The notes under the pieces: model-generated | The model's input: the letters and a program-made list of their open reading frames with translations, nothing else | Told to the model about the DNA's origin: nothing | Database searches by the model: none | Part shown: positions 1-54,006 of the stretch, piece after piece | How positions within the stretch are numbered: position 1 is the stretch's first letter | Layout: each line of letters begins with the position of its first letter | DNA from: an uncultured Candidatus Saccharibacteria bacterium | GTDB taxonomy: Bacteria; Patescibacteriota; Doudnabacteria; UBA920 | Assembly: GCA_964524915.1 (NCBI GenBank) | Contig: CAZGEB010000003.1 | Coordinates: 3,263 to 57,268 of the forward strand | DNA: 54,006 nucleotides | Direction of reading: 5' to 3' | Program-made: the position numbers and the translations under genes

Positions 1-93
1 TATACCCCATTTATACCCATAGTTGTCAATAGCTGAGGAGAAAAATCGCTCATTTTACCATCATTTTACCTATAGAATAGGCACACAACACCA

Positions 94-1134
94 TTAAGCA
101 GGCTTTTTGCTAGTGTGCGTCAAAAAACCTACCAAAACTAGCATCAAAACCAAAAGGGCTGACAGGGCATAAAATTTGCCCTGGGACTGCAAAAACACGG
201 CAGTAAAGCCAAAAGCGCTAGATATAGCGTAATAGCACAAAACCGCCGCCTCGTGGCTAAAACCGGCATTTAAAAGCAAATGGTGGATATGCTCACGATC
301 CCCCCTAAAGGGGCTCTGGCGCCTGTAGAGACGTCGTAAAACCGCCCACGCCACATCTAGGATAGGCAGTCCCATTACCAGCACAGCAGTGGCTATTTTG
401 GCCCCAGAAAGCACAGAAAGGACCCCCAAAACAAACCCTACAAAAGTGCTACCACTTTCCCCCAAAAAGATCTTGGCAGGATGCCAGGCAAAAGGCAAAA
501 AACCCAAAAGGCTACCCGCCAAAATCAAGCTCAGAAGCGCAGTATCACTTTGTGCAATCTCTGGGCGCAAAGACAAAACAAACAAAACCAAGGCGGCGAT
601 AATCCCCACCCCAGACACTAGTCCATCTAAACCGTCCAAAATTTTTGTGGTGTAAGTAGTCGCCATTAGCCACACCCAAGTAAAGATTCCAGACAAGGGC
701 ACGCCGAGCCATACATAGTCTAAATTTATAATTCCTCCAAAAGGATTGGTTAAAAATTTTATCCCAACTCCTATACCAGACAAAACTATTACAAGCGAAG
801 CTAGAGCTGGAAAGACCCAAGCTCTTTTGGCAGACAAAGTAAATTTGTCATCCAAAAAGCCTCCAAACATCAAAATCACTCCCCCGCCAAAAATTCCAAA
901 AATAAATTTCAGCGGCAAGGATTGTAAATTTACTTGCCCTAAAAATAAAGCGGCACCCAAAGTCAAAACAAAAGCCCAGAAAATTGCAAACCCACCCAAA
1001 AGAGGTATGGGTTTTGTGTGAATTTTTCTTTTACCATCTGGTACGTCTACGCATCCAAAAGCAAAAGCCAGCTTGCCAATAACTGGAGTGAGCAAAAAAC
1101 TCAAAACCACAGCACCAAAAAAATAGCCGATCAT
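94..1134 (-). CDS. WecA/TagO-type polyprenyl-phosphate HexNAc-1-phosphate transferase (MraY superfamily, GT4)
   Basis: Multi-pass membrane protein with motifs KRKIHTKPIPLLGG, FLDDKF, ILDGLDGLVSG and DREHIHHLL. The ORF-track start at 1149 is TTG, so the first ATG (1134, MIGYFFG) is used. Confidence 0.8.
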   Translation of the reverse strand: MIGYFFGAVVLSFLLTPVIGKLAFAFGCVDVPDGKRKIHTKPIPLLGGFAIFWAFVLTLGAALFLGQVNLQSLPLKFIFGIFGGGVILMFGGFLDDKFTLSAKRAWVFPALASLVIVLSGIGVGIKFLTNPFGGIINLDYVWLGVPLSGIFTWVWLMATTYTTKILDGLDGLVSGVGIIAALVLFVLSLRPEIAQSDTALLSLILAGSLLGFLPFAWHPAKIFLGESGSTFVGFVLGVLSVLSGAKIATAVLVMGLPILDVAWAVLRRLYRRQSPFRGDREHIHHLLLNAGFSHEAAVLCYYAISSAFGFTAVFLQSQGKFYALSALLVLMLVLVGFLTHTSKKPA

Positions 1135-1162
1135 GAAATTAAATATCAAAAAATGAATATTT

Positions 1163-2839
1163 TTAATTAGCAGACTCGGGCCCGCCAGCTGTCCGCATCT
1201 CTTTCATGGTGTGAGCAGTGACTTCACCTTTGCGGGCTTTTGGAGTGACCCAAAAACCTAAATATTTACCCAACATTAAACGAGTCTGGGCGTCTATAGC
1301 TGGAATACTTCCAAAAACCAAAGACACTATAGGCACAAGCAACCACTGAGCATACATCATAAAACTTCTCCACCTGGTGTACTTTTGAGGGCGTGGCGGG
1401 AGCAAAATCAAGTTTACGTACACACTGGCTGCCAAAAAAATCAAAGAGGTGCGCAGCAAAAACTGTGTCATGCGTGGCAGATTATATGCCACCACTGTAT
1501 CCAAAAATTCCGCCCCACCCAAAAACAAAGGCAAAAGTCCCAAAACAGCAATCAAAAGACTGGCGGTAGCCCAATTGAAATTTCCTTCTACGTACTGGAA
1601 AAGCTTGAGGAACTTGTCGCGGAACGGCGCCTTGGATTTTATCAAAGGCCAAATCAAATGTGGATAGTACTCTACATTATACGCCCAACGCTGCTTTTGC
1701 TTGTACTGATTTTTCAAAGTTTGCCAAGTAGTGGAATCCAAACAGGTATCTAAACTGATAGGCAAAAAGAGCGGCACCACCTGAAAATCTCCCTGGTAAT
1801 GTAGATAACACTGCCAAAAAATAAACCCGTCTTCATTTACCAAATCCACTTTCCAAAACCCAACGTCCACCAAAGTCTTTAGTGGAATACTATGAGAAGA
1901 AAAAGTGCGCAATCTGTCCGGACGAGAGCTTTCCGTAAACTGCCAAAATGAATTGGAAACGGAAACTACGCGAATCAAAGCTGGGGCATCCCAGATATTA
2001 TTATTATAGACAGCGATCGGCTGGTAACTAGAGTTGTATGGTTTTTCTGCAGTCAAAAATTCATAAGTCACTCTAGCAAAATATTGCGGATGCACCACGG
2101 TATCACTATCAAAATTGGAAACAATCACGTTTTCTATAGGAATGCCAAGCTTTTCTAGCTCTGGTAGCTGTGCGCGCGCCGCCCAAGAAGCGTTTGCACT
2201 CTTGCCTTTGAGCTCCCCCACAATACCATCTGGGTGAACAGTCACCACTAGTCTTCCAAAAACATTTTGATATTTTTCCAAAATTTGTCTTGCGACCTCT
2301 TGTGCGCTTTCTCCCCCACGCTCTTCACTGGCAAGGACTACAAAAATTTTGTCCATTGGGTACTGAACTTTTGATAGAGCTTCTACAGTACTGGACAGTA
2401 TTTCAAAAGACTCATTATAAAAAGGCAACAGCACCAAATGATAAATCTCTTTGTAATCCCCCACTTGTCTACTGAATTTTTCTAAACGGATTTTTTCCCT
2501 GGCAAAATAATTTCTGGCTGTTCTTCTCGGGTCCTCTTTGGCTTCTTTTGCTAATTGTTTAATAAACTCCGGAGTATTACCAGACATATACTGCAAGCGC
2601 TCTAGCCAATTCAAAGTCGTATGAATCCGAAAAACCAAATAACTGGCCAAAAGATGCGTCGCAACATTGAGAGCTTTTAGCACCCAATACAAATCAAAAC
2701 AAATAATAAAAATAGAAGTCCAAAGCGGCTGATATTTGGCCATCAAAACCGCCAAAATCATGGTTCCCCAAAACATAATTCCAGGGAGAACTTCCCAAAA
2801 TCTTTCCGTCCGAGTCCTTTTTCTAAAAGCTTCACTCAT
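1163..2839 (-). CDS. Membrane-embedded processive family-2 glycosyltransferase
   Basis: TM segments flank a GT-A domain. Motifs: LLPFYNES, VSNFDSDT and QKQRWAYN (QxxRW). The track start at 2902 is TTG and translates a repeat, so ATG 2839 (MSEAFRK) is preferred. Confidence 0.75.
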   Translation of the reverse strand: MSEAFRKRTRTERFWEVLPGIMFWGTMILAVLMAKYQPLWTSIFIICFDLYWVLKALNVATHLLASYLVFRIHTTLNWLERLQYMSGNTPEFIKQLAKEAKEDPRRTARNYFAREKIRLEKFSRQVGDYKEIYHLVLLPFYNESFEILSSTVEALSKVQYPMDKIFVVLASEERGGESAQEVARQILEKYQNVFGRLVVTVHPDGIVGELKGKSANASWAARAQLPELEKLGIPIENVIVSNFDSDTVVHPQYFARVTYEFLTAEKPYNSSYQPIAVYNNNIWDAPALIRVVSVSNSFWQFTESSRPDRLRTFSSHSIPLKTLVDVGFWKVDLVNEDGFIFWQCYLHYQGDFQVVPLFLPISLDTCLDSTTWQTLKNQYKQKQRWAYNVEYYPHLIWPLIKSKAPFRDKFLKLFQYVEGNFNWATASLLIAVLGLLPLFLGGAEFLDTVVAYNLPRMTQFLLRTSLIFLAASVYVNLILLPPRPQKYTRWRSFMMYAQWLLVPIVSLVFGSIPAIDAQTRLMLGKYLGFWVTPKARKGEVTAHTMKEMRTAGGPESAN

Positions 2840-2860
2840 ATGTGATAAAATAAAAATATA

Positions 2861-2960
2861 GAAGTGAGGATTGAGCCTTGAGTGATGAGTTGTGCAATTC
2901 AAGCTGTATTGAAAAAGAAAAGGGTCTCACTCACTTCTCATCCCTCACTCCTCACTTCTG
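2861..2960. repeat. Inverted degenerate heptamer tracts in the divergent GT2 / GT-C intergenic region
   Basis: GAAGTGA GGATTGA GCCTTGA GTGATGA (2861-2888) faces CTCACTC ACTTCTC ATCCCTC ACTCCTC ACTTCTG (2926-2960). A related copy ACTCAAGGCTCACTCCTCAC lies in the CDS at about 3304-3323. Confidence 0.5.
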
Positions 2961-2984
2961 CTTATTATAATAAAACCACAAAAT

Positions 2985-5018
2985 ATGGAAAGAATCAAGC
3001 GGCATTTGTTTTGGGTACTCCCATCTCTAATTTTTCTGACAGCCCTAGCCTTTAGAACCTACAAACTTTTTATACTCCCAGCCGGACTTTTTCCCGATGA
3101 AGCAGCTAACGGACTGGACATTAATTTAATGGAGCAAGGCCATCTTCAGCCATTTTACGAAAGAGGTAATGGCAGAGAAGCCTTGTTTTTTTATATGCTT
3201 TGGGGTAGTGTAAAAATTTTTGGCAGAAGTCCTTTTGCCCATCATTTAGTCTCAGCCCTGGTTGGCACCCTGGCTGTAGCGGCTTGCTATTTTGTAACCA
3301 AAGAAATATTCAGACTCAAGGCTCACTCCTCACGTCTCACGGCTTATCTGGCCGCCTTCCTCATGGCCGTCTCTTCCTGGCACGTAGTTTTATCCCGCAC
3401 AGCCTTTAGGGCCAATTTAATTCCACTTTTGTCAGCCCTCACTCTGTGGGCGATGTTGAAAATAGTAACAAGAGACAAGCAAAAAGTAACAAGTAAACAG
3501 AATCCCGCTGCAAAATCGCTATTCGCTATTCGCTATTCGCTATTCCCCATCCTTTTCGGCATTTTCTTCGCCCTTGGATTTTATACCTACATAGCTTTTC
3601 GCATCATGATTCCGCTTGTGGGTATTTTGATTCTCTGGCCAACCGCGGCCTTTCTTCTGTCATCCCGTGCTACGACACGGGATCTTTACTTAATTTCTAA
3701 TAGCGAACAAAAAAGTGAAGCCGCCGAACTCCATACGGACAATAAAACAAAAAACGATTTCGGATCAAAACTCAAAATATTATTTCAAAATTTTTGGAAA
3801 CCTTTTTTGATTGCCGCAGTCAGTTTTGTAATAGTCATCTCCCCACTAGCTCATTATTTCTATACTCACCCAGGCAGCTTTGTTGGCCGAAGCGGACAAG
3901 TAAGTGTGTTTAATGTGGAATTAAATCATGGAGATCTAATCGGCACTATTTGGCAAGTAAGCAAGGACTCCATACTCGCCTACTTTACCCACGGAGATGT
4001 AAATTGGCGACACAATATTTCAGGCTTTCCTTTTCTTTCTCCTTTCATCTCGCCTTTTTTCGCCATTGGCTTAATTCTGTGTCTCTTGTTCGCTATTCGC
4101 TACACGCTAAGGCCTATACGCTATCGCCAGAACTACCCTGAATTTCTCCTTACTGGATGGTTTTTTGCCATGCTCTTGCCGGTGATCATGACGGCCGAAG
4201 GCATCCCTCACGGACTAAGAAGTATCGGCACTATTCCAGTAGTATTTATTATCACAGCTTATGGAATGTGTAAGGTTTATAATTGTCTCATGTTGTATGT
4301 CATCCCGGACAAGGCCGAGGCTTTGAGAGGCCGTGATCCGGGATCTTTATTAGAAAGCAAGGATACGGATGCTGAAAAAATATTGCAAGTAAGCAAAGAT
4401 CCCGGACATTTTCCCAAAGCGGAAAATTCCGGGATGACAGAAAAGATTGTCCGCGGGCTATCTTTTCTATATATTGCGTTTCTCCTCATCGCCTTACCCG
4501 TTCAAACTTATCAACTCTATTTTGTTACGGCTGCCAATTCTTCTGAAAACTACGAAGCTTTTCGTGGCGATCTGACAGTTGTCAGCGAATATTTAAAACA
4601 GTATGGACACAGAGAAACCACTTATTTAATTCTAGATAAATTTTCTGTGCAAACCACGGACTACCTCACTACCAAAGTCGGCAAGACTTCTTGCGACAGA
4701 GACTCCGCCTATCGCCCAAATAACTGTATAGATGATGCAAGTAACAAACCTTATACTCAAGTAGACCCAGAGGATTCTTGGCTAGGAGGTATGGCCCCCT
4801 CTCCTTCTGAGGAGAGGGCTGGGAAGAGGTTGGCTTCCGATAATACCAAACCTTCCCCTTACACTTATGGACTTAAAAGCGGAGACGAAATCGTTTTTAC
4901 CATGAGTTCACTTTTCGACATTAAAAAATTCAAACAGTACCACCCGAATGTAAAACTAAAACTTTTTGAAAAAAACACTGCGGGAAAATACATTATGGCA
5001 GTATATGTGGTTCAGTAA
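2985..5018 (+). CDS. GT-C fold glycosyltransferase, ArnT/PMT-like (GT39/GT83 type)
   Basis: N-terminal LFPDEAANGLD loop motif, many TM helices and a soluble C-terminal domain. The gene is interrupted by several repeat-derived peptide segments. Confidence 0.75.
   Translation: MERIKRHLFWVLPSLIFLTALAFRTYKLFILPAGLFPDEAANGLDINLMEQGHLQPFYERGNGREALFFYMLWGSVKIFGRSPFAHHLVSALVGTLAVAACYFVTKEIFRLKAHSSRLTAYLAAFLMAVSSWHVVLSRTAFRANLIPLLSALTLWAMLKIVTRDKQKVTSKQNPAAKSLFAIRYSLFPILFGIFFALGFYTYIAFRIMIPLVGILILWPTAAFLLSSRATTRDLYLISNSEQKSEAAELHTDNKTKNDFGSKLKILFQNFWKPFLIAAVSFVIVISPLAHYFYTHPGSFVGRSGQVSVFNVELNHGDLIGTIWQVSKDSILAYFTHGDVNWRHNISGFPFLSPFISPFFAIGLILCLLFAIRYTLRPIRYRQNYPEFLLTGWFFAMLLPVIMTAEGIPHGLRSIGTIPVVFIITAYGMCKVYNCLMLYVIPDKAEALRGRDPGSLLESKDTDAEKILQVSKDPGHFPKAENSGMTEKIVRGLSFLYIAFLLIALPVQTYQLYFVTAANSSENYEAFRGDLTVVSEYLKQYGHRETTYLILDKFSVQTTDYLTTKVGKTSCDRDSAYRPNNCIDDASNKPYTQVDPEDSWLGGMAPSPSEERAGKRLASDNTKPSPYTYGLKSGDEIVFTMSSLFDIKKFKQYHPNVKLKLFEKNTAGKYIMAVYVVQ
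3516..3543 (+). repeat. Heptamer tandem array (TCGCTAT)x4, in frame in GT-C gene 1
   Basis: Four perfect copies, translated as SLFAIRYSLF. A degenerate second tract lies at about 4087-4130. Confidence 0.9.
3657..3686. mobile_element. Family-A hairpin element, single module, in frame in a GT-C gene
   Basis: CTGTCATCCCGTG-CTACGA-CACGGGATCTTTA. It is 31 of 32 nt identical to the intergenic copy at 21767-21798 and is translated as LSSRATTRDL. Confidence 0.8.
4298..4440. mobile_element. Family-A composite mini-element (two inverted hairpin modules plus spacer), in frame
   Basis: Left end TGTCATCCCGGACAAGG..TCCGGGATC (4298-4346), right end GATCCCGGACA..TTCCGGGATGACA (4397-4439). The outward termini are a perfect 12-bp inverted repeat TGTCATCCCGGA. 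Translated as VIPDKAEALRGRDPGS..KDPGHFPKAENSGMT. Confidence 0.8.
4795..4833 (+). repeat. Family-B element, in frame in GT-C gene 1
   Basis: CCCTCTCC-TTCTGA-GGAGAGGG-CTGGGAAGAGGTTGG, translated as PSPSEERAGKRL. Confidence 0.8.
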
Positions 5019-5021
5019 GTC

Positions 5022-5049
5022 AAGAATAGCGAATAAAGAATAAAGAATT
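5022..5049 (+). repeat. Heptamer array (AAGAATA-like)x4 abutting the ATG of ORF 5050
   Basis: AAGAATA GCGAATA AAGAATA AAGAATT, followed directly by ATG. Confidence 0.8.
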
Positions 5050-5469
5050 ATGAAAAAAGAAACCCCACGAGCAAGCCAAGTGGAAAAACTCAGACAAATC
5101 GCCAAAGAACTGGCATATCGGGCGATAGAAATTTCTAATAAATACTGCGACGCGGAACAAGGGATGGATGGTTGGAGCATGCATGATTTGGTTGGCTCTA
5201 TTGCCGGGGGTGCTGCCGCGGCAGCAGAAATAGATGTTTTAGAAGAGACCCCAGGAAAACACGACGAAGAAATATCAGAAAGAATGCGATTAATGAACTT
5301 GTATTTAGAACTATTAGAAAGAAATGCAGAAGCTCGCCAGCAAGAATTGCAATCTGAAAAACGCGGCAATGAGCAAGCTTGGCTGGCAGCCCTCAAAGCT
5401 AGAGAACAAGGACTTTCACATCACACAGAATATATAAAAGCTGTATTAAAACAATTTAACTATCTATAG
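5050..5469 (+). CDS. Hypothetical helical/coiled-coil protein
   Basis: 139-aa ORF with an ATG start and a charged helical composition, lying between the two GT-C genes. The antisense ORF 4956..5396 looks like a shadow. Confidence 0.5.
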   Translation: MKKETPRASQVEKLRQIAKELAYRAIEISNKYCDAEQGMDGWSMHDLVGSIAGGAAAAAEIDVLEETPGKHDEEISERMRLMNLYLELLERNAEARQQELQSEKRGNEQAWLAALKAREQGLSHHTEYIKAVLKQFNYL

Positions 5470-5492
5470 ACCATCTACATAAAAACAAAACC

Positions 5493-7334
5493 ATGACCAA
5501 ATATAAAAACTATTTATTGTTGGGTATTATAGTTACTGTGGGACTAGGGATGCGGATTTTTCACAATCTAGATATTTCCCTTTGGCATGATGAGGCTTTT
5601 TCAGCACTGCTCATAAAATATCCATGGGGAGAAATGATGCATAGAATTGGTCTAGACGTGCATCCACCTATGTACTATATAGCTTTAAGATTTTGGAGTT
5701 ATATTTTTGGCGACTCACTGGCCGCTCTCCGAGGGTTTTCTATTTTCTTTGGAACAGCAACGATCATAGCAGTGTATGAATTGGTGAAGGCGATTACGAG
5801 TGGCGAGTGGCGAGTGACTAGCACAAAACAAAACTTTTCTGTCATCCCGACCTCCTCTTCTGTCATCCCGGCGGAGGCCGGGATCCACACAAAGCTGGAA
5901 AAATCAAAAGCAATAGATGATAAAGAAAAATACATGGATCCCGGTCTTCCCGCGGTCGCCCAAAGCAGCTCCCTTGTAGAAACCGGGATGACAAGAAATC
6001 TAGTCACTCACAATACGATATACGCTCCACTCCTGGCAGCTCTTCTTGTGGCGATCAATCCTTTTCAAATTGGTTTTTCTCTAGAGGCCCGCATGTATAC
6101 TTTTGGCGCTTTTTTGGCTGTACTAGCTGCGTATTTTCTTGTCCGTGCATTAAAAGCTACAAGCTACAAGCTACAAGCTACAAGCTATTTTATGTTTGCG
6201 GTAGCTTCCGGACTAGCCATACTTACTCATTATTATCTGATCTTCACTATAGCAGCACTATGTTTGTATGGACTCTTCCAAACAGCTACAAGCTACAAGC
6301 TACAAGCTACAAGCTTAAAAGCACAAATAGCAAATTACAAATCTAAAACTTGGCAATTAATCTTTTCTTATATTATTATCGGAGGATCCTTCCTTCCCTG
6401 GCTAAAAATATTTTTCTTTCAGTTCAAACAAGTAGGAAACGGGTACTGGATCCCAAAAATGGACCTCTGGAGCATGCCATCCACTATTTACGAAATGCTA
6501 GTAGGCGCTGGGGTAGATGCCCACAAAACCAGCACACAAATAATTCTGATTCTGGTAACGGCTGCGATTGTTTATATTACGATTTCATTTTTACGCAAAT
6601 CAAATCTCGCTTACAAAGGCTTGATTATTTTTGCCTGGCTAGCTCCTTTTGTGGGCTCGCTACTTTTTGCAGCGCTTGCCAAACTAAAAGGCAGCGATTC
6701 CTCTGTGTACTTGATTCGCTATTTTGCTTTTTCAGCTCCCTTTTTTAGTATAATGCTCGCCACGTGGCTAGGAGAATTACGGGTTATACCTGCCCGCTCG
6801 GATGGTGATAGTTACGGGTTACGGGTTGCAAAACTCAGGATCTTTATTCTTTATTCTTTATTCTTTATTCTGCTAATAACCAATCTCTACACTTTTTCAC
6901 ACTACTGGAAAGAACTAAATGTAAAAGAAAAACCAGGCATGAAAGCCGCCGTGGAACTTTTAAAAAATAATACCAAGCAAGGTGATATTTTGATCGTGGG
7001 AAGCAGCTTTGAATTTTTTAATCTGAAGTATTACTTGAACCAGCTATCAGCTAACAGCTATCAGCTAACAGCTAAGTTGTACAGTGGTGGACAAACAACT
7101 ATAGACAACATGCCGCACTTTGCTGGCACGGCAATTCTAACTAACGAGGATTTGCTTCCAAATTTTGAAAGCATTGATTCTGGTAATACTGTATGGCTGC
7201 TTTGGACCAATGGTTTTGGTGGAAATAAACCAGAAGTACCAAGTAATTGGACGCAAGAAGAAGAACACGGCTTCGCAGAAGTCAGACCATATGTAGGCAC
7301 TTGGATTGTAGTGGATAAATATAAAATCAAATAA
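5493..7334 (+). CDS. GT-C fold glycosyltransferase, ArnT/PMT-like (second paralog)
   Basis: ISLWHDEAFSALL motif after TM1, multiple TM helices and a soluble C-terminal domain. It carries many repeat-derived insertions. Confidence 0.75.
   Translation: MTKYKNYLLLGIIVTVGLGMRIFHNLDISLWHDEAFSALLIKYPWGEMMHRIGLDVHPPMYYIALRFWSYIFGDSLAALRGFSIFFGTATIIAVYELVKAITSGEWRVTSTKQNFSVIPTSSSVIPAEAGIHTKLEKSKAIDDKEKYMDPGLPAVAQSSSLVETGMTRNLVTHNTIYAPLLAALLVAINPFQIGFSLEARMYTFGAFLAVLAAYFLVRALKATSYKLQATSYFMFAVASGLAILTHYYLIFTIAALCLYGLFQTATSYKLQATSLKAQIANYKSKTWQLIFSYIIIGGSFLPWLKIFFFQFKQVGNGYWIPKMDLWSMPSTIYEMLVGAGVDAHKTSTQIILILVTAAIVYITISFLRKSNLAYKGLIIFAWLAPFVGSLLFAALAKLKGSDSSVYLIRYFAFSAPFFSIMLATWLGELRVIPARSDGDSYGLRVAKLRIFILYSLFFILLITNLYTFSHYWKELNVKEKPGMKAAVELLKNNTKQGDILIVGSSFEFFNLKYYLNQLSANSYQLTAKLYSGGQTTIDNMPHFAGTAILTNEDLLPNFESIDSGNTVWLLWTNGFGGNKPEVPSNWTQEEEHGFAEVRPYVGTWIVVDKYKIK
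5797..5817 (+). repeat. Heptamer array (CGAGTGG)x3, in frame in GT-C gene 2
   Basis: CGAGTGG CGAGTGG CGAGTGA, translated as SGEWRVT. Confidence 0.8.
5839..5995. mobile_element. Family-A composite mini-element with an extra partial terminus, in frame
   Basis: Partial CTGTCATCCCGA (5839-5850), then the full module TGTCATCCCGGC-GGAG-GCCGGGATCC (5861-5886). An AT-rich spacer follows, then the inverted module GGATCCCGGTCTTCCCGCGG..GAAACCGGGATGACA (5936-5993). Confidence 0.8.
6155..6187 (+). repeat. Heptamer array (AGCTACA)x4+, in frame in GT-C gene 2
   Basis: Four perfect copies plus a partial copy, translated as KATSYKLQATSY. Confidence 0.9.
6284..6316 (+). repeat. Heptamer array (AGCTACA)x4+, second copy in GT-C gene 2
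   Basis: Four perfect copies plus a partial copy, translated as TATSYKLQATSLK. Confidence 0.9.
6777..6868 (+). repeat. Composite of TTACGGG heptamers, a GC-rich core and (TCTTTAT)x4, in frame in GT-C gene 2
   Basis: TTACGGG TTATACC TGCCCGCTCGGATGGTGATAG TTACGGG TTACGGG .. TCTTTAT x4 (6841-6868), translated as LRVIPARSDGDSYGLRVAKLRIFILYSLFFIL. Confidence 0.8.
7041..7075 (+). repeat. Heptamer array (CAGCTAW)x5, in frame in GT-C gene 2
   Basis: CAGCTAT CAGCTAA CAGCTAT CAGCTAA CAGCTAA, translated as QLSANSYQLTAK. Confidence 0.85.
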
Positions 7335-7351
7335 ACTATCAAAATAGCCAT

Positions 7352-7378
7352 ACAAAAAGAGTCCGCCAGCTGGCGGAC
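7352..7378 (-). terminator. Intrinsic terminator after ftsQ, between convergent genes
   Basis: Perfect 18-nt palindrome GTCCGCCAGCTGGCGGAC, followed on the minus strand by TCTTTTTGTAT. Confidence 0.65.
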
Positions 7379-7391
7379 CCATATCTTACGA

Positions 7392-8456
7392 CTATTCAGC
7401 TACCTTCCAAGGCAATTTTTCTGCACACGGCGTAGACTCTAAGCAGAGATACCCTCTTCCAGCATACCGCATATCCAAATAAACGATTTTTTGTAAACGG
7501 TCACGAGACTGTTTACTCAAAACCAAATCCAGCTGAGATTTTAAATCATCTGGATTTTGTTTTAATTGCAAAAGCAAATAAAAACTCCTCTCCGTACCAA
7601 GAACGGACTTGGCCTCCAAAACCAGCTCCCCAGACAATTCATCTTGCTGTTTGTAAATAATATCACGGGGCAAGCTATTAGTCTGGATCAAAGGATCACC
7701 TGTAGTGACATCGTCGCCAAAAATCTTTTCTAACGCTTTTTCTTGAGGCTTTTCTAAAAGCACCAAAGGTAAAACTTCAATTCCCAAAACATTAGATATC
7801 CCAGACTGCACTACAGCACGAGTCAATCCAGACATCTTTATAGCCAAGTCCTTGTTTAAATTTTCCCCGGATATAACTCCACTGAGGCCAGCATTCCATC
7901 GTAACTTAGGCACTCCAGAAGAGGCAGGATCATTTAGATCATTCTGAAAAAGATAAAGACCATCCTCACCAAAAATTTTATTTTTTCCATCCTGCTCTAC
8001 TTTAAAAGTAGGGGTGCGTGGTTGTAATTGTATCAAGACTTTGCTGGGCCAATCCTCCTTTACAGAGATAACCTCCAAAACATCTGATCTTTTTTCCAGC
8101 AAACGAGTCAGATCATCTGTATCGAAAAGTAAGAGGCTCTGTTCACGCATACCAAAAAAACGACTGTTGGATAAATACTCTTTCACTTGAGAGACGACAC
8201 TCTGATTATTTTCACCCAAACCATCAACTACAATTTCTTTGATTTGAAAATAAGAACCAAAAATTAAATAATAAAAAATCAACAAAGTAGGCACAAGACA
8301 CCCCAGTAAAATATTTCTGAGTAGCTCCTTCTTTCCCCACTTCTTTTTCACCATTGGCAAAGTTGGCCTAGCCGCTGCACCAAAATTAAAAAATCTAGAG
8401 AGGAAGGAAACTCGAACTTTTTTATGATTGTCTGTTTTTACTTCATGTAAACGCAT
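7392..8456 (-). CDS. ftsQ: Cell-division protein FtsQ-like (single TM plus POTRA-like domain)
   Basis: Basic N-terminus, one TM (LLGCLVPTLLIFYYLIF), then IKEIVVDGL as at the start of a POTRA domain. The gene lies directly downstream of murF. Confidence 0.5.
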   Translation of the reverse strand: MRLHEVKTDNHKKVRVSFLSRFFNFGAAARPTLPMVKKKWGKKELLRNILLGCLVPTLLIFYYLIFGSYFQIKEIVVDGLGENNQSVVSQVKEYLSNSRFFGMREQSLLLFDTDDLTRLLEKRSDVLEVISVKEDWPSKVLIQLQPRTPTFKVEQDGKNKIFGEDGLYLFQNDLNDPASSGVPKLRWNAGLSGVISGENLNKDLAIKMSGLTRAVVQSGISNVLGIEVLPLVLLEKPQEKALEKIFGDDVTTGDPLIQTNSLPRDIIYKQQDELSGELVLEAKSVLGTERSFYLLLQLKQNPDDLKSQLDLVLSKQSRDRLQKIVYLDMRYAGRGYLCLESTPCAEKLPWKVAE

Positions 8457-8509
8457 GCGGTTTTGTTCTCAAAAAATATAACGCTGAATAAACGATACCA
8501 ATATTTTTA

Positions 8510-9808
8510 TTACAATTTCTTTTGCCAGCCCGCATTTTGACGACACAAAAGATCCACAGCCCTCATGGGTTCTGACATAATCTCTTTCACAATCTTTTCC
8601 ATACGCATACCTTGACTACCCTTCACCAAAACAATTGTGTTTTCTGTGATCATCTCCTGCAGCAAACTCACAGCCTCTAGTGATTTAGAAAACCAATGAA
8701 TAGCATCTTTTTTCATACCAGCCCGCTCTGCTGCAAGTGCCGTAGACTTGGACAAATCGCCCACACAAATCAGTGAGTCAAATTTTAGCTCTGCCACCCG
8801 CCTGCCAATATCTTCATGCATAGCAACAGTCTCACCACCCAATTCAAGCATATCTCCCAGAACAGCAATTCTTTTATAACTTTTCCAAATGGCAAAAGCT
8901 GTCTTTAATGTATCCAAAGCCACCAGCGCAGAAGACGGGGAAGAATTATAAGTATCGTCAATAATCAAACTTTTCTTAATACCAGAAATCACATTTAGCC
9001 TTCCTGGTTGCGGCCTATAATTCAAAAGCCCTTTTTTGATATCCTCAGAAGAAATCTTCAAAGCCTCTGCCACAGCCACCGCAGCGAGACCTGCCAATAC
9101 ATGAGCCTCACCTATAGCCCCCAAAGTAAACCTGGGCACCCTAGTTGGAGTTTTGACAAAAACCTCTGTTTCAATAGCACCCTCAAAAGACTCACTTACA
9201 TCATCTGCGTGAACTGCGGCATCTTCAAAACCATAAATAGCATAATCCAAAAACTTAATATCTTTCCTAGATTCAAAAATTTTCTTTGCCTGCAAAACCG
9301 CCGCTTCGTTACTCCGATTGATTATGGCAGTTCCTCCAGAGACCAAACTAGAAATCAATTTTCCTTTTTCATCCGCAAGATGCTCCCTACTTTCAAAAAA
9401 TTCTAAGTGCGACTCTCCAACTCCTGTCAAAATGGCAATATTTGGTCTTGCGATATTTATCAACATCTCCATTTCCCCCGGCTTGTCAATCCCGTACTCC
9501 AAAACCAAAACTTCTGGATATCTATATTTAAACAAAATCAAATACGCCCCCCACAAAAAAACTTTCAGCCACCCCAACAAATTTCTCTCAGGGCTATCTT
9601 GCATCAAAACTCCCAAAGGCAACCCAAGTAAAGTGTTTAGATTTCTAGCTGGCGTAAAACTTCTAAAATGCTCTTTGACCACACAAAAAACCGCCTGCCT
9701 TGTAGAGGTTTTTCCTACACTGCCAGTAATGCCTATAATCAAAGGCTTGTATTTTGCTAATACTCTTTTTGCCAAAAAGGCCAAGATTTTTTCTATAAAA
9801 TGTCGCAT
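8510..9808 (-). CDS. murF: Mur ligase, most like UDP-MurNAc-tripeptide--D-Ala-D-Ala ligase
   Basis: P-loop IIGITGSVGKTSTRQA, a central Mur ligase domain and a C-terminal domain (VLGDMLELG). The size of 432 aa fits MurF. Confidence 0.7.
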   Translation of the reverse strand: MRHFIEKILAFLAKRVLAKYKPLIIGITGSVGKTSTRQAVFCVVKEHFRSFTPARNLNTLLGLPLGVLMQDSPERNLLGWLKVFLWGAYLILFKYRYPEVLVLEYGIDKPGEMEMLINIARPNIAILTGVGESHLEFFESREHLADEKGKLISSLVSGGTAIINRSNEAAVLQAKKIFESRKDIKFLDYAIYGFEDAAVHADDVSESFEGAIETEVFVKTPTRVPRFTLGAIGEAHVLAGLAAVAVAEALKISSEDIKKGLLNYRPQPGRLNVISGIKKSLIIDDTYNSSPSSALVALDTLKTAFAIWKSYKRIAVLGDMLELGGETVAMHEDIGRRVAELKFDSLICVGDLSKSTALAAERAGMKKDAIHWFSKSLEAVSLLQEMITENTIVLVKGSQGMRMEKIVKEIMSEPMRAVDLLCRQNAGWQKKL

Positions 9809-9880
9809 TTCTTATTTCATAGCAAATAAAACCAGCCTCTGTATTATAACAGAAGCTGGAACTTTTAAAAATCTTAAAGT

Positions 9881-10363
9881 TTAAGGTTTGGGTCCGAGGT
9901 CGCTCATTTGTAATTCAATCTTCGCAGTCAAATCTGCATTTCCAGCAAATTTAGCCAACCCCAAACAGTTTTCCAACAAAAAACGCCTCGTGTTGTCACT
10001 TAAGCCAGCCTGCGGTAAATCTAAAAGTCTTTCCGCCTGCGTGACAGCATTGCTTGTTTGGCGACGCAATATTTGTGCCATTACCCGCACCATATCTTCT
10101 GAAACTTTTTCTGGATGATTTTGCCAGAAGCCAAAAAGTTCTACGTACGCTCTCTGGAAATACTCTTTGGCGGTAGTCTCATTTGTTGACACCTCTCCAA
10201 TAGTATAATTAGAGTGCACCCGAATAAATAATTCCCTAGCTTCTTTTTCTAAATCTTTAGAATCTTTTTCTGTGGTCGGTCCCTGTAAAACATCAAGACC
10301 GCCCAGCTTCACCACATGAGACACTTCGGCGAGTTGAAAATGTTGAGCTAAGCCTTCGAGCAT
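9881..10363 (-). CDS. Hypothetical protein
   Basis: 160-aa ORF with an ATG start, tightly packed between serS and murF on the same strand. I recognise no motif. Confidence 0.5.
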   Translation of the reverse strand: MLEGLAQHFQLAEVSHVVKLGGLDVLQGPTTEKDSKDLEKEARELFIRVHSNYTIGEVSTNETTAKEYFQRAYVELFGFWQNHPEKVSEDMVRVMAQILRRQTSNAVTQAERLLDLPQAGLSDNTRRFLLENCLGLAKFAGNADLTAKIELQMSDLGPKP

Positions 10364-10367
10364 AAAA

Positions 10368-11744
10368 TTATTTACCCTTAATTACTTCACTTCCAACATA
10401 CTTTTGCAAAATCTCAGGCACTTTCACAGATCCATCTGCTTGCTGATAGTTTTCCAAAATGGCGATCAAAATACGTGGAGATGCCACTGCGGTATTATTG
10501 AGAGTAAAAGCATATTTCACCTCACCTTTACTGTCGCGATAACGAATATTAAGCCTGCGAGCTTGCCAGTCAGTTAGATTTGAGTCTGAATGAGTTTCCC
10601 CGTAATTTTTTCTAGCTGGCATCCAAGTCTCTATGTCGTACATTTTATATTTACCCATACCCATATCGCCAGTACATACATGAATCACGCGGTATGGTAG
10701 CTTCAAATCTTGCAGCATTTCTTCGGCGATTTCTCTGAGTGCCTCATGGAGACGTTCACTTTCCTCCACCTCCGCTTTACACACAACCACCTGCTCCACC
10801 TTCATAAACTCATGAACACGATACAAACCCTTAGTGTCCTTACCGTAACTGCCAATCTCACTTCTATAGCAAGGGGAAACGCCACACACTTGAATTGGTA
10901 AATCTTTTTCTTCTAATATCTTATCTGCATAATAAGCAATCAAAGAAGGTTCAGATGTTCCCGCCAAAAACATCGGCTCCCTCCCCTTCTGAGGGGAGGG
11001 TTGGGGAGAGGTTGTATCATCATTAACCAAATCATGTTCTTCTGCCACTTGATAAATTTCTTCTCTACCCTGAGGCAACATACCAGCTCCCTGCAATGCA
11101 AATTCCCGAACAATCGTTGGAGTCGCCATCAAAGTAAAACCTTTGGCACGAAGTTTTTCTAGGGCATGCATCATGAGACCATAATGCATAAGCACTAATT
11201 CATTTTTCAAATAATACCCACGAAAACCCGCGGTCTTTACTCCAGCTTCCAAATCCATCAAATTTAAATTCACACCAATCTCTGCATGATCCTTAACTTC
11301 AAAATCAAATTTAGTTGGCACCTCGCTGACTTTGGGATCATCCGCAGACATAGCGCCAGTAGCCACACTCCAGTAACGCCAAGGAATATTTCCACTATCG
11401 TCTTTACCCACCGGCACTTCTGGTGCGGGAATATTTGGAATTTGCAACATCAGAGCATCAAACTGCTTTTGCACTTCGCGAAGTTTGGCTTCCATTTCTG
11501 TTTGCCTGGAATCCACTTCTTTCATCTCGAGCAGCTTTGACGCCTTCTCATCAGCAGACATTTTTGCAATATCCAAAGACACTGCGTTTTTGGCGGCCCG
11601 GAGAGCATCTACCCCCGCCACCAATTCACGTCTTTGCAAATCCCAATCCAAAAGTTGGTCTATCACATTTGCATCAATGCCTTTTTTGCTGCAAGCATCT
11701 TTGACCTTGTCCGCATTTTCTCTAATAAATTTGATATCGAGCAT
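10368..11744 (-). CDS. serS: Seryl-tRNA synthetase
   Basis: MLDIKFIRENADKV N-terminus, a coiled-coil arm, and class II motifs GLYRVHEFMKVEQ and TLNNTAVASPRILIAILENYQ. It contains an in-frame family-B element (TTSPQPSPQKGREP). Confidence 0.95.
   Translation of the reverse strand: MLDIKFIRENADKVKDACSKKGIDANVIDQLLDWDLQRRELVAGVDALRAAKNAVSLDIAKMSADEKASKLLEMKEVDSRQTEMEAKLREVQKQFDALMLQIPNIPAPEVPVGKDDSGNIPWRYWSVATGAMSADDPKVSEVPTKFDFEVKDHAEIGVNLNLMDLEAGVKTAGFRGYYLKNELVLMHYGLMMHALEKLRAKGFTLMATPTIVREFALQGAGMLPQGREEIYQVAEEHDLVNDDTTSPQPSPQKGREPMFLAGTSEPSLIAYYADKILEEKDLPIQVCGVSPCYRSEIGSYGKDTKGLYRVHEFMKVEQVVVCKAEVEESERLHEALREIAEEMLQDLKLPYRVIHVCTGDMGMGKYKMYDIETWMPARKNYGETHSDSNLTDWQARRLNIRYRDSKGEVKYAFTLNNTAVASPRILIAILENYQQADGSVKVPEILQKYVGSEVIKGK
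10977..11014 (+). repeat. Family-B element, in frame (antisense orientation) in serS
   Basis: CCCTCCCC-TTCTGA-GGGGAGGG-TTGGGGAGAGGTTG. It is read on the minus strand as TTSPQPSPQKGREP. Confidence 0.8.
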
Positions 11745-11798
11745 ATATGTTGATTGTAAGTAGTAAAGTTAGTAAGCTGTAAGTTAACTGCAAAAAAA

Positions 11799-12124
11799 TC
11801 ATTCTCTAGATTTCTTTATTTTGTTTATAGCATATTTCCTCAAAGTAGCCACATATGTTTCCTCGGCTATATGAAAATCACTCAATTGTTGAAATATAAA
11901 AGCATCTGAATACCCAAACAAAGAAAGCCTTAAAACCTCACCCTCCAACACAGAAATCACCCCCCCTTCACAAAAAGCAAGATATTTTCTTCATCGACCA
12001 GCCCTAGTCTATGCAAAGCCTCAACTTTCTTAGACACTTGAGAATGCACCGGCTTTGGATCTTCGTAATGCCCAGGCTCTAATTTGTCTATCAATTTTTT
12101 AATATTTGGACCCTTGTTTGCCAT
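11799..12124 (-). pseudogene. Small ORF (~108 aa if intact) disrupted at a G7 homopolymer
   Basis: The ATG at 12124 opens 55 codons ending at a TGA right after GGGGGGG (plus-strand C7 at 11960-11966). One extra G would join a further 53-codon frame ending at 11799-11801. Confidence 0.45.
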
Positions 12125-12130
12125 ATAGAC

Positions 12131-13603
12131 CTAATTAATACTTCGCATCGGCGGAAAAACCACTGTCTCTCTTATTGGCCTACCAGTAAGCATAGCAAAT
12201 AATCTCTCTGAAACTCCAAAGCCTGCAGCCGGCGGCATGCCGTATTCCATTGCCTCTACATAACCCTCATCAAACATTTGCGCCTCGCCATCTCCAGACT
12301 CACGCAAGCGAGCCTGTTCTTCAAAACGAGATCTTTGATCCAGCGGATCATTTAATTCACCAAAGCCTTTTCCAAGCTCACTTCCGAAAGCAATAATTTG
12401 CATTCTTTGTACAATCTTTGGGTTTTTTGCATCCCGCTTTGCCAGAGGTTCTAGTTCTATCGGCTGATTTATCAGAAATACGGGCTTGTCAGTTGGCAGT
12501 GAAATGCGGATCTTTTTAAATATCAAATCAATCAGCCTACCTCTTTGAGCAAAATCTTCAAAATGTAAGTGCTGCGCCTTTGCATATTTTTTCAACTCCT
12601 CATCACTACAACTCTCCAAGTCCAAACCAGTTTTTTCTTTAAATAATTCTATATAATCAACTCTCTGCCATGTACCTGACCAATCACAGACTTGCCCGTT
12701 TACCTCTATCTGCAAAGTCCCAAATGTTTCTAAAATTACATACTGATAAAGCCGCTCACTGAAATCCAAAAGCTTTTCAAAATCAGCATAAGCCCAATAC
12801 CACTCTATCTGAGTGTAATCTTGCAAATGGGTAGCGTCTATGCCTTCGTTGCGGAAAATTCTACCTATTTCAAAAACTTTTTCATAACCTGCCACCAGCA
12901 TCTTTTTCAGTGGCAGTTCCAAAGAAATGCGCAAATAAAAATCTTGATCCAGGGCATTGTGATGCGTCACAAAAGGCTCTGCCTCAGCCCCACCTGTTGA
13001 ATCTTCCAAAATAGGCATATACACTTCCAAAAAACCTTCGTGCAATAAAAAATCTCGGAAAGCCTGCCAAAACTTTGCCTTTTTGATAAATAAATCTTTT
13101 ACACTAGGATCAAACAAAATATCCAAATATCGCTTGCGAAGTTTGATTTCTTCATCTTCTAAACCAAAATGCTCAGATGGTAATGGGCGAATAGACTTAG
13201 CCAAAACCTTATACTTTATACCTGACAGGGTTTTTTCACCAGTTTTGGTAATAAATAAAGTACCAGTAGCTTCCAAAAAATCTCCTGTATCCAAAAGCTC
13301 TGAAAGTACAGAAAAATTTTCTGTCTCACCATCTTTAAACAAAACTTGAATGCGGGCTGTTCCGTCTTCAATATGAGCAAATATGATCTTACCCATATCT
13401 CGCATACCCCGCACACGTCCCACCAAAGTAATCACCTGCCCCGCAAGTGGGCCTGTTCCACCATCATCAGCACTAAAACCATCCAAGGCTTTTTGGTTTG
13501 TATGTGTGCGATTTGTGGATGAAGGATAAGGGTCCAGCCCCAAGCTCAACATCTTCTGCACCTTGGATTTTCTATTTTCAATTATTTCTTCTAAACGATC
13601 CAT
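12131..13603 (-). CDS. lysS: Lysyl-tRNA synthetase, class II
   Basis: N-terminal OB-fold domain, plus FEIGRIFRNEGID and PPAAGFGVSERLFAML class IIb motifs. Confidence 0.95.
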   Translation of the reverse strand: MDRLEEIIENRKSKVQKMLSLGLDPYPSSTNRTHTNQKALDGFSADDGGTGPLAGQVITLVGRVRGMRDMGKIIFAHIEDGTARIQVLFKDGETENFSVLSELLDTGDFLEATGTLFITKTGEKTLSGIKYKVLAKSIRPLPSEHFGLEDEEIKLRKRYLDILFDPSVKDLFIKKAKFWQAFRDFLLHEGFLEVYMPILEDSTGGAEAEPFVTHHNALDQDFYLRISLELPLKKMLVAGYEKVFEIGRIFRNEGIDATHLQDYTQIEWYWAYADFEKLLDFSERLYQYVILETFGTLQIEVNGQVCDWSGTWQRVDYIELFKEKTGLDLESCSDEELKKYAKAQHLHFEDFAQRGRLIDLIFKKIRISLPTDKPVFLINQPIELEPLAKRDAKNPKIVQRMQIIAFGSELGKGFGELNDPLDQRSRFEEQARLRESGDGEAQMFDEGYVEAMEYGMPPAAGFGVSERLFAMLTGRPIRETVVFPPMRSIN

Positions 13604-13613
13604 GATTTAATAT

Positions 13614-13655
13614 AGTGAATAGTGAATAGTGAATAGTGAATAGTGAATAGTGAAT
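13614..13655 (+). repeat. Heptamer array (AGTGAAT)x6, 10 nt upstream of the lysS start codon
   Basis: Six perfect copies, followed by the GC-rich segment CTGCCCGCC..GGCAGGCGGG and a further TGAATAGTGA. Confidence 0.9.
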
Positions 13656-13734
13656 AGACTGCCCGCCAGTGAAAGGCTCAGGCAGGCGGGTGAATAGTGA
13701 CGAACCTTGTCCACCACTCACTTCTTATAGCACA

Positions 13735-13760
13735 CCCGCCATAGCATTAGCGGCGACGGG
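13735..13760 (+). repeat. GC-rich CCGCC hairpin (family D) abutting a heptamer array
   Basis: CCCGCCATAGCATTAGCGGCGACGGG. 22 of 26 nt are identical to the reverse complement of 52401-52428. Confidence 0.7.
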
Positions 13761-13765
13761 CTTCT

Positions 13766-13814
13766 CTTACTTCTTACTTCTTACTTCTTACTTCTTACTT
13801 CTTACTTCTTACTT
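13766..13814 (+). repeat. Heptamer array (CTTACTT)x7
   Basis: Seven perfect copies directly after the family-D hairpin. Confidence 0.9.
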
Positions 13815-13820
13815 CAAACA

Positions 13821-13856
13821 GTATACCAAAAACCACCCAGTTTGCCTAGGTGGTTT
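13821..13856 (-). terminator. Intrinsic terminator after greA and the small ORF
   Basis: 8-bp stem AAACCACC/GGTGGTTT overlapping the stop codon at 13855-13857, followed on the minus strand by TTTTTGG. Confidence 0.5.
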
Positions 13857-14064
13857 ATCTATTTGAAAATCTGTCTATTCTTCTTCTTGGCGAGTCGGGA
13901 ACATCTGAAGAGTCAATCCCCAAAGCATGCCAATCTAGTCCTCCCAGAGAATCAATGCGAAACCTTAACTGTTTTGGGTCAACATAAAGCTGTAATCCAC
14001 CCTCAAGAGAATTTGCCAAAGAAATCAACTCCTGAACAAAACTTTGAGCAGAATATTCTGGCAT
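13855..14064 (-). CDS. Small hypothetical protein (69 aa)
   Basis: ATG start 22 nt after the greA stop, non-repetitive composition, and a terminator hairpin overlapping its stop codon. Confidence 0.3.
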   Translation of the reverse strand: MPEYSAQSFVQELISLANSLEGGLQLYVDPKQLRFRIDSLGGLDWHALGIDSSDVPDSPRRRIDRFSNR

Positions 14065-14086
14065 ATAAAATCACACTACATAAACC

Positions 14087-14566
14087 TTACTCAATCGTCA
14101 CAATCTCGTACTCTACTTGTCCTGCTGGAGCTTGGACCTTGGCTTTGTCGCCAACTTTTTTCCCAAGCAAAGCTTGACCTACAGTAGATTCATTTGAAAT
14201 CTTACCCAGACTTGGATTGGCTTCGTTGCTACCAACTATAGTATACTTTCTTTCCTTGCCAGAGATCTTGACTGTAACAGTAGAACCAATCGCCACGACC
14301 AAGTGACCTTTTGGGGTCACAATAATTTCACTATTGCGGATAATATCTTCAATCTCTTGAATTCTACCCTCCACAAAAGACTGCTCTTCACGTGCCTGTG
14401 CATAGTCTGCGTTCTCAGACAAATCGCCATGAGCTGCCGCTTCACGGATACGCTCAATGACCTCTTTTCGCCTGACGTTAATCAAAAACTCCAACTCTTC
14501 TTTGAGCTTTTTTAGGCCATCAGCAGTTAATAAAAACTTTTTTACGTTGTCTACTAAATCTCCCAT
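14087..14566 (-). CDS. greA: Transcription elongation factor GreA
   Basis: Coiled-coil N-domain with HGDLSENADYAQAREEQSFVEGRIQEIE, plus a C-terminal FKBP-like domain. Confidence 0.9.
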   Translation of the reverse strand: MGDLVDNVKKFLLTADGLKKLKEELEFLINVRRKEVIERIREAAAHGDLSENADYAQAREEQSFVEGRIQEIEDIIRNSEIIVTPKGHLVVAIGSTVTVKISGKERKYTIVGSNEANPSLGKISNESTVGQALLGKKVGDKAKVQAPAGQVEYEIVTIE

Positions 14567-14708
14567 AATTTACAATTTATTAGAAAAAAATTAAAAACCA
14601 TACAGCGCCACAAATAAGGTGGCGGTCAAAAAATATGTTTTACAGCTAGTGCATAATTCTACAAAAGAGACGGGCCTATGTCAACCCTCAAGTTGTGGAC
14701 AAGTATAT

Positions 14709-15548
14709 TTATCGCTTATACAAAGCACAATTCATCATCAAGCACGCTACAGAAACAGGTCCAACCCCGCCAGGCACAGGCGATAAAAAACTTGCCTTAC
14801 CCATTACAGAGCTACTTTCTACATCGCCAACAATCACCCCACCTGACTCAGAAGTGCCAGCGTCTATAACCACAGTACCGGATTTTAAAGCATCACCACT
14901 AATCAAATTCGGCCTGCCGACGCCCGTTACCACAACATCACTTTCAAGCAAAAGCTGTTTGACCCTCTCTTTGTCTGTATGTTCGTCTATTATCTCCACT
15001 TGTAGCCCCAGCCTTTTAAACAGCTCGTGCACAGGTCTACCCACCAAACCACCCTGACCGACAATCAAATATTTCAGACTCAAAGAAATCTTTTCTATTG
15101 ATTCCAAAATTTTCACCACCGCCATAGCAGTTGGAGGAGTAAACACATCTTCAAAACTTTGATAAAAAAGTTCGCGCTGCCGGATAGATAAACAATCTAC
15201 ATCTTTTTTCAAGTCAATAGCATTCAAAATATTCTCTGAAATATCTTGAGTAAAAGGCAATGGCATCTGCACCACCACACCACACACATCTTCTCTTTTA
15301 TTTAAACCATCAATACAAGATAAAATCTCAGAAGGGTCGACGCTGGAAGAAAACTTCAATAGCTCAAAACCTAGACCCACTCGCACTGCAGCGCGTCTCT
15401 TGACCTCCACAAACTTTTCTTGTACGGCGTCCTCCCCAACCAAAATATCACACAGAATATTACTCACTCCACTTGCTTGAATAATACCAGCCGCTGCTTT
15501 CTCTATTTCATCGGCTAGCTGTCTGCCTTTAATTAAAATTGTTTCCAT
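14709..15548 (-). CDS. folD: Bifunctional methylenetetrahydrofolate dehydrogenase/cyclohydrolase
   Basis: VVVTGVGRPNLI Rossmann segment and C-terminal PVPGGVGPVSVACLMMN. Confidence 0.9.
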   Translation of the reverse strand: METILIKGRQLADEIEKAAAGIIQASGVSNILCDILVGEDAVQEKFVEVKRRAAVRVGLGFELLKFSSSVDPSEILSCIDGLNKREDVCGVVVQMPLPFTQDISENILNAIDLKKDVDCLSIRQRELFYQSFEDVFTPPTAMAVVKILESIEKISLSLKYLIVGQGGLVGRPVHELFKRLGLQVEIIDEHTDKERVKQLLLESDVVVTGVGRPNLISGDALKSGTVVIDAGTSESGGVIVGDVESSSVMGKASFLSPVPGGVGPVSVACLMMNCALYKR

Positions 15549-15596
15549 GTAAAAATATCCTACAATACTGATTATTCAAAAAAATTAATTACAAAA

Positions 15597-17564
15597 TCAT
15601 TTACTGCATACAGACCCGGGCCGTACACAATAACGATTATTAGCCCACCAAGACAATGCTTCTTTTGCCACCGGCAAAGCAGCGGAGTGGCCTTCACCAC
15701 CAGATTCTACCAAAACAGTAACCACAATTTGCGGATCCTCAAAGGGTGCGTAAGAAGTAAACCAAGCGTGAGTGCGTGACAGATCACTATCATCAAATTG
15801 TGATGTGCCAGTTTTTCCAGCACTACTGATAGGCAGAGTCAAAAGCGGCTTCGCACTTCCGCTCAAAACTGTCTCCCTCATGGCTTTTTGCACAATCGCC
15901 ATATTCTTCTGCTCTACCCCCAAACTTTCCAAAAGTTTCTCTGGCACAGGCTCAAGAACCGTTCTCCCCTCATGATCAACTATTTTTTTAATAATGTGTG
16001 GCTTCATACCAATCCCATTATTGGCAATAGTAGCAGTCCACAGAGCCGCCTGCATAGGCGTCACCAATAAATAGCTTTGTCCAATGGATAAATGATAAGT
16101 ATCTCCAAGATACCATTTATCTAAATCCTTTACACCTTCAAACCTCTTGGCTTTCCAAGCTGCATCGGGAACAAGACCCGACACTTCGCCAGGCAAATCT
16201 ATGCCAGTAGGAGAACCCATACCAAACAATCTATAATACTTGGCCAGCCTTTCTACTCCAAGGCCTTCAATTTTAGAATTCGGATGCCCACCCCCCACAG
16301 TATAAAAGAAAATATCACTAGACCTAGCCACAGCATCATAAACATTCAAAGGCCCCAAACCTTCATGCTTCCAACCGTAAAACTTATAGATAATACTAGG
16401 ATTATATCTATGTGGAATAGACAAAAAACCATTATCAGTAATAATTGTTTTATCAGTGATCACGCCTTCTTGCAAAGCCCCAGCAGCCACCACTGGCTTT
16501 ACGATAGATCCAGGCGGGTATGTTCCCGCCAAAGCTCGGTTAAACAAAGGCTTGTTTGTATCAGTAAAAATCTTCGCCGACTCTTTTTTGTCCAAACCAC
16601 TCACCAATTTGTTATTATCAAATCCTGGCAAAGAGACCAAAGCCAAGACTGCCCCTGTTTTAGGGTTCAGAGCCACCGCGGCGCCTTTTTGTCCATGACT
16701 GGCCAGTGAATCATACAAAACCTTTTGAAGCCCCGAGTCCAACTCTAGCTCCAGAGTTTTGCCAATTTCTGCTTCCACGCTACCCAAGTCTTCCACCATC
16801 TTACCTTTGGCGTCCACTTCCACACGCCTAGCACCGTTTTTACCTTTTAAATATTTTTCATAGGTCGACTCAATTCCCGCTTTACCTATCAAATCCAAAC
16901 GCGAATAACCGCTTTTCAAAAGATCTGATATTTTTTCACTAGGAATAGAACCAGTATACCCCAAGACATGAGAAAACTTTTCCGCATCCACATAATGATG
17001 CGCAGGAACACTTTCAATCGCCACCCCAGGCCATTTTAGAGCCTTGGTCGCAACCAAAACTCTTTGGTCTGCAGTCAAATCATCCAAAACCACTACTGGG
17101 TCCAAAATATTTTTTGTCTTGGTTTGAAAAAGATTTAGCACATCCTCCCTGTTCAAAGACAAAAGATTGGACAACTCGCCAGCCAATTCCACTCTAAAAG
17201 AATTTGGCACATCAGCCAAAAAAACCACCACCCGATATCTTAAAATATTATCAGCCAAAACATCACCATTGGTATCTAAAATCATACCCCTGGGGGCCAA
17301 GTCCACTCTTTCTCGAATCCTGTTGTTGTCCGCCAACGCCAAATATTCATCACCCTTCACACCCTGGAGCCAAACCAACCTACTCAAAAAAATAACAAAT
17401 GTAAAAAACAAAACCAAAGGCAAAACCCATACTCTCCTCGGCTGGCTAGATTTAGGCATCACTGCCACACCCAAAGACGCACCCTCTTCCCAAGAAAGAG
17501 AATCAATAGCTCCGCCTCTACTAGAGACTTTTTGCTTTAAAGTTTTATAAGAAAAAATATCCAT
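15597..17564 (-). CDS. mrdA: Penicillin-binding protein 2 (elongasome transpeptidase)
   Basis: N-terminal TM, a dimerisation domain, transpeptidase motifs PGSIVKP (SxxK) and AGKTGTSQ (KTG), and position downstream of mreBCD. Confidence 0.85.
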   Translation of the reverse strand: MDIFSYKTLKQKVSSRGGAIDSLSWEEGASLGVAVMPKSSQPRRVWVLPLVLFFTFVIFLSRLVWLQGVKGDEYLALADNNRIRERVDLAPRGMILDTNGDVLADNILRYRVVVFLADVPNSFRVELAGELSNLLSLNREDVLNLFQTKTKNILDPVVVLDDLTADQRVLVATKALKWPGVAIESVPAHHYVDAEKFSHVLGYTGSIPSEKISDLLKSGYSRLDLIGKAGIESTYEKYLKGKNGARRVEVDAKGKMVEDLGSVEAEIGKTLELELDSGLQKVLYDSLASHGQKGAAVALNPKTGAVLALVSLPGFDNNKLVSGLDKKESAKIFTDTNKPLFNRALAGTYPPGSIVKPVVAAGALQEGVITDKTIITDNGFLSIPHRYNPSIIYKFYGWKHEGLGPLNVYDAVARSSDIFFYTVGGGHPNSKIEGLGVERLAKYYRLFGMGSPTGIDLPGEVSGLVPDAAWKAKRFEGVKDLDKWYLGDTYHLSIGQSYLLVTPMQAALWTATIANNGIGMKPHIIKKIVDHEGRTVLEPVPEKLLESLGVEQKNMAIVQKAMRETVLSGSAKPLLTLPISSAGKTGTSQFDDSDLSRTHAWFTSYAPFEDPQIVVTVLVESGGEGHSAALPVAKEALSWWANNRYCVRPGSVCSK

Positions 17565-17591
17565 ATCTACAATCTATCCATATCTACAATC
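17558..17591. repeat. Perfect 17-bp tandem duplication at the mreD stop / mrdA start junction
   Basis: TATCCATATCTACAATC x2. Each copy contains a CAT (ATG on the minus strand) and a CTA (TAG on the minus strand). Confidence 0.9.
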
Positions 17592-18093
17592 TTAGTCTCT
17601 GCTGGGTATCAACTTGCTTAAAAAAGTAACCGGCTACAGGAAAAATTATACCAGCCCAAATCACACCCACCAAAATTTCTTTACCAAGACTCACCCACCA
17701 AGCAAAAGACAAAAATAAACCCCAGGATGCGGATACCCCACCAGCAGAAAAGCTTACCCACAAAATATTCCATAGATTGAAAACTAATACGGCCACGATC
17801 ACAGAAAAACATAGTTTCAGCAGCCTCACATCAGACCAAAAATTATCCAAGGCTAAACTGCCCACCAAAAAAGCTAGCAAGTACCCGATGGTAAACAGTC
17901 CCAAAAAATCACCTGATAAGTCCTGAAAAATTCCAGAGGCCAAAACCAGCACCCACAAAAAACTTTTTTTGGCGCCGAGCAAGAGACAGACCAAAGATAA
18001 AATTACACCAAAATATATACCGCCAAAATGTGCGGAAAGAAAAAAACTTTCCAAGACCAAGACCAAGAATATTATTAAAATATTTTTCCACAT
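17584..18093 (-). CDS. mreD: Rod shape-determining protein MreD
   Basis: 169-aa polytopic membrane protein between mreC and mrdA. The call rests on synteny. Confidence 0.6.
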   Translation of the reverse strand: MWKNILIIFLVLVLESFFLSAHFGGIYFGVILSLVCLLLGAKKSFLWVLVLASGIFQDLSGDFLGLFTIGYLLAFLVGSLALDNFWSDVRLLKLCFSVIVAVLVFNLWNILWVSFSAGGVSASWGLFLSFAWWVSLGKEILVGVIWAGIIFPVAGYFFKQVDTQQRLRL

Positions 18094-18119
18094 ACATTTT
18101 GTTTGGTTTTTTAAATGCT

Positions 18120-18914
18120 TTACGGTCGCACAATCACAGCATAGTCGCCCATCTGAAAATCCACCAGGGAATCCACCACAAATTGCCTTTGTGGATCGTT
18201 TGGAGCAGAAATCTGCTCACCCACTCTTCCAACCACTAAACCAGAAACCAATTGCCCGTTTACTCCCGAGCTAGTCACCAAATCACCGATTGCCACAGAA
18301 CCGCCTTCTGGTACAAGATCCAAAACCAAACCATTACCAAAAGAACTACGCACCACCCCCACAGTTGCATTTTTGCCCTCGCCCACTACTACATCAATAG
18401 TATTCTGCAAACTATTCAAAAGCTTTACAGTACTCACCCCACCCACAACTGAGGAAACAGTGCCAATCAAAACCCCACCCCTCACCACACCCAAACCTTC
18501 AGACACTCCTGAACTAGTCCCACAATCAAGAGTTACAGTCCTGACAAATTTATTTTCTCCCAAAGCCAAAACCGAACAAGGTAAAAATTTTAATTGCGTT
18601 TTTTTCTGTAGTCCCAAATCTCTTCGCAAAGAAGCATTTTCTACTTCTAAGCTTTGTAAGTCGTTATTTTTTTGTACTAATTCAATCACCTGTCTACGAG
18701 AACTTTCCAATTCCGCAGAAAGTTTTCTGACTTTAAAAATATTAGCAAATGGAGAAATAACAGATTCAGTCAAGTGACCCAGGCGAGCAATTGGGCTATT
18801 AATTTTTACCACAAAAGATCTGGTATATCTATAAAATGGCGAGCCCTGCCAAAATATACCAGAAGCGAACAATAAAATAATCGCAATGAAAATTGATATT
18901 TTCCACCTATACAT
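18120..18914 (-). CDS. mreC: Rod shape-determining protein MreC
   Basis: N-terminal TM, a coiled coil (ELESSRRQVIELVQKNNDLQSLE), then Gly-rich beta domains (GDLVTSSG). Confidence 0.8.
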   Translation of the reverse strand: MYRWKISIFIAIILLFASGIFWQGSPFYRYTRSFVVKINSPIARLGHLTESVISPFANIFKVRKLSAELESSRRQVIELVQKNNDLQSLEVENASLRRDLGLQKKTQLKFLPCSVLALGENKFVRTVTLDCGTSSGVSEGLGVVRGGVLIGTVSSVVGGVSTVKLLNSLQNTIDVVVGEGKNATVGVVRSSFGNGLVLDLVPEGGSVAIGDLVTSSGVNGQLVSGLVVGRVGEQISAPNDPQRQFVVDSLVDFQMGDYAVIVRP

Positions 18915-19026
18915 AAACTCATCTCACAAAAAAATAAATTGCCTCTAGATAATCCCACGAGGTGTCAAGCAGAATTAACTACTGACACCGCCGCCGCGCT
19001 AAATATTTTACCCTAAAAAATAAAAT

Positions 19027-20079
19027 CTACTGTGCGCGAATAGGAGTATCCACACTCACCAACATCTCTCGCAAATTCTCCAAATCTTCTGCTACAGCTC
19101 CCGCACCACGTGCCACACAAGTCAAAGGATCATCTGCAATACTCACAGGCATATTGGTTGTATCCGACAAAAGTTTATCCAAACCACGCAGCATGGCTCC
19201 GCCGCCAGTCAAAAGAATACCTCTTTTCCACAAATCACTAATCACCTCTGGCGGAACAACTTCCACAATAGCCTTCACAGCTAAAGCAATATTTTTGACC
19301 ACAGGCGACATCGCCTCTCTTATATGTTGATCGGTCAAAATAATTTCTTTGGGTAATCCAGTTGCCGTATCTCTACCCCTAGCAGAAGCACTCATAGGCT
19401 CTGCCATTTCCAAGGCTGACCCTATAGAAATCTTCAGATTTTCAGCTGTTCTTTCCCCGATCAAAAGCCCAGCAACTTCTCTCACATAATCAATAATCGC
19501 GCTATTGAGCTTGTCTCCAGCCACCCGTAAACTATGGGCTGCTACAATGCCCCCCAAACTGATTACAGCAATCTCTGTAGTACCTCCCCCGATATCTACC
19601 ACCATACTGCCAGTAGCGTCCTGAACGGGCAACCTTGCCCCTATAGCGGCCGCTATGGGCTCTTCTATGAGGTACGCCTCGCTGGCCCCAGCCGACTTAG
19701 CAGCATCGTGAACAGCTCTTTTTTCCACCTCTGTGGCACCCGCAGGGATGCCAATCACCACGCGGCTACGACGCAAAATTCCAGGGCTTCCTGCGTGAAC
19801 TTTATCCAAGAAATACCTCAGCATTGCCTCAGTCACTTCAAAATCCGAGACTACCCCATCTACAAGTGGTCTTGCGGCTGTAATATGCCCAGGGGTTCTT
19901 CCCACCATTGCCTGCGCATCACTTCCTATGGCAAGGATTTGCTTGGTGCGATTATTAATCGCCACCACAGATGGTTCATTAATAACAATACCCTTGGTTT
20001 TTACATAAACCAGAGTGTTTGCTGTCCCCAAATCTATCCCAATATCTTTGGTAAAATTTTTTGTAAAAAAGTTATTCAT
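19027..20079 (-). CDS. mreB: Actin-like rod shape-determining protein MreB
   Basis: IGIDLGTANTLVYV, VVDIGGGTTEIAVISLGG and ILLTGGGAMLRGLD. Confidence 0.95.
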   Translation of the reverse strand: MNNFFTKNFTKDIGIDLGTANTLVYVKTKGIVINEPSVVAINNRTKQILAIGSDAQAMVGRTPGHITAARPLVDGVVSDFEVTEAMLRYFLDKVHAGSPGILRRSRVVIGIPAGATEVEKRAVHDAAKSAGASEAYLIEEPIAAAIGARLPVQDATGSMVVDIGGGTTEIAVISLGGIVAAHSLRVAGDKLNSAIIDYVREVAGLLIGERTAENLKISIGSALEMAEPMSASARGRDTATGLPKEIILTDQHIREAMSPVVKNIALAVKAIVEVVPPEVISDLWKRGILLTGGGAMLRGLDKLLSDTTNMPVSIADDPLTCVARGAGAVAEDLENLREMLVSVDTPIRAQ

Positions 20080-20096
20080 CTAGGATATAGGCTTTC

Positions 20097-20471
20097 TCAC
20101 CTGTTATGAAATAGATTAATTGCACGGCGCATGTCTTTTTGGTTATCTTTTAAGGACATTATCTGGCCGATTAACCATTCCATATGATCAGGCTGAGCAA
20201 ATTCGGTATACATATTTTCAATAATTTCCTCATCATCCACAAACTCTCTTGCCACAATTTTAAATTTGCTACGTAAAAAATATCCGACAGAGTTTGGTGA
20301 ATCAACGTCTTGTTTGTTTACAACTAGATTAATTAATCTTTCCTCCGTCTGGTAAAATGGCCTACTTGCAATATTTGATTCAGCTGCACTACCCGCTGCC
20401 AACTGCTTGACCAAAAGACGCACACCATTTAAACCATCAGACTCGCCAAGAATGTCTTTTTGTTTGACCAT
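20097..20471 (-). CDS. Hypothetical protein
   Basis: 124-aa ORF with an ATG start, between proS and mreB on the same strand. Confidence 0.5.
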   Translation of the reverse strand: MVKQKDILGESDGLNGVRLLVKQLAAGSAAESNIASRPFYQTEERLINLVVNKQDVDSPNSVGYFLRSKFKIVAREFVDDEEIIENMYTEFAQPDHMEWLIGQIMSLKDNQKDMRRAINLFHNR

Positions 20472-20503
20472 ATATTATCTTATAAGCAAGGAGTTATTAT
20501 CAG

Positions 20504-21754
20504 CTAAGATAGATAATCCACTAGATTTTCTATTGCCGTATTAGTAAAAAAGTTTTCTTGTCTCTTCTTCACTTCCACGCTTCCTTGCTCCAAAGTTTTT
20601 GTGGAAACCACTACGCGGTAAGGGATGCCGATGAGATCTGAATCCGCAAATTTTTCGCCAGCACTTACACCCTCCCTATCATCGTACAAGACTTCCACCC
20701 CGGCGTCCAGAAGCTCTTGATAAAGCTTATTTGTATGGGAAAAAACATTGTCTGCATCTTTCCCAGGTAGCGCTATTAAATGAACTTTAAAAGGCGCGAC
20801 CGCTTCTGGCCAAACAATCCCCTTTTCATCATTACTCTTTTCGGCAATTACACCCAAGAGTCTACTAATGCCAATTCCATAGCAGCCCATGACTGGATAT
20901 TGCAATTGTCCTGCTTCGTCCGTATACCCAAGCCCAAAATCCTTACCGTATTTTTGCCCCAAATCAAAAACATTACCAACTTCAGAAGCACGACCTATAT
21001 TTAAAACACCACCACACTCTTTAGGGCAAGTATCCCCCTCCTTTTGTTTACTAATTTCAGTATTAATACAGTAATCACATTTTTCACAATACAGAATATC
21101 ATCCTCACCAGCATCAGTTAGCACCATAAACTCGTAAGAAATCTTCTGAGTAAAATTACCGCCAGATGCCTCTGTCACTTTAGCCACCAGCCCAAGTCTT
21201 TTATAAATTTTCAAATACGCTTTCTTGACCTCTCCGTAAAATCGGTCAAAATCCTCCTGGCTAGAATGAAAACTATACATGTCTTTCATCAAAAATTCAC
21301 GGCCGCGAAGTAATCCGGATTTTGCACGCAGTTCATCTCGAAATTTCCACCCCACTTGATAAACAGCTACAGGCAAATCTTTGTACGACTGCACTCTTCC
21401 CAAAACTAAAGGCGTTACAACCTCTTCCTCGCTTTGTCCTAGCGCATAATCTTTTTCAGTACGACTCTTGATTTTGAATAAAACATCTATATTGTCCCAA
21501 CCCCCGGTAGTCTGCCATATTTCTTTTGGGTGCAAAGCTGGCATCAAAATTTCTTGTCCACCTACAGCATTCATTTCTTCCCGCACAATATTAGAAATCT
21601 TATTGAGCGACCTAAGTCCCAAAGGTAGGTAAGTATAAACACCTGCCATAAGTTTACTCACAAACCCAGCTTGTTCCAAAAGCCGACCATTTACAGTAGG
21701 CTCATCTTGTGAGACTGTCTTGCTAGTTTTTAAAAAATATTTTGATTGTCGCAT
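20504..21754 (-). CDS. proS: Prolyl-tRNA synthetase, compact form lacking the INS editing domain
   Basis: MAGVYTYLPLGLRSLNKI, motif 2 FRDELRAKSGLLRGREFLMKDMYSF, motif 3 MGCYGIGISRLLGVI and a C-terminal anticodon-binding domain. It is only 416 aa, with a CxxC..CxxxC segment where INS normally sits. Confidence 0.9.
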   Translation of the reverse strand: MRQSKYFLKTSKTVSQDEPTVNGRLLEQAGFVSKLMAGVYTYLPLGLRSLNKISNIVREEMNAVGGQEILMPALHPKEIWQTTGGWDNIDVLFKIKSRTEKDYALGQSEEEVVTPLVLGRVQSYKDLPVAVYQVGWKFRDELRAKSGLLRGREFLMKDMYSFHSSQEDFDRFYGEVKKAYLKIYKRLGLVAKVTEASGGNFTQKISYEFMVLTDAGEDDILYCEKCDYCINTEISKQKEGDTCPKECGGVLNIGRASEVGNVFDLGQKYGKDFGLGYTDEAGQLQYPVMGCYGIGISRLLGVIAEKSNDEKGIVWPEAVAPFKVHLIALPGKDADNVFSHTNKLYQELLDAGVEVLYDDREGVSAGEKFADSDLIGIPYRVVVSTKTLEQGSVEVKKRQENFFTNTAIENLVDYLS

Positions 21755-21766
21755 AAAGATAGGCTT

Positions 21767-21798
21767 CTGTCATCCCGTGCCACGACACGGGATCTTTA
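21767..21798. mobile_element. Family-A hairpin element, intergenic (proS start / GIY-YIG stop)
   Basis: CTGTCATCCCGTG-CCACGA-CACGGGATCTTTA. Confidence 0.8.
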
Positions 21799-21804
21799 AT
21801 TTAT

Positions 21805-22101
21805 TTACTGAATTATTTCACTATATAAATCTTTCCATTGAGAGTTAGACTTGTTAATCAGTTCCAATTTCCATTGCCTTTTCCACTCCTTGACTTGCTT
21901 TTCTTTTTTAATAGCTGTTTCTATTGAGTTTGTGGACTCAAACCAAACTAACAGGTGAACAAAATATTTTTCTGTAAATCCTTTTATCAGATTATGCTTA
22001 TGTTCATAAACCCTTCTGATCAGATCATTAGTCACGCCGACATGCAGAACTCCATAGGGTTTACTTGCCATGATATAGACATAATAGACATTGCTCTGCA
22101 T
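21805..22101 (-). CDS. Stand-alone GIY-YIG nuclease-domain protein (COG2827/YhbQ-like)
   Basis: YYVYIMASKPYGVLHVGVTNDLIRRVYEHK..FTEKY..LVWFE..AIKKEKQVKEWKRQWK. It is flanked on both sides by family-A hairpins. Confidence 0.85.
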   Translation of the reverse strand: MQSNVYYVYIMASKPYGVLHVGVTNDLIRRVYEHKHNLIKGFTEKYFVHLLVWFESTNSIETAIKKEKQVKEWKRQWKLELINKSNSQWKDLYSEIIQ

Positions 22102-22110
22102 TTGAGTAAA

Positions 22111-22173
22111 GATTCCGGCTCTGTCCCACTACGCTAAAGCTTCGCGGGATCTACGAGAGGCCGGAATGACAGA
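22111..22173. mobile_element. Family-A hairpin module in inverted orientation, just upstream of the GIY-YIG start
   Basis: GATTCCGGCTCTGTCCCACTACGCTAAAGCTTCGCGGGATCTACGAGAGGCCGGAATGACAGA. Stem ATTCCGGC(C)TCT / AGAGGCCGGAAT. Confidence 0.75.
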
Positions 22174-22201
22174 CATTATTTTTTAATTATTGTCATTTTT
22201 G

Positions 22202-23329
22202 TCAATTGAAGATGTTCTTCACAAATTCAAAACTTCTTATGTCGTTTATCGTCACTACACCCACCAGCAAAATCAAAAGCAAAAATCCAATTGCGTTTGC
22301 CCACTGCTCTACGGCTTGATTATTACGCTTGCCACGGATCCCCTCCACTATCAAGAAAAAGATTCTACCACCGTCCAAAGCTGGAAAAGGCAAAACATTT
22401 AGCACCGCTAAATTCAAAGACAGAAAGGCTGCAAACTGCAAAAGATAACCAAAGCCCAAATCTGCAGCTTGTCCAGTGATCTGGGCAATTTTAGCAGGCC
22501 CCGCCACATCTTTGAGTGCCACTCCACCACCGAAAAGTTGTCCCAAGCCTTTTATGATAGCCAGTAGCTGCTCGCCAGTAATCCTTGCCGCCACAATAGG
22601 CGCTTTATACCAAGGATAGCTCAAAGTACCCACCTGAGCCAACTCTACGCCGAGAGCACCACGCCCTTCTTTGGGAGATGGATCTGGCGTAACCTTCAGC
22701 ACTTTGAAATCCCCACCCCGCTTGATCGTAATTTCTATTTCTTTACCCAAACTTTCGGAAACTTTTTGCTGCACCTCAGAGGGAGCAGCCACGCTTTCAC
22801 CATTAACTGCAAAAATCACATCGCCACTCAAAAATCCAGCGGAGGACGCAGGACTACCATCCACAACAGAAGCTAGCGTAACCGCAACATCTTTTAAAGT
22901 TGCTCCACTGGGTAGTTTTGAACCCGCTTCCGCGGGAAGACCTAAGGTCAGGCCCACAGTAAACAAAACAAAAGCAGCGATCACATTCATTCCCACGCCC
23001 GCAAACAAAGTGGCAAACTTTTTTATCCAAGTGCTATTTGAAAAACTTTTGGGGTCAGTATTTCCACCATCCTCACCCCGAATTCTCACAAAAGCTCCAA
23101 ATGGAATCCAGTTGAGAGAATAGACAGTTTTGTCAGGATCTGTCTTTCCCATGCCAACTATTTTCCAGCCGCTCTCTAACTTCTGCACGCCAAAAATGCG
23201 CGGAGGAAAACCAAAGCCGAATTCTTCCGGCATCATCCCGCTCCACTTGGCAAGCAAAAAATGCCCCAGCTCATGTACAAACACAAGCACTCCTAAAACA
23301 ATTATAAAAATTAAAATAGTGGTTATCAT
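22202..23329 (-). CDS. rseP: Site-2 protease RseP (M50 zinc metalloprotease with PDZ)
   Basis: HELGHFLLAK (HExxH), a PDZ segment GSPASSAGFLSGDVIFAVNG, and NVLPFPALDGG. Confidence 0.85.
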   Translation of the reverse strand: MITTILIFIIVLGVLVFVHELGHFLLAKWSGMMPEEFGFGFPPRIFGVQKLESGWKIVGMGKTDPDKTVYSLNWIPFGAFVRIRGEDGGNTDPKSFSNSTWIKKFATLFAGVGMNVIAAFVLFTVGLTLGLPAEAGSKLPSGATLKDVAVTLASVVDGSPASSAGFLSGDVIFAVNGESVAAPSEVQQKVSESLGKEIEITIKRGGDFKVLKVTPDPSPKEGRGALGVELAQVGTLSYPWYKAPIVAARITGEQLLAIIKGLGQLFGGGVALKDVAGPAKIAQITGQAADLGFGYLLQFAAFLSLNLAVLNVLPFPALDGGRIFFLIVEGIRGKRNNQAVEQWANAIGFLLLILLVGVVTINDIRSFEFVKNIFN

Positions 23330-23331
23330 AA

Positions 23332-23430
23332 AAGTTGTAAGTTGTAAGCCTGCTCCACCGAGGCGGAGCAGATAAGTTGTAAGTAATAAAAAGTATTTAA
23401 CTTACTACTTACTAACTTAATACTTACAAC
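23332..23430. repeat. Composite of AAGTTGT heptamers, a hairpin and inverted heptamers, 2 nt upstream of the rseP start
   Basis: AAGTTGT AAGTTGT AAG, then hairpin CTGCTCC-ACCGAGGC-GGAGCAG, then AAGTTGT AAGTAAT, then inverted ACTTACT ACTTACT AACTTAA TACTTAC. Confidence 0.75.
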
Positions 23431-23433
23431 TAT

Positions 23434-23988
23434 CTACACTGTCATTACTTCCTTTTCTTTATCTTCTGCGATTTGTTTAATTTCGCCATTACACTTATCT
23501 ACCAAATCCTGCAAATGTTTTTGAAACTTTGCCAAATCATCTTCAGACATTTCTTTATCTGCTTCCATTTTTTTGGCCTGTTTCAAAACTTCTTCTCGCC
23601 CACCACGCACAGCTATACGAGCTTTTTCAGCCATCTGTCCCACCAATTTCACCAGTTCTTTTCTTCGCTCTTCTGTCATCTGCGGCATGTTGATGCGGAT
23701 GACATTACCGTCATTGTTTGGAGTAAGTCCCAAATTTGCAGCCAGAATTCCTTTTTCTACTTCACCGAGCTGAGACTTGTCCCAAGGAGTGACCGCCAAA
23801 GTTTTGGCATCTGGCACGCTAATATTTGCCACTTGATTGAGTGGCACTGTAGCCCCATAGCTATTTACTGTCACTGTAGCGAGCAAACCAGCGGATGCCC
23901 TGCCAGTCCTCAAAGTAGATAATTCGTGATGAAAAAATTCTATTGCTTTACCAAAATGTTCTTTTGCTTGGTTTAATAAATTATCCAT
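23434..23988 (-). CDS. frr: Ribosome recycling factor
   Basis: LSTLRTGRASAGLL and LGLTPNNDGNVIRINMPQMTEERRKELVK. Length 184 aa. Confidence 0.95.
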   Translation of the reverse strand: MDNLLNQAKEHFGKAIEFFHHELSTLRTGRASAGLLATVTVNSYGATVPLNQVANISVPDAKTLAVTPWDKSQLGEVEKGILAANLGLTPNNDGNVIRINMPQMTEERRKELVKLVGQMAEKARIAVRGGREEVLKQAKKMEADKEMSEDDLAKFQKHLQDLVDKCNGEIKQIAEDKEKEVMTV

Positions 23989-24033
23989 AATAATAAAATT
24001 TTTAATTAAATCTATTGTTTCTCTATAACCTAT

Positions 24034-24067
24034 AAGGTATAAGGTATAAGGTAATATTCTACCTTAT
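24034..24067. repeat. Heptamer array (AAGGTAT)x3 plus one inverted copy
   Basis: AAGGTAT AAGGTAT AAGGTAA TATTCT ACCTTAT. It lies between the frr start and the stop of the BNR lipoprotein gene. Confidence 0.8.
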
Positions 24068-25174
24068 CCTCTCCGCGCCCACATACAAGGTTTTTGGTTG
24101 ATCCCTATCAAGTAAAATATAGCGGATTCTACCCCCCTGCGCAACTGCATGCACTTCCCAAGATTGACCACCATTACTAGTAAAATAAACATTTCCTTCC
24201 ACAGCCGCCACCACCCTACCAGAAGAAAATCCAGAAGCAATAGCTCGCACCGCACTTTGATTACTGATATCTTTCACCGGCAAAGCCAAAAAATTCCAAT
24301 TTCCGCCCGAATTCTGTGTACTAAAAACTCCTACGTTGGTTGCCAGATAAATCACATTTCCAGAGTTTGGAGAAAAAGCAATTTGCCAAAATTCATCGGG
24401 CTTTGGCACTACATTGGCGGATTGAATCCTGGGGCCAGAAGAATCTGGTAAATTTGGAGAAGTTTTAATACTCGCCGTCAAGTCAACCAAATCCCCGCCA
24501 CCACCTTTTGCCACAAAAAGACCATCTTGTGATTGTAAAATATACAGATCGTTTCCTTGCCAATAAACTTGCGCTACATTTCGATCCAAATTATAAGCCA
24601 GTGTCCAGGATAGACCTTTGTCTTTGCTGATGAGCACACTACCAGTAGAAAGCCCAGCGGCTATCCAGGTGGCATTTGAGTGCACAGACAAAGTTTGTAC
24701 TATGCCTTGCTGACTATCCGCATAAACCACACCCCAAGTCTTCCCTCCATCTTGTGTGGTCAAAATTCTACCCGAAGCACCACTAGCACCTCCCACAAAA
24801 ATCTTTTGACTGTCAACTGGATCCGCTACCACCACACTCGCGTTTACACTAGGCAATAAAACTTTCCAAGACTCTCCCTCGTTTTCACTCACGTACACTC
24901 CTTTTTTTGCTGCGGCTGCATAGAGTCTTTTGGGGCCCGCCAAAGACCAAGCCAAGTTTCGTACATCAGCCTCCACCAAATCAGTCCCGACCTCGGTCGT
25001 AATCTTGCCATTTTTACCCACTGTTTCCACCGTAGTTTTGTTTATCGCCACCCAGTCCGCCCCAGAATTTGTGGTTTTGAAAATACCACCAGCCCCACCT
25101 GAGCTAAAAGGGGTTGAGCACGATACTGCCAAAAATGGCAGGAAACCCAAAAATAATAAATTACGAAATTTCAT
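24059..25174 (-). CDS. BNR/Asp-box repeat beta-propeller lipoprotein
   Basis: Lipobox LAVSCS and six Asp-box-like repeats (TNSGADW, SENEGESW, TQDGGKTW, SKDKGLSW, TQNSGGNW, TSNGGQSW). Confidence 0.7.
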   Translation of the reverse strand: MKFRNLLFLGFLPFLAVSCSTPFSSGGAGGIFKTTNSGADWVAINKTTVETVGKNGKITTEVGTDLVEADVRNLAWSLAGPKRLYAAAAKKGVYVSENEGESWKVLLPSVNASVVVADPVDSQKIFVGGASGASGRILTTQDGGKTWGVVYADSQQGIVQTLSVHSNATWIAAGLSTGSVLISKDKGLSWTLAYNLDRNVAQVYWQGNDLYILQSQDGLFVAKGGGGDLVDLTASIKTSPNLPDSSGPRIQSANVVPKPDEFWQIAFSPNSGNVIYLATNVGVFSTQNSGGNWNFLALPVKDISNQSAVRAIASGFSSGRVVAAVEGNVYFTSNGGQSWEVHAVAQGGRIRYILLDRDQPKTLYVGAERIR

Positions 25175-25177
25175 AAA

Positions 25178-25975
25178 TTACCAATTTATAACTACTTCTT
25201 CTAAAATAAATTTTTTATTAAAATTTGACCGAAGTCCACCATAAGCCTTCAGCAGCACCGCCAATCTACGCACCACATTTTTCTCTTGGCCTAAAAATTC
25301 AGACCTGCATTTCCACATCATCAACAAAATTTCAGAAAGCAAATCCCCAGAATCTTTTTCAGATGACTGGGTGGCCATGGCGAGCGCCTCGGTTTTAGAT
25401 ATACCAGATATTTTGAAAAAAAAGTTTTGACTCAAATCGTGACCTTGCGAGGCTTCAGTCAGAAATACAGCGGGGTTGCCAGATACAAAAGAAGCAAACT
25501 TTTCTGGGGTTTTTATTCCAGCACTGTCCGCAACTTCCCTCATCTGCTCCAAAGATAATTTTCCAAACCGCAAAGAAACACACCTAGAAACTATTGTATC
25601 AGGCAAAGAACCAGCGTGATCCGCTAATACAAAGACTACACCTTCTTTTGCTTCCTCCAAAGTCTTCAAAAGCGCGCTTACTGCAGTCAAAGAAAGCGAA
25701 GAAGCGTTGTCTATCAAAAAAAACTGCGTGGAAGAAAATTTGAAATTTGCAAAAGCCAAAAATTCTCTAAAACTATCTGTATCTCCCTCGTCCGCATCAA
25801 ATATCCTGTAAGGTTCGCTGCTGGCAAAGCCGGTAAATTCCTTGGCGAGAGACATCTTACCCAAACCTCGACTCCCCACAAAACGATAGGCATTCAAAAA
25901 CTTTTTGGATTGCAAATGCGACTCCAAAACTTTTTTGACTAGGCTATGCCCAACAATTTTCCATTTAATAACCAT
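25178..25975 (-). CDS. holB: DNA polymerase III delta-prime-like clamp-loader subunit
   Basis: YRFVGSRGLGKMSLAKEF and IDNASSLSLTAVSALLKTLEE. The track start at 26005 is TTG and overlaps the upstream gene, so ATG 25975 (MVIKWKIVGH) is used. Confidence 0.6.
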   Translation of the reverse strand: MVIKWKIVGHSLVKKVLESHLQSKKFLNAYRFVGSRGLGKMSLAKEFTGFASSEPYRIFDADEGDTDSFREFLAFANFKFSSTQFFLIDNASSLSLTAVSALLKTLEEAKEGVVFVLADHAGSLPDTIVSRCVSLRFGKLSLEQMREVADSAGIKTPEKFASFVSGNPAVFLTEASQGHDLSQNFFFKISGISKTEALAMATQSSEKDSGDLLSEILLMMWKCRSEFLGQEKNVVRRLAVLLKAYGGLRSNFNKKFILEEVVINW

Positions 25976-25991
25976 TGAGAATAATAGTGGG

Positions 25992-26528
25992 CTATTTTTG
26001 AACAACTATAACTCCAGTAGCAGTAGGGTTTAAATGATCGTGAAATTTCCAAGTGCCCTCTTTGGTAAATTTAAACTCAAAGGTTTGCCCAGCGGCAACA
26101 GCCTTTTTCGCATCAAATTCTGGGTAATCTGTATGCGCAGGGTGAGGATTGGAAGCTGGCCAAAAAGCCTTGGTGGATTTATTTCTAAAAATTACAATGT
26201 CTCCGGCTTTCACGGTCAAGCTAGACGGCTGAAAATTCTTTCCGTCATAAATCACTTCTTCCACCTGAATATCTGGAGCAGTCACATCACCTTCTTCGCT
26301 AAATGTCCCACCATTTGCATTTACCTCTGGAGTTTTTGACAAGTCCTCAGCTGGAGTTGTCGAATCCTTTGCATCACTCGCTGTTTCCACTCCTTTTTCT
26401 TGCACCTGAGGCGCACCAGAAGTCTTTTCGTCTTGAGGAGCTGAGGCGTTTTTACCAGGCATTAAAACTATCACCAAAATCACAGCCAAAGCTGCCACAA
26501 TACCACCGACAGTAAGTTTTTTTAACAT
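25992..26528 (-). CDS. Membrane-anchored cupredoxin-like domain protein
   Basis: N-terminal TM, a low-complexity linker, then LTVKAGDIVIFRNKS..WPASNPHPAHTDYPEF..GTWKFHDHLNP..GVIVV. Confidence 0.5.
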   Translation of the reverse strand: MLKKLTVGGIVAALAVILVIVLMPGKNASAPQDEKTSGAPQVQEKGVETASDAKDSTTPAEDLSKTPEVNANGGTFSEEGDVTAPDIQVEEVIYDGKNFQPSSLTVKAGDIVIFRNKSTKAFWPASNPHPAHTDYPEFDAKKAVAAGQTFEFKFTKEGTWKFHDHLNPTATGVIVVQK

Positions 26529-26567
26529 ATGAAAATAAATTGATTTAATGTTAAAATGTATTTTTAG

Positions 26568-26619
<52 letters not shown>

Positions 26620-26631
26620 AGTAATTATACC

Positions 26632-27795
26632 ATGCAAACTCCTCCCCCCAATTTAATAGTCATTGCCGGCCCCACATCCAGCGGAAAATCTGAGCTAGCG
26701 GTCAAAATCGCAAAAAAAATTGGCGGGGAAATCATTTCCGCAGATTCCCGCCAAGTTTACCGCGGTTTAAATATTGGAACAGGCAAAGTTGAGGGAGAAT
26801 GGCAGAAAGTATCCTTAATCCGTAATCCTTTATCCTTAACAAACACAAAACAGCAAACAGGAAAAGATAAAAATGTAATTTCAAATTCAAACCCCCCGCT
26901 CTTAGTCAAGGATCAAAGATTAAAGATTAAGGATAGCAATGTTTTTGTTTACAAAAAAGTATTACACCACTGTATAGACTTTGTAAACCCCAAAAAACAA
27001 TACACTGTCAATGATTTTAAAAAAGATGGACAAAAAGCCATTGAGGATATTTATTCTCGCGGAAAAATCCCGATCATCTGTGGCGGCACAGGCCACTATA
27101 TAGATGCACTGATTTTTGATCAAAATATTCCAGAAGTTCCACCAGATGAAAAATTTAGAAAAAAAATGGAAAAAAAATCCGCAGAAAATCTTTTCTTGCT
27201 ATTGAGCAAAAAAGATCCAGCCCGCGCGAGTAATATAGATAGAAATAATAAACGTCGCCTCATCCGCGCCCTAGAAATCATCCACCATACCAAAAAACCC
27301 GTCCCCTATTTTTCCCCCTCCCCTAGTGAGGGGAGGGCTGGGGAGAGGTTGCACCACGACCGCATAGACCTGCCCACTCCTGCTGACCGGGAATCCATAT
27401 TATCAAATCCTGGATCCTGGATCGCAGTCGCAGAGCCTCCTTTGTCCGGGACGACAAGATTAGAAATAATACTTTTGACTCCACCCCGCCAAGAACTTTA
27501 CCAAAAAATCGAAAAGCGCCTCATTCAAAGAGTGAAGATGGGCATGGTTGAAGAAGTGCTAAAGTTACACCAAAACGGCCTATCCTGGAAACGCATGGAG
27601 TCCCTCGGTCTAGAGTACCGTCACATTGCAAGATTTTTACAAGAAAATAAAAATGTATTCCTAAAAACTAAAAACTCGCAACTAAAAACTCAATTTCTAT
27701 CTTCCTCTCACTTTCAAACTCTCCTTCAAGAAAGCAAAAATTATAGTAAACGCCAAGAAACTTGGTTTAGAAAATATAAAACAGCCGCAAACTAA
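26632..27795 (+). CDS. miaA: tRNA dimethylallyltransferase
   Basis: IAGPTSSGKSELAV P-loop, ISADSRQVYRGLNIGTGK and GGTGHYIDALIF. At 387 aa it is enlarged by several repeat-derived insertions. Confidence 0.9.
   Translation: MQTPPPNLIVIAGPTSSGKSELAVKIAKKIGGEIISADSRQVYRGLNIGTGKVEGEWQKVSLIRNPLSLTNTKQQTGKDKNVISNSNPPLLVKDQRLKIKDSNVFVYKKVLHHCIDFVNPKKQYTVNDFKKDGQKAIEDIYSRGKIPIICGGTGHYIDALIFDQNIPEVPPDEKFRKKMEKKSAENLFLLLSKKDPARASNIDRNNKRRLIRALEIIHHTKKPVPYFSPSPSEGRAGERLHHDRIDLPTPADRESILSNPGSWIAVAEPPLSGTTRLEIILLTPPRQELYQKIEKRLIQRVKMGMVEEVLKLHQNGLSWKRMESLGLEYRHIARFLQENKNVFLKTKNSQLKTQFLSSSHFQTLLQESKNYSKRQETWFRKYKTAAN
26811..26934. repeat. Insertion in miaA bounded by inverted heptamer arrays
   Basis: ATCCTTA ATCCGTA ATCCTTT ATCCTTA (26811-26838) .. 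CAAGGAT CAAAGAT TAAAGAT TAAGGAT (26907-26934), translated as VSLIRNPLSLTN..KDQRLKIKDS. Confidence 0.8.
27314..27351 (+). repeat. Family-B element, in frame in miaA
   Basis: CCCTCCCC-TAGTGA-GGGGAGGG-CTGGGGAGAGGTTG, translated as PSPSEGRAGERL. Confidence 0.8.
27386..27458. mobile_element. Degenerate family-A-like module fused to heptamers, in frame in miaA
   Basis: ACCGGGAATCC..ATCCTGGATCCTGGATCGCAGTCGCAG..GTCCGGGACGACAAG, translated as DRESILSNPGSWIAVAEPPLSGTT. Confidence 0.45.
27661..27695 (+). repeat. Degenerate heptamer array (CTAAAAA-like)x5, in frame in miaA
   Basis: CTAAAAA CTAAAAA CTCGCAA CTAAAAA CTCAATT, translated as LKTKNSQLKTQF. Confidence 0.7.
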
Positions 27796-27806
27796 CGGCT
27801 GTTTTT
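27781..27806 (+). terminator. Intrinsic terminator of miaA
   Basis: ACAGCCG-CAAACTAA-CGGCTGT followed by TTTTC. The loop contains the miaA stop codon. Confidence 0.6.
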
Positions 27807-27826
27807 CTAAATAAAATGTTTAAATA

Positions 27827-28609
27827 CTACGGTTGCAACACCTGAGCGGGAATTGCCCACTTAGTGCCTACAATCTTCGCTGCCCGCCCACCGGCAACTG
27901 TAACTATGAAACTCGGATTTGTAACTATTTGATCCGTAACAAAAATATTTCCTTGTCTGGTCCAATGAATAGGTTGAGTATTCACACGACCATCTATAAC
28001 TGTAACAGTCTCAACAGTCCTAATCTCGCCCTCTTTTACAGCAGACTCAACGGCGGTTGTTCCTGGCACAGCTACAACCCGCTCGCGAGATGCCGATGTG
28101 GCAGCGGCATTACTACCCATTGGCCACGGCATCCCATTATTATCAGAAGAACTACTCTGGCCCTTCCTGTAAACAATCTTTCCACCCGTGTCAGTATTAT
28201 AAGCTGTATTATTAGAACCCACTACTGGACCAGTAGGTTGTTCTTGAGCGGCGGGCGACTGTCCTCTTTCAGCTGGAGTAAACTGTACGGCATCGGTCTT
28301 CTTAAGCTCAAAATGTTCAGTTTCAATTACTTCAGATGTAGGGGTGGTTTTTGGCTTATCACCACCAATCATACTCGCAGCCTTGTTATATAAACCAGAA
28401 ATGGACCACTCAGCACCACTCTTTCCATCTGGTGTTGGCGTAGGCTTCGCCTCAGTCTCTGCGACAGCAGACTTACCTTTTTTATCTTTAGTGTTCTCTG
28501 CATACTCAGCCCGTGCTGCATGCTTTACACTCTCACAAGAGGTTAACCCCACAGTAGACACTGTTGCAATAACCCCATACAAAAATGCCTTACGATATAG
28601 CTTGTCCAT
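27827..28609 (-). CDS. Hypothetical lipoprotein
   Basis: Signal peptide with a VGLTSC lipobox and a low-complexity Pro/Thr/Ser linker. Its own consensus promoter lies at 28648-28676. The region is visibly richer in G+C than its flanks. Confidence 0.65.
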   Translation of the reverse strand: MDKLYRKAFLYGVIATVSTVGLTSCESVKHAARAEYAENTKDKKGKSAVAETEAKPTPTPDGKSGAEWSISGLYNKAASMIGGDKPKTTPTSEVIETEHFELKKTDAVQFTPAERGQSPAAQEQPTGPVVGSNNTAYNTDTGGKIVYRKGQSSSSDNNGMPWPMGSNAAATSASRERVVAVPGTTAVESAVKEGEIRTVETVTVIDGRVNTQPIHWTRQGNIFVTDQIVTNPSFIVTVAGGRAAKIVGTKWAIPAQVLQP

Positions 28610-28647
28610 ATAATAAATAAAAGCTAAATTACTAGAAAAACAAGATA

Positions 28648-28676
28648 ATTATGCTCCTAAAAAAGCAATTTGTCAA
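28648..28676 (-). promoter_or_regulatory. Sigma-70-type promoter for the lipoprotein gene 27827..28609
   Basis: The minus strand reads TTGACA-N17-CATAAT (-35 at 28671-28676, -10 at 28648-28653). Confidence 0.6.
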
Positions 28677-28768
28677 AGGGAATAAATTTACAAAAAAACC
28701 GAAAAGTTTCATGACAACGCGCACATAAAAATGCATAAAAATGTCACAAAACTTTCCGGCAGGCACTT

Positions 28769-29077
28769 TCAGCCAAGAAAGTGCCCAATAAATCCCAGTA
28801 TGTCGCCCAAAATAGCGGCGGCGAAGTACGCCACCACAAATATCCAGGCGTACTCATTGGGCTCTATATCGATTCTTTTTCCGGCGAGAAAGTCCAAGAC
28901 CCAGGCCAGAAAAAGAACCTCGACAGCGACCAGTAGGCTGTAGCTGGTTCCGTCGAACCAGCTAGGTCTCCAAGAGCCTAGCAGGTAAAACGGTGACCAC
29001 CTCAGCCACCTCAGAACCAGCGCTGTAATAACCGCACCCGCCAACTGGCGGGCCGGTCCAGCAGAAGTTTCCTTCAT
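28769..29077 (-). CDS. Small hypothetical membrane protein (3 predicted TM, 102 aa)
   Basis: ATG at 29077 preceded by GGAAAGGAGAAAAAACA (a strong SD). The track start at 29113 adds 12 residues with no support. Confidence 0.55.
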   Translation of the reverse strand: MKETSAGPARQLAGAVITALVLRWLRWSPFYLLGSWRPSWFDGTSYSLLVAVEVLFLAWVLDFLAGKRIDIEPNEYAWIFVVAYFAAAILGDILGFIGHFLG

Positions 29078-29323
29078 TGTTTTTTCTCCTTTCCGACCTT
29101 TCCCTTGACACACGCGTCAAGGCGGTCCGAAAATTGGTCTGGGGTGCGCGTCCCAGCCGAGAAGAAAAAGTTTTTCTTCTGTTTGGTGTTTTTTTGACCA
29201 CTCCAATTCGGAACTGGAATGACAAAAAAACTAAAATAACCAAACAGCATCAGCCCTCTCGCATAAGAGGACCGGATTTCCCCGTTCGCCTAGGCGAACG
29301 GAGTGAATAGACAGAATATTCCC

Positions 29324-29420
29324 CTGTCATTGCGAGAAGTCGGCTCTGCGACGACGAAGCAATCCAGAAAAATACATGGATTGCCGCGTCCCTACGAAAC
29401 GTAGGGCCTCGCAATGACGG
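29324..29420. mobile_element. Family-A-related ~97-bp palindromic element (GTCATTGCGAG termini)
   Basis: CTGTCATTGCGAGA..CCTCGCAATGACGG with inner hairpins GCAATCCA..TGGATTGC and CCCTACG-AAA-CGTAGGG. Confidence 0.7.
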
Positions 29421-29502
29421 AAAGAAATTCCGTCATTCTTTGTTAAGCGTGGAGTTTAGGCCACGCCTTACCAAAACGGAATTAACCCGCCTTGGAACTA
29501 AA

Positions 29503-29543
29503 CACTCGCACGCCTGTGCAGTGCGAGTGGCATTTTATTTTTC
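29503..29543 (+). terminator. Orphan plus-strand intrinsic terminator with no upstream plus-strand ORF
   Basis: 9-bp stem CACTCGCAC/GTGCGAGTG, then GCATTTTATTTTTC. Confidence 0.55.
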
Positions 29544-29825
29544 TATCAAAGAGCTTTTGCTAATATCTGCCGAAACAGAAAATTAGCAAAGTGTAAGTTT
29601 TCTGTCTGTGTTACCACAAACAAAAAACAAACACGGACTTTTCGAGTCCAGGCATATTATAGCATTTTTATATAAAAAAGTCAATAATCTACTTTTGCCA
29701 AAAAGGCCAATAAAAACAATAGAAATAAAAGAAAAAAGACCTCTTGAGTACCACCCGGTAACACAAAAGGTCTTAAAATGTACGCAATAAAAATTCAATG
29801 AAAACCAACCACCATTTTTCTCTAT

Positions 29826-30914
29826 CTAATTCTTTCGCGGAATTTTTATAAAAAATTGACCGTTCGTGGCCTTGCAAACATTCTTGCCACTAGCACGCTG
29901 CGCTGGAGAATAATCATAATTGATATTATCTATCTTGCCACAATCCGAAACGATATTTCCACCACTCACATTTGAGCCTCCCGTTCCACCACGCCCCACA
30001 TCTTCAGACGGATTTTCCCTCCTCGTAATATTTCTATTATCCAAAGGCGCTACTTGTATCTGCGGATTTGCATTTTGCACTTCATCTACCCGGCGCATCA
30101 TTTCAGATTGAGACCGTTCGTTTGACCGAGGGAGCGGTATCTCCCTACCCCCTTCCCAATAAGTAGTCCCTGAACTGACAATGCTATTTTTAGTATCTTC
30201 AGATGTTCTGACATCATTTATACAATTTGGATTTGCGCAAGGATCTAATCTATAATTAAACTGACGTTTTGACACAGCTGCAGTATACAAACGGAAAAAT
30301 TTATACTCCGTATTCCCATTCATGTCAGTTATACCTAAGCAATATACATTAGTAGAATGTTTTGCGTCATAAATGGTTTGGCTGTGTACGGGGGTAGATT
30401 CCAACATTGCTTGATTTTCTCTGTATTGAGCAGTAGAACGATCTAGCTTGTAAACCGACACACTACATTTTGGATCTCTCAACTGACCATATTTACTAAA
30501 CATATCTTGCACAAGAGGAAGGGCCAAAGAAGCTGGCATTTCCTGTTCCAACCAAGGGCTTACAAAATATTTCGCAAGCGTTTTGCTCCTATTTTTGATG
30601 AAAGCATTCGACTCTGGCTCAGTAAGATTATCGAGTTTGGAGGCAGGGAAAGACAAAACCAAATCATGAAATTCCTCTGCTTTATCCGCAACACCGTGAG
30701 TAAGCCTACTTACCAACTTACTGGCGCCATCCAAAACTTGACCAACAGTAGATTCGTGAACTTGCTCGCCAAAAGAAAGATCTCCGGATCCTGCAAATTC
30801 TTGCTCTTTTTCAAACCGAATCTCAGGATTTGAACCCTTTAAATAGTTAGCAGACAAACTAGCAACGGCAAGAAGGCCTAAAGTCAACTGCCAACCCTTG
30901 ATCTCTCTAGACAT
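29826..30914 (-). CDS. Hypothetical N-terminally anchored or secreted protein
   Basis: N-terminal hydrophobic segment WQLTLGLLAVASLSA. Last gene of a three-gene same-strand cluster. I recognise no motif. Confidence 0.6.
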   Translation of the reverse strand: MSREIKGWQLTLGLLAVASLSANYLKGSNPEIRFEKEQEFAGSGDLSFGEQVHESTVGQVLDGASKLVSRLTHGVADKAEEFHDLVLSFPASKLDNLTEPESNAFIKNRSKTLAKYFVSPWLEQEMPASLALPLVQDMFSKYGQLRDPKCSVSVYKLDRSTAQYRENQAMLESTPVHSQTIYDAKHSTNVYCLGITDMNGNTEYKFFRLYTAAVSKRQFNYRLDPCANPNCINDVRTSEDTKNSIVSSGTTYWEGGREIPLPRSNERSQSEMMRRVDEVQNANPQIQVAPLDNRNITRRENPSEDVGRGGTGGSNVSGGNIVSDCGKIDNINYDYSPAQRASGKNVCKATNGQFFIKIPRKN

Positions 30915-30953
30915 AATCTATTCTCTAAAACCAATTTAATTACAAAACAATAA

Positions 30954-31340
30954 TTATTCAAAACCATTTTGACTCGCTAAATGCAAATTTATTCTTTTAA
31001 TCTTTTTATAAACACTCGCAAAGACTTCCTCGGGTTTCCTACAAATACTGACCTTTTTACCATTTGAATATACGCGCCCCATCTCGCCTGTAAGTAGTTT
31101 ATCCGCTTCATCTGCATGTTCTGGATACAAAGCCTCTATAGTGGCAGTCACATCAACTAATGCCTGCTCGTCTGGTTGAAATTCAGATTTTATAAGCCCT
31201 CTTTGTCTTTCAAATCTCTCACTCAACCGCGCCTGATACCCGGAGTCTTTATTTACAAAATCATTTGGGCCTGCTTCCACCACTGTTCCACTCCCATACA
31301 GAGGAAGCTCACGTGGTACTCCCTCACCAACTTCTTTCAT
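30954..31340 (-). CDS. Hypothetical protein (128 aa)
   Basis: ATG start. Middle gene of the 33154-29826 cluster, with 39-nt and 53-nt spacers to its neighbours. Confidence 0.55.
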   Translation of the reverse strand: MKEVGEGVPRELPLYGSGTVVEAGPNDFVNKDSGYQARLSERFERQRGLIKSEFQPDEQALVDVTATIEALYPEHADEADKLLTGEMGRVYSNGKKVSICRKPEEVFASVYKKIKRINLHLASQNGFE

Positions 31341-31393
31341 CTTCGGCCACCAGCCGTTATCAGCACTAAACCCAAACTGCCTTCTAGGCGTTA

Positions 31394-33154
31394 CTAACGT
31401 TTTTTTTTAGGATTAGCAGAATCACTGCTAACATCCACCTTAAACATATCTGTGTCCACATCAATCTGTAAATTACACATAACACAAAGTTTGACACGCA
31501 GTTCATCCAACTGCTCTTCTGTCATGGTGTTCAAATTATTCTTATCTACACGACCAACCCCACCCACAATCATTTCGGATAAATTAATATTGTTACTATC
31601 TACTAATGCGATTATCTCAGCAATAATAGACACTTTATCTAATTTATAACGTTCAATTAAATCTTTACGCTTCCACCCATTAGCTAATTCTCTCATGGTG
31701 GTGCGCTCCATAATCGCTTGCTCTATTTGCATTTTTGAATTCGCCAGAGCGTTCGCCCTTGTAAGGTCCATAATTGCATCAGTGGTAAAACCAACCGCAG
31801 CGGCTTCTACAAAATCCAGGACGTCATCCCATCGCTGAATAGCAGAGACCGCTCCAGCCACTTCAGCTAAATAATCTTTCATTAAGCTCATTACGGTCTC
31901 CTCTTGGCCACTAATGGCCCTAGCGGAATGTGCTAATGCAGCCAAAGCTTCAGCCTTGACTTTCGCAGCATCTTTAACACGCTGTGCTAACGCCCTAGAA
32001 TGAAGAGAAGACGCCGAAGCAGGCAAGGTATTTTCATTCATACTTTGCAGCCTCGCCATTTTTGCCTGGTCTGCTTTTAAAGCCAATTGAGCTTGCTTTT
32101 CTGCCAAAACTGCTAGATGAACCCTAGAAAGCAAGCTGGCTAAAACATCACCCTCTCCAGGATTAATACTTTCTATCATCTCTTTTAGCTGAATCTCCAA
32201 CGATGCAACCTCTCTAATATGGGATTCTAAGTTTCCAATCAATTGCAAATCAGCCGCCACAATCAAATCATCAGCCGCCTGTAAAGCCCTACCCATTTCT
32301 CCAGTAGCAAAATAAAACTGTGTAAAATTAGTAAGTGTTACCCTGCTTGGTATATGATCTGCCACAGATTCACTCACTTTCCCAACTAAATTCTTTGTTT
32401 TTATGGCCAAACTAGTGGCTGCGCCAGATGCTGATATATCTGCCCATCTAAAAGCTCGTCTTAAAAAAGGCAATTTCTCCCCGACACGCTTCTTGGCAGC
32501 ATCCAGATAAACCAAATTAATATCATTCACCTTTTTAGACAAGCTGTCAGCAAACACAGTAGTTATCTCTAACTGCTGGCTATTCTCATTTGGGGCTATA
32601 TCAGTAATATCTGATAATTTTATAATGGCAGCTCGTCTCTTACTGGCCTCTTGAACAATAGACTTTCGCACTGCACGACTTGACTTAAGAAAACTGTCAA
32701 TAAGAACTCCGGACCTAGCACTATTACCAGCTCTTCGCGCAGCTTGTGCCACCCTCATGGGAAGCTTGCCGATAACAACTTCTTGGCCGTCTGTATCTAG
32801 CTCATAAAATTCTACATTTTGACCATTATCAACTATTTTATAAGATGCTTCAGCATCCATAACCATCGATATCATCTTTGACTGCTCTCTATGCGCATGT
32901 ATAAAAGACAATGTGGTGTTCCAGATTAAATCATGTAATTCCTGCGCAGCTTTAACTTGTCCTTCATGATCAGCACCACTAATTTTCCTACGAGCACCTG
33001 CAATATCCTCCTCATCTTTTTCTTCACCAGAAAACAATGAGGCCTTCTCCCGAACAGCCAGTGGAGCAAACTCAGAATTGGCTTCCTGAAACCCCTGGTA
33101 ATATTCTCTAGGGATAGGTCCCGTATGAACTTTTTTTTTCGATATCTCTGGCAT
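31394..33154 (-). CDS. Hypothetical large alpha-helical cytoplasmic protein (586 aa)
   Basis: No signal peptide or TM, an Ala/Leu/Glu/Lys-rich helical composition and no nucleotide-binding motif. A consensus promoter lies upstream at 33252-33280. Confidence 0.6.
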   Translation of the reverse strand: MPEISKKKVHTGPIPREYYQGFQEANSEFAPLAVREKASLFSGEEKDEEDIAGARRKISGADHEGQVKAAQELHDLIWNTTLSFIHAHREQSKMISMVMDAEASYKIVDNGQNVEFYELDTDGQEVVIGKLPMRVAQAARRAGNSARSGVLIDSFLKSSRAVRKSIVQEASKRRAAIIKLSDITDIAPNENSQQLEITTVFADSLSKKVNDINLVYLDAAKKRVGEKLPFLRRAFRWADISASGAATSLAIKTKNLVGKVSESVADHIPSRVTLTNFTQFYFATGEMGRALQAADDLIVAADLQLIGNLESHIREVASLEIQLKEMIESINPGEGDVLASLLSRVHLAVLAEKQAQLALKADQAKMARLQSMNENTLPASASSLHSRALAQRVKDAAKVKAEALAALAHSARAISGQEETVMSLMKDYLAEVAGAVSAIQRWDDVLDFVEAAAVGFTTDAIMDLTRANALANSKMQIEQAIMERTTMRELANGWKRKDLIERYKLDKVSIIAEIIALVDSNNINLSEMIVGGVGRVDKNNLNTMTEEQLDELRVKLCVMCNLQIDVDTDMFKVDVSSDSANPKKKR

Positions 33155-33243
33155 AAAAATATTTATACAAAAATCACAAAAACCCTAAAGGCAGATGAAG
33201 AGTATTCAAAAGCTTTTCGGGTTTTTATTTTAAAAACTTATTC

Positions 33244-33272
33244 TTGACAATATTGTACTCCCGTGGAGTAAT
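33244..33272 (+). promoter_or_regulatory. Promoter for the DUF11-like gene 33445..34404
   Basis: TTGACA (33244-33249), N17, AGTAAT (33267-33272). Confidence 0.5.
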
Positions 33273-33280
33273 TTTGTAAA
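33252..33280 (-). promoter_or_regulatory. Promoter for the three-gene operon 33154..29826, overlapping the plus-strand promoter
   Basis: The minus strand reads TTTACA-N17-TACAAT (-35 at 33275-33280, -10 at 33252-33257). Confidence 0.55.
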
Positions 33281-33444
33281 TAGCAAAATACCTCTATTTT
33301 AAGCCAGAATAATGCAAACTTATTGACTTAAGCACTAAACTATCGCACAAAAAAGACTTCGTATAGTTACACCGGGACGGATATTTGCCTCAGAAAATCA
33401 AACATGCTATGTTATCAATACATTGTAAGTAATTAAAAAAGAAC

Positions 33445-34404
33445 ATGAAAAATCATAAATTTCAGTCTCTCAAGACTTTTCTGGCTATCAGCATCATTGC
33501 ATCTGTAAGCCTGGCAGCCGTCACAGAATCAGCCAAAGCCGATTTTATTATTCAAGGCAATGGCAATTTTAGCAAAACCGTCTCCACAGATGAATGCCAA
33601 GGACTCACTCAGGTAGACGTCGGGGAAATTCAGATCAACAGCAATCAAACCGCTACTGTAAACGTAGCAAACAACAATCTTTGCGAAGTTAAAGTTTCTA
33701 TGTCCAGCTACAAAATAATGGACGAAAGATTATCTCATCAAAAATTTATCAGTGGAGTAGGTGCTTTCACCTTGCAACCATACGAAAACAAAACCATGAC
33801 TGTAAGCATAGCTCCATGCGCTACTCAAATAGACGTATGGAACGGACAATACCCAACTATTTTGGATGACAGCAACCCCTACTCTTTTCCAAATGATCCT
33901 TACGTGATCGGCTGGAAAATAGTAAACAAAGGTGCATCTTGTGACCAAACCCCTGTATGCAAATTGCAAGTCAACAAAACTTCAGACAAAGCCATAATTG
34001 GCACAAACGAAGAAGTTACTTTTACTATCCAATTTACAAATGTTGGCACAGCAAACTGCACTGGCAGTGGGGTACATGTAATTGACCAGCTAGATAATCG
34101 CATGACTTTCGTCCGCGAAGACCACTCTGACAATGTCACCTCTAGCTACAACCACGAAGGCACCCACTTCCCTATCTTTGACTATACGACCAACACCTCT
34201 CACTGGGGAGCTGGCACTATAGTCCCAGGACAAACCGAGTGGGTTTCTGTAACCGCAAGACCAGCTTCTGCGAACAGGTTTGTATGCGGACAAAGCATGG
34301 TGTTTAACCAAGCCAAGGCAACCGCATTTGAGCTGGACAATTTCAGTACTTGGATCCCAAGTAATACTGTAATGTTCAAGGTCAAAAAAGATTGCAGAAG
34401 ATAA
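33445..34404 (+). CDS. Secreted protein with DUF11/CARDB-like beta-sandwich domain
   Basis: Signal peptide (ISIIASVSLAAVTESAKA). C-terminal half VNKTSDKAIIGTNEEVTFTIQFTNVGTANCTGSGVHVIDQLDNRMTFV resembles the conserved repeat domain of surface proteins. Confidence 0.6.
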   Translation: MKNHKFQSLKTFLAISIIASVSLAAVTESAKADFIIQGNGNFSKTVSTDECQGLTQVDVGEIQINSNQTATVNVANNNLCEVKVSMSSYKIMDERLSHQKFISGVGAFTLQPYENKTMTVSIAPCATQIDVWNGQYPTILDDSNPYSFPNDPYVIGWKIVNKGASCDQTPVCKLQVNKTSDKAIIGTNEEVTFTIQFTNVGTANCTGSGVHVIDQLDNRMTFVREDHSDNVTSSYNHEGTHFPIFDYTTNTSHWGAGTIVPGQTEWVSVTARPASANRFVCGQSMVFNQAKATAFELDNFSTWIPSNTVMFKVKKDCRR

Positions 34405-34421
34405 AAAAATTTCAAGGCTAA

Positions 34422-34453
34422 TAAAAGACTCCCTTAAAATGGGAGTCTTTTTT
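34422..34453. terminator. Bidirectional terminator between the convergent DUF11-like gene and gatB
   Basis: AAAAGACTCCC-TTAAAAT-GGGAGTCTTTTTT. Confidence 0.7.
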
Positions 34454-34469
34454 CACGCTGATCTAATAC

Positions 34470-36086
34470 TTACTGTAATTTTTTACGCAAGACTTCATTT
34501 ACTAGACTGGGATTGCCCTGGCCTTTCAATTCTTTCATACACTGCCCCACCAAAAAACCAAAAGATTTTTCTTGTCCAGCTTTAAAGTCCTGCACAGCCT
34601 TTTCATTTTCCGATAAAACTTTGTCTATAGCGGCTTCAATTACAGTAGCATCACTCACCTGAGACAGCCCAAGATCTTTGACTATTTCACTTGGATCGCC
34701 ACCCTTTTCAAACATCACTTTGAAAATTTGCTTTGCGGCCGCAGAAGACACTTCTCCCCGGCTTATCATCAAAATCAATTCCGCTAAATTTTCTGGCGTT
34801 ACAAAAGTTTCATCTGGATTTTTTCCTGCAATTTTCAATGCTGCAGAAAAATCCTGCAAACACCAGTTGGCGGCAAGTTTGATCAGCTTGACCAGATTTG
34901 AATCAATGCTGGATTCCGGTCTTCCCGCGCTCGAGGACTCGCTTGTGGAAACCGGAATGACGGGAGAGGGTGACAGATCAGACAGCCATGCGACTATTTC
35001 ACTCACAACATTTTCAAAATAAAAAGTTAATTCTTTCCAATTCAAAAGATTTTCAATGTCTGCAGCGGGAAGTGCGTATTCACCAGCAAACCTCAGTCTT
35101 TTTGCAGACGGCAATTCAGGCAATTCTGCACGCAATTTTTCTAAATACTCTTTGGTAAAATGCAGTGGTGGTAAATCTGGATCTGGTAAATATCTATAGT
35201 CATTTGCTTCTTCTTTGCTTCTCTGCTCTACAGTTTTATTTAGCTTCTCGTTCCACCCCATGGTAACTTGCTTAGGGGTCACGCCCTGAAGTCGCAATTC
35301 ACTTTGCCTTACTATTTCGTAATTAATCGCTTGCTCTACAAATTTAAAAGAATTAATATTTTTCACTTCCACTTTATAAGGCGGCAAACCCTCTTCACCA
35401 GGAAGCCTCACAGAAATACTTGGCTCGCACCTCATACTCCCCTTTTCCATATCTGCATCGCTGGCCCCCACATAGCGAGCAATGCGCTGTAATTCTTCCA
35501 AATATTTTCTAGCTTCTTCAGCTGACTCTATAACTGGATGAGTAACTATTTCCAAAAGTGGTGTACCGGCACGATTATAATCAACCAAAGAATAAGGCAA
35601 GCCATCTGGGTGCATATTTTTGCCCGCATCCTCTTCTAAATGCGCGCGTTGAATCAGCACCCGCTTTGCATGTACATTTTTCCTCTCTCCTTGTGAGGAG
35701 AGAGCGCCGCCGCCTTGGGCGGGAGAGAGGTTGTCTGAAACTTGTATTTCTATCCACCCCTCTTGGGCGATCGGCTGATCCAACTGAGAAATCTGATAAC
35801 CTTTTGGTAAATCAGGATAAAAATAATGCTTACGATCAAATTTACTCCACTCGTCTATTCTGCAATTCAAAGCCAAACCCATCATAGCAGCCAACCTCAC
35901 GGCTTCTTCATTAATCACAGGCAACGTCCCTGGATGCGCCAAAACCACTTCATCAATATTGGTATTTGGATCTTTTACGCTTTGATCATTTGGGGCAGAA
36001 GAGAACATCTTCGACTTGGTACGAAGTTGAATATGCACCTCAAGCCCAATCACTGGTTTTAATAATTGTATATTATTGTCTATCAT
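34470..36086 (-). CDS. gatB: Asp/Glu-tRNA amidotransferase subunit B
   Basis: IGLEVHIQL, RAHLEEDAGK, VEVKNINSF, EANDYRYLPDPDLPP and a C-terminal YqeY-like domain. It carries two in-frame repeat elements. Confidence 0.95.
   Translation of the reverse strand: MIDNNIQLLKPVIGLEVHIQLRTKSKMFSSAPNDQSVKDPNTNIDEVVLAHPGTLPVINEEAVRLAAMMGLALNCRIDEWSKFDRKHYFYPDLPKGYQISQLDQPIAQEGWIEIQVSDNLSPAQGGGALSSQGERKNVHAKRVLIQRAHLEEDAGKNMHPDGLPYSLVDYNRAGTPLLEIVTHPVIESAEEARKYLEELQRIARYVGASDADMEKGSMRCEPSISVRLPGEEGLPPYKVEVKNINSFKFVEQAINYEIVRQSELRLQGVTPKQVTMGWNEKLNKTVEQRSKEEANDYRYLPDPDLPPLHFTKEYLEKLRAELPELPSAKRLRFAGEYALPAADIENLLNWKELTFYFENVVSEIVAWLSDLSPSPVIPVSTSESSSAGRPESSIDSNLVKLIKLAANWCLQDFSAALKIAGKNPDETFVTPENLAELILMISRGEVSSAAAKQIFKVMFEKGGDPSEIVKDLGLSQVSDATVIEAAIDKVLSENEKAVQDFKAGQEKSFGFLVGQCMKELKGQGNPSLVNEVLRKKLQ
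34911..34962. mobile_element. Family-A hairpin module, in frame in gatB
   Basis: GGATTCCGGTCTTCCCGCGCTCGAGGACTCGCTTGTGGAAACCGGAATGACGG. It has the same architecture as 5936-5993 and is translated on the minus strand as PVIPVSTSESSSAGRPESS. Confidence 0.8.
35682..35733 (+). repeat. Family-B element variant with an extra CCGCC hairpin, in frame (antisense) in gatB
   Basis: CTCTCTCC-TTGTGA-GGAGAGAG-CGCCGCCGCCTTGGGCGGGAGAGAGGTTG. It is read on the minus strand as NLSPAQGGGALSSQGER. Confidence 0.7.
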
Positions 36087-36268
36087 AAATAAAAAATCAA
36101 AAACTATAATTCAAAACTGCAACTAAAAACTTATAACTTGGATTTGAGCTTCTTAACCCCAGAAGCCAACATATTTGCCAACTCTACAGCCAGCCCAAAT
36201 TTATAAGCCCTCAGCTTTAAATTAGTTTTCAGTTCTTCGTTGAAGTTTTGCATTATGACTTATAACTT

Positions 36269-37744
36269 TCAACTTAACTTTGGAAAATTCTTATGCCAAT
36301 CTGTTGCTTCTTGGAAGGCCATGCCTACATCAAACAAAACTTGCTCGCCCCACTGCGGACCAATCAATTGCAATCCTACTGGTAGATCCACGTCTCCACC
36401 ATCCACAGGCCTACCAAAACCGCAAGGCAAAGACAAAGCAGGGAGCCCCGCCAAAGAAGATGGGATATTGAGCTGATCTGCAATATAACCAAAAAGAGGA
36501 TCATCAGCTGCACCTTCTATTTTCACCGCCACATTTGGACTACTTGGAGCTGCCAAAACATCTACTTTTTTAAATACTTCTGCAAATTCATCTATAATGA
36601 GTCGCCGCACTTTCTGCGCCCGTTTGTAATAAGCATCGTAATAACCAGAAGACAATACATAAGTACCAGTCAAAATTCTTCTCTTTGCCTCATCGCCAAA
36701 ACCCTCGTCGCGAGTTTTTTCGTACACATCCAAAAGACTATTCGCCTCACTAGACACATGACCATAACGAATACCATCAAAGCGAGACAAATTTGAAGCT
36801 ATCTCAGCCGGGGCTACAATAGCATAAACCAAAGATCCGTATTTTGTATTTGGTAAATCCACCTCCACAAGCTCGGCCCCCAATTTTTCTAATTCTCTGA
36901 TACCATCCATAACCCTTTCTCTTACATCCCCCTCCATACCATCTACAAAGTACTGTTTGGGAACCCCAACCTTAAGCCCCTGCAAGCTTGTAGCTTGTAG
37001 CTTGTAGCTTGTAGCCTTATCTCCAGTCGTGGAGTCTTTCGGGTCTCTTCCAGACATAACATTTGCCAAAACTATCAAGTCTTTTACAGAGTAAGCATGA
37101 GCTCCAGGACTATCCAAAGAAGATCCCATAGCAATCACTCCATATCTAGAAACTCTTCCATAGGTAGGCTTCCAACCACTTACTCCGCAAAGCGAAGAAG
37201 GCTGACGAATACTTCCGCCAGTTTCCGTACCCAAAGTCCAAGGAGCCAAGCCCGCCGCCAAAGAAGCCGCGCTTCCACCACTAGATCCACCAGGAATTCG
37301 AGATTTATCCCATGGATTTTTACTGGGACCAAAAGCAGAAGTAGCAGTAGAAGATCCGTGAGCAAACTGGTCCAAATTAGTTTTACCCAAAAGTACACCT
37401 TTTTGTTCTTTGATTTTTGCAATCACAGTAGCATCAAAAGGCGGTGTATAATTTTCCAAAATTTTGGAGGCGGCTGTGGTTTTCACTCCACGAGTGACAA
37501 ATAAATCCTTTGCTGCATACGGAATTCCACAAAGCAGTGGATTTTCTCCAGACAATTTCATAAACTCATCTGCTTGTCTTGCCTCTTCTAGAGCTTCATT
37601 TTCACAAACTGTAATAAAAGAATTTAATTCCCCATCGAGCTTTTGAATACGCGCCAAAAAATACTTCGTCATTTCCACTGACGAAATTTCTTTATCGTCC
37701 AACAACTTTCTTAATTCAGAAATTCCTAAATACTCTAATTGCAT
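36269..37744 (-). CDS. gatA: Asp/Glu-tRNA amidotransferase subunit A
   Basis: Amidase signature GGSSGGSAASLAAG and GTETGGSIRQPSSLCGV. It carries an in-frame heptamer array (KATSYKLQATS). Confidence 0.95.
   Translation of the reverse strand: MQLEYLGISELRKLLDDKEISSVEMTKYFLARIQKLDGELNSFITVCENEALEEARQADEFMKLSGENPLLCGIPYAAKDLFVTRGVKTTAASKILENYTPPFDATVIAKIKEQKGVLLGKTNLDQFAHGSSTATSAFGPSKNPWDKSRIPGGSSGGSAASLAAGLAPWTLGTETGGSIRQPSSLCGVSGWKPTYGRVSRYGVIAMGSSLDSPGAHAYSVKDLIVLANVMSGRDPKDSTTGDKATSYKLQATSLQGLKVGVPKQYFVDGMEGDVRERVMDGIRELEKLGAELVEVDLPNTKYGSLVYAIVAPAEIASNLSRFDGIRYGHVSSEANSLLDVYEKTRDEGFGDEAKRRILTGTYVLSSGYYDAYYKRAQKVRRLIIDEFAEVFKKVDVLAAPSSPNVAVKIEGAADDPLFGYIADQLNIPSSLAGLPALSLPCGFGRPVDGGDVDLPVGLQLIGPQWGEQVLFDVGMAFQEATDWHKNFPKLS
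36985..37012 (-). repeat. Heptamer array (AGCTTGT)x4, the reverse complement of the AGCTACA arrays, in frame in gatA
   Basis: Four perfect copies, read on the minus strand as KATSYKLQATS. This is the same peptide as in GT-C gene 2. Confidence 0.9.
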
Positions 37745-37836
37745 AAAAAAATAATTTCAAATAATAAACTCCAAACCAAACTCAAAATTTAAACTGACCA
37801 TCATTGATTTAAAATTTGAAATTTATAATTTGTCAT

Positions 37837-38118
37837 TTACAATATCGCTTTTACTTTCAAATATCCATCTTTCACAGCTGGCGCCTGTGCCAAAATCTCT
37901 TCACGGGAGCTAGTCAGCACAGCTTCGTCGCGCCTCTGCACATTCACCAAGCCCGTCACCTGGGAGACTTCTTCTACCCCATCTATATCTACCTGCATTA
38001 AAGCGTCTATATAATCAAAAATCGCGGACAAATCCTTTTGGAATTTTTCCACTTCTTCATCAGTTAATTTAATGCGAGCCAAAGTCGCCAATTTTTTCAC
38101 ATCATCTTTTGTCAGCAT
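37837..38118 (-). CDS. gatC: Asp/Glu-tRNA amidotransferase subunit C
   Basis: 93 aa with LARIKLTDEEVEKFQKDLSAIFDYIDAL, lying upstream of gatA. Confidence 0.9.
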   Translation of the reverse strand: MLTKDDVKKLATLARIKLTDEEVEKFQKDLSAIFDYIDALMQVDIDGVEEVSQVTGLVNVQRRDEAVLTSSREEILAQAPAVKDGYLKVKAIL

Positions 38119-38130
38119 GAATAAAATAAA

Positions 38131-38373
38131 TTAAGTTGTTAGATGAAATTCTGTATCAATATCAACCTCATACAAAGATCGAACACTAAAATCCGGATTC
38201 TTTATAATCGTGGCAATACTTTCATTAGAAACAAATGATGTATCTTCTTCTCCAACTCCAACATAAACAACTGCACCCTCCGCGCTATTAGATTTAATCG
38301 GTAAAAAACCAAGACCTGAAATAACTGCTAAGTTAGGACAAAACTCATGTGGTTTTGAATGAAAATTAGTCAT
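38131..38373 (-). CDS. Small hypothetical protein (80 aa)
   Basis: ATG start. Its stop lies 12 nt upstream of the gatC start on the same strand. No motif recognised. Confidence 0.4.
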   Translation of the reverse strand: MTNFHSKPHEFCPNLAVISGLGFLPIKSNSAEGAVVYVGVGEEDTSFVSNESIATIIKNPDFSVRSLYEVDIDTEFHLTT

Positions 38374-38464
38374 AACATGAAATACTGATTTGTTAATTCT
38401 GACAAATACAACTTTTTACATTATACCAAAATCCTTAATATTTACCAGCCCAAAAACCCAACAA

Positions 38465-39208
38465 TTAATTACTCAAAAGTCTTTGATTCATCCTCAAAAT
38501 CCAATCCAAAAGGCCGCTTTTTTGTGGCAAATCCCCCACAAATCCACCCAAACCAAACACCAAACTCACCCCCAAAAAGAAAAATATCAGGCCAGATAAT
38601 ATTTGAGAAACAGTCCAACTAAACTGCCTAGAAAACACGGTCATCTCCACTCTATATACAAAAAACCTGGTGATGACAAATCCAAATCTTTGTATCAAAA
38701 TAGCCAAAACTATTAGCGGCACCCACATCCCTAAAAAGAAAAACACAGCCAGCCAAAAAGCCCCACCCATGCCGGCAGTAGACGCCACCGCCAAAACTCC
38801 ACCAAAAATCGGCGCACTACAAGCAGTAGAAGTCAATCCCATCACTAAGCCCAAAACCAAAGGCGACCAAAGACTTTGTATTTTTGGCCTATGAGAAAAT
38901 CTAAAAAACTGAAAACTTCCTCCGAATAATATCCAGACAGCATTCAAAATCAAAAAAAGCCCCGCCCCACGAAAAAGCCATACTCTATGGAATATCAAAA
39001 AATCTCCAAGTGCGGCTACACCCAAAACAAAAGGCAAAAAAACCAAAGCAAAGCCCAAAGAAAAAAGTGCGGTAGAAAAAACCAATTTGCTCGGGTTTTT
39101 AAAACTCAAGGCAAAAAAAGTGGGCACCAAAGCTGGCCCACAAGCTGGCAGCAAAGACAGAGCTCCGCCCAAAAAAGCTACCCACAAAGATATATGCAAA
39201 AGATACAT
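38465..39208 (-). CDS. ccdA: CcdA/DsbD-family thiol-disulfide transporter
   Basis: Six TM helices with Cys in LSLLPACGPALVP and LTSTACSAPIFGG, paired with the adjacent thioredoxin-fold gene. Confidence 0.7.
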   Translation of the reverse strand: MYLLHISLWVAFLGGALSLLPACGPALVPTFFALSFKNPSKLVFSTALFSLGFALVFLPFVLGVAALGDFLIFHRVWLFRGAGLFLILNAVWILFGGSFQFFRFSHRPKIQSLWSPLVLGLVMGLTSTACSAPIFGGVLAVASTAGMGGAFWLAVFFFLGMWVPLIVLAILIQRFGFVITRFFVYRVEMTVFSRQFSWTVSQILSGLIFFFLGVSLVFGLGGFVGDLPQKSGLLDWILRMNQRLLSN

Positions 39209-39221
39209 GAGTACGAATGCG

Positions 39222-39256
39222 GAATAGAATAAAGAAGTAAGAATAGAGAATAGAGA
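39222..39256 (+). repeat. Degenerate heptamer array (AATAGAG-like)x5, 13 nt upstream of the ccdA start
   Basis: GAATAGA ATAAAGA AGTAAGA ATAGAGA ATAGAGA. Confidence 0.7.
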
Positions 39257-39284
39257 ATGGGGGGAAAAAACGGGATTACTAAAA

Positions 39285-40136
39285 TTATTCCTTCAAGGCT
39301 TGTTCAATAGTATCTTTAAATGTTTCAAAGCTCTGAGCTCCCACCAGACGATACCCATTTACAAAGACGGTTGGGGTACCACTTACACCAAAATCTCGGC
39401 CAGCACCCCATTCGTTATCTACTAACTGTCTGTATTTTGCAGAATCAAAACAAGCATTGAATTCTTTTGTATCTAGACCAGCTTTGAGCGCAAGTTTGCG
39501 TAAATTTTTATCTGAAAAAGTTCCCTTGTTTTCACCTTTTTGATTATTAAACAAAATGTCGTGAAATTCCCAAAACTTTCCTTGATCTTTGGCACAAAAA
39601 CTCGCTTCAGAAGCTCTTTTTGATTCTTCGCCCAAAAAAGGAAAGCTTTGATACACAAAACTAGCTTTTCCAGTGTCTACATACTCGGTTTTAATTTTTT
39701 GAAAAGCATCAGTGAAAAACTTATGGCAATACGGACACTGAAAATCGCTGTATTCCACTATCTCCACTTTGGCGTCTTTATTGCCTAGTCTTGGAGAATC
39801 TTCAGCGACTTTGACTTCCACTCTAGCAGGAGCAGTTTCTCCAGCCACCAAGCCCCGTTGGTTTTTTTGCAACCAAGTCATTTTGGCACTGTTTTCAGAA
39901 CGAATTTCAGAAATTTGAATATCCATCTTTGCTCTTTCAAAGAAAAGCAAGGCTATGGAAAGGCCCGCCACAACCAAAGCCGCTATAGCAATCCAAAATG
40001 TCACATTGTGGTTCCTATGAACGCTCAATTTCGCATCCATGGCATCTGCAGACGCTACCATATCTTGCAAAACTTTTCCGTCACCAGATTCCAATAAACT
40101 CTTTTCTGTATCCTTAAAAAGCCTAATTTTTATCAT
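39285..40136 (-). CDS. Membrane-anchored DsbA-like thioredoxin-fold oxidoreductase
   Basis: TM anchor, active site FQCPYCHKF and C-terminal GTPTVFVNG. The track start at 40193 is TTG and would include a terminator-like hairpin, so ATG 40136 (MIKIRLF) is used. Confidence 0.8.
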   Translation of the reverse strand: MIKIRLFKDTEKSLLESGDGKVLQDMVASADAMDAKLSVHRNHNVTFWIAIAALVVAGLSIALLFFERAKMDIQISEIRSENSAKMTWLQKNQRGLVAGETAPARVEVKVAEDSPRLGNKDAKVEIVEYSDFQCPYCHKFFTDAFQKIKTEYVDTGKASFVYQSFPFLGEESKRASEASFCAKDQGKFWEFHDILFNNQKGENKGTFSDKNLRKLALKAGLDTKEFNACFDSAKYRQLVDNEWGAGRDFGVSGTPTVFVNGYRLVGAQSFETFKDTIEQALKE

Positions 40137-40219
40137 AAAATAATTATAACATACAAAAAAGACTCTCTTGTAGGCACTATTTACAGCACCCAAAAAGAGT
40201 CTTTTAATAAAATATAATT

Positions 40220-40948
40220 TTATCGCTTTGGATCTTCTAGTCCAGGAAGCGACACACCATAAAAACCAAGGAAAGATTGCACCACGCCCAAATCAACACT
40301 TGTATCAGCCCCGCCACTGCCCAATCCATCGGGAGTTTGAACGTCTGGCAACTTCGGGCTAATCAGTCCGGCCGTTAATGTACTTTTGACCATACTCACG
40401 AGATCACTAAATCTTATAGTATGATTGGTAGCGCCAATATTTCTAACAAGAACATCCATGTCTTGCCCGGCAGCTATTTGGATTTCTGCTGCTAGAATAT
40501 AACGCCGACAAAAATCTAACAGCCTTAAATTACTCGTTGAATCTTCCTTACCCGCTCTAAAAGCAAGTAAAACAGATCTTTGCCAATCAGGACTGCTTCC
40601 TAAAATATTCTGATTCGTTCCAAAAACAGCAACCCCTCTATTTATAGGCAAAACTAATTCCCCTCTAGAAATCATATTTTCTATCTTACCTATAGAAAGC
40701 ACCTCACCCAAAGCCACCACTGTTTCTTGACGCTCAACCGCTCCCATACGTGACGCATCTCTTGCAGGCCTCACTGGAGCAACTGGATCTTGAACAGTTT
40801 TAAGGCTAACCAATTCAACCGCCTTATCAGGTGAAGAACTACCATATATTCGCTGGATGTCTTGCGCATTCCCAATATTCTCACCACCAAAAAACAAAGC
40901 TCCAGCTAATACAAAATTTCTAACCACTCTACTTCCAGATCTAGACAT
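40220..40948 (-). CDS. Hypothetical secreted protein
   Basis: Signal-like N-terminus (VRNFVLAGALFFGGENIGNAQD) and its own consensus promoter at 41056-41084. The track start at 40957 is TTG, so ATG 40948 is used. Confidence 0.6.
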   Translation of the reverse strand: MSRSGSRVVRNFVLAGALFFGGENIGNAQDIQRIYGSSSPDKAVELVSLKTVQDPVAPVRPARDASRMGAVERQETVVALGEVLSIGKIENMISRGELVLPINRGVAVFGTNQNILGSSPDWQRSVLLAFRAGKEDSTSNLRLLDFCRRYILAAEIQIAAGQDMDVLVRNIGATNHTIRFSDLVSMVKSTLTAGLISPKLPDVQTPDGLGSGGADTSVDLGVVQSFLGFYGVSLPGLEDPKR

Positions 40949-41047
40949 AAAAAACAAAATTCTAATTATTTAAATCTCTACAGGTAGTTTGAAATGTACT
41001 TTCGTCTTTCCAGCCACCAAATTTACAACAAATAATTTGTAAATAAA

Positions 41048-41076
41048 TTGACCTAATTATAGCATAAAAATAGAAT
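41048..41076 (+). promoter_or_regulatory. Overlapping plus-strand promoter-like site with no downstream plus-strand ORF
   Basis: TTGACC (41048-41053), N17, TAGAAT (41071-41076). Confidence 0.35.
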
Positions 41077-41084
41077 AAAGTCAA
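41056..41084 (-). promoter_or_regulatory. Consensus promoter for the secreted-protein gene 40220..40948
   Basis: The minus strand reads TTGACT-N17-TATAAT (-35 at 41079-41084, -10 at 41056-41061). Confidence 0.7.
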
Positions 41085-41236
41085 TACCTCTGCTTGCCCA
41101 TTATCTATTGGGGATTATCATAATTTTGAGGGTATAAACATACGTATAAATATATGCAAGTTAAACCCAAAAAAGCTTGCTTGATACTAGATTTCCTAGA
41201 AAAAACCAAACGTCAATAATATTTTTAAATATTTAC

Positions 41237-41274
41237 TTTTTAATATTATTTTTTTAAAAAAATAATATTAAAAA
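41237..41274. repeat. 38-nt perfect A/T-only palindrome
   Basis: TTTTTAATATTATTTTTTT|AAAAAAATAATATTAAAAA, immediately next to the terminator at 41277-41298. Confidence 0.9.
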
Positions 41275-41310
41275 AATCCCCTCGCATACGCGAGAGGATT
41301 TTTATTTTAC
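41271..41310. terminator. Bidirectional terminator after gene 41307..41852
   Basis: AAAAAA-TCCCCTCGC-ATAC-GCGAGAGGA-TTTTTATTTT, with one mismatch in the stem. Confidence 0.7.
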
Positions 41311-41852
41311 TGCAAGCTTTCGTATTGACTTGGTAGCGCGGCTTCAGCCAGCACTGTACCAGGTTTTTCTTGACTATTGGATCTCTTGGTGACTATAAAC
41401 TTGGTCGCATCAAACCAAGAAACTTGCCCTGCCCCACCCCACAAATACTTGGCATTTGGACTGGTAAATGTCTGCAAAGTTCCAGCATAAACAGGATCAC
41501 CAGTTTTGAGCACCACGTACACTTCATACTGAGTACCAGCTGGCAAAGCAGGCGCTGAAGTTAATCTCACTGCAGCCGAAGTCAATTTGTCTTTCAAGGT
41601 TATGCTGCCATCCCCTGCAATTGTACTGTCACCCACGGCTTTCAAAGTAAATCTTTTTATGCCTTTTTTTTCATTTGTAGTAACTTCACCATCTTTTTTA
41701 TCCTTGCCGTCTGGCACGCCTATTACGCCTTGCATGTCGTCTTTGCCGCCAGCCCCACCAGGATTTTCTGGCGACTTCATTGCCCAGATTATCCCCACAA
41801 CACCTGCAACTATCAAAACTAATAAAATACCAATTATATATTTTTTATTCAT
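41307..41852 (-). CDS. Membrane-anchored protein resembling the anti-sigma-K RskA C-terminal domain
   Basis: N-terminal TM (IIGILLVLIVAGVVGIIW). C-terminal LPAGTQYEVYVVL..GDPVYAG..FIVTKRSNSQEKPGTVL is reminiscent of RskA_C. Last gene after the giant ORF, followed by a terminator. Confidence 0.45.
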   Translation of the reverse strand: MNKKYIIGILLVLIVAGVVGIIWAMKSPENPGGAGGKDDMQGVIGVPDGKDKKDGEVTTNEKKGIKRFTLKAVGDSTIAGDGSITLKDKLTSAAVRLTSAPALPAGTQYEVYVVLKTGDPVYAGTLQTFTSPNAKYLWGGAGQVSWFDATKFIVTKRSNSQEKPGTVLAEAALPSQYESLQ

Positions 41853-41903
41853 AATGCTTTATATTTTTCAAAACTTAAATTGTTTTTTTAATTATATCAT
41901 GCT

Positions 41904-44900
41904 TTACCTGGTTTCTTTGATATCTGGTGCGGTAGCCCCACGCAAAACCAAAATAGCCGGAGTACGTCTATCACAAGGAACAGCTGGGTCGTCTACGCAT
42001 TGAAGACCTATATCTGGATAATTTATCCACGCTTCTGCTTGAAATCTATAAGCTCCCCCAGTAGCATTTGGGGCCAAAGTTTTGGCTTCCAAATTGAAAC
42101 TCCAAGTAGCACCAGCCACTAGCCCAGCGCCTTTTGGTGTAACACTAAAATCTAAAACATAAGGATTGCTACCACTTACAGTCACCCCACTCACTCCGCA
42201 ACTAGAGCTACACACAGGTACCACACTCCATGCGCCAGTTGCTGCAGTCAAATTCCTGACAGTCATCCGCACATCAAATGGTTCAGTATAGCTAGAAGTG
42301 CCGTTGTTGTGGAAATTTAGTTTCAGTTGAATAGCGTCTCCATCATAAATCGGCATAACTGATTGCGGACAGCCATTATCTGGATCACCACCAACTTTTG
42401 CGTCATTATCTGAAATAGCAGAATAACAAAGTGGAATACCACGCACAGCAGTGATGTCTAAGTTTGGCTGGGTACTACCTATAGTTACTGGTGGCGGAGG
42501 CGGAGGAGGCATAGCGCCTACGGTTACAAATTCGCTATCATTTAAAACAGTAATAGTAGTTGTTCCCGACTCAAAGCAAGTCAAACCAAATTCTACAGCT
42601 GGTGGAGAAGGAGTCAAAAGTGGTCCGGAATTTACTGGAGAAGAGCTGTTTGTGGCACCATTGGTAGCAAAAGGATAACTAGTAGTAGAAGCATAACACT
42701 GACTAGTATTTGTAGAAGTCCAAGTCAAATTTACAGAGCCGCCATAAGGCACAGAGTGGGTATCTACTACTAAATCCCATGTAGTTGCAACTGGTGGCAC
42801 CACAATCACAGTAATAGAGTCAGACACCGTAAGCCCAGCTCCGGTTACAAAATACTCAATGGTAAAAATTTTACCTGCCTGGCAAGCTTTGACTACAGCA
42901 CCCAGACTTTGCCCGGCACTATTCCCAGCCACCCATGCACCACTTGGCGGTACCCCACCCGGGACCACAGTATCACAATACCTTACAGCCGGGTTTACAC
43001 TATAAGTAGAAGAAAAAGCTGTGCCATTTTCTGAGGACCATTGATAATTCAAGACTGTCCCAGGAGTTACGGTCACGGTTTTTGACCAACTAGCACTGCC
43101 AGCAACTTGAACTTCTAGTTTTGCCTTAGGCGTACCAGCTGGAGGATTTCCCACGGTCACAGTTTCGGTGTCGTAAACTTGATTACCAGTACCACTTTCT
43201 AGACAAACCAAAGTAAATGTAGTTGGGTTGGTAGTGAGTGATCCTGAATTTACAGGGGATGAACTATTTGTGCCACTTGCAGGAAAATCACCACTACTAC
43301 AAGAAGAAGTATTTGTAGAAGTCCAAGTCAAGTTTACAGAGCCACCCCACGCAACAGAGTTGCTACTTACAGATAAATTCACAGAAGTTACAGGAGCTGG
43401 AGGTGGTGGAGGTGGCGGTAAACTAGAGACTGTTATAGAAACCGGAACGCTGACTGGAGCATAATAGCTCATAGTACTCAAACATGTCACAGAATAATTA
43501 TACGTGCCTGTTGTGAAAGGACCCACTGTATCCGCCCCACTACTAGCGCCACCAGTAGAAAAACCAGTCCCTGAACCACTACAACTAGCTATGGGACCAC
43601 TTCCCGAAACTGGACCCCAAGTCAAAACAGAAGAATTCAAAGGCGACATTCCAGAAGAAGGATTGGCATCCAAGAAAATATTTGGCCCTGCTACTACGTC
43701 TACACTACAATTACCACTTAAGCCTGCAGATGTCACGGTAACAGTTTTAAGTCCGCTGGTGTTATAAGAAACCGAGCTACCACTTCCAGAGCCGCTACCT
43801 AAATTGCCACCAGGAGCAGACCAGGTGTAGGTATTATTTCCACCTGAAGCAGAAAGACCAGCTGTTTCACCTATTGCCACAGAAGAAGGATTTGCGGAAC
43901 AGCTTGGTGCGCCCACAGGTGGTGGAGGTGGTGGAGGTGGTGCGGGAGGATTTGTGATAGTCGCAGACACTGTATCTGAACTTGCACCATAGCTATTTGT
44001 ACAGGTCAAGGTATAACTATAAAAATCAGCGGGCTGATTATAAAAAGTTTCGCCACCAACTGAAGAAGATTTAGTACCAGACCAAGACCCGCTAGCAACA
44101 CAGGAGATTGGCGCCGTACCAGACACAGGACCCCAACTTAATGTGATATTGTTTGGAGCAAGGGCAGTTGTTGGATTGAGAGAAATATTTAAAGATACCG
44201 TCGGCGCTACACCAGCTGGTGGGGGTGGTGGAGGAGGTGGGTTTACGCTTACAGAGTCTGAAGCAGAAACCACATCGTCTTGATCTGTACAAACAACCAC
44301 AAAAGTATAAGGACTACCAGAATTTAAAAGAGTGCTGGATGTAGCATATCCGGTCACGCCACCACCAGACATACTCCAAGGACCACCACCAGAATGACAC
44401 TCCATCGGTGACTGTGCATTTAGTGTGGTCCAATTCAAACTAGAAGTTTGGCCATTATTTACTGGAGAAGTAGCCGACAAACTTACTGACATGTGAATAG
44501 CCGCTGGTGGGGGTGGTGGTGGAAGCGCATTCACAGTAATCGTCTCACTATCACACCCACTTGAAGTTGCCATATTTCCACAGGTGCCGCCTGGTCCAGT
44601 ACAAGCACCACTAATAGTAATAGAACCAGGTGTATTTAAAGCACCTGTATCATAATTAGTACCACCAGTGCCACCCCAAGAACCACCATTTAAACTACAA
44701 CTGGTGGCATTAGTAGAAGACCAGCTGACAAGAGAGTGCCCGCCCACAAGGACGCTCGTGGGGTTTGCTGTAATAGTAAGAGTTGGAAGAGGCTGGGCTG
44801 GATTGGAAGCCATCACAGAAGCAGCGGCACTGGCCACACCCGCTGAGTTCATACAAGTAATATCAAAAGTATAAGTACCTGGGCTGGAAAAAGTTAGAGT

Positions 44901-46394
44901 TTGACTACTATCACTGCCAGAAGGAGCAAAGCCATTTCCACCACCATAAGTAGAAATAGTTGAGCCATTTGTGCAAGTCCATTTCAAACTACTAGGAAAT
45001 GTAACTGTTCCACCAGTCGGATCTGCTGTCAGTGTGGCAGTTGGTGGTGACTGCGTTGGAGGAGGAGCTGAAATATACACATCGCACGCACTAGAAACAC
45101 TTTCATAAACAGCCACGACAGTGTGAATACCAGTTGTACCAAAACTAGTTGGGTGACTAGAACCACTACCATCCGGGGCGCCATCCTTAAACCAATTAAT
45201 AGCAGATCCAGTGCCGCCAGATTTAGTGGCACTGAAAGACAGTGTTTGGCCTGTTTGTCCACTGGTGGGGCCACTGCAGGTGACGAAAGGAGGGGGTAAG
45301 CTTACCGTAATCGTAACACTACCTGTGCCAGTACCACCTGGACCAACACAAGTTCCGGAAATAGTTATGGCACTAGATAAAGCTCCGGTATTGTAGCCAC
45401 TACCAGAAGTGCCATTCCAAGCACCACCGTTTAAGCTACAGCTAGTGGCATCTGTGGATGTCCAACTCACAGAAGAATTGTATCCAGATGCTGCATTTAC
45501 TGGATTTGGATTTGCTGTAATAGTAAGGGTCGGAGCAGGCTGCGTTGGAGGAGGTTCTGAAATATACACATCGCAAGCACTGGAAACACTTTCATAAACA
45601 GCTGTAACAACATGTATGCCGGTTGTATCAAAACTTGTTGGGTAGCTATTACCACTACCGCCCTGCATACCATCCTTAAACCAATTAACAGCGGATCCAC
45701 TGCCACCAGATTTAGTAGCACTGAAAGACAGTGTTTGCCCTTTTAATCCGCTGGTGGGGCCGCTGCAGGTGACGAAAGGAGGGGTGGGTTGTGGTGGTGG
45801 AGAAACTGGGCTTGTAGCAGAAACAGCAGTTGTGGCAGTACCAGTACCCGCAGAATTTAAACAAGTAATGTCAAAAAAATGATCACCAAAAGAATCCACA
45901 GTTACATTTTGAGAGCCGCCCGAACCAGATGGAGAAAAACCAAAAGGTCCACCAAAAGTGGCCACGGTGCCGCCATTACTACAGCTCCAAGACAAAGTAC
46001 TAGAATATGGATATGTACCACTAGAAGGACTAGCGGACAAACTAGCAACAGGAGGTTGTACTGATGGTGGTGGTGGAGGACCTGCCACACACGTACACCG
46101 CTGAATCGCCCCACAAAAATCGCTGCCGCAATACTGATAAGATACGTCTTGGCAAGCTGCTACTTGCCCACTACCACAGCTAGAGTCCAAACATGTTTCA
46201 TAAGTAAAACCACCGCATTCAAAATTTGGTCCACAAAAAGTCGGGCCACCATTATAGTTATCCCGACCAGTGGCACACCCTTCCACATCTGCATTGGTCG
46301 AACGAGCCAAAACGAAAAAACTCAAAAAGGCTAGGAAAAAGCTAGCCGCGAGCAAAACTCCTCTAAAACTAAATAGTTTTTGTTTCAAAGACAT
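41904..46394 (-). CDS. Giant secreted surface protein (1496 aa): Cys-rich head, about 12 Ig/PKD-like modules joined by poly-Pro linkers, DUF11-like C-terminal module
   Basis: Signal peptide (LLAASFFLAFLSFFVLARS) and a Cys-rich N-domain (CATGRDNYNGGPTFCGPNFECGG..). Repeated modules contain LSW/LNW..C..G motifs separated by PPPPPP runs. Internal DNA repeats are present. Confidence 0.85.
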   Translation of the reverse strand: MSLKQKLFSFRGVLLAASFFLAFLSFFVLARSTNADVEGCATGRDNYNGGPTFCGPNFECGGFTYETCLDSSCGSGQVAACQDVSYQYCGSDFCGAIQRCTCVAGPPPPPSVQPPVASLSASPSSGTYPYSSTLSWSCSNGGTVATFGGPFGFSPSGSGGSQNVTVDSFGDHFFDITCLNSAGTGTATTAVSATSPVSPPPQPTPPFVTCSGPTSGLKGQTLSFSATKSGGSGSAVNWFKDGMQGGSGNSYPTSFDTTGIHVVTAVYESVSSACDVYISEPPPTQPAPTLTITANPNPVNAASGYNSSVSWTSTDATSCSLNGGAWNGTSGSGYNTGALSSAITISGTCVGPGGTGTGSVTITVSLPPPFVTCSGPTSGQTGQTLSFSATKSGGTGSAINWFKDGAPDGSGSSHPTSFGTTGIHTVVAVYESVSSACDVYISAPPPTQSPPTATLTADPTGGTVTFPSSLKWTCTNGSTISTYGGGNGFAPSGSDSSQTLTFSSPGTYTFDITCMNSAGVASAAASVMASNPAQPLPTLTITANPTSVLVGGHSLVSWSSTNATSCSLNGGSWGGTGGTNYDTGALNTPGSITISGACTGPGGTCGNMATSSGCDSETITVNALPPPPPPAAIHMSVSLSATSPVNNGQTSSLNWTTLNAQSPMECHSGGGPWSMSGGGVTGYATSSTLLNSGSPYTFVVVCTDQDDVVSASDSVSVNPPPPPPPPAGVAPTVSLNISLNPTTALAPNNITLSWGPVSGTAPISCVASGSWSGTKSSSVGGETFYNQPADFYSYTLTCTNSYGASSDTVSATITNPPAPPPPPPPPVGAPSCSANPSSVAIGETAGLSASGGNNTYTWSAPGGNLGSGSGSGSSVSYNTSGLKTVTVTSAGLSGNCSVDVVAGPNIFLDANPSSGMSPLNSSVLTWGPVSGSGPIASCSGSGTGFSTGGASSGADTVGPFTTGTYNYSVTCLSTMSYYAPVSVPVSITVSSLPPPPPPPAPVTSVNLSVSSNSVAWGGSVNLTWTSTNTSSCSSGDFPASGTNSSSPVNSGSLTTNPTTFTLVCLESGTGNQVYDTETVTVGNPPAGTPKAKLEVQVAGSASWSKTVTVTPGTVLNYQWSSENGTAFSSTYSVNPAVRYCDTVVPGGVPPSGAWVAGNSAGQSLGAVVKACQAGKIFTIEYFVTGAGLTVSDSITVIVVPPVATTWDLVVDTHSVPYGGSVNLTWTSTNTSQCYASTTSYPFATNGATNSSSPVNSGPLLTPSPPAVEFGLTCFESGTTTITVLNDSEFVTVGAMPPPPPPPVTIGSTQPNLDITAVRGIPLCYSAISDNDAKVGGDPDNGCPQSVMPIYDGDAIQLKLNFHNNGTSSYTEPFDVRMTVRNLTAATGAWSVVPVCSSSCGVSGVTVSGSNPYVLDFSVTPKGAGLVAGATWSFNLEAKTLAPNATGGAYRFQAEAWINYPDIGLQCVDDPAVPCDRRTPAILVLRGATAPDIKETR
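45051..45297 (-). repeat. Internal ~247-bp repeat copy 1 within the giant surface protein gene
   Basis: It starts TGCGTTGGAGGAGG and ends GCAGGTGACGAAAGGAGGGG. It encodes PPFVTCSGPTSG..SFSATKSGG..NWFKDG..VYESVSSACDVYIS. Confidence 0.85.
45541..45786 (-). repeat. Internal ~247-bp repeat copy 2 (offset 490 bp)
   Basis: It has the same boundaries as copy 1. By eye the two copies are roughly 80-85 percent identical, with substitutions involving all four bases. Confidence 0.85.
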
Positions 46395-46466
46395 TTATAC
46401 AAAACAAAACACAATACAGTGGATATAATTTATTATACCACGACCATAATTTGTCAATATAAAAAA

Positions 46467-47459
46467 TTAGTTTTTTGCCAAGTTTACAGGCTTAGCCTCT
46501 TCGGCTTTTAATCTGTCCACGATCTTCAAATATTTACCCCTAAGTTCAAGCAACCAATTTATATATTTTCCTATGACCACATCGCTTTTGCGTGCCTGGT
46601 AAAGCTCAGTAGATTTGTCTATTAAATAATTCAAAAACCCCACAGTCCCCAATTCGTAAACAACTGAATGCTTGGGTTGTTCTAGGAAAACACCAGGCAT
46701 ATGCAATACTTCATGAGCCGCATGAAGACCAAAACCTCCTCTTACTGGAAGAATAAAATCTGGAGTGGCCATGCTGGCAGAAAGCTGATAAAAATTTGGT
46801 CCACTGACCACACCAGAAGTGGTTAATGCATTTCCTGGAGGCGGCATCCTATTATCAAGATTTATAGTAACCAGGTCAGAGGTAGAAAAAGCTGGATTCA
46901 TTCGCCTTTTTTCTACCTCTCTAACCTTCTCAACCTGACTAGCTTTTGAATACATAGAATCCACCCATGCTGGCATATGTGACACAGCAGTAATATTAAA
47001 TTTGGGAATGTTTATGATCCCCTGATTATCCGGAGTATTTTCTAGCTGCTGCCTAATACACAGATCTCGCAAATACTCCAAGGCCATACTCACACCACTC
47101 GATATTTCATTTTGCAAAAACTCTGCGGCGGGCAATTCACCTGGATACTTTTTTGGTACAAACAATTTAGCCATATTATCAGGCAAAGTATATTTTAAGG
47201 CAGTATCAGGATTGTCGTCCAAAGTATGCCTAGCACCAGAAGAAGCTAATTCCTTAAATTTAGCTTCGGTATTACCCTCGGAGGATTCCAAACTTGCAAA
47301 AGACACCTCAGCCGCAGAAACAGGCTTTATAGAATCACAGCCAGAAGCAAAAATATCTACCGCAACAACTGTAAAAACACCAAACGTGATCTTGCGGCGT
47401 TGTTGCCCAAAATCAGACAGACCATGCTCACCACCAGCTTGTCTTCCCGTACCTTCCAT
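46467..47459 (-). CDS. Putative zincin-like lipoprotein (HExxH)
   Basis: Lipobox-like IFASGC after a hydrophobic segment, plus an HEVLH motif (GLHAAHEVLHMPG). It lies immediately upstream of the giant surface protein gene. Confidence 0.55.
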   Translation of the reverse strand: MEGTGRQAGGEHGLSDFGQQRRKITFGVFTVVAVDIFASGCDSIKPVSAAEVSFASLESSEGNTEAKFKELASSGARHTLDDNPDTALKYTLPDNMAKLFVPKKYPGELPAAEFLQNEISSGVSMALEYLRDLCIRQQLENTPDNQGIINIPKFNITAVSHMPAWVDSMYSKASQVEKVREVEKRRMNPAFSTSDLVTINLDNRMPPPGNALTTSGVVSGPNFYQLSASMATPDFILPVRGGFGLHAAHEVLHMPGVFLEQPKHSVVYELGTVGFLNYLIDKSTELYQARKSDVVIGKYINWLLELRGKYLKIVDRLKAEEAKPVNLAKN

Positions 47460-47490
47460 AAAATAAAAGTTTATGCTTATAAATACACAA

Positions 47491-47521
47491 AATCCCGCAA
47501 GGACGCGGGATTTTTATTTTT
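47491..47521. terminator. Terminator/attenuator-like hairpin between promoter 47660-47688 and ORF 47459
   Basis: AATCCCGC-AAGGAC-GCGGGATT, with a T-run on the plus strand (TTTTTATTTTTT) and TTTTGTGTATTT on the minus strand. Confidence 0.55.
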
Positions 47522-47630
47522 TAATTTTGGCAGTAGCAGGCACAAACAAGCTCAAGCGTCTTTCAAAAAAAATTTCAAAAGACAAGAAAAGTTGTCCGCC
47601 GCCCACAAGTTGAAAAGGATATTTTTCCAC
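47514..47630 (-). CDS. Possible 38-aa leader/micro-ORF between a consensus promoter and a terminator hairpin
   Basis: GTG start at 47630, peptide (M)EKYPFQLVGGGQLFLSFEIFFERRLSLFVPATAKIKK, and a TAA abutting the hairpin at 47491-47512. The SD is weak. Confidence 0.2.
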   Translation of the reverse strand: MEKYPFQLVGGGQLFLSFEIFFERRLSLFVPATAKIKK

Positions 47631-47659
47631 TTCTCTACCAATTAAAGTATATTAGATAT

Positions 47660-47688
47660 ATTGTAGTACAAAATATATATTTTGTCAA
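47660..47688 (-). promoter_or_regulatory. Consensus promoter upstream of the HExxH lipoprotein / giant surface protein genes
   Basis: The minus strand reads TTGACA-N17-TACAAT (-35 at 47683-47688, -10 at 47660-47665). Confidence 0.65.
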
Positions 47689-47744
47689 TAGAAAATGCTA
47701 ATTTAAAGCTCAGATAAGCCATAAAATGGCTATAACTCAAAAGC

Positions 47745-49214
47745 CTAAAGTCTTGGGAATAGTCCGATTTCTGGTTTTTTGTTCTCTACTATATATTTAT
47801 GCAGCGCTGCATAAGTAGCTGGCAAAAAAAGACTTAAATGTTCATTAATGGAATAGAGTTCGACGACAGATTTACAGATCACTTCCCTACCCTTTTGTTC
47901 GTCCACTTTTATTACTTTAAATGGTTCTTGCTCAGAAATATATTCATTGAGTAAATCTATTTTTTTCCAAACCAAATCCAAAGCTTTTCCAAATTCACCA
48001 CTTTCTAAATATTCCACAAAATCTGGTTCAGGTACAACCTCTTCAAAAGTTTGTGGGGCCAAATATTTTTCCGATAAGTTCAAAATTCTACTAGCAAGGT
48101 TGCCGAGCCCATTGACCAAATGTGCTGTGTAATATTCATGGAACATCTCCATAGACATTTCCCCATCTTCAAAAGCTGGGATATGACGAAGTAAGAAATA
48201 CCTCAAGGCGTCTGTGCCGTATTTCTCCACAACATCAAAGGGAGAAATGACATTGCCCAAAGATTTGCTCATTTTCACACCACCACTGCCATTGATAAAA
48301 CCATTGATGCGAATTTTTTTAGTAGTTGGAAGTCCTGCTGCCATCAGCATCGCCTGCCACATAGCGGACTGCTGTCTTAGGTTATCTTTGCCAGCATATT
48401 GAAAAGCCTGACCTTGTTTCCAATATTTTTCAAAATTTTCTGTATCCTCAGGCCAGCCCAAAGTAGAAATGTAGTTCACCAAAGCATCAAACCACACATA
48501 CATGACATGCTCATCATCACCGGGTACTGGTATACCCCAAGGCATTTTGGTTTTCAAGCGCGAAATAGAAAAATCCTGCAGTTCCCCTTGCACAAAAGAC
48601 TTGATTTCTTTAAACCTGCCCGGACCCATGACATATTCTGAATCGCTTGCGTACAGGTCTTGCAATTTTTGTGTAAATTTAGAAAAAAGAAAAAAGTAAT
48701 TTTCTTCATCTACTATTTCTATTTCTCTAGAAGGATGTAAAGGACATTTGCCGTCCACCAGCTCAGAATCTTTTTTCTCTAACTCACAACCTACGCAATA
48801 TTTAGCACTGTATGCTCTTTTTTCTATATAGCCATTGGCTTTTACTAAATCCCAAAAATATTGAGCTGCTTTTATGTGATGCGCGTCAGTAGTGCGAATA
48901 AAATGCACGTCCTTGCTAATCCCCAAAAGAGGAATGAGTTTTTTGTATTCTTCTGCAAGCCCATCACAATACTCCTGAACTCCCACACCTTTTTCTTTGG
49001 CGGATTCATAAATCTTTTGTCCATGCTCGTCTGTACCGGTATTGAAAAATACTTCCCTACCACGTAAATGTGCGTATCTCGCCAGTACATCAGCACGAAT
49101 AAATTCCATAGCAAAACCCACGTGTGGTTTTGCATTTATATATGGCAAAGTAGTAGTGATATAAACTGCACTTTCCCCCAAACTTCTAGAAGCGTCTGTG
49201 AAGTGTAAAGGCAT
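47745..49214 (-). CDS. metG: Methionyl-tRNA synthetase (catalytic core form)
   Basis: ITTTLPYINAKPHVGFA (HIGH region reads HVGF), a Zn knuckle CVGC..CPLH, and KMSKSLGN. Confidence 0.9.
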   Translation of the reverse strand: MPLHFTDASRSLGESAVYITTTLPYINAKPHVGFAMEFIRADVLARYAHLRGREVFFNTGTDEHGQKIYESAKEKGVGVQEYCDGLAEEYKKLIPLLGISKDVHFIRTTDAHHIKAAQYFWDLVKANGYIEKRAYSAKYCVGCELEKKDSELVDGKCPLHPSREIEIVDEENYFFLFSKFTQKLQDLYASDSEYVMGPGRFKEIKSFVQGELQDFSISRLKTKMPWGIPVPGDDEHVMYVWFDALVNYISTLGWPEDTENFEKYWKQGQAFQYAGKDNLRQQSAMWQAMLMAAGLPTTKKIRINGFINGSGGVKMSKSLGNVISPFDVVEKYGTDALRYFLLRHIPAFEDGEMSMEMFHEYYTAHLVNGLGNLASRILNLSEKYLAPQTFEEVVPEPDFVEYLESGEFGKALDLVWKKIDLLNEYISEQEPFKVIKVDEQKGREVICKSVVELYSINEHLSLFLPATYAALHKYIVENKKPEIGLFPRL

Positions 49215-49245
49215 CTTTTTCAGTTTTTAAATATATGTAAGTATT

Positions 49246-51162
49246 TTAACGAATTTCTTCGTATTTGGGTACCCCCAAATTTCGAACCACTGGGATGACT
49301 GGAGTTTTGAGGGCGCTAGAGGTAAAACCATTTAAATAAGCGGTGCTTTGCATACGGAAAATCTCCCCACTCCCCAAAGGTGCTACGGTTTTTCCAGTAA
49401 ACTCCACAGACCACACTCCACCTGAAGGCAAAGTCTTGCCACCTTGCGGCTCTAAGATAAACGACAAGGTGTTTGAACCTCTAGCGTAACTCGTAGAGCT
49501 GACGCGCAAGTCTTTGCACTCCACTTGGCTGTCGCCACACAAAACCCTAGCCCCCCAATCCAATTCTTTTTTGGCATTGACAGGACCAAGTCCAGTTAAG
49601 AGGACTTTCATAGAAATTTCTTCGGTATAATCAGCGGTACCACCATTTACAATATGAACCCGGAAAGACACTTGATCATTTTCGGCAATCGGCATGACCT
49701 TGGCCACCTCTGCATCACTTTGGAAATTGCGAATATGGGCAGGAGAAAAAATACTCACTCCACGCACGGAAACAATATCTTGATTTGATTGATTTAAATC
49801 TGGACCACAAGGCCAAACCACGGCCACTTGACCAGCTGGAAGTCTTGAAGTTTTACCGCCAGCAAAAGCTTCTATAGCATAAGAATACAAAGACTGCGGA
49901 CTTCCCGCTCCAGAAAGCTGGTTTGGCAAAAAGCCCAAGTGAACAGCTTTGGGATCACTTACAACCAAAGTCATGCCGCTGTCGGTGTTTATAATTCTAA
50001 ATCCTTCCACAGGAGCGGAAGTGGATGCTAATTTCCACACGGCCAAAAGTTCTCCACAGGGTACCTCACCATAACTTTGAGAAATGTTGCCAGGCACGGT
50101 CTTGGTGTTGTAAACAGCCGCTGATTCTAATTTTATATTGGAATCATCTGTATTGGAACAATCTTTTTCTTGCAAACTCACAGTAACGCTACCCAGCTCT
50201 AAATCTCCATCAAAAGGAGCAATTAGCTTGAGTATTGTACCGTTTTTTATAATATCACCAGTGTTATGAGTGGCTAGTGTGTTGGCTGGCACAGAAACTA
50301 CTACTGAATTATCAGAAACTCCAGCACCACCAAAAATACGCACCTCGGAAAACACATTGGCGTTGGCTCGCAAAACCAAACTACCAACAGTGTTACCCTT
50401 GCATACAGAAATAGAAGAAGGGGCATCCAAAAGACCAACCGCATCACCACGAACACTTAAAATAGCGCCGGATAAATTGCAACCAGTGGCTCCATTGGGC
50501 AAATTCCAACCTTTGCCAGATACTGTAGTGATACCTTTTTTCAAACCAATAATTTTTGCAGAAGAGCCGCTCGCATCAGTTACTTTGGCTACAACAGGAT
50601 TTTCTACTATGAATTGTCCGCCCGTCCAACCATCTGGGGCAAAAGCCGTAACATTATCACCCACCACTACTTCACTACTAGACAAAAAAACAGCAGCAAA
50701 AGAAGAAGGGCAATTCCCACCAGGAGGAGGGTTTATCGGTGGCGGTGGACCACCAGGTGGTGGGTTTGGAGGGCTTATGGGTGGAGGTGGAGGCATGCCA
50801 TCTGGATTACCATCATTTGATGCATTCGGTGCAAAACCAGCACAGCTTTCTTGAGTCCCAGCAAACCCAGGTATCTGATCAACTGAATAAGTATAAGAAT
50901 AATTTCCACCCTCTGGACCAAGAGTAGTTGGTCCACCAGAAATAAATCCTCGGGCATTTTGATCATTTGAACCAGTAGCACTAGTGGAATAACCAACTAT
51001 TTTAGTAGGATTAAATTGATCGTATATAGGCGTATGACTACATGAAATAGTAGCCTGAATAGTACCAGCGGCAGACAAAGGAGTCACTAAAACTCCAAAG
51101 GAAAGACAAGCTCCGATTATTGCAACCAAAAAATTGTAAATAGGATGGGACTTAAAATACAT
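49246..51162 (-). CDS. Secreted surface protein (638 aa) sharing its C-terminal module with the 1496-aa protein
   Basis: Signal peptide (FLVAIIGACLSFGVLVTPLSAAG) and a poly-Pro linker (PPPPPISPPNPPPGGPPPPINPPPGG). The C-terminal ~190 aa align with the end of ORF 41904..46394. The track start at 51210 is GTG, so ATG 51162 is used. Confidence 0.75.
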   Translation of the reverse strand: MYFKSHPIYNFLVAIIGACLSFGVLVTPLSAAGTIQATISCSHTPIYDQFNPTKIVGYSTSATGSNDQNARGFISGGPTTLGPEGGNYSYTYSVDQIPGFAGTQESCAGFAPNASNDGNPDGMPPPPPISPPNPPPGGPPPPINPPPGGNCPSSFAAVFLSSSEVVVGDNVTAFAPDGWTGGQFIVENPVVAKVTDASGSSAKIIGLKKGITTVSGKGWNLPNGATGCNLSGAILSVRGDAVGLLDAPSSISVCKGNTVGSLVLRANANVFSEVRIFGGAGVSDNSVVVSVPANTLATHNTGDIIKNGTILKLIAPFDGDLELGSVTVSLQEKDCSNTDDSNIKLESAAVYNTKTVPGNISQSYGEVPCGELLAVWKLASTSAPVEGFRIINTDSGMTLVVSDPKAVHLGFLPNQLSGAGSPQSLYSYAIEAFAGGKTSRLPAGQVAVVWPCGPDLNQSNQDIVSVRGVSIFSPAHIRNFQSDAEVAKVMPIAENDQVSFRVHIVNGGTADYTEEISMKVLLTGLGPVNAKKELDWGARVLCGDSQVECKDLRVSSTSYARGSNTLSFILEPQGGKTLPSGGVWSVEFTGKTVAPLGSGEIFRMQSTAYLNGFTSSALKTPVIPVVRNLGVPKYEEIR

Positions 51163-51187
51163 GCGATAAAATAATTTCAATAAAAAA

Positions 51188-51718
51188 TTAAATCTTTGGA
51201 CTAGTGGCACTAGCCTCTACGATAAAGGTATTTTTTTCTACACCTTCTGACAAAACGATAGACAAAGAGGTCCCGTTTAGAGAAGCCCCCAAAAGCGTAA
51301 ACTTATCTTGTTCCGAAAAAGTCAAAATCTGCCAACCACCTGATTCTAAAAACTTTTTAAAATCCTGTACTGCACTCTTTCGGTCGCCCGAAGACTCCCA
51401 TTTTCTTACAGAAAAATGAGAACCTGAAGGTGAATCAGCTACGTAATTATAAAGAACCCGACCCTGACTCAAAAAAGGCATGTCCTGAGGAATACCATCG
51501 GGAATTACGGATGATTCTATATCAAGCTTTTGTATATCAGTAACCACTTCAGAAGATCTTCCATCTCTTCCCTGCCACCAACTAATAAAAACACCGGAGC
51601 CAACCAAAAGCAATACCACTAAAACAAAAACCAAGCCCCGTTTCAACCTACCGCCAGAAAAAGAAGAAAAAGATTTGGTAAGTACACTAGAAGAATCTAA
51701 AAGTGGATGTTCAATCAT
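51188..51718 (-). CDS. Hypothetical membrane-anchored protein
   Basis: Single TM (LVFVLVVLLLVGSGVFISWW) plus a ~120-aa extracytoplasmic domain. The track start is TTG, so ATG 51718 is used. Confidence 0.5.
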   Translation of the reverse strand: MIEHPLLDSSSVLTKSFSSFSGGRLKRGLVFVLVVLLLVGSGVFISWWQGRDGRSSEVVTDIQKLDIESSVIPDGIPQDMPFLSQGRVLYNYVADSPSGSHFSVRKWESSGDRKSAVQDFKKFLESGGWQILTFSEQDKFTLLGASLNGTSLSIVLSEGVEKNTFIVEASATSPKI

Positions 51719-51745
51719 GCATTTATTATACCACAAAAGAGCGAA

Positions 51746-52357
51746 TCAATTTAAGGAATGTTTTTTCTGACTCTTGCCAAGCCATTTCCAAAAAATGGCT
51801 GAGGAAACTATACCAAGGACGATCAAAATAAGCACCACCCCAAAATATTCAGTGGCACGGAGCCATTGCTGCCCGAACCACCAGCCAAGCGCCACAGCAA
51901 CCGCAACTTCCAAAACTTCGCCTGAGCCCTCAAAAATCCAAAATTTACCATAAGGATAACGAGAAAGGCCGGCTACCACGTTTACAGAAGGGGCCACTGC
52001 TGTCATAAATCGACTAAGTACGATAGTAACCCAAGGATGATCGTGCACCTGAGAGGCGACGGTTTTGAATCGTTTATGCGCTACAAGTTTTCCCAAAAGA
52101 GGCAGTTTTTCTACATTGCCATGCAGACGTCTAGCTAGCCAGTAGCCGGCATGGTCACCGGCTAAATTGCCAAGAATACCAACGATCAAAAGCCCGGTCA
52201 AATCAAACACGCCTATGGTTGCCAAAAAACCACAAGCAATCATCATGCTACCGGTCGGAATAGGCAAAGCAAAAGCCCCCAAAAAAGTAAAGATGAAAAT
52301 GGCAACATAACCATAAATATCTACCAATTTCAGCATGTCCATCAAAATTGGATTCAT
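51746..52357 (-). CDS. dedA: DedA-family membrane protein
   Basis: FALPIPTGSMMIACG and GNLAGDHAGYWLARRL motifs, with 4-5 TM helices. Confidence 0.8.
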   Translation of the reverse strand: MNPILMDMLKLVDIYGYVAIFIFTFLGAFALPIPTGSMMIACGFLATIGVFDLTGLLIVGILGNLAGDHAGYWLARRLHGNVEKLPLLGKLVAHKRFKTVASQVHDHPWVTIVLSRFMTAVAPSVNVVAGLSRYPYGKFWIFEGSGEVLEVAVAVALGWWFGQQWLRATEYFGVVLILIVLGIVSSAIFWKWLGKSQKKHSLN

Positions 52358-52374
52358 GGTATTATTATAGCATT

Positions 52375-52401
52375 AGCAGTAAGTAGTAAGTAGTAAGTAG
52401 T
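52375..52401 (+). repeat. Heptamer array (AGTAGTA-like)x4, 17 nt upstream of the dedA start, fused to a family-D hairpin
   Basis: AGCAGTA AGTAGTA AGTAGTA AGTAGT, then CCGCCGCCGCTAAAGCTATGGCGG. Confidence 0.85.
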
Positions 52402-52428
52402 CCGCCGCCGCTAAAGCTATGGCGGATG
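52401..52428 (-). repeat. GC-rich CCGCC hairpin (family D) abutting a heptamer array
   Basis: TCCGCCGCCGCTAAAGCTATGGCGGATG, whose reverse complement is CATCCGCCATAGCTTTAGCGGCGGCGGA. Confidence 0.7.
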
Positions 52429-52451
52429 CACCATAAGCAGTAGGCAAAAAG

Positions 52452-52775
52452 ATGTTAGATGAAAGTACATTTTTTAAACAAGTCTATGAATTAGTAAAAA
52501 CTATCCCCAAGGGAAAGGTGGTAAGTTATGGACAAATAGCGAGCGCGCTCGGAAATCCTAGAGGAGCTAGAAGTGTTGGCTGGGCACTACATTTACTTGA
52601 TGGAGGCAATAACGCAGTTCCGTGGTGGAGAGTGGTAAATAACGAGGGTCGGATTTCTATTCGCGGCAATTTTGAAGCCACGACTGAATTACAAAAGCAG
52701 TTGCTAATAAATGAGGGAATAGAAATAAACCAGGAAATGAAATTTGATATTGAAAAATATAGGTTTAGTTTTTAA
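52452..52775 (+). CDS. atl: Alkyltransferase-like protein (MGMT DNA-binding fold without the active-site Cys)
   Basis: IPKGKVVSYGQIA..GNPRGARSVGWAL..VPWWRVVN. The PCHRV cysteine is replaced by Trp. Confidence 0.8.
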   Translation: MLDESTFFKQVYELVKTIPKGKVVSYGQIASALGNPRGARSVGWALHLLDGGNNAVPWWRVVNNEGRISIRGNFEATTELQKQLLINEGIEINQEMKFDIEKYRFSF

Positions 52776-52794
52776 GACAACCACCCACCCATTT

Positions 52795-52846
52795 CCTGTC
52801 ATCCCGAATCCCGCCGACGGCGGGACGAACGCGATCCGGAATCCAG
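52795..52846. mobile_element. Family-A hairpin element, intergenic (atl / HAD)
   Basis: CCTGTCATCCCGAATCCCGCCGACGGCGGGACGAACGCGATCCGGAATCCAG, with inner hairpin TCCCGCC-GAC-GGCGGGA. Confidence 0.75.
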
Positions 52847-52883
52847 TTTTTAAAAATTAATATTATTAATACGAAAATTCTTT

Positions 52884-53489
52884 ATGATAAAAGCAATAAC
52901 ATTTGACTTAGACGGTGTTTATTTTATAAATGGTAAATCAAATTTCATCAAAACTCTAGGGGAAATGGGAGTTGATGAAGCGGAGGCCAAAAGAGTATTC
53001 CTCTCAAGCCCTGAAATGAATTTTCAGTACAAAACAGGAAAAATGACAGATGAACAATTTTGGTCTTGGGCTTTAGCAGAATGGAAACTAGACATAACCG
53101 TAGAAGAAATTATCAATTTACTAATAAAAGGCTATGAAGTAGATGATAATGTTGTTAATGTAGTTAAAAAAGCAAGGGCTAACGGTTATAAAACACTTAT
53201 TTGCACAAATAATTTTCCCGCTCGCATAAATGGACTGCAAAAAAGGTTTGGGTTTTTAGATAACTTTGATGTAACTGTAATTTCAAGTGAAGTGGGCGCA
53301 ATTAAACCCCAAAAAGAATTATTTGAAGCGCTAATAAACCAATCTGGAGTAAAACCTTCTGAAATATTTTACGCTGATGATTATGACGAAGCAATAGAAA
53401 CCGCGAAAAATCTTAACATTGAGACATTGCATTACACTGACTTTCCAAGTTTTTTAGATAAATTAAAAGAATTAGGTGTAAATCTATAA
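52884..53489 (+). CDS. HAD-superfamily hydrolase
   Basis: Motif I ITFDLDGV, motif II LICTNN, motif IV FYADDYDEA. Confidence 0.8.
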   Translation: MIKAITFDLDGVYFINGKSNFIKTLGEMGVDEAEAKRVFLSSPEMNFQYKTGKMTDEQFWSWALAEWKLDITVEEIINLLIKGYEVDDNVVNVVKKARANGYKTLICTNNFPARINGLQKRFGFLDNFDVTVISSEVGAIKPQKELFEALINQSGVKPSEIFYADDYDEAIETAKNLNIETLHYTDFPSFLDKLKELGVNL

Positions 53490-53497
53490 CGTAACTG

Positions 53498-53526
53498 GAT
53501 CCCGTGTCGCGGCACGGGATGACAGA
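53498..53526. mobile_element. Family-A hairpin element, inverted orientation, intergenic
   Basis: GGATCCCGTGTCGCGGCACGGGATGACAG, the reverse complement of CTGTCATCCCGTGCCGCGACACGGGATCC. Confidence 0.8.
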
Positions 53527-53533
53527 AAATAAT

Positions 53534-53911
53534 ATGAATCCAAACACAAAATTAGAACAAGAAATTTCGGAATACGCCCAAATAGCCAAAGAAAATAAAA
53601 ATATAGACGTAGCAAGCTTGATGATGAACGCCCTTCAAAGAGACGAGAGTAACAAAGTGCCGGCAAAATCCAAAAGATGGGCGTATATAATTTCCCTAGG
53701 CTTTCCACCATTTGGACTACTCTATGCCCTGAAATATTACTTTAGTGACAAAAGTGACGCCAAAAGTGTGGCGAATGTTTGTATAGTGCTCACGGGAGTA
53801 GCCTTGCTAGGGCTATGGATTTTCAGTAAACTGCTATTATCTGGCAGCGGCGCTAGCCTAGAACAAATCCAGCAAATCAAACCCCAAGACATTCAAGAAT
53901 TGTATCAGTAA
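53534..53911 (+). CDS. Hypothetical membrane protein
   Basis: Two predicted TM helices (YIISLGFPPFGLLYAL, VCIVLTGVALLGLWIF). The track start at 53504 translates a family-A hairpin, so ATG 53534 (MNPNTK) is used. Confidence 0.5.
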   Translation: MNPNTKLEQEISEYAQIAKENKNIDVASLMMNALQRDESNKVPAKSKRWAYIISLGFPPFGLLYALKYYFSDKSDAKSVANVCIVLTGVALLGLWIFSKLLLSGSGASLEQIQQIKPQDIQELYQ

Positions 53912-53924
53912 ATTCTAATACTTT

Positions 53925-54006
53925 ATGGCAATAAAACCCATCACGCAAATTGGCGAGCCAGTTTTGAGAGCAAAAGCAAAGACAGTGCTGCCAAAAGATA
54001 AATTAA
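53925..54006 (+). CDS. def: Peptide deformylase, 5' fragment running off the window
   Basis: MAIKPITQIGEPVLRAKAKTVLPKDKL matches the usual Def N-terminus (xIxxxGxPVLRxKAxxV). Confidence 0.55.
   Translation, partial: MAIKPITQIGEPVLRAKAKTVLPKDKL

Follow-up and report, generated by a model that had tools for sequence, protein, structure and literature searches.

The 54,006-nucleotide stretch of DNA examined here (the window), from an uncultured Candidatus Saccharibacteria bacterium, very probably carries an Ssn cassette, in which the gene for a small GIY-YIG nuclease is flanked by its own recognition hairpins (SRM, similar to CGTC/TGTC REPs). The gene-plus-hairpin unit is a further example of the published Ssn system, located in Patescibacteria, and is not a new kind of element. 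Chenal et al. (2025, Nat Commun, PMC11893778) described Ssn as single-domain GIY-YIG nucleases of about 94 aa whose target, a hairpin with a CGTCAT tag (NTS/SRM), is bound solely as ssDNA, with the cut falling immediately upstream, and they reported that ssn genes are typically flanked by such hairpins. An earlier, sequence-only reading of this DNA was not aware of a described system of this type; that publication, with its Ssn nucleases flanked by cognate hairpins, describes one. The central observation of that reading, a GIY-YIG gene lying between inverted hairpins with outward TGTCAT ends, was confirmed in both its coordinates and its sequences.

The nuclease gene and its flanking modules

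The cassette consisted of three features:

21805..22101, minus strand: ssn gene, encoding an Ssn-family nuclease of 98 aa with GIY-YIG as its one domain (identified by ORF and Pfam PF01541)
21765..21797, plus strand: downstream (3′) module of the cassette, with outward tag TTCTGTCAT, an 8-bp stem, and a 6-nt loop
22111..22173, minus strand: upstream (5′) module of the cassette, with tag TCTGTCAT on the ssn sense strand, outward

The sole Pfam match of the 98-aa ORF was GIY-YIG (PF01541, E 2.8e-11, residues 6-78), and the protein was 50% identical to a 94-aa N. gonorrhoeae homolog (pairwise blastp, E 7e-36). Its length and its residues Y6, Y17, and E64 marked this homolog as a presumed SsnA ortholog, and it was used as a stand-in for the N. 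meningitidis sequence. A tblastn search of 7.3 Gb with the ssn protein returned N. gonorrhoeae records at E 4e-25. Through this presumed ortholog, the similarity lay beyond the homology threshold of Chenal et al. (E < 1e-10); the protein was also a single GIY-YIG domain near 94 aa, as in the Ssn family (cd10448), with no extra DNA-binding domain, and its gene had modules on both sides, as do SRM-flanked genes of that family. The AlphaFold2 model (pLDDT 94.5) formed one compact domain with the GIY-YIG fold, in agreement with Foldseek, where UPF0213, the nuclease domain of Slx1, and the N-terminal domain of UvrC came nearest. Against PDB sequences, the protein alone gave no match and a profile gave only UPF0213 and UvrC, both weakly; NCBIfam had no model matching it. 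To our knowledge, no Ssn structure has been solved.

Residues Y9 and E67 of the window protein aligned with SsnA Y6 and E64. At the position of SsnA Y17, the window protein departed from the Ssn family, with His20 replacing the Tyr of the YIG half-motif, a residue that was Tyr in 118 of 120 homologs. Because the Y17A substitution in SsnA was reported to abolish cutting while binding was kept (PMC11893778), the His20 copy could, by analogy, bind hairpins without cutting. In the restriction enzyme R.Hpy188I, however, the position equivalent to His20 is occupied by Lys, which is compatible with activity there.

The core of the 3′ module, CTGTCATCCCGTGCCACGACACGGGATC (21767-21794), lay 10 nt from the ssn stop codon, folded as ssDNA with a z-score of -4.35, and fitted the published SRM pattern. 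The 5′ module, GATTCCGG...CCGGAATGACAGA (22111-22173), started 10 nt beyond the ssn ATG and was closed by an 8-bp stem (ATTCCGGC/GCCGGAAT) whose loop was a 43-nt structured insert, with a folding energy of -12.4 kcal/mol and a z-score of -2.7. Its tag, stem, and tail were all present, and its loop exceeded the length allowed by the SRM pattern. Where modules elsewhere read ATCCCGG...CCGGGAT, the 5′ module read ATTCCGG...CCGGAAT, a compensatory pair of C-to-T and G-to-A changes.

The gene and hairpins had been claimed to form a unit, and the association proved non-random, with the same bracket recurring around homologs in unrelated genomes. More than 579 Ssn loci were detected. Outward modules were present on both sides at 52 of 75 homologous loci (69%), representing many phyla, and on at least one side at 70 of 75 (93%), with median gaps between gene and module of 29 nt upstream and 16 nt downstream. 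Among Patescibacteria, 9 of 11 loci were flanked on both sides. The 122 gene-proximal modules comprised 40 distinct stem sequences, and at one locus, the same bracket occurred in an unrelated context beside a kdp operon. These counts were obtained with a tag-plus-stem detector, chosen because our implementation of the SRM pattern caught few modules (3 of the 11 in the window, and both flanks at 13 of 75 loci). Chenal et al. reported nearby SRMs for 71% of Ssn homologs, flanking on both sides for 42%, and, for genomes holding over 200 SRMs, an ssn gene in 81% (PMC11893778). The tags of the cassette pointed away from the gene, whereas the hairpins nearest ssnA at the examined N. gonorrhoeae locus pointed toward it.

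Hairpin modules dispersed through the window

The hairpin family was dispersed in the window, as had been proposed. The motif TGTCATYCCG occurred 10 times against an expectation of 0.09, a count reached by 0 of 100 shuffles, and 11 modules were recognized, ten tagged TGTCAT and one CGTCAT. Folded as ssDNA, the modules formed an 8-bp stem directly after TGTC, leaving the tag unpaired, and z-scores fell between -2.7 and -4.9 in 7 of the 10 modules folded. The closing stem was 8 bp long and started AT...AT in 9 of 10 full modules, the module at 52797 having one mismatch, and a short unpaired tail, CCA, was found in four copies. Loops measured 4 nt (5861), 6 nt (3658, 21768, and 53524), or, in the other modules, 24-43 nt, often with an inner hairpin. 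The published SRM pattern HGTCWY..RNCYNB fitted 3 of the 11 modules against 0.13 expected, and the other eight fell outside it mostly because of their long loops. Modules lay inside coding sequences, in frame, in 7 of 11 cases, unlike the hairpins of N. meningitidis, about 2% of which are in coding sequences (PMC11893778). The modules outside the cassette were as follows:

3655..3687, plus strand: single module in GT-C gene 1 (2985-5018), in frame, inside a 34-aa insertion
4295..4443, no strand assigned: gene-less inverted pair in GT-C gene 1, in frame, with modules at 4298-4344 (plus) and 4399-4439 (minus) and a spacer of about 51 nt
5837..5996, no strand assigned: tag fragment (5840-5849) and gene-less inverted pair (5861-5884, plus; 5938-5993, minus), in frame in GT-C gene 2 (5493-7334)
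34913..34962, minus strand: single module CGTCATTCCGG...CCGGAATCCA, in frame in gatB (34470-36086), the eleventh module
52797..52846, plus strand: degenerate module upstream of a HAD hydrolase gene, tag outward, closing stem with one mismatch
53495..53524, minus strand: module downstream of the HAD hydrolase gene, tag outward, z-score -4.26, fitting the SRM pattern

The single module in GT-C gene 1 closely matched the 3′ module of the cassette, with 31 of 32 nt identical between 3657-3688 and 21767-21798 and a single difference at a loop position, which bore out the earlier reading; over 43 nt, the two modules were 93% identical. The 34-aa insertion containing this module was absent from 8 of 9 compared homologs of GT-C gene 1. 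The two gene-less pairs (4298-4440 and 5861-5993) were likewise confirmed to have the layout of a module, an A/T-rich spacer (about 51 nt), and an inverted module with outward TGTCAT. The first pair folded as one strand at -34.9 kcal/mol (z-score -8.2), and its insert was absent from all 9 GT-C gene 1 homologs. The insert of roughly 60-70 aa in GT-C gene 2 was absent from the orthologs at two other loci, L093 and L094, and the gatB module fell in the linker between GatB_N and GatB_Yqey. Modules at 52797 and 53524 bracketed the HAD hydrolase gene (52884-53489) outward, and bracketing was therefore not exclusive to the nuclease gene.

Many copies had been thought to follow TTC as a target-site signature. 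TTC did precede the tag in 6 of 11 copies; as a sign of target-site duplication, this failed, as TTC extends the inverted repeat (TTCTGTCAT / ATGACAGAA) and no direct repeat was found beside the cassette or the pairs. Rfam returned nothing relevant for the whole window at the gathering threshold or for 21650-22300 at an E-value threshold.

Presence, absence, and possible routes of spread

In five syntenic relatives, RseP and ProRS were adjacent, separated by a spacer of 15-93 nt with neither gene nor module, and in one relative, 39.5 kb of syntenic DNA lacked both an ssn gene and any real module. As these relatives were only 75-83% identical in ProRS, gain could not be told from loss and exact boundaries could not be mapped. 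No insertion polymorphism was found among seven strain contigs (97.6-100% identical, chosen by an exact 139-aa neighboring protein), all of which carried the inserts with no indel. The first 98 nt of contig L098 were an unrelated joined sequence, probably chimeric.

The gene-less composites had been interpreted as MITE-like derivatives of the cassette. Support for this came from the GT-C homologs without inserts and from two other loci, L066 with 10 gene-less pairs and L078 with 7, in which the spacers were made up of both inner ends of the unit that carries the gene, so that these pairs look like internal-deletion derivatives of it. Such a derivation was visible only at L066 and L078; for the window pairs, no alignment between the spacers and the inner ends of the cassette rose over background.

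Cutting of ssDNA only, and of one strand, is known for the enzymes of N. meningitidis, N. elongata, N. wadsworthii, and Wolbachia only, and the N. meningitidis enzyme, SsnA, was inactive on dsDNA, left the reverse strand of the hairpin uncut, and did not bind its RNA version (PMC11893778). By homology with the Neisseria and Wolbachia enzymes, the window protein would bind a module only as folded ssDNA, recognizing an unpaired TGTCAT tag, a stem whose first pairs are A-T and T-A, and a C left unpaired directly after the stem; the cut would fall on the tag strand, a few nucleotides to the 5′ side of the tag. As the flanking modules are inverted, cutting would be possible once on each strand of the cassette, immediately beyond its end. 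Our comparisons suggested that the gene and two modules are gained or lost as a unit, and that gene-less pairs and single modules are non-autonomous relatives of the cassette. In this compact genome, such relatives would persist mainly in frame, in tolerant loops and linkers, like the Rickettsia RPEs. Spread would most likely proceed by copying that starts at a nick and depends on host recombination or repair rather than on transposase chemistry, as GIY-YIG nucleases act by hydrolysis. The most likely cellular effect, judged from N. meningitidis, would be the cutting of incoming or exposed ssDNA at modules, which would limit recombination across module-flanked genes.

That the cassette is an autonomous mobile element, as the sequence-only reading proposed, with Ssn mobilizing its own cassette as the enzyme of a new kind of insertion sequence and acting in trans on pairs and single modules, as has been proposed for RAYT on REPINs, is possible, if doubtful. 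Chenal et al. had already likened the layout to an insertion sequence and to REP/RAYT and raised the idea of a mobile element (PMC11893778). The gene-bearing cassette and the gene-less pairs alike have inverted terminal modules with outward tags, the layout recurs across phyla, and Ssn proteins are 60-70% identical between distant phyla, which fits horizontal spread. The presence or absence of the cassette at the conserved RseP-ProRS junction, the homologs without GT-C inserts, and the resemblance of some gene-less pairs to deletion derivatives pointed in the same direction, as did the report by Di Nocera et al. (2013, PMC3733652) that no dedicated enzyme or transposase had been found for CGTC REPs. 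However, GIY-YIG enzymes are hydrolytic and are not known to form a strand-transfer or covalent intermediate, and with one cuttable site per strand and the reverse strand spared by SsnA, peel-and-paste of the IS200/IS605 kind would not be a direct consequence. The missing target-site duplication, the lack of insertion polymorphism among seven near-identical strains, and the single ssn copy in the window also weighed against mobility, and the similarly bracketed HAD hydrolase gene indicated that bracketing alone is no mark of autonomy; in N. gonorrhoeae, moreover, the hairpins closest to ssnA point toward it. The more specific proposal of an element class whose mechanism is not yet characterized, in which the hydrolytic, ssDNA-specific nuclease nicks by the terminal hairpins, host replication or repair copies the unit, and pairs and singles are non-autonomous, appears rather unlikely.

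We also lean against a domesticated host system, in which ssDNA restriction would shape which incoming DNA can recombine and the repeats would now be immobile relics. Five close relatives lacked the cassette, the catalytic-site Tyr was replaced by His, and the share of modules inside coding sequences, set against the N. meningitidis figure, resembled tolerated insertion more than a placement of modules around genes to be protected. Domestication would nevertheless accommodate the phenotype of N. meningitidis, where deletion of ssnA raised transformation about 5-fold with hairpin-bearing DNA and mutation of the hairpin abolished the effect, as well as the hairpin-gene-hairpin arrangements around ordinary genes of that species (PMC11893778) and around the HAD gene here. 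The single ssn copy in the window and the fixation of the inserts in all strains sampled are also consistent with it.

A coincidental or RNA-level origin, in which the hairpins are ordinary terminators or mRNA-stabilizing stem-loops with no functional link to the nuclease, is highly improbable and, given the cross-phylum association of gene and hairpin, close to refuted. The 3′ module read inward does resemble a terminator hairpin followed by a T-rich tail, and Di Nocera et al. suggested that many REPs act at the RNA level (PMC3733652). On the ssn strand, though, no U-tract follows the 3′ hairpin, SsnA fails to bind its hairpin as RNA (PMC11893778), Rfam held no matching family, the motif occurred 10 times where 0.09 was expected by chance, and tag and hairpin flanked homologs at 93% of the 75 loci. 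A free-standing homing endonuclease (Seg- or Tev-like) that cuts dsDNA in ssn-less alleles and spreads by break repair, a link that the sequence-only reading had drawn, has the GIY-YIG domain and the presence or absence of the gene at a conserved site in its favor but is scarcely credible, as the 98-aa protein is devoid of the DNA-binding domain that homing GIY-YIG enzymes need, N. meningitidis SsnA is inactive on dsDNA and cuts only ssDNA beside its hairpin (PMC11893778), and Ssn cassettes were found in many unrelated genomic contexts with no single cognate target gene.

Significance and comparison with known systems

The locus brings the Ssn/hairpin system to Patescibacteria, a group unmentioned in the text of Chenal et al. 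(PMC11893778). New in this study were the presence or absence of a whole cassette at the conserved RseP-ProRS junction, the in-frame hairpin insertions, similar to Rickettsia RPEs, in GT-C glycosyltransferases and gatB, and a natural His at the position of a catalytic Tyr; in a second genome, gene-less pairs resembled internal deletions of the gene-bearing unit. Our results support the mobile-element idea of the sequence-only reading, previously raised by the 2025 authors, with a mechanism of spread that is hypothetical. If that reading is true, Ssn would be the long-sought mobilizing enzyme for CGTC REPs, for Neisseria dRS3/NIME, and for the protein-coding palindromes of Rickettsia, and it would account for in-frame repeats in essential genes of reduced genomes. 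Taken together, the findings at this locus make the question of whether Ssn spreads its own hairpins more testable.

Among GIY-YIG proteins, the window protein had its catalytic fold in common with Slx1, UvrC, and UPF0213 (PDB 1zg2, 1ywl), the best Foldseek and profile matches. Slx1 and UvrC have extra domains or partners, and their substrates are branched or damaged duplex DNA; UPF0213 is a separate small family for which we know of no hairpin association. Unlike the GIY-YIG homing endonucleases, the window protein is the catalytic domain only. The cassette shares terminal inverted modules with classical IS and MITEs and differs from them in having no target-site duplication and a nuclease that is not a known type of transposase. 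With REP/REPIN-RAYT it has in common a single-copy enzyme gene between inverted hairpin repeats, dispersed single modules and inverted pairs, and hairpin recognition in ssDNA, which for the window enzyme is predicted by homology with Ssn. The enzyme, however, is a hydrolytic GIY-YIG nuclease and not a Y1 HUH (IS200/IS605-like) tyrosine transposase, and the tag is TGTC/CGTC, not GTAG. We know of no transposition chemistry for a GIY-YIG Ssn nuclease.

The modules also resembled the CGTC-tagged REPs, which include Neisseria dRS3/NIME and Rickettsia RPE-4 and RPE-6 (Di Nocera et al. 2013, PMC3733652) and whose association with Ssn postdates that study. In both, a CGTC or TGTC tag is left unpaired, the first two pairs of the stem (8-9 bp in the REPs, 8 bp here) are A-T, and a short unpaired tail is present; inverted pairs with spacers of 20-100 nt are frequent, and some copies lie in protein-coding genes, as is the case for RPEs. 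The loops of CGTC REPs are 4-5 nt, whereas those in the window are 4, 6, or 24-43 nt, a long-loop variant; most window modules likewise differ from the published SRM in their 24-43-nt structured loops. With Ssn/SRM (cd10448), the window shared a GIY-YIG protein of 94-98 aa, a (C/T)GTCAT tag, a stem starting with A-T, the sequence ATC(C/T), and dispersed hairpins.

The nuclease gene and the hairpin modules

The GIY-YIG gene lies between inverted hairpin repeats as the sequence-only reading had described, with the ORF, both repeats and the 10-nt gaps all confirmed.

Cassette, hairpin modules and 7-nt arrays in the window
21767-21794: repeat CTGTCATCCCGTGCCACGACACGGGATC, 10 nt from the nuclease gene
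21805-22101, minus strand: GIY-YIG ORF, 98 aa (Pfam PF01541, E 2.8e-11)
22111-22173: repeat GATTCCGG...CCGGAATGACAGA, 10 nt from the nuclease gene
34913-34962, minus strand: eleventh module, CGTCATTCCGG...CCGGAATCCA, from a tag-plus-stem search
4298/4439: inverted pair, tags outward
5861/5993: inverted pair, tags outward
21768/22171: inverted pair, tags outward, enclosing the nuclease gene
52797/53524: inverted pair, tags outward, enclosing a HAD hydrolase gene (52884-53489, plus strand)
3516-3551, 6152-6186, 6281-6315, 7039-7073, 13617-13647, 13765-13815, 26574-26608, 36984-37018, 39227-39271: 7-nt arrays

The 54-kb window contained 10 copies of TGTCATYCCG, whereas shuffles predicted 0.09. 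The eleventh module is read in frame (…VIPVSTSESSSAGRPES…) within the essential gene gatB (34470-36086, minus strand), at the linker separating the GatB_N and GatB_Yqey Pfam domains. All full modules were built alike: the (T/C)GTC tag was unpaired, the closing stem measured 8 bp and started AT, and the tail was ATC followed by CA or TT. Loop length varied (4, 6 or 24-43 nt), and the loop often contained a further hairpin. When folded as single-stranded DNA, most modules stood well above shuffled controls, with z-scores reaching -4.9. The stem of the cassette's 5' module was ATTCCGG/CCGGAAT, compared with ATCCCGG/CCGGGAT in the other modules, a compensatory change. The window held four inverted pairs with outward-facing tags, and the gene-less pairs at 4298/4439 and 5861/5993 had the cassette layout, as had been proposed. 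The bracket around the HAD-family hydrolase gene, a pair absent from the sequence-only reading, had the same layout as that of the nuclease gene; the hydrolase gene lies directly 3' of a small gene (52452-52775) with an O6-methylguanine-DNA methyltransferase DNA-binding domain. The published pattern for SRM (Ssn-related motifs) was matched by three window modules (3658, 21768 and 53524), against 0.13 expected by chance, and the remaining modules missed it mainly through over-long loops.

Other repeats were also observed. The many short tandem arrays had 7-nt units (AAGCTAC, TCGCTAT, GAATAAA, TCTTACT, CTAGCCA); those at 6152-6186 and 6281-6315 are translated inside GT-C gene 2 (ATSYKLQATSY), and at least the latter coincides with an insert absent from orthologs. 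A second, unrelated hairpin family, CCCTCCCCTTCTGAGGGGAGGGTTGGGGAGAGGTT, occurred at 4797-4837, 10979-11019 and 27316-27356, its first copy in frame in a C-terminal insert of GT-C gene 1 (…GMAPSPSEERAGKRLAS…) absent from homologs. Possibly a third family is represented by an inverted repeat pair (13720-13765 / 52396-52441; 46 nt, 80% complementary) that includes a GC-rich palindrome, GCCGCTAA.GCTATGGCGG. A 1,496-aa ORF (41904-46394, minus strand) carries internal repeats (277, 85 and 42 nt) as well as numerous glycine-rich stretches of the GGTGGTGGAGG type, and probably encodes a large repetitive surface protein.

Membership of the Ssn family and association with hairpins

The sequence-only reading knew of no such nuclease-hairpin system, but such a system was described in 2025, its repeats having been catalogued in 2013 and earlier. 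Chenal et al. (PMC11893778) defined Ssn as single-domain GIY-YIG proteins of ~94 aa (CDD cd10448). For SsnA of N. meningitidis the target is the hairpin CGTCATTCCCGCGMAVGCGGGAATCYRG (NTS, an extended form of dRS3), which it binds solely as single-stranded DNA; it cleaves a few nucleotides upstream of the hairpin, on the hairpin strand only, and is inactive on double-stranded DNA and RNA; changing Y6, Y17 or E64 abolished cutting and left binding intact (PMC11893778).

A protein search of a plasmid collection matched two N. gonorrhoeae records (E 4e-25), of 2.17 Mb and filed as "plasmids" in PLSDB though chromosome-sized. Their locus encodes a 94-aa protein, presumed to be the SsnA ortholog, amid seven canonical NTS copies; the window protein is 50% identical to it (E 7e-36), and window Y9, H20 and E67 aligned with SsnA Y6, Y17 and E64. 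The AlphaFold2 model (pLDDT 94.5) was closest, among solved structures, to UPF0213 protein BH0048, the Slx1 nuclease domain and the UvrC N-terminal domain; sequence and profile searches found no Ssn structure in the PDB. We consider it highly probable that the protein belongs to the Ssn family and recognizes the folded module in single-stranded DNA, nicking 5' of the tag.

His20 occupies the YIG half-motif position (SsnA Y17) that is Tyr in 118/120 homologs. Strain contigs L004-L007 all encode the identical protein, and the substitution therefore appears fixed in the sampled population. The window copy may be impaired, because SsnA Y17A still bound but no longer cut; against this, Lys occupies the equivalent position in R.Hpy188I, a restriction enzyme that is active.

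Database relatives of the protein numbered more than 4,600, many 60-70% identical across distant phyla. The first relative examined (L001; 70% identical, adjoining a kdp operon) had the same bracket as the window, TGTCATTCCGGCGGAAGCCGGAATCTT - gene - AAAGATCTCGGCTTTCGCCGGGATGACA. Scanning a single genome for each species yielded at least 579 relatives, and flanks were surveyed in the best 80 of these loci, 75 with full flanks, counting outward-facing tag-plus-hairpin modules within 200 nt of the gene. Flanking proved general and not confined to the window: modules stood on both sides in 52/75 loci (69%) and on at least one side in 70/75 (93%), the median gap being 29 nt on the upstream side and 16 nt on the downstream side, and 9 of the 11 Patescibacteria loci in the set were flanked on both sides. 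The 122 gene-proximal modules had 40 distinct stem sequences, indicating that hairpin and tag are conserved while the stem sequence drifts. In the published survey, 71% of Ssn homologs had an SRM nearby and 42% were flanked on both sides, and Ssn was encoded in 81% of genomes having >200 SRMs (PMC11893778).

At several cassette outer edges (L001 9900-9975, upstream of the gene in locus L085, downstream in L087), the tag and a few nucleotides were tandemly repeated, as in TGTCGTTCCAAAGAATAT x3, TGTCATCACATATGC x3 and GGGGAATGAC x4 or 5; a similar tag fragment lies at 5840-5860 in the window. Such repeats could be the scar of repeated cutting and repair beside the tag.

Empty sites, in-frame insertions and gene-less pairs

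The host is a Patescibacteria bacterium, with ProRS and GT-C relatives named Patescibacteria or Doudnabacteria. Comparison of orthologous loci placed the cassette in the window and not at the RseP-ProRS junction of five relatives, whose ProRS is 75-83% identical and whose contigs preserve the order of genes (pol III delta', BNR protein, RRF, RseP, ProRS, MreB, MreC, PBP2), with an RseP-ProRS gap of 15-93 nt holding neither ssn gene nor hairpin. One relative, syntenic over 39.5 kb, lacked both ssn and any real module in that stretch, compared with 11 modules and one ssn in the window. These empty junctions indicated that the cassette was gained or lost as a whole, gain and loss being indistinguishable at this divergence.

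Seven of the 11 window modules are intragenic. In GT-C gene 1, a 34-aa insert at the single module is absent from 8/9 homologs and one of ~45-50 aa at the pair from 9/9; in GT-C gene 2, an insert of ~60-70 aa at the pair is absent from two orthologs. Seven near-identical strain contigs all carried the inserts. Strain contig L098 matches the window from 4486 on, and its first 98 nt (1-98) are unrelated sequence, produced by a chimeric assembly or by a rearrangement with a breakpoint ~46 nt past the 4298-4440 pair.

Gene-less pairs that resemble internal-deletion derivatives of a coding parent, in line with the proposed MITE-like relation, were seen only outside the window. In L066 and L078, from a Thermodesulfobacteriota chromosome, ssn is embedded among 10 and 7 arrayed gene-less pairs, respectively, whose 21-nt spacer (TATTGGTTAACC|AGTTGAATA) equals the first 12 nt plus the last 9-11 nt of the gene-bearing unit's interior (TATTATTTAACCcg ... 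cgCCAGTTGAATA), as would be expected from internal deletion of that unit. The spacers of the window pairs showed no such relation to the inner ends of the cassette. TTC, suggested as a target-site signature, was frequent as part of the inverted repeat itself, and no target-site duplication was found in the window.

Proposed mechanism and known systems

By homology with characterized relatives, the Ssn protein would recognize single-stranded DNA folded into the module and nick it 5' of the tag. The flanking modules stand in inverted orientation, so each cassette strand would carry a single site for cutting, immediately beyond the cassette, and dispersed modules could serve as substrates in trans. 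GIY-YIG enzymes hydrolyze DNA, and any spread of modules would therefore proceed not by transposase chemistry but by host repair or replication starting from the nicks. That Ssn is the enzyme spreading the repeats seems rather doubtful to us. In the cell, exposed or incoming single-stranded DNA would probably be cut at modules; SsnA reduced transformation of N. meningitidis by hairpin-bearing DNA (PMC11893778). Chenal et al. likened the NTS-ssnA-NTS layout to an insertion sequence and compared it with REP/RAYT, mobility not being demonstrated there (PMC11893778), and our literature search found no later work on Ssn mobility.

Di Nocera et al. (PMC3733652) catalogued CGTC-tagged REPs, including Neisseria dRS3 and Rickettsia RPE-4 and RPE-6, and judged them apparently without a dedicated transposase. 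Like the window modules, these often have a TGTC tag, 8-9 bp stems starting with A-T pairs and CCA tails, with inverted pairs the usual arrangement (PMC3733652). The in-gene modules follow the pattern of Rickettsia RPE; ~2% of hairpins are intragenic in N. meningitidis (PMC11893778). The outward tags of the window and of 69% of surveyed loci are opposite to the N. gonorrhoeae locus (L095; NZ_CP119142.1, 1880219-1883488), where the NTS tags nearest ssnA point toward the gene. The window cassette is a further member of the published Ssn system, useful for its occurrence in Patescibacteria, the long loops of the modules, their insertion in frame, the replacement of a catalytic Tyr by His, and relatives in which the site is cleanly empty.
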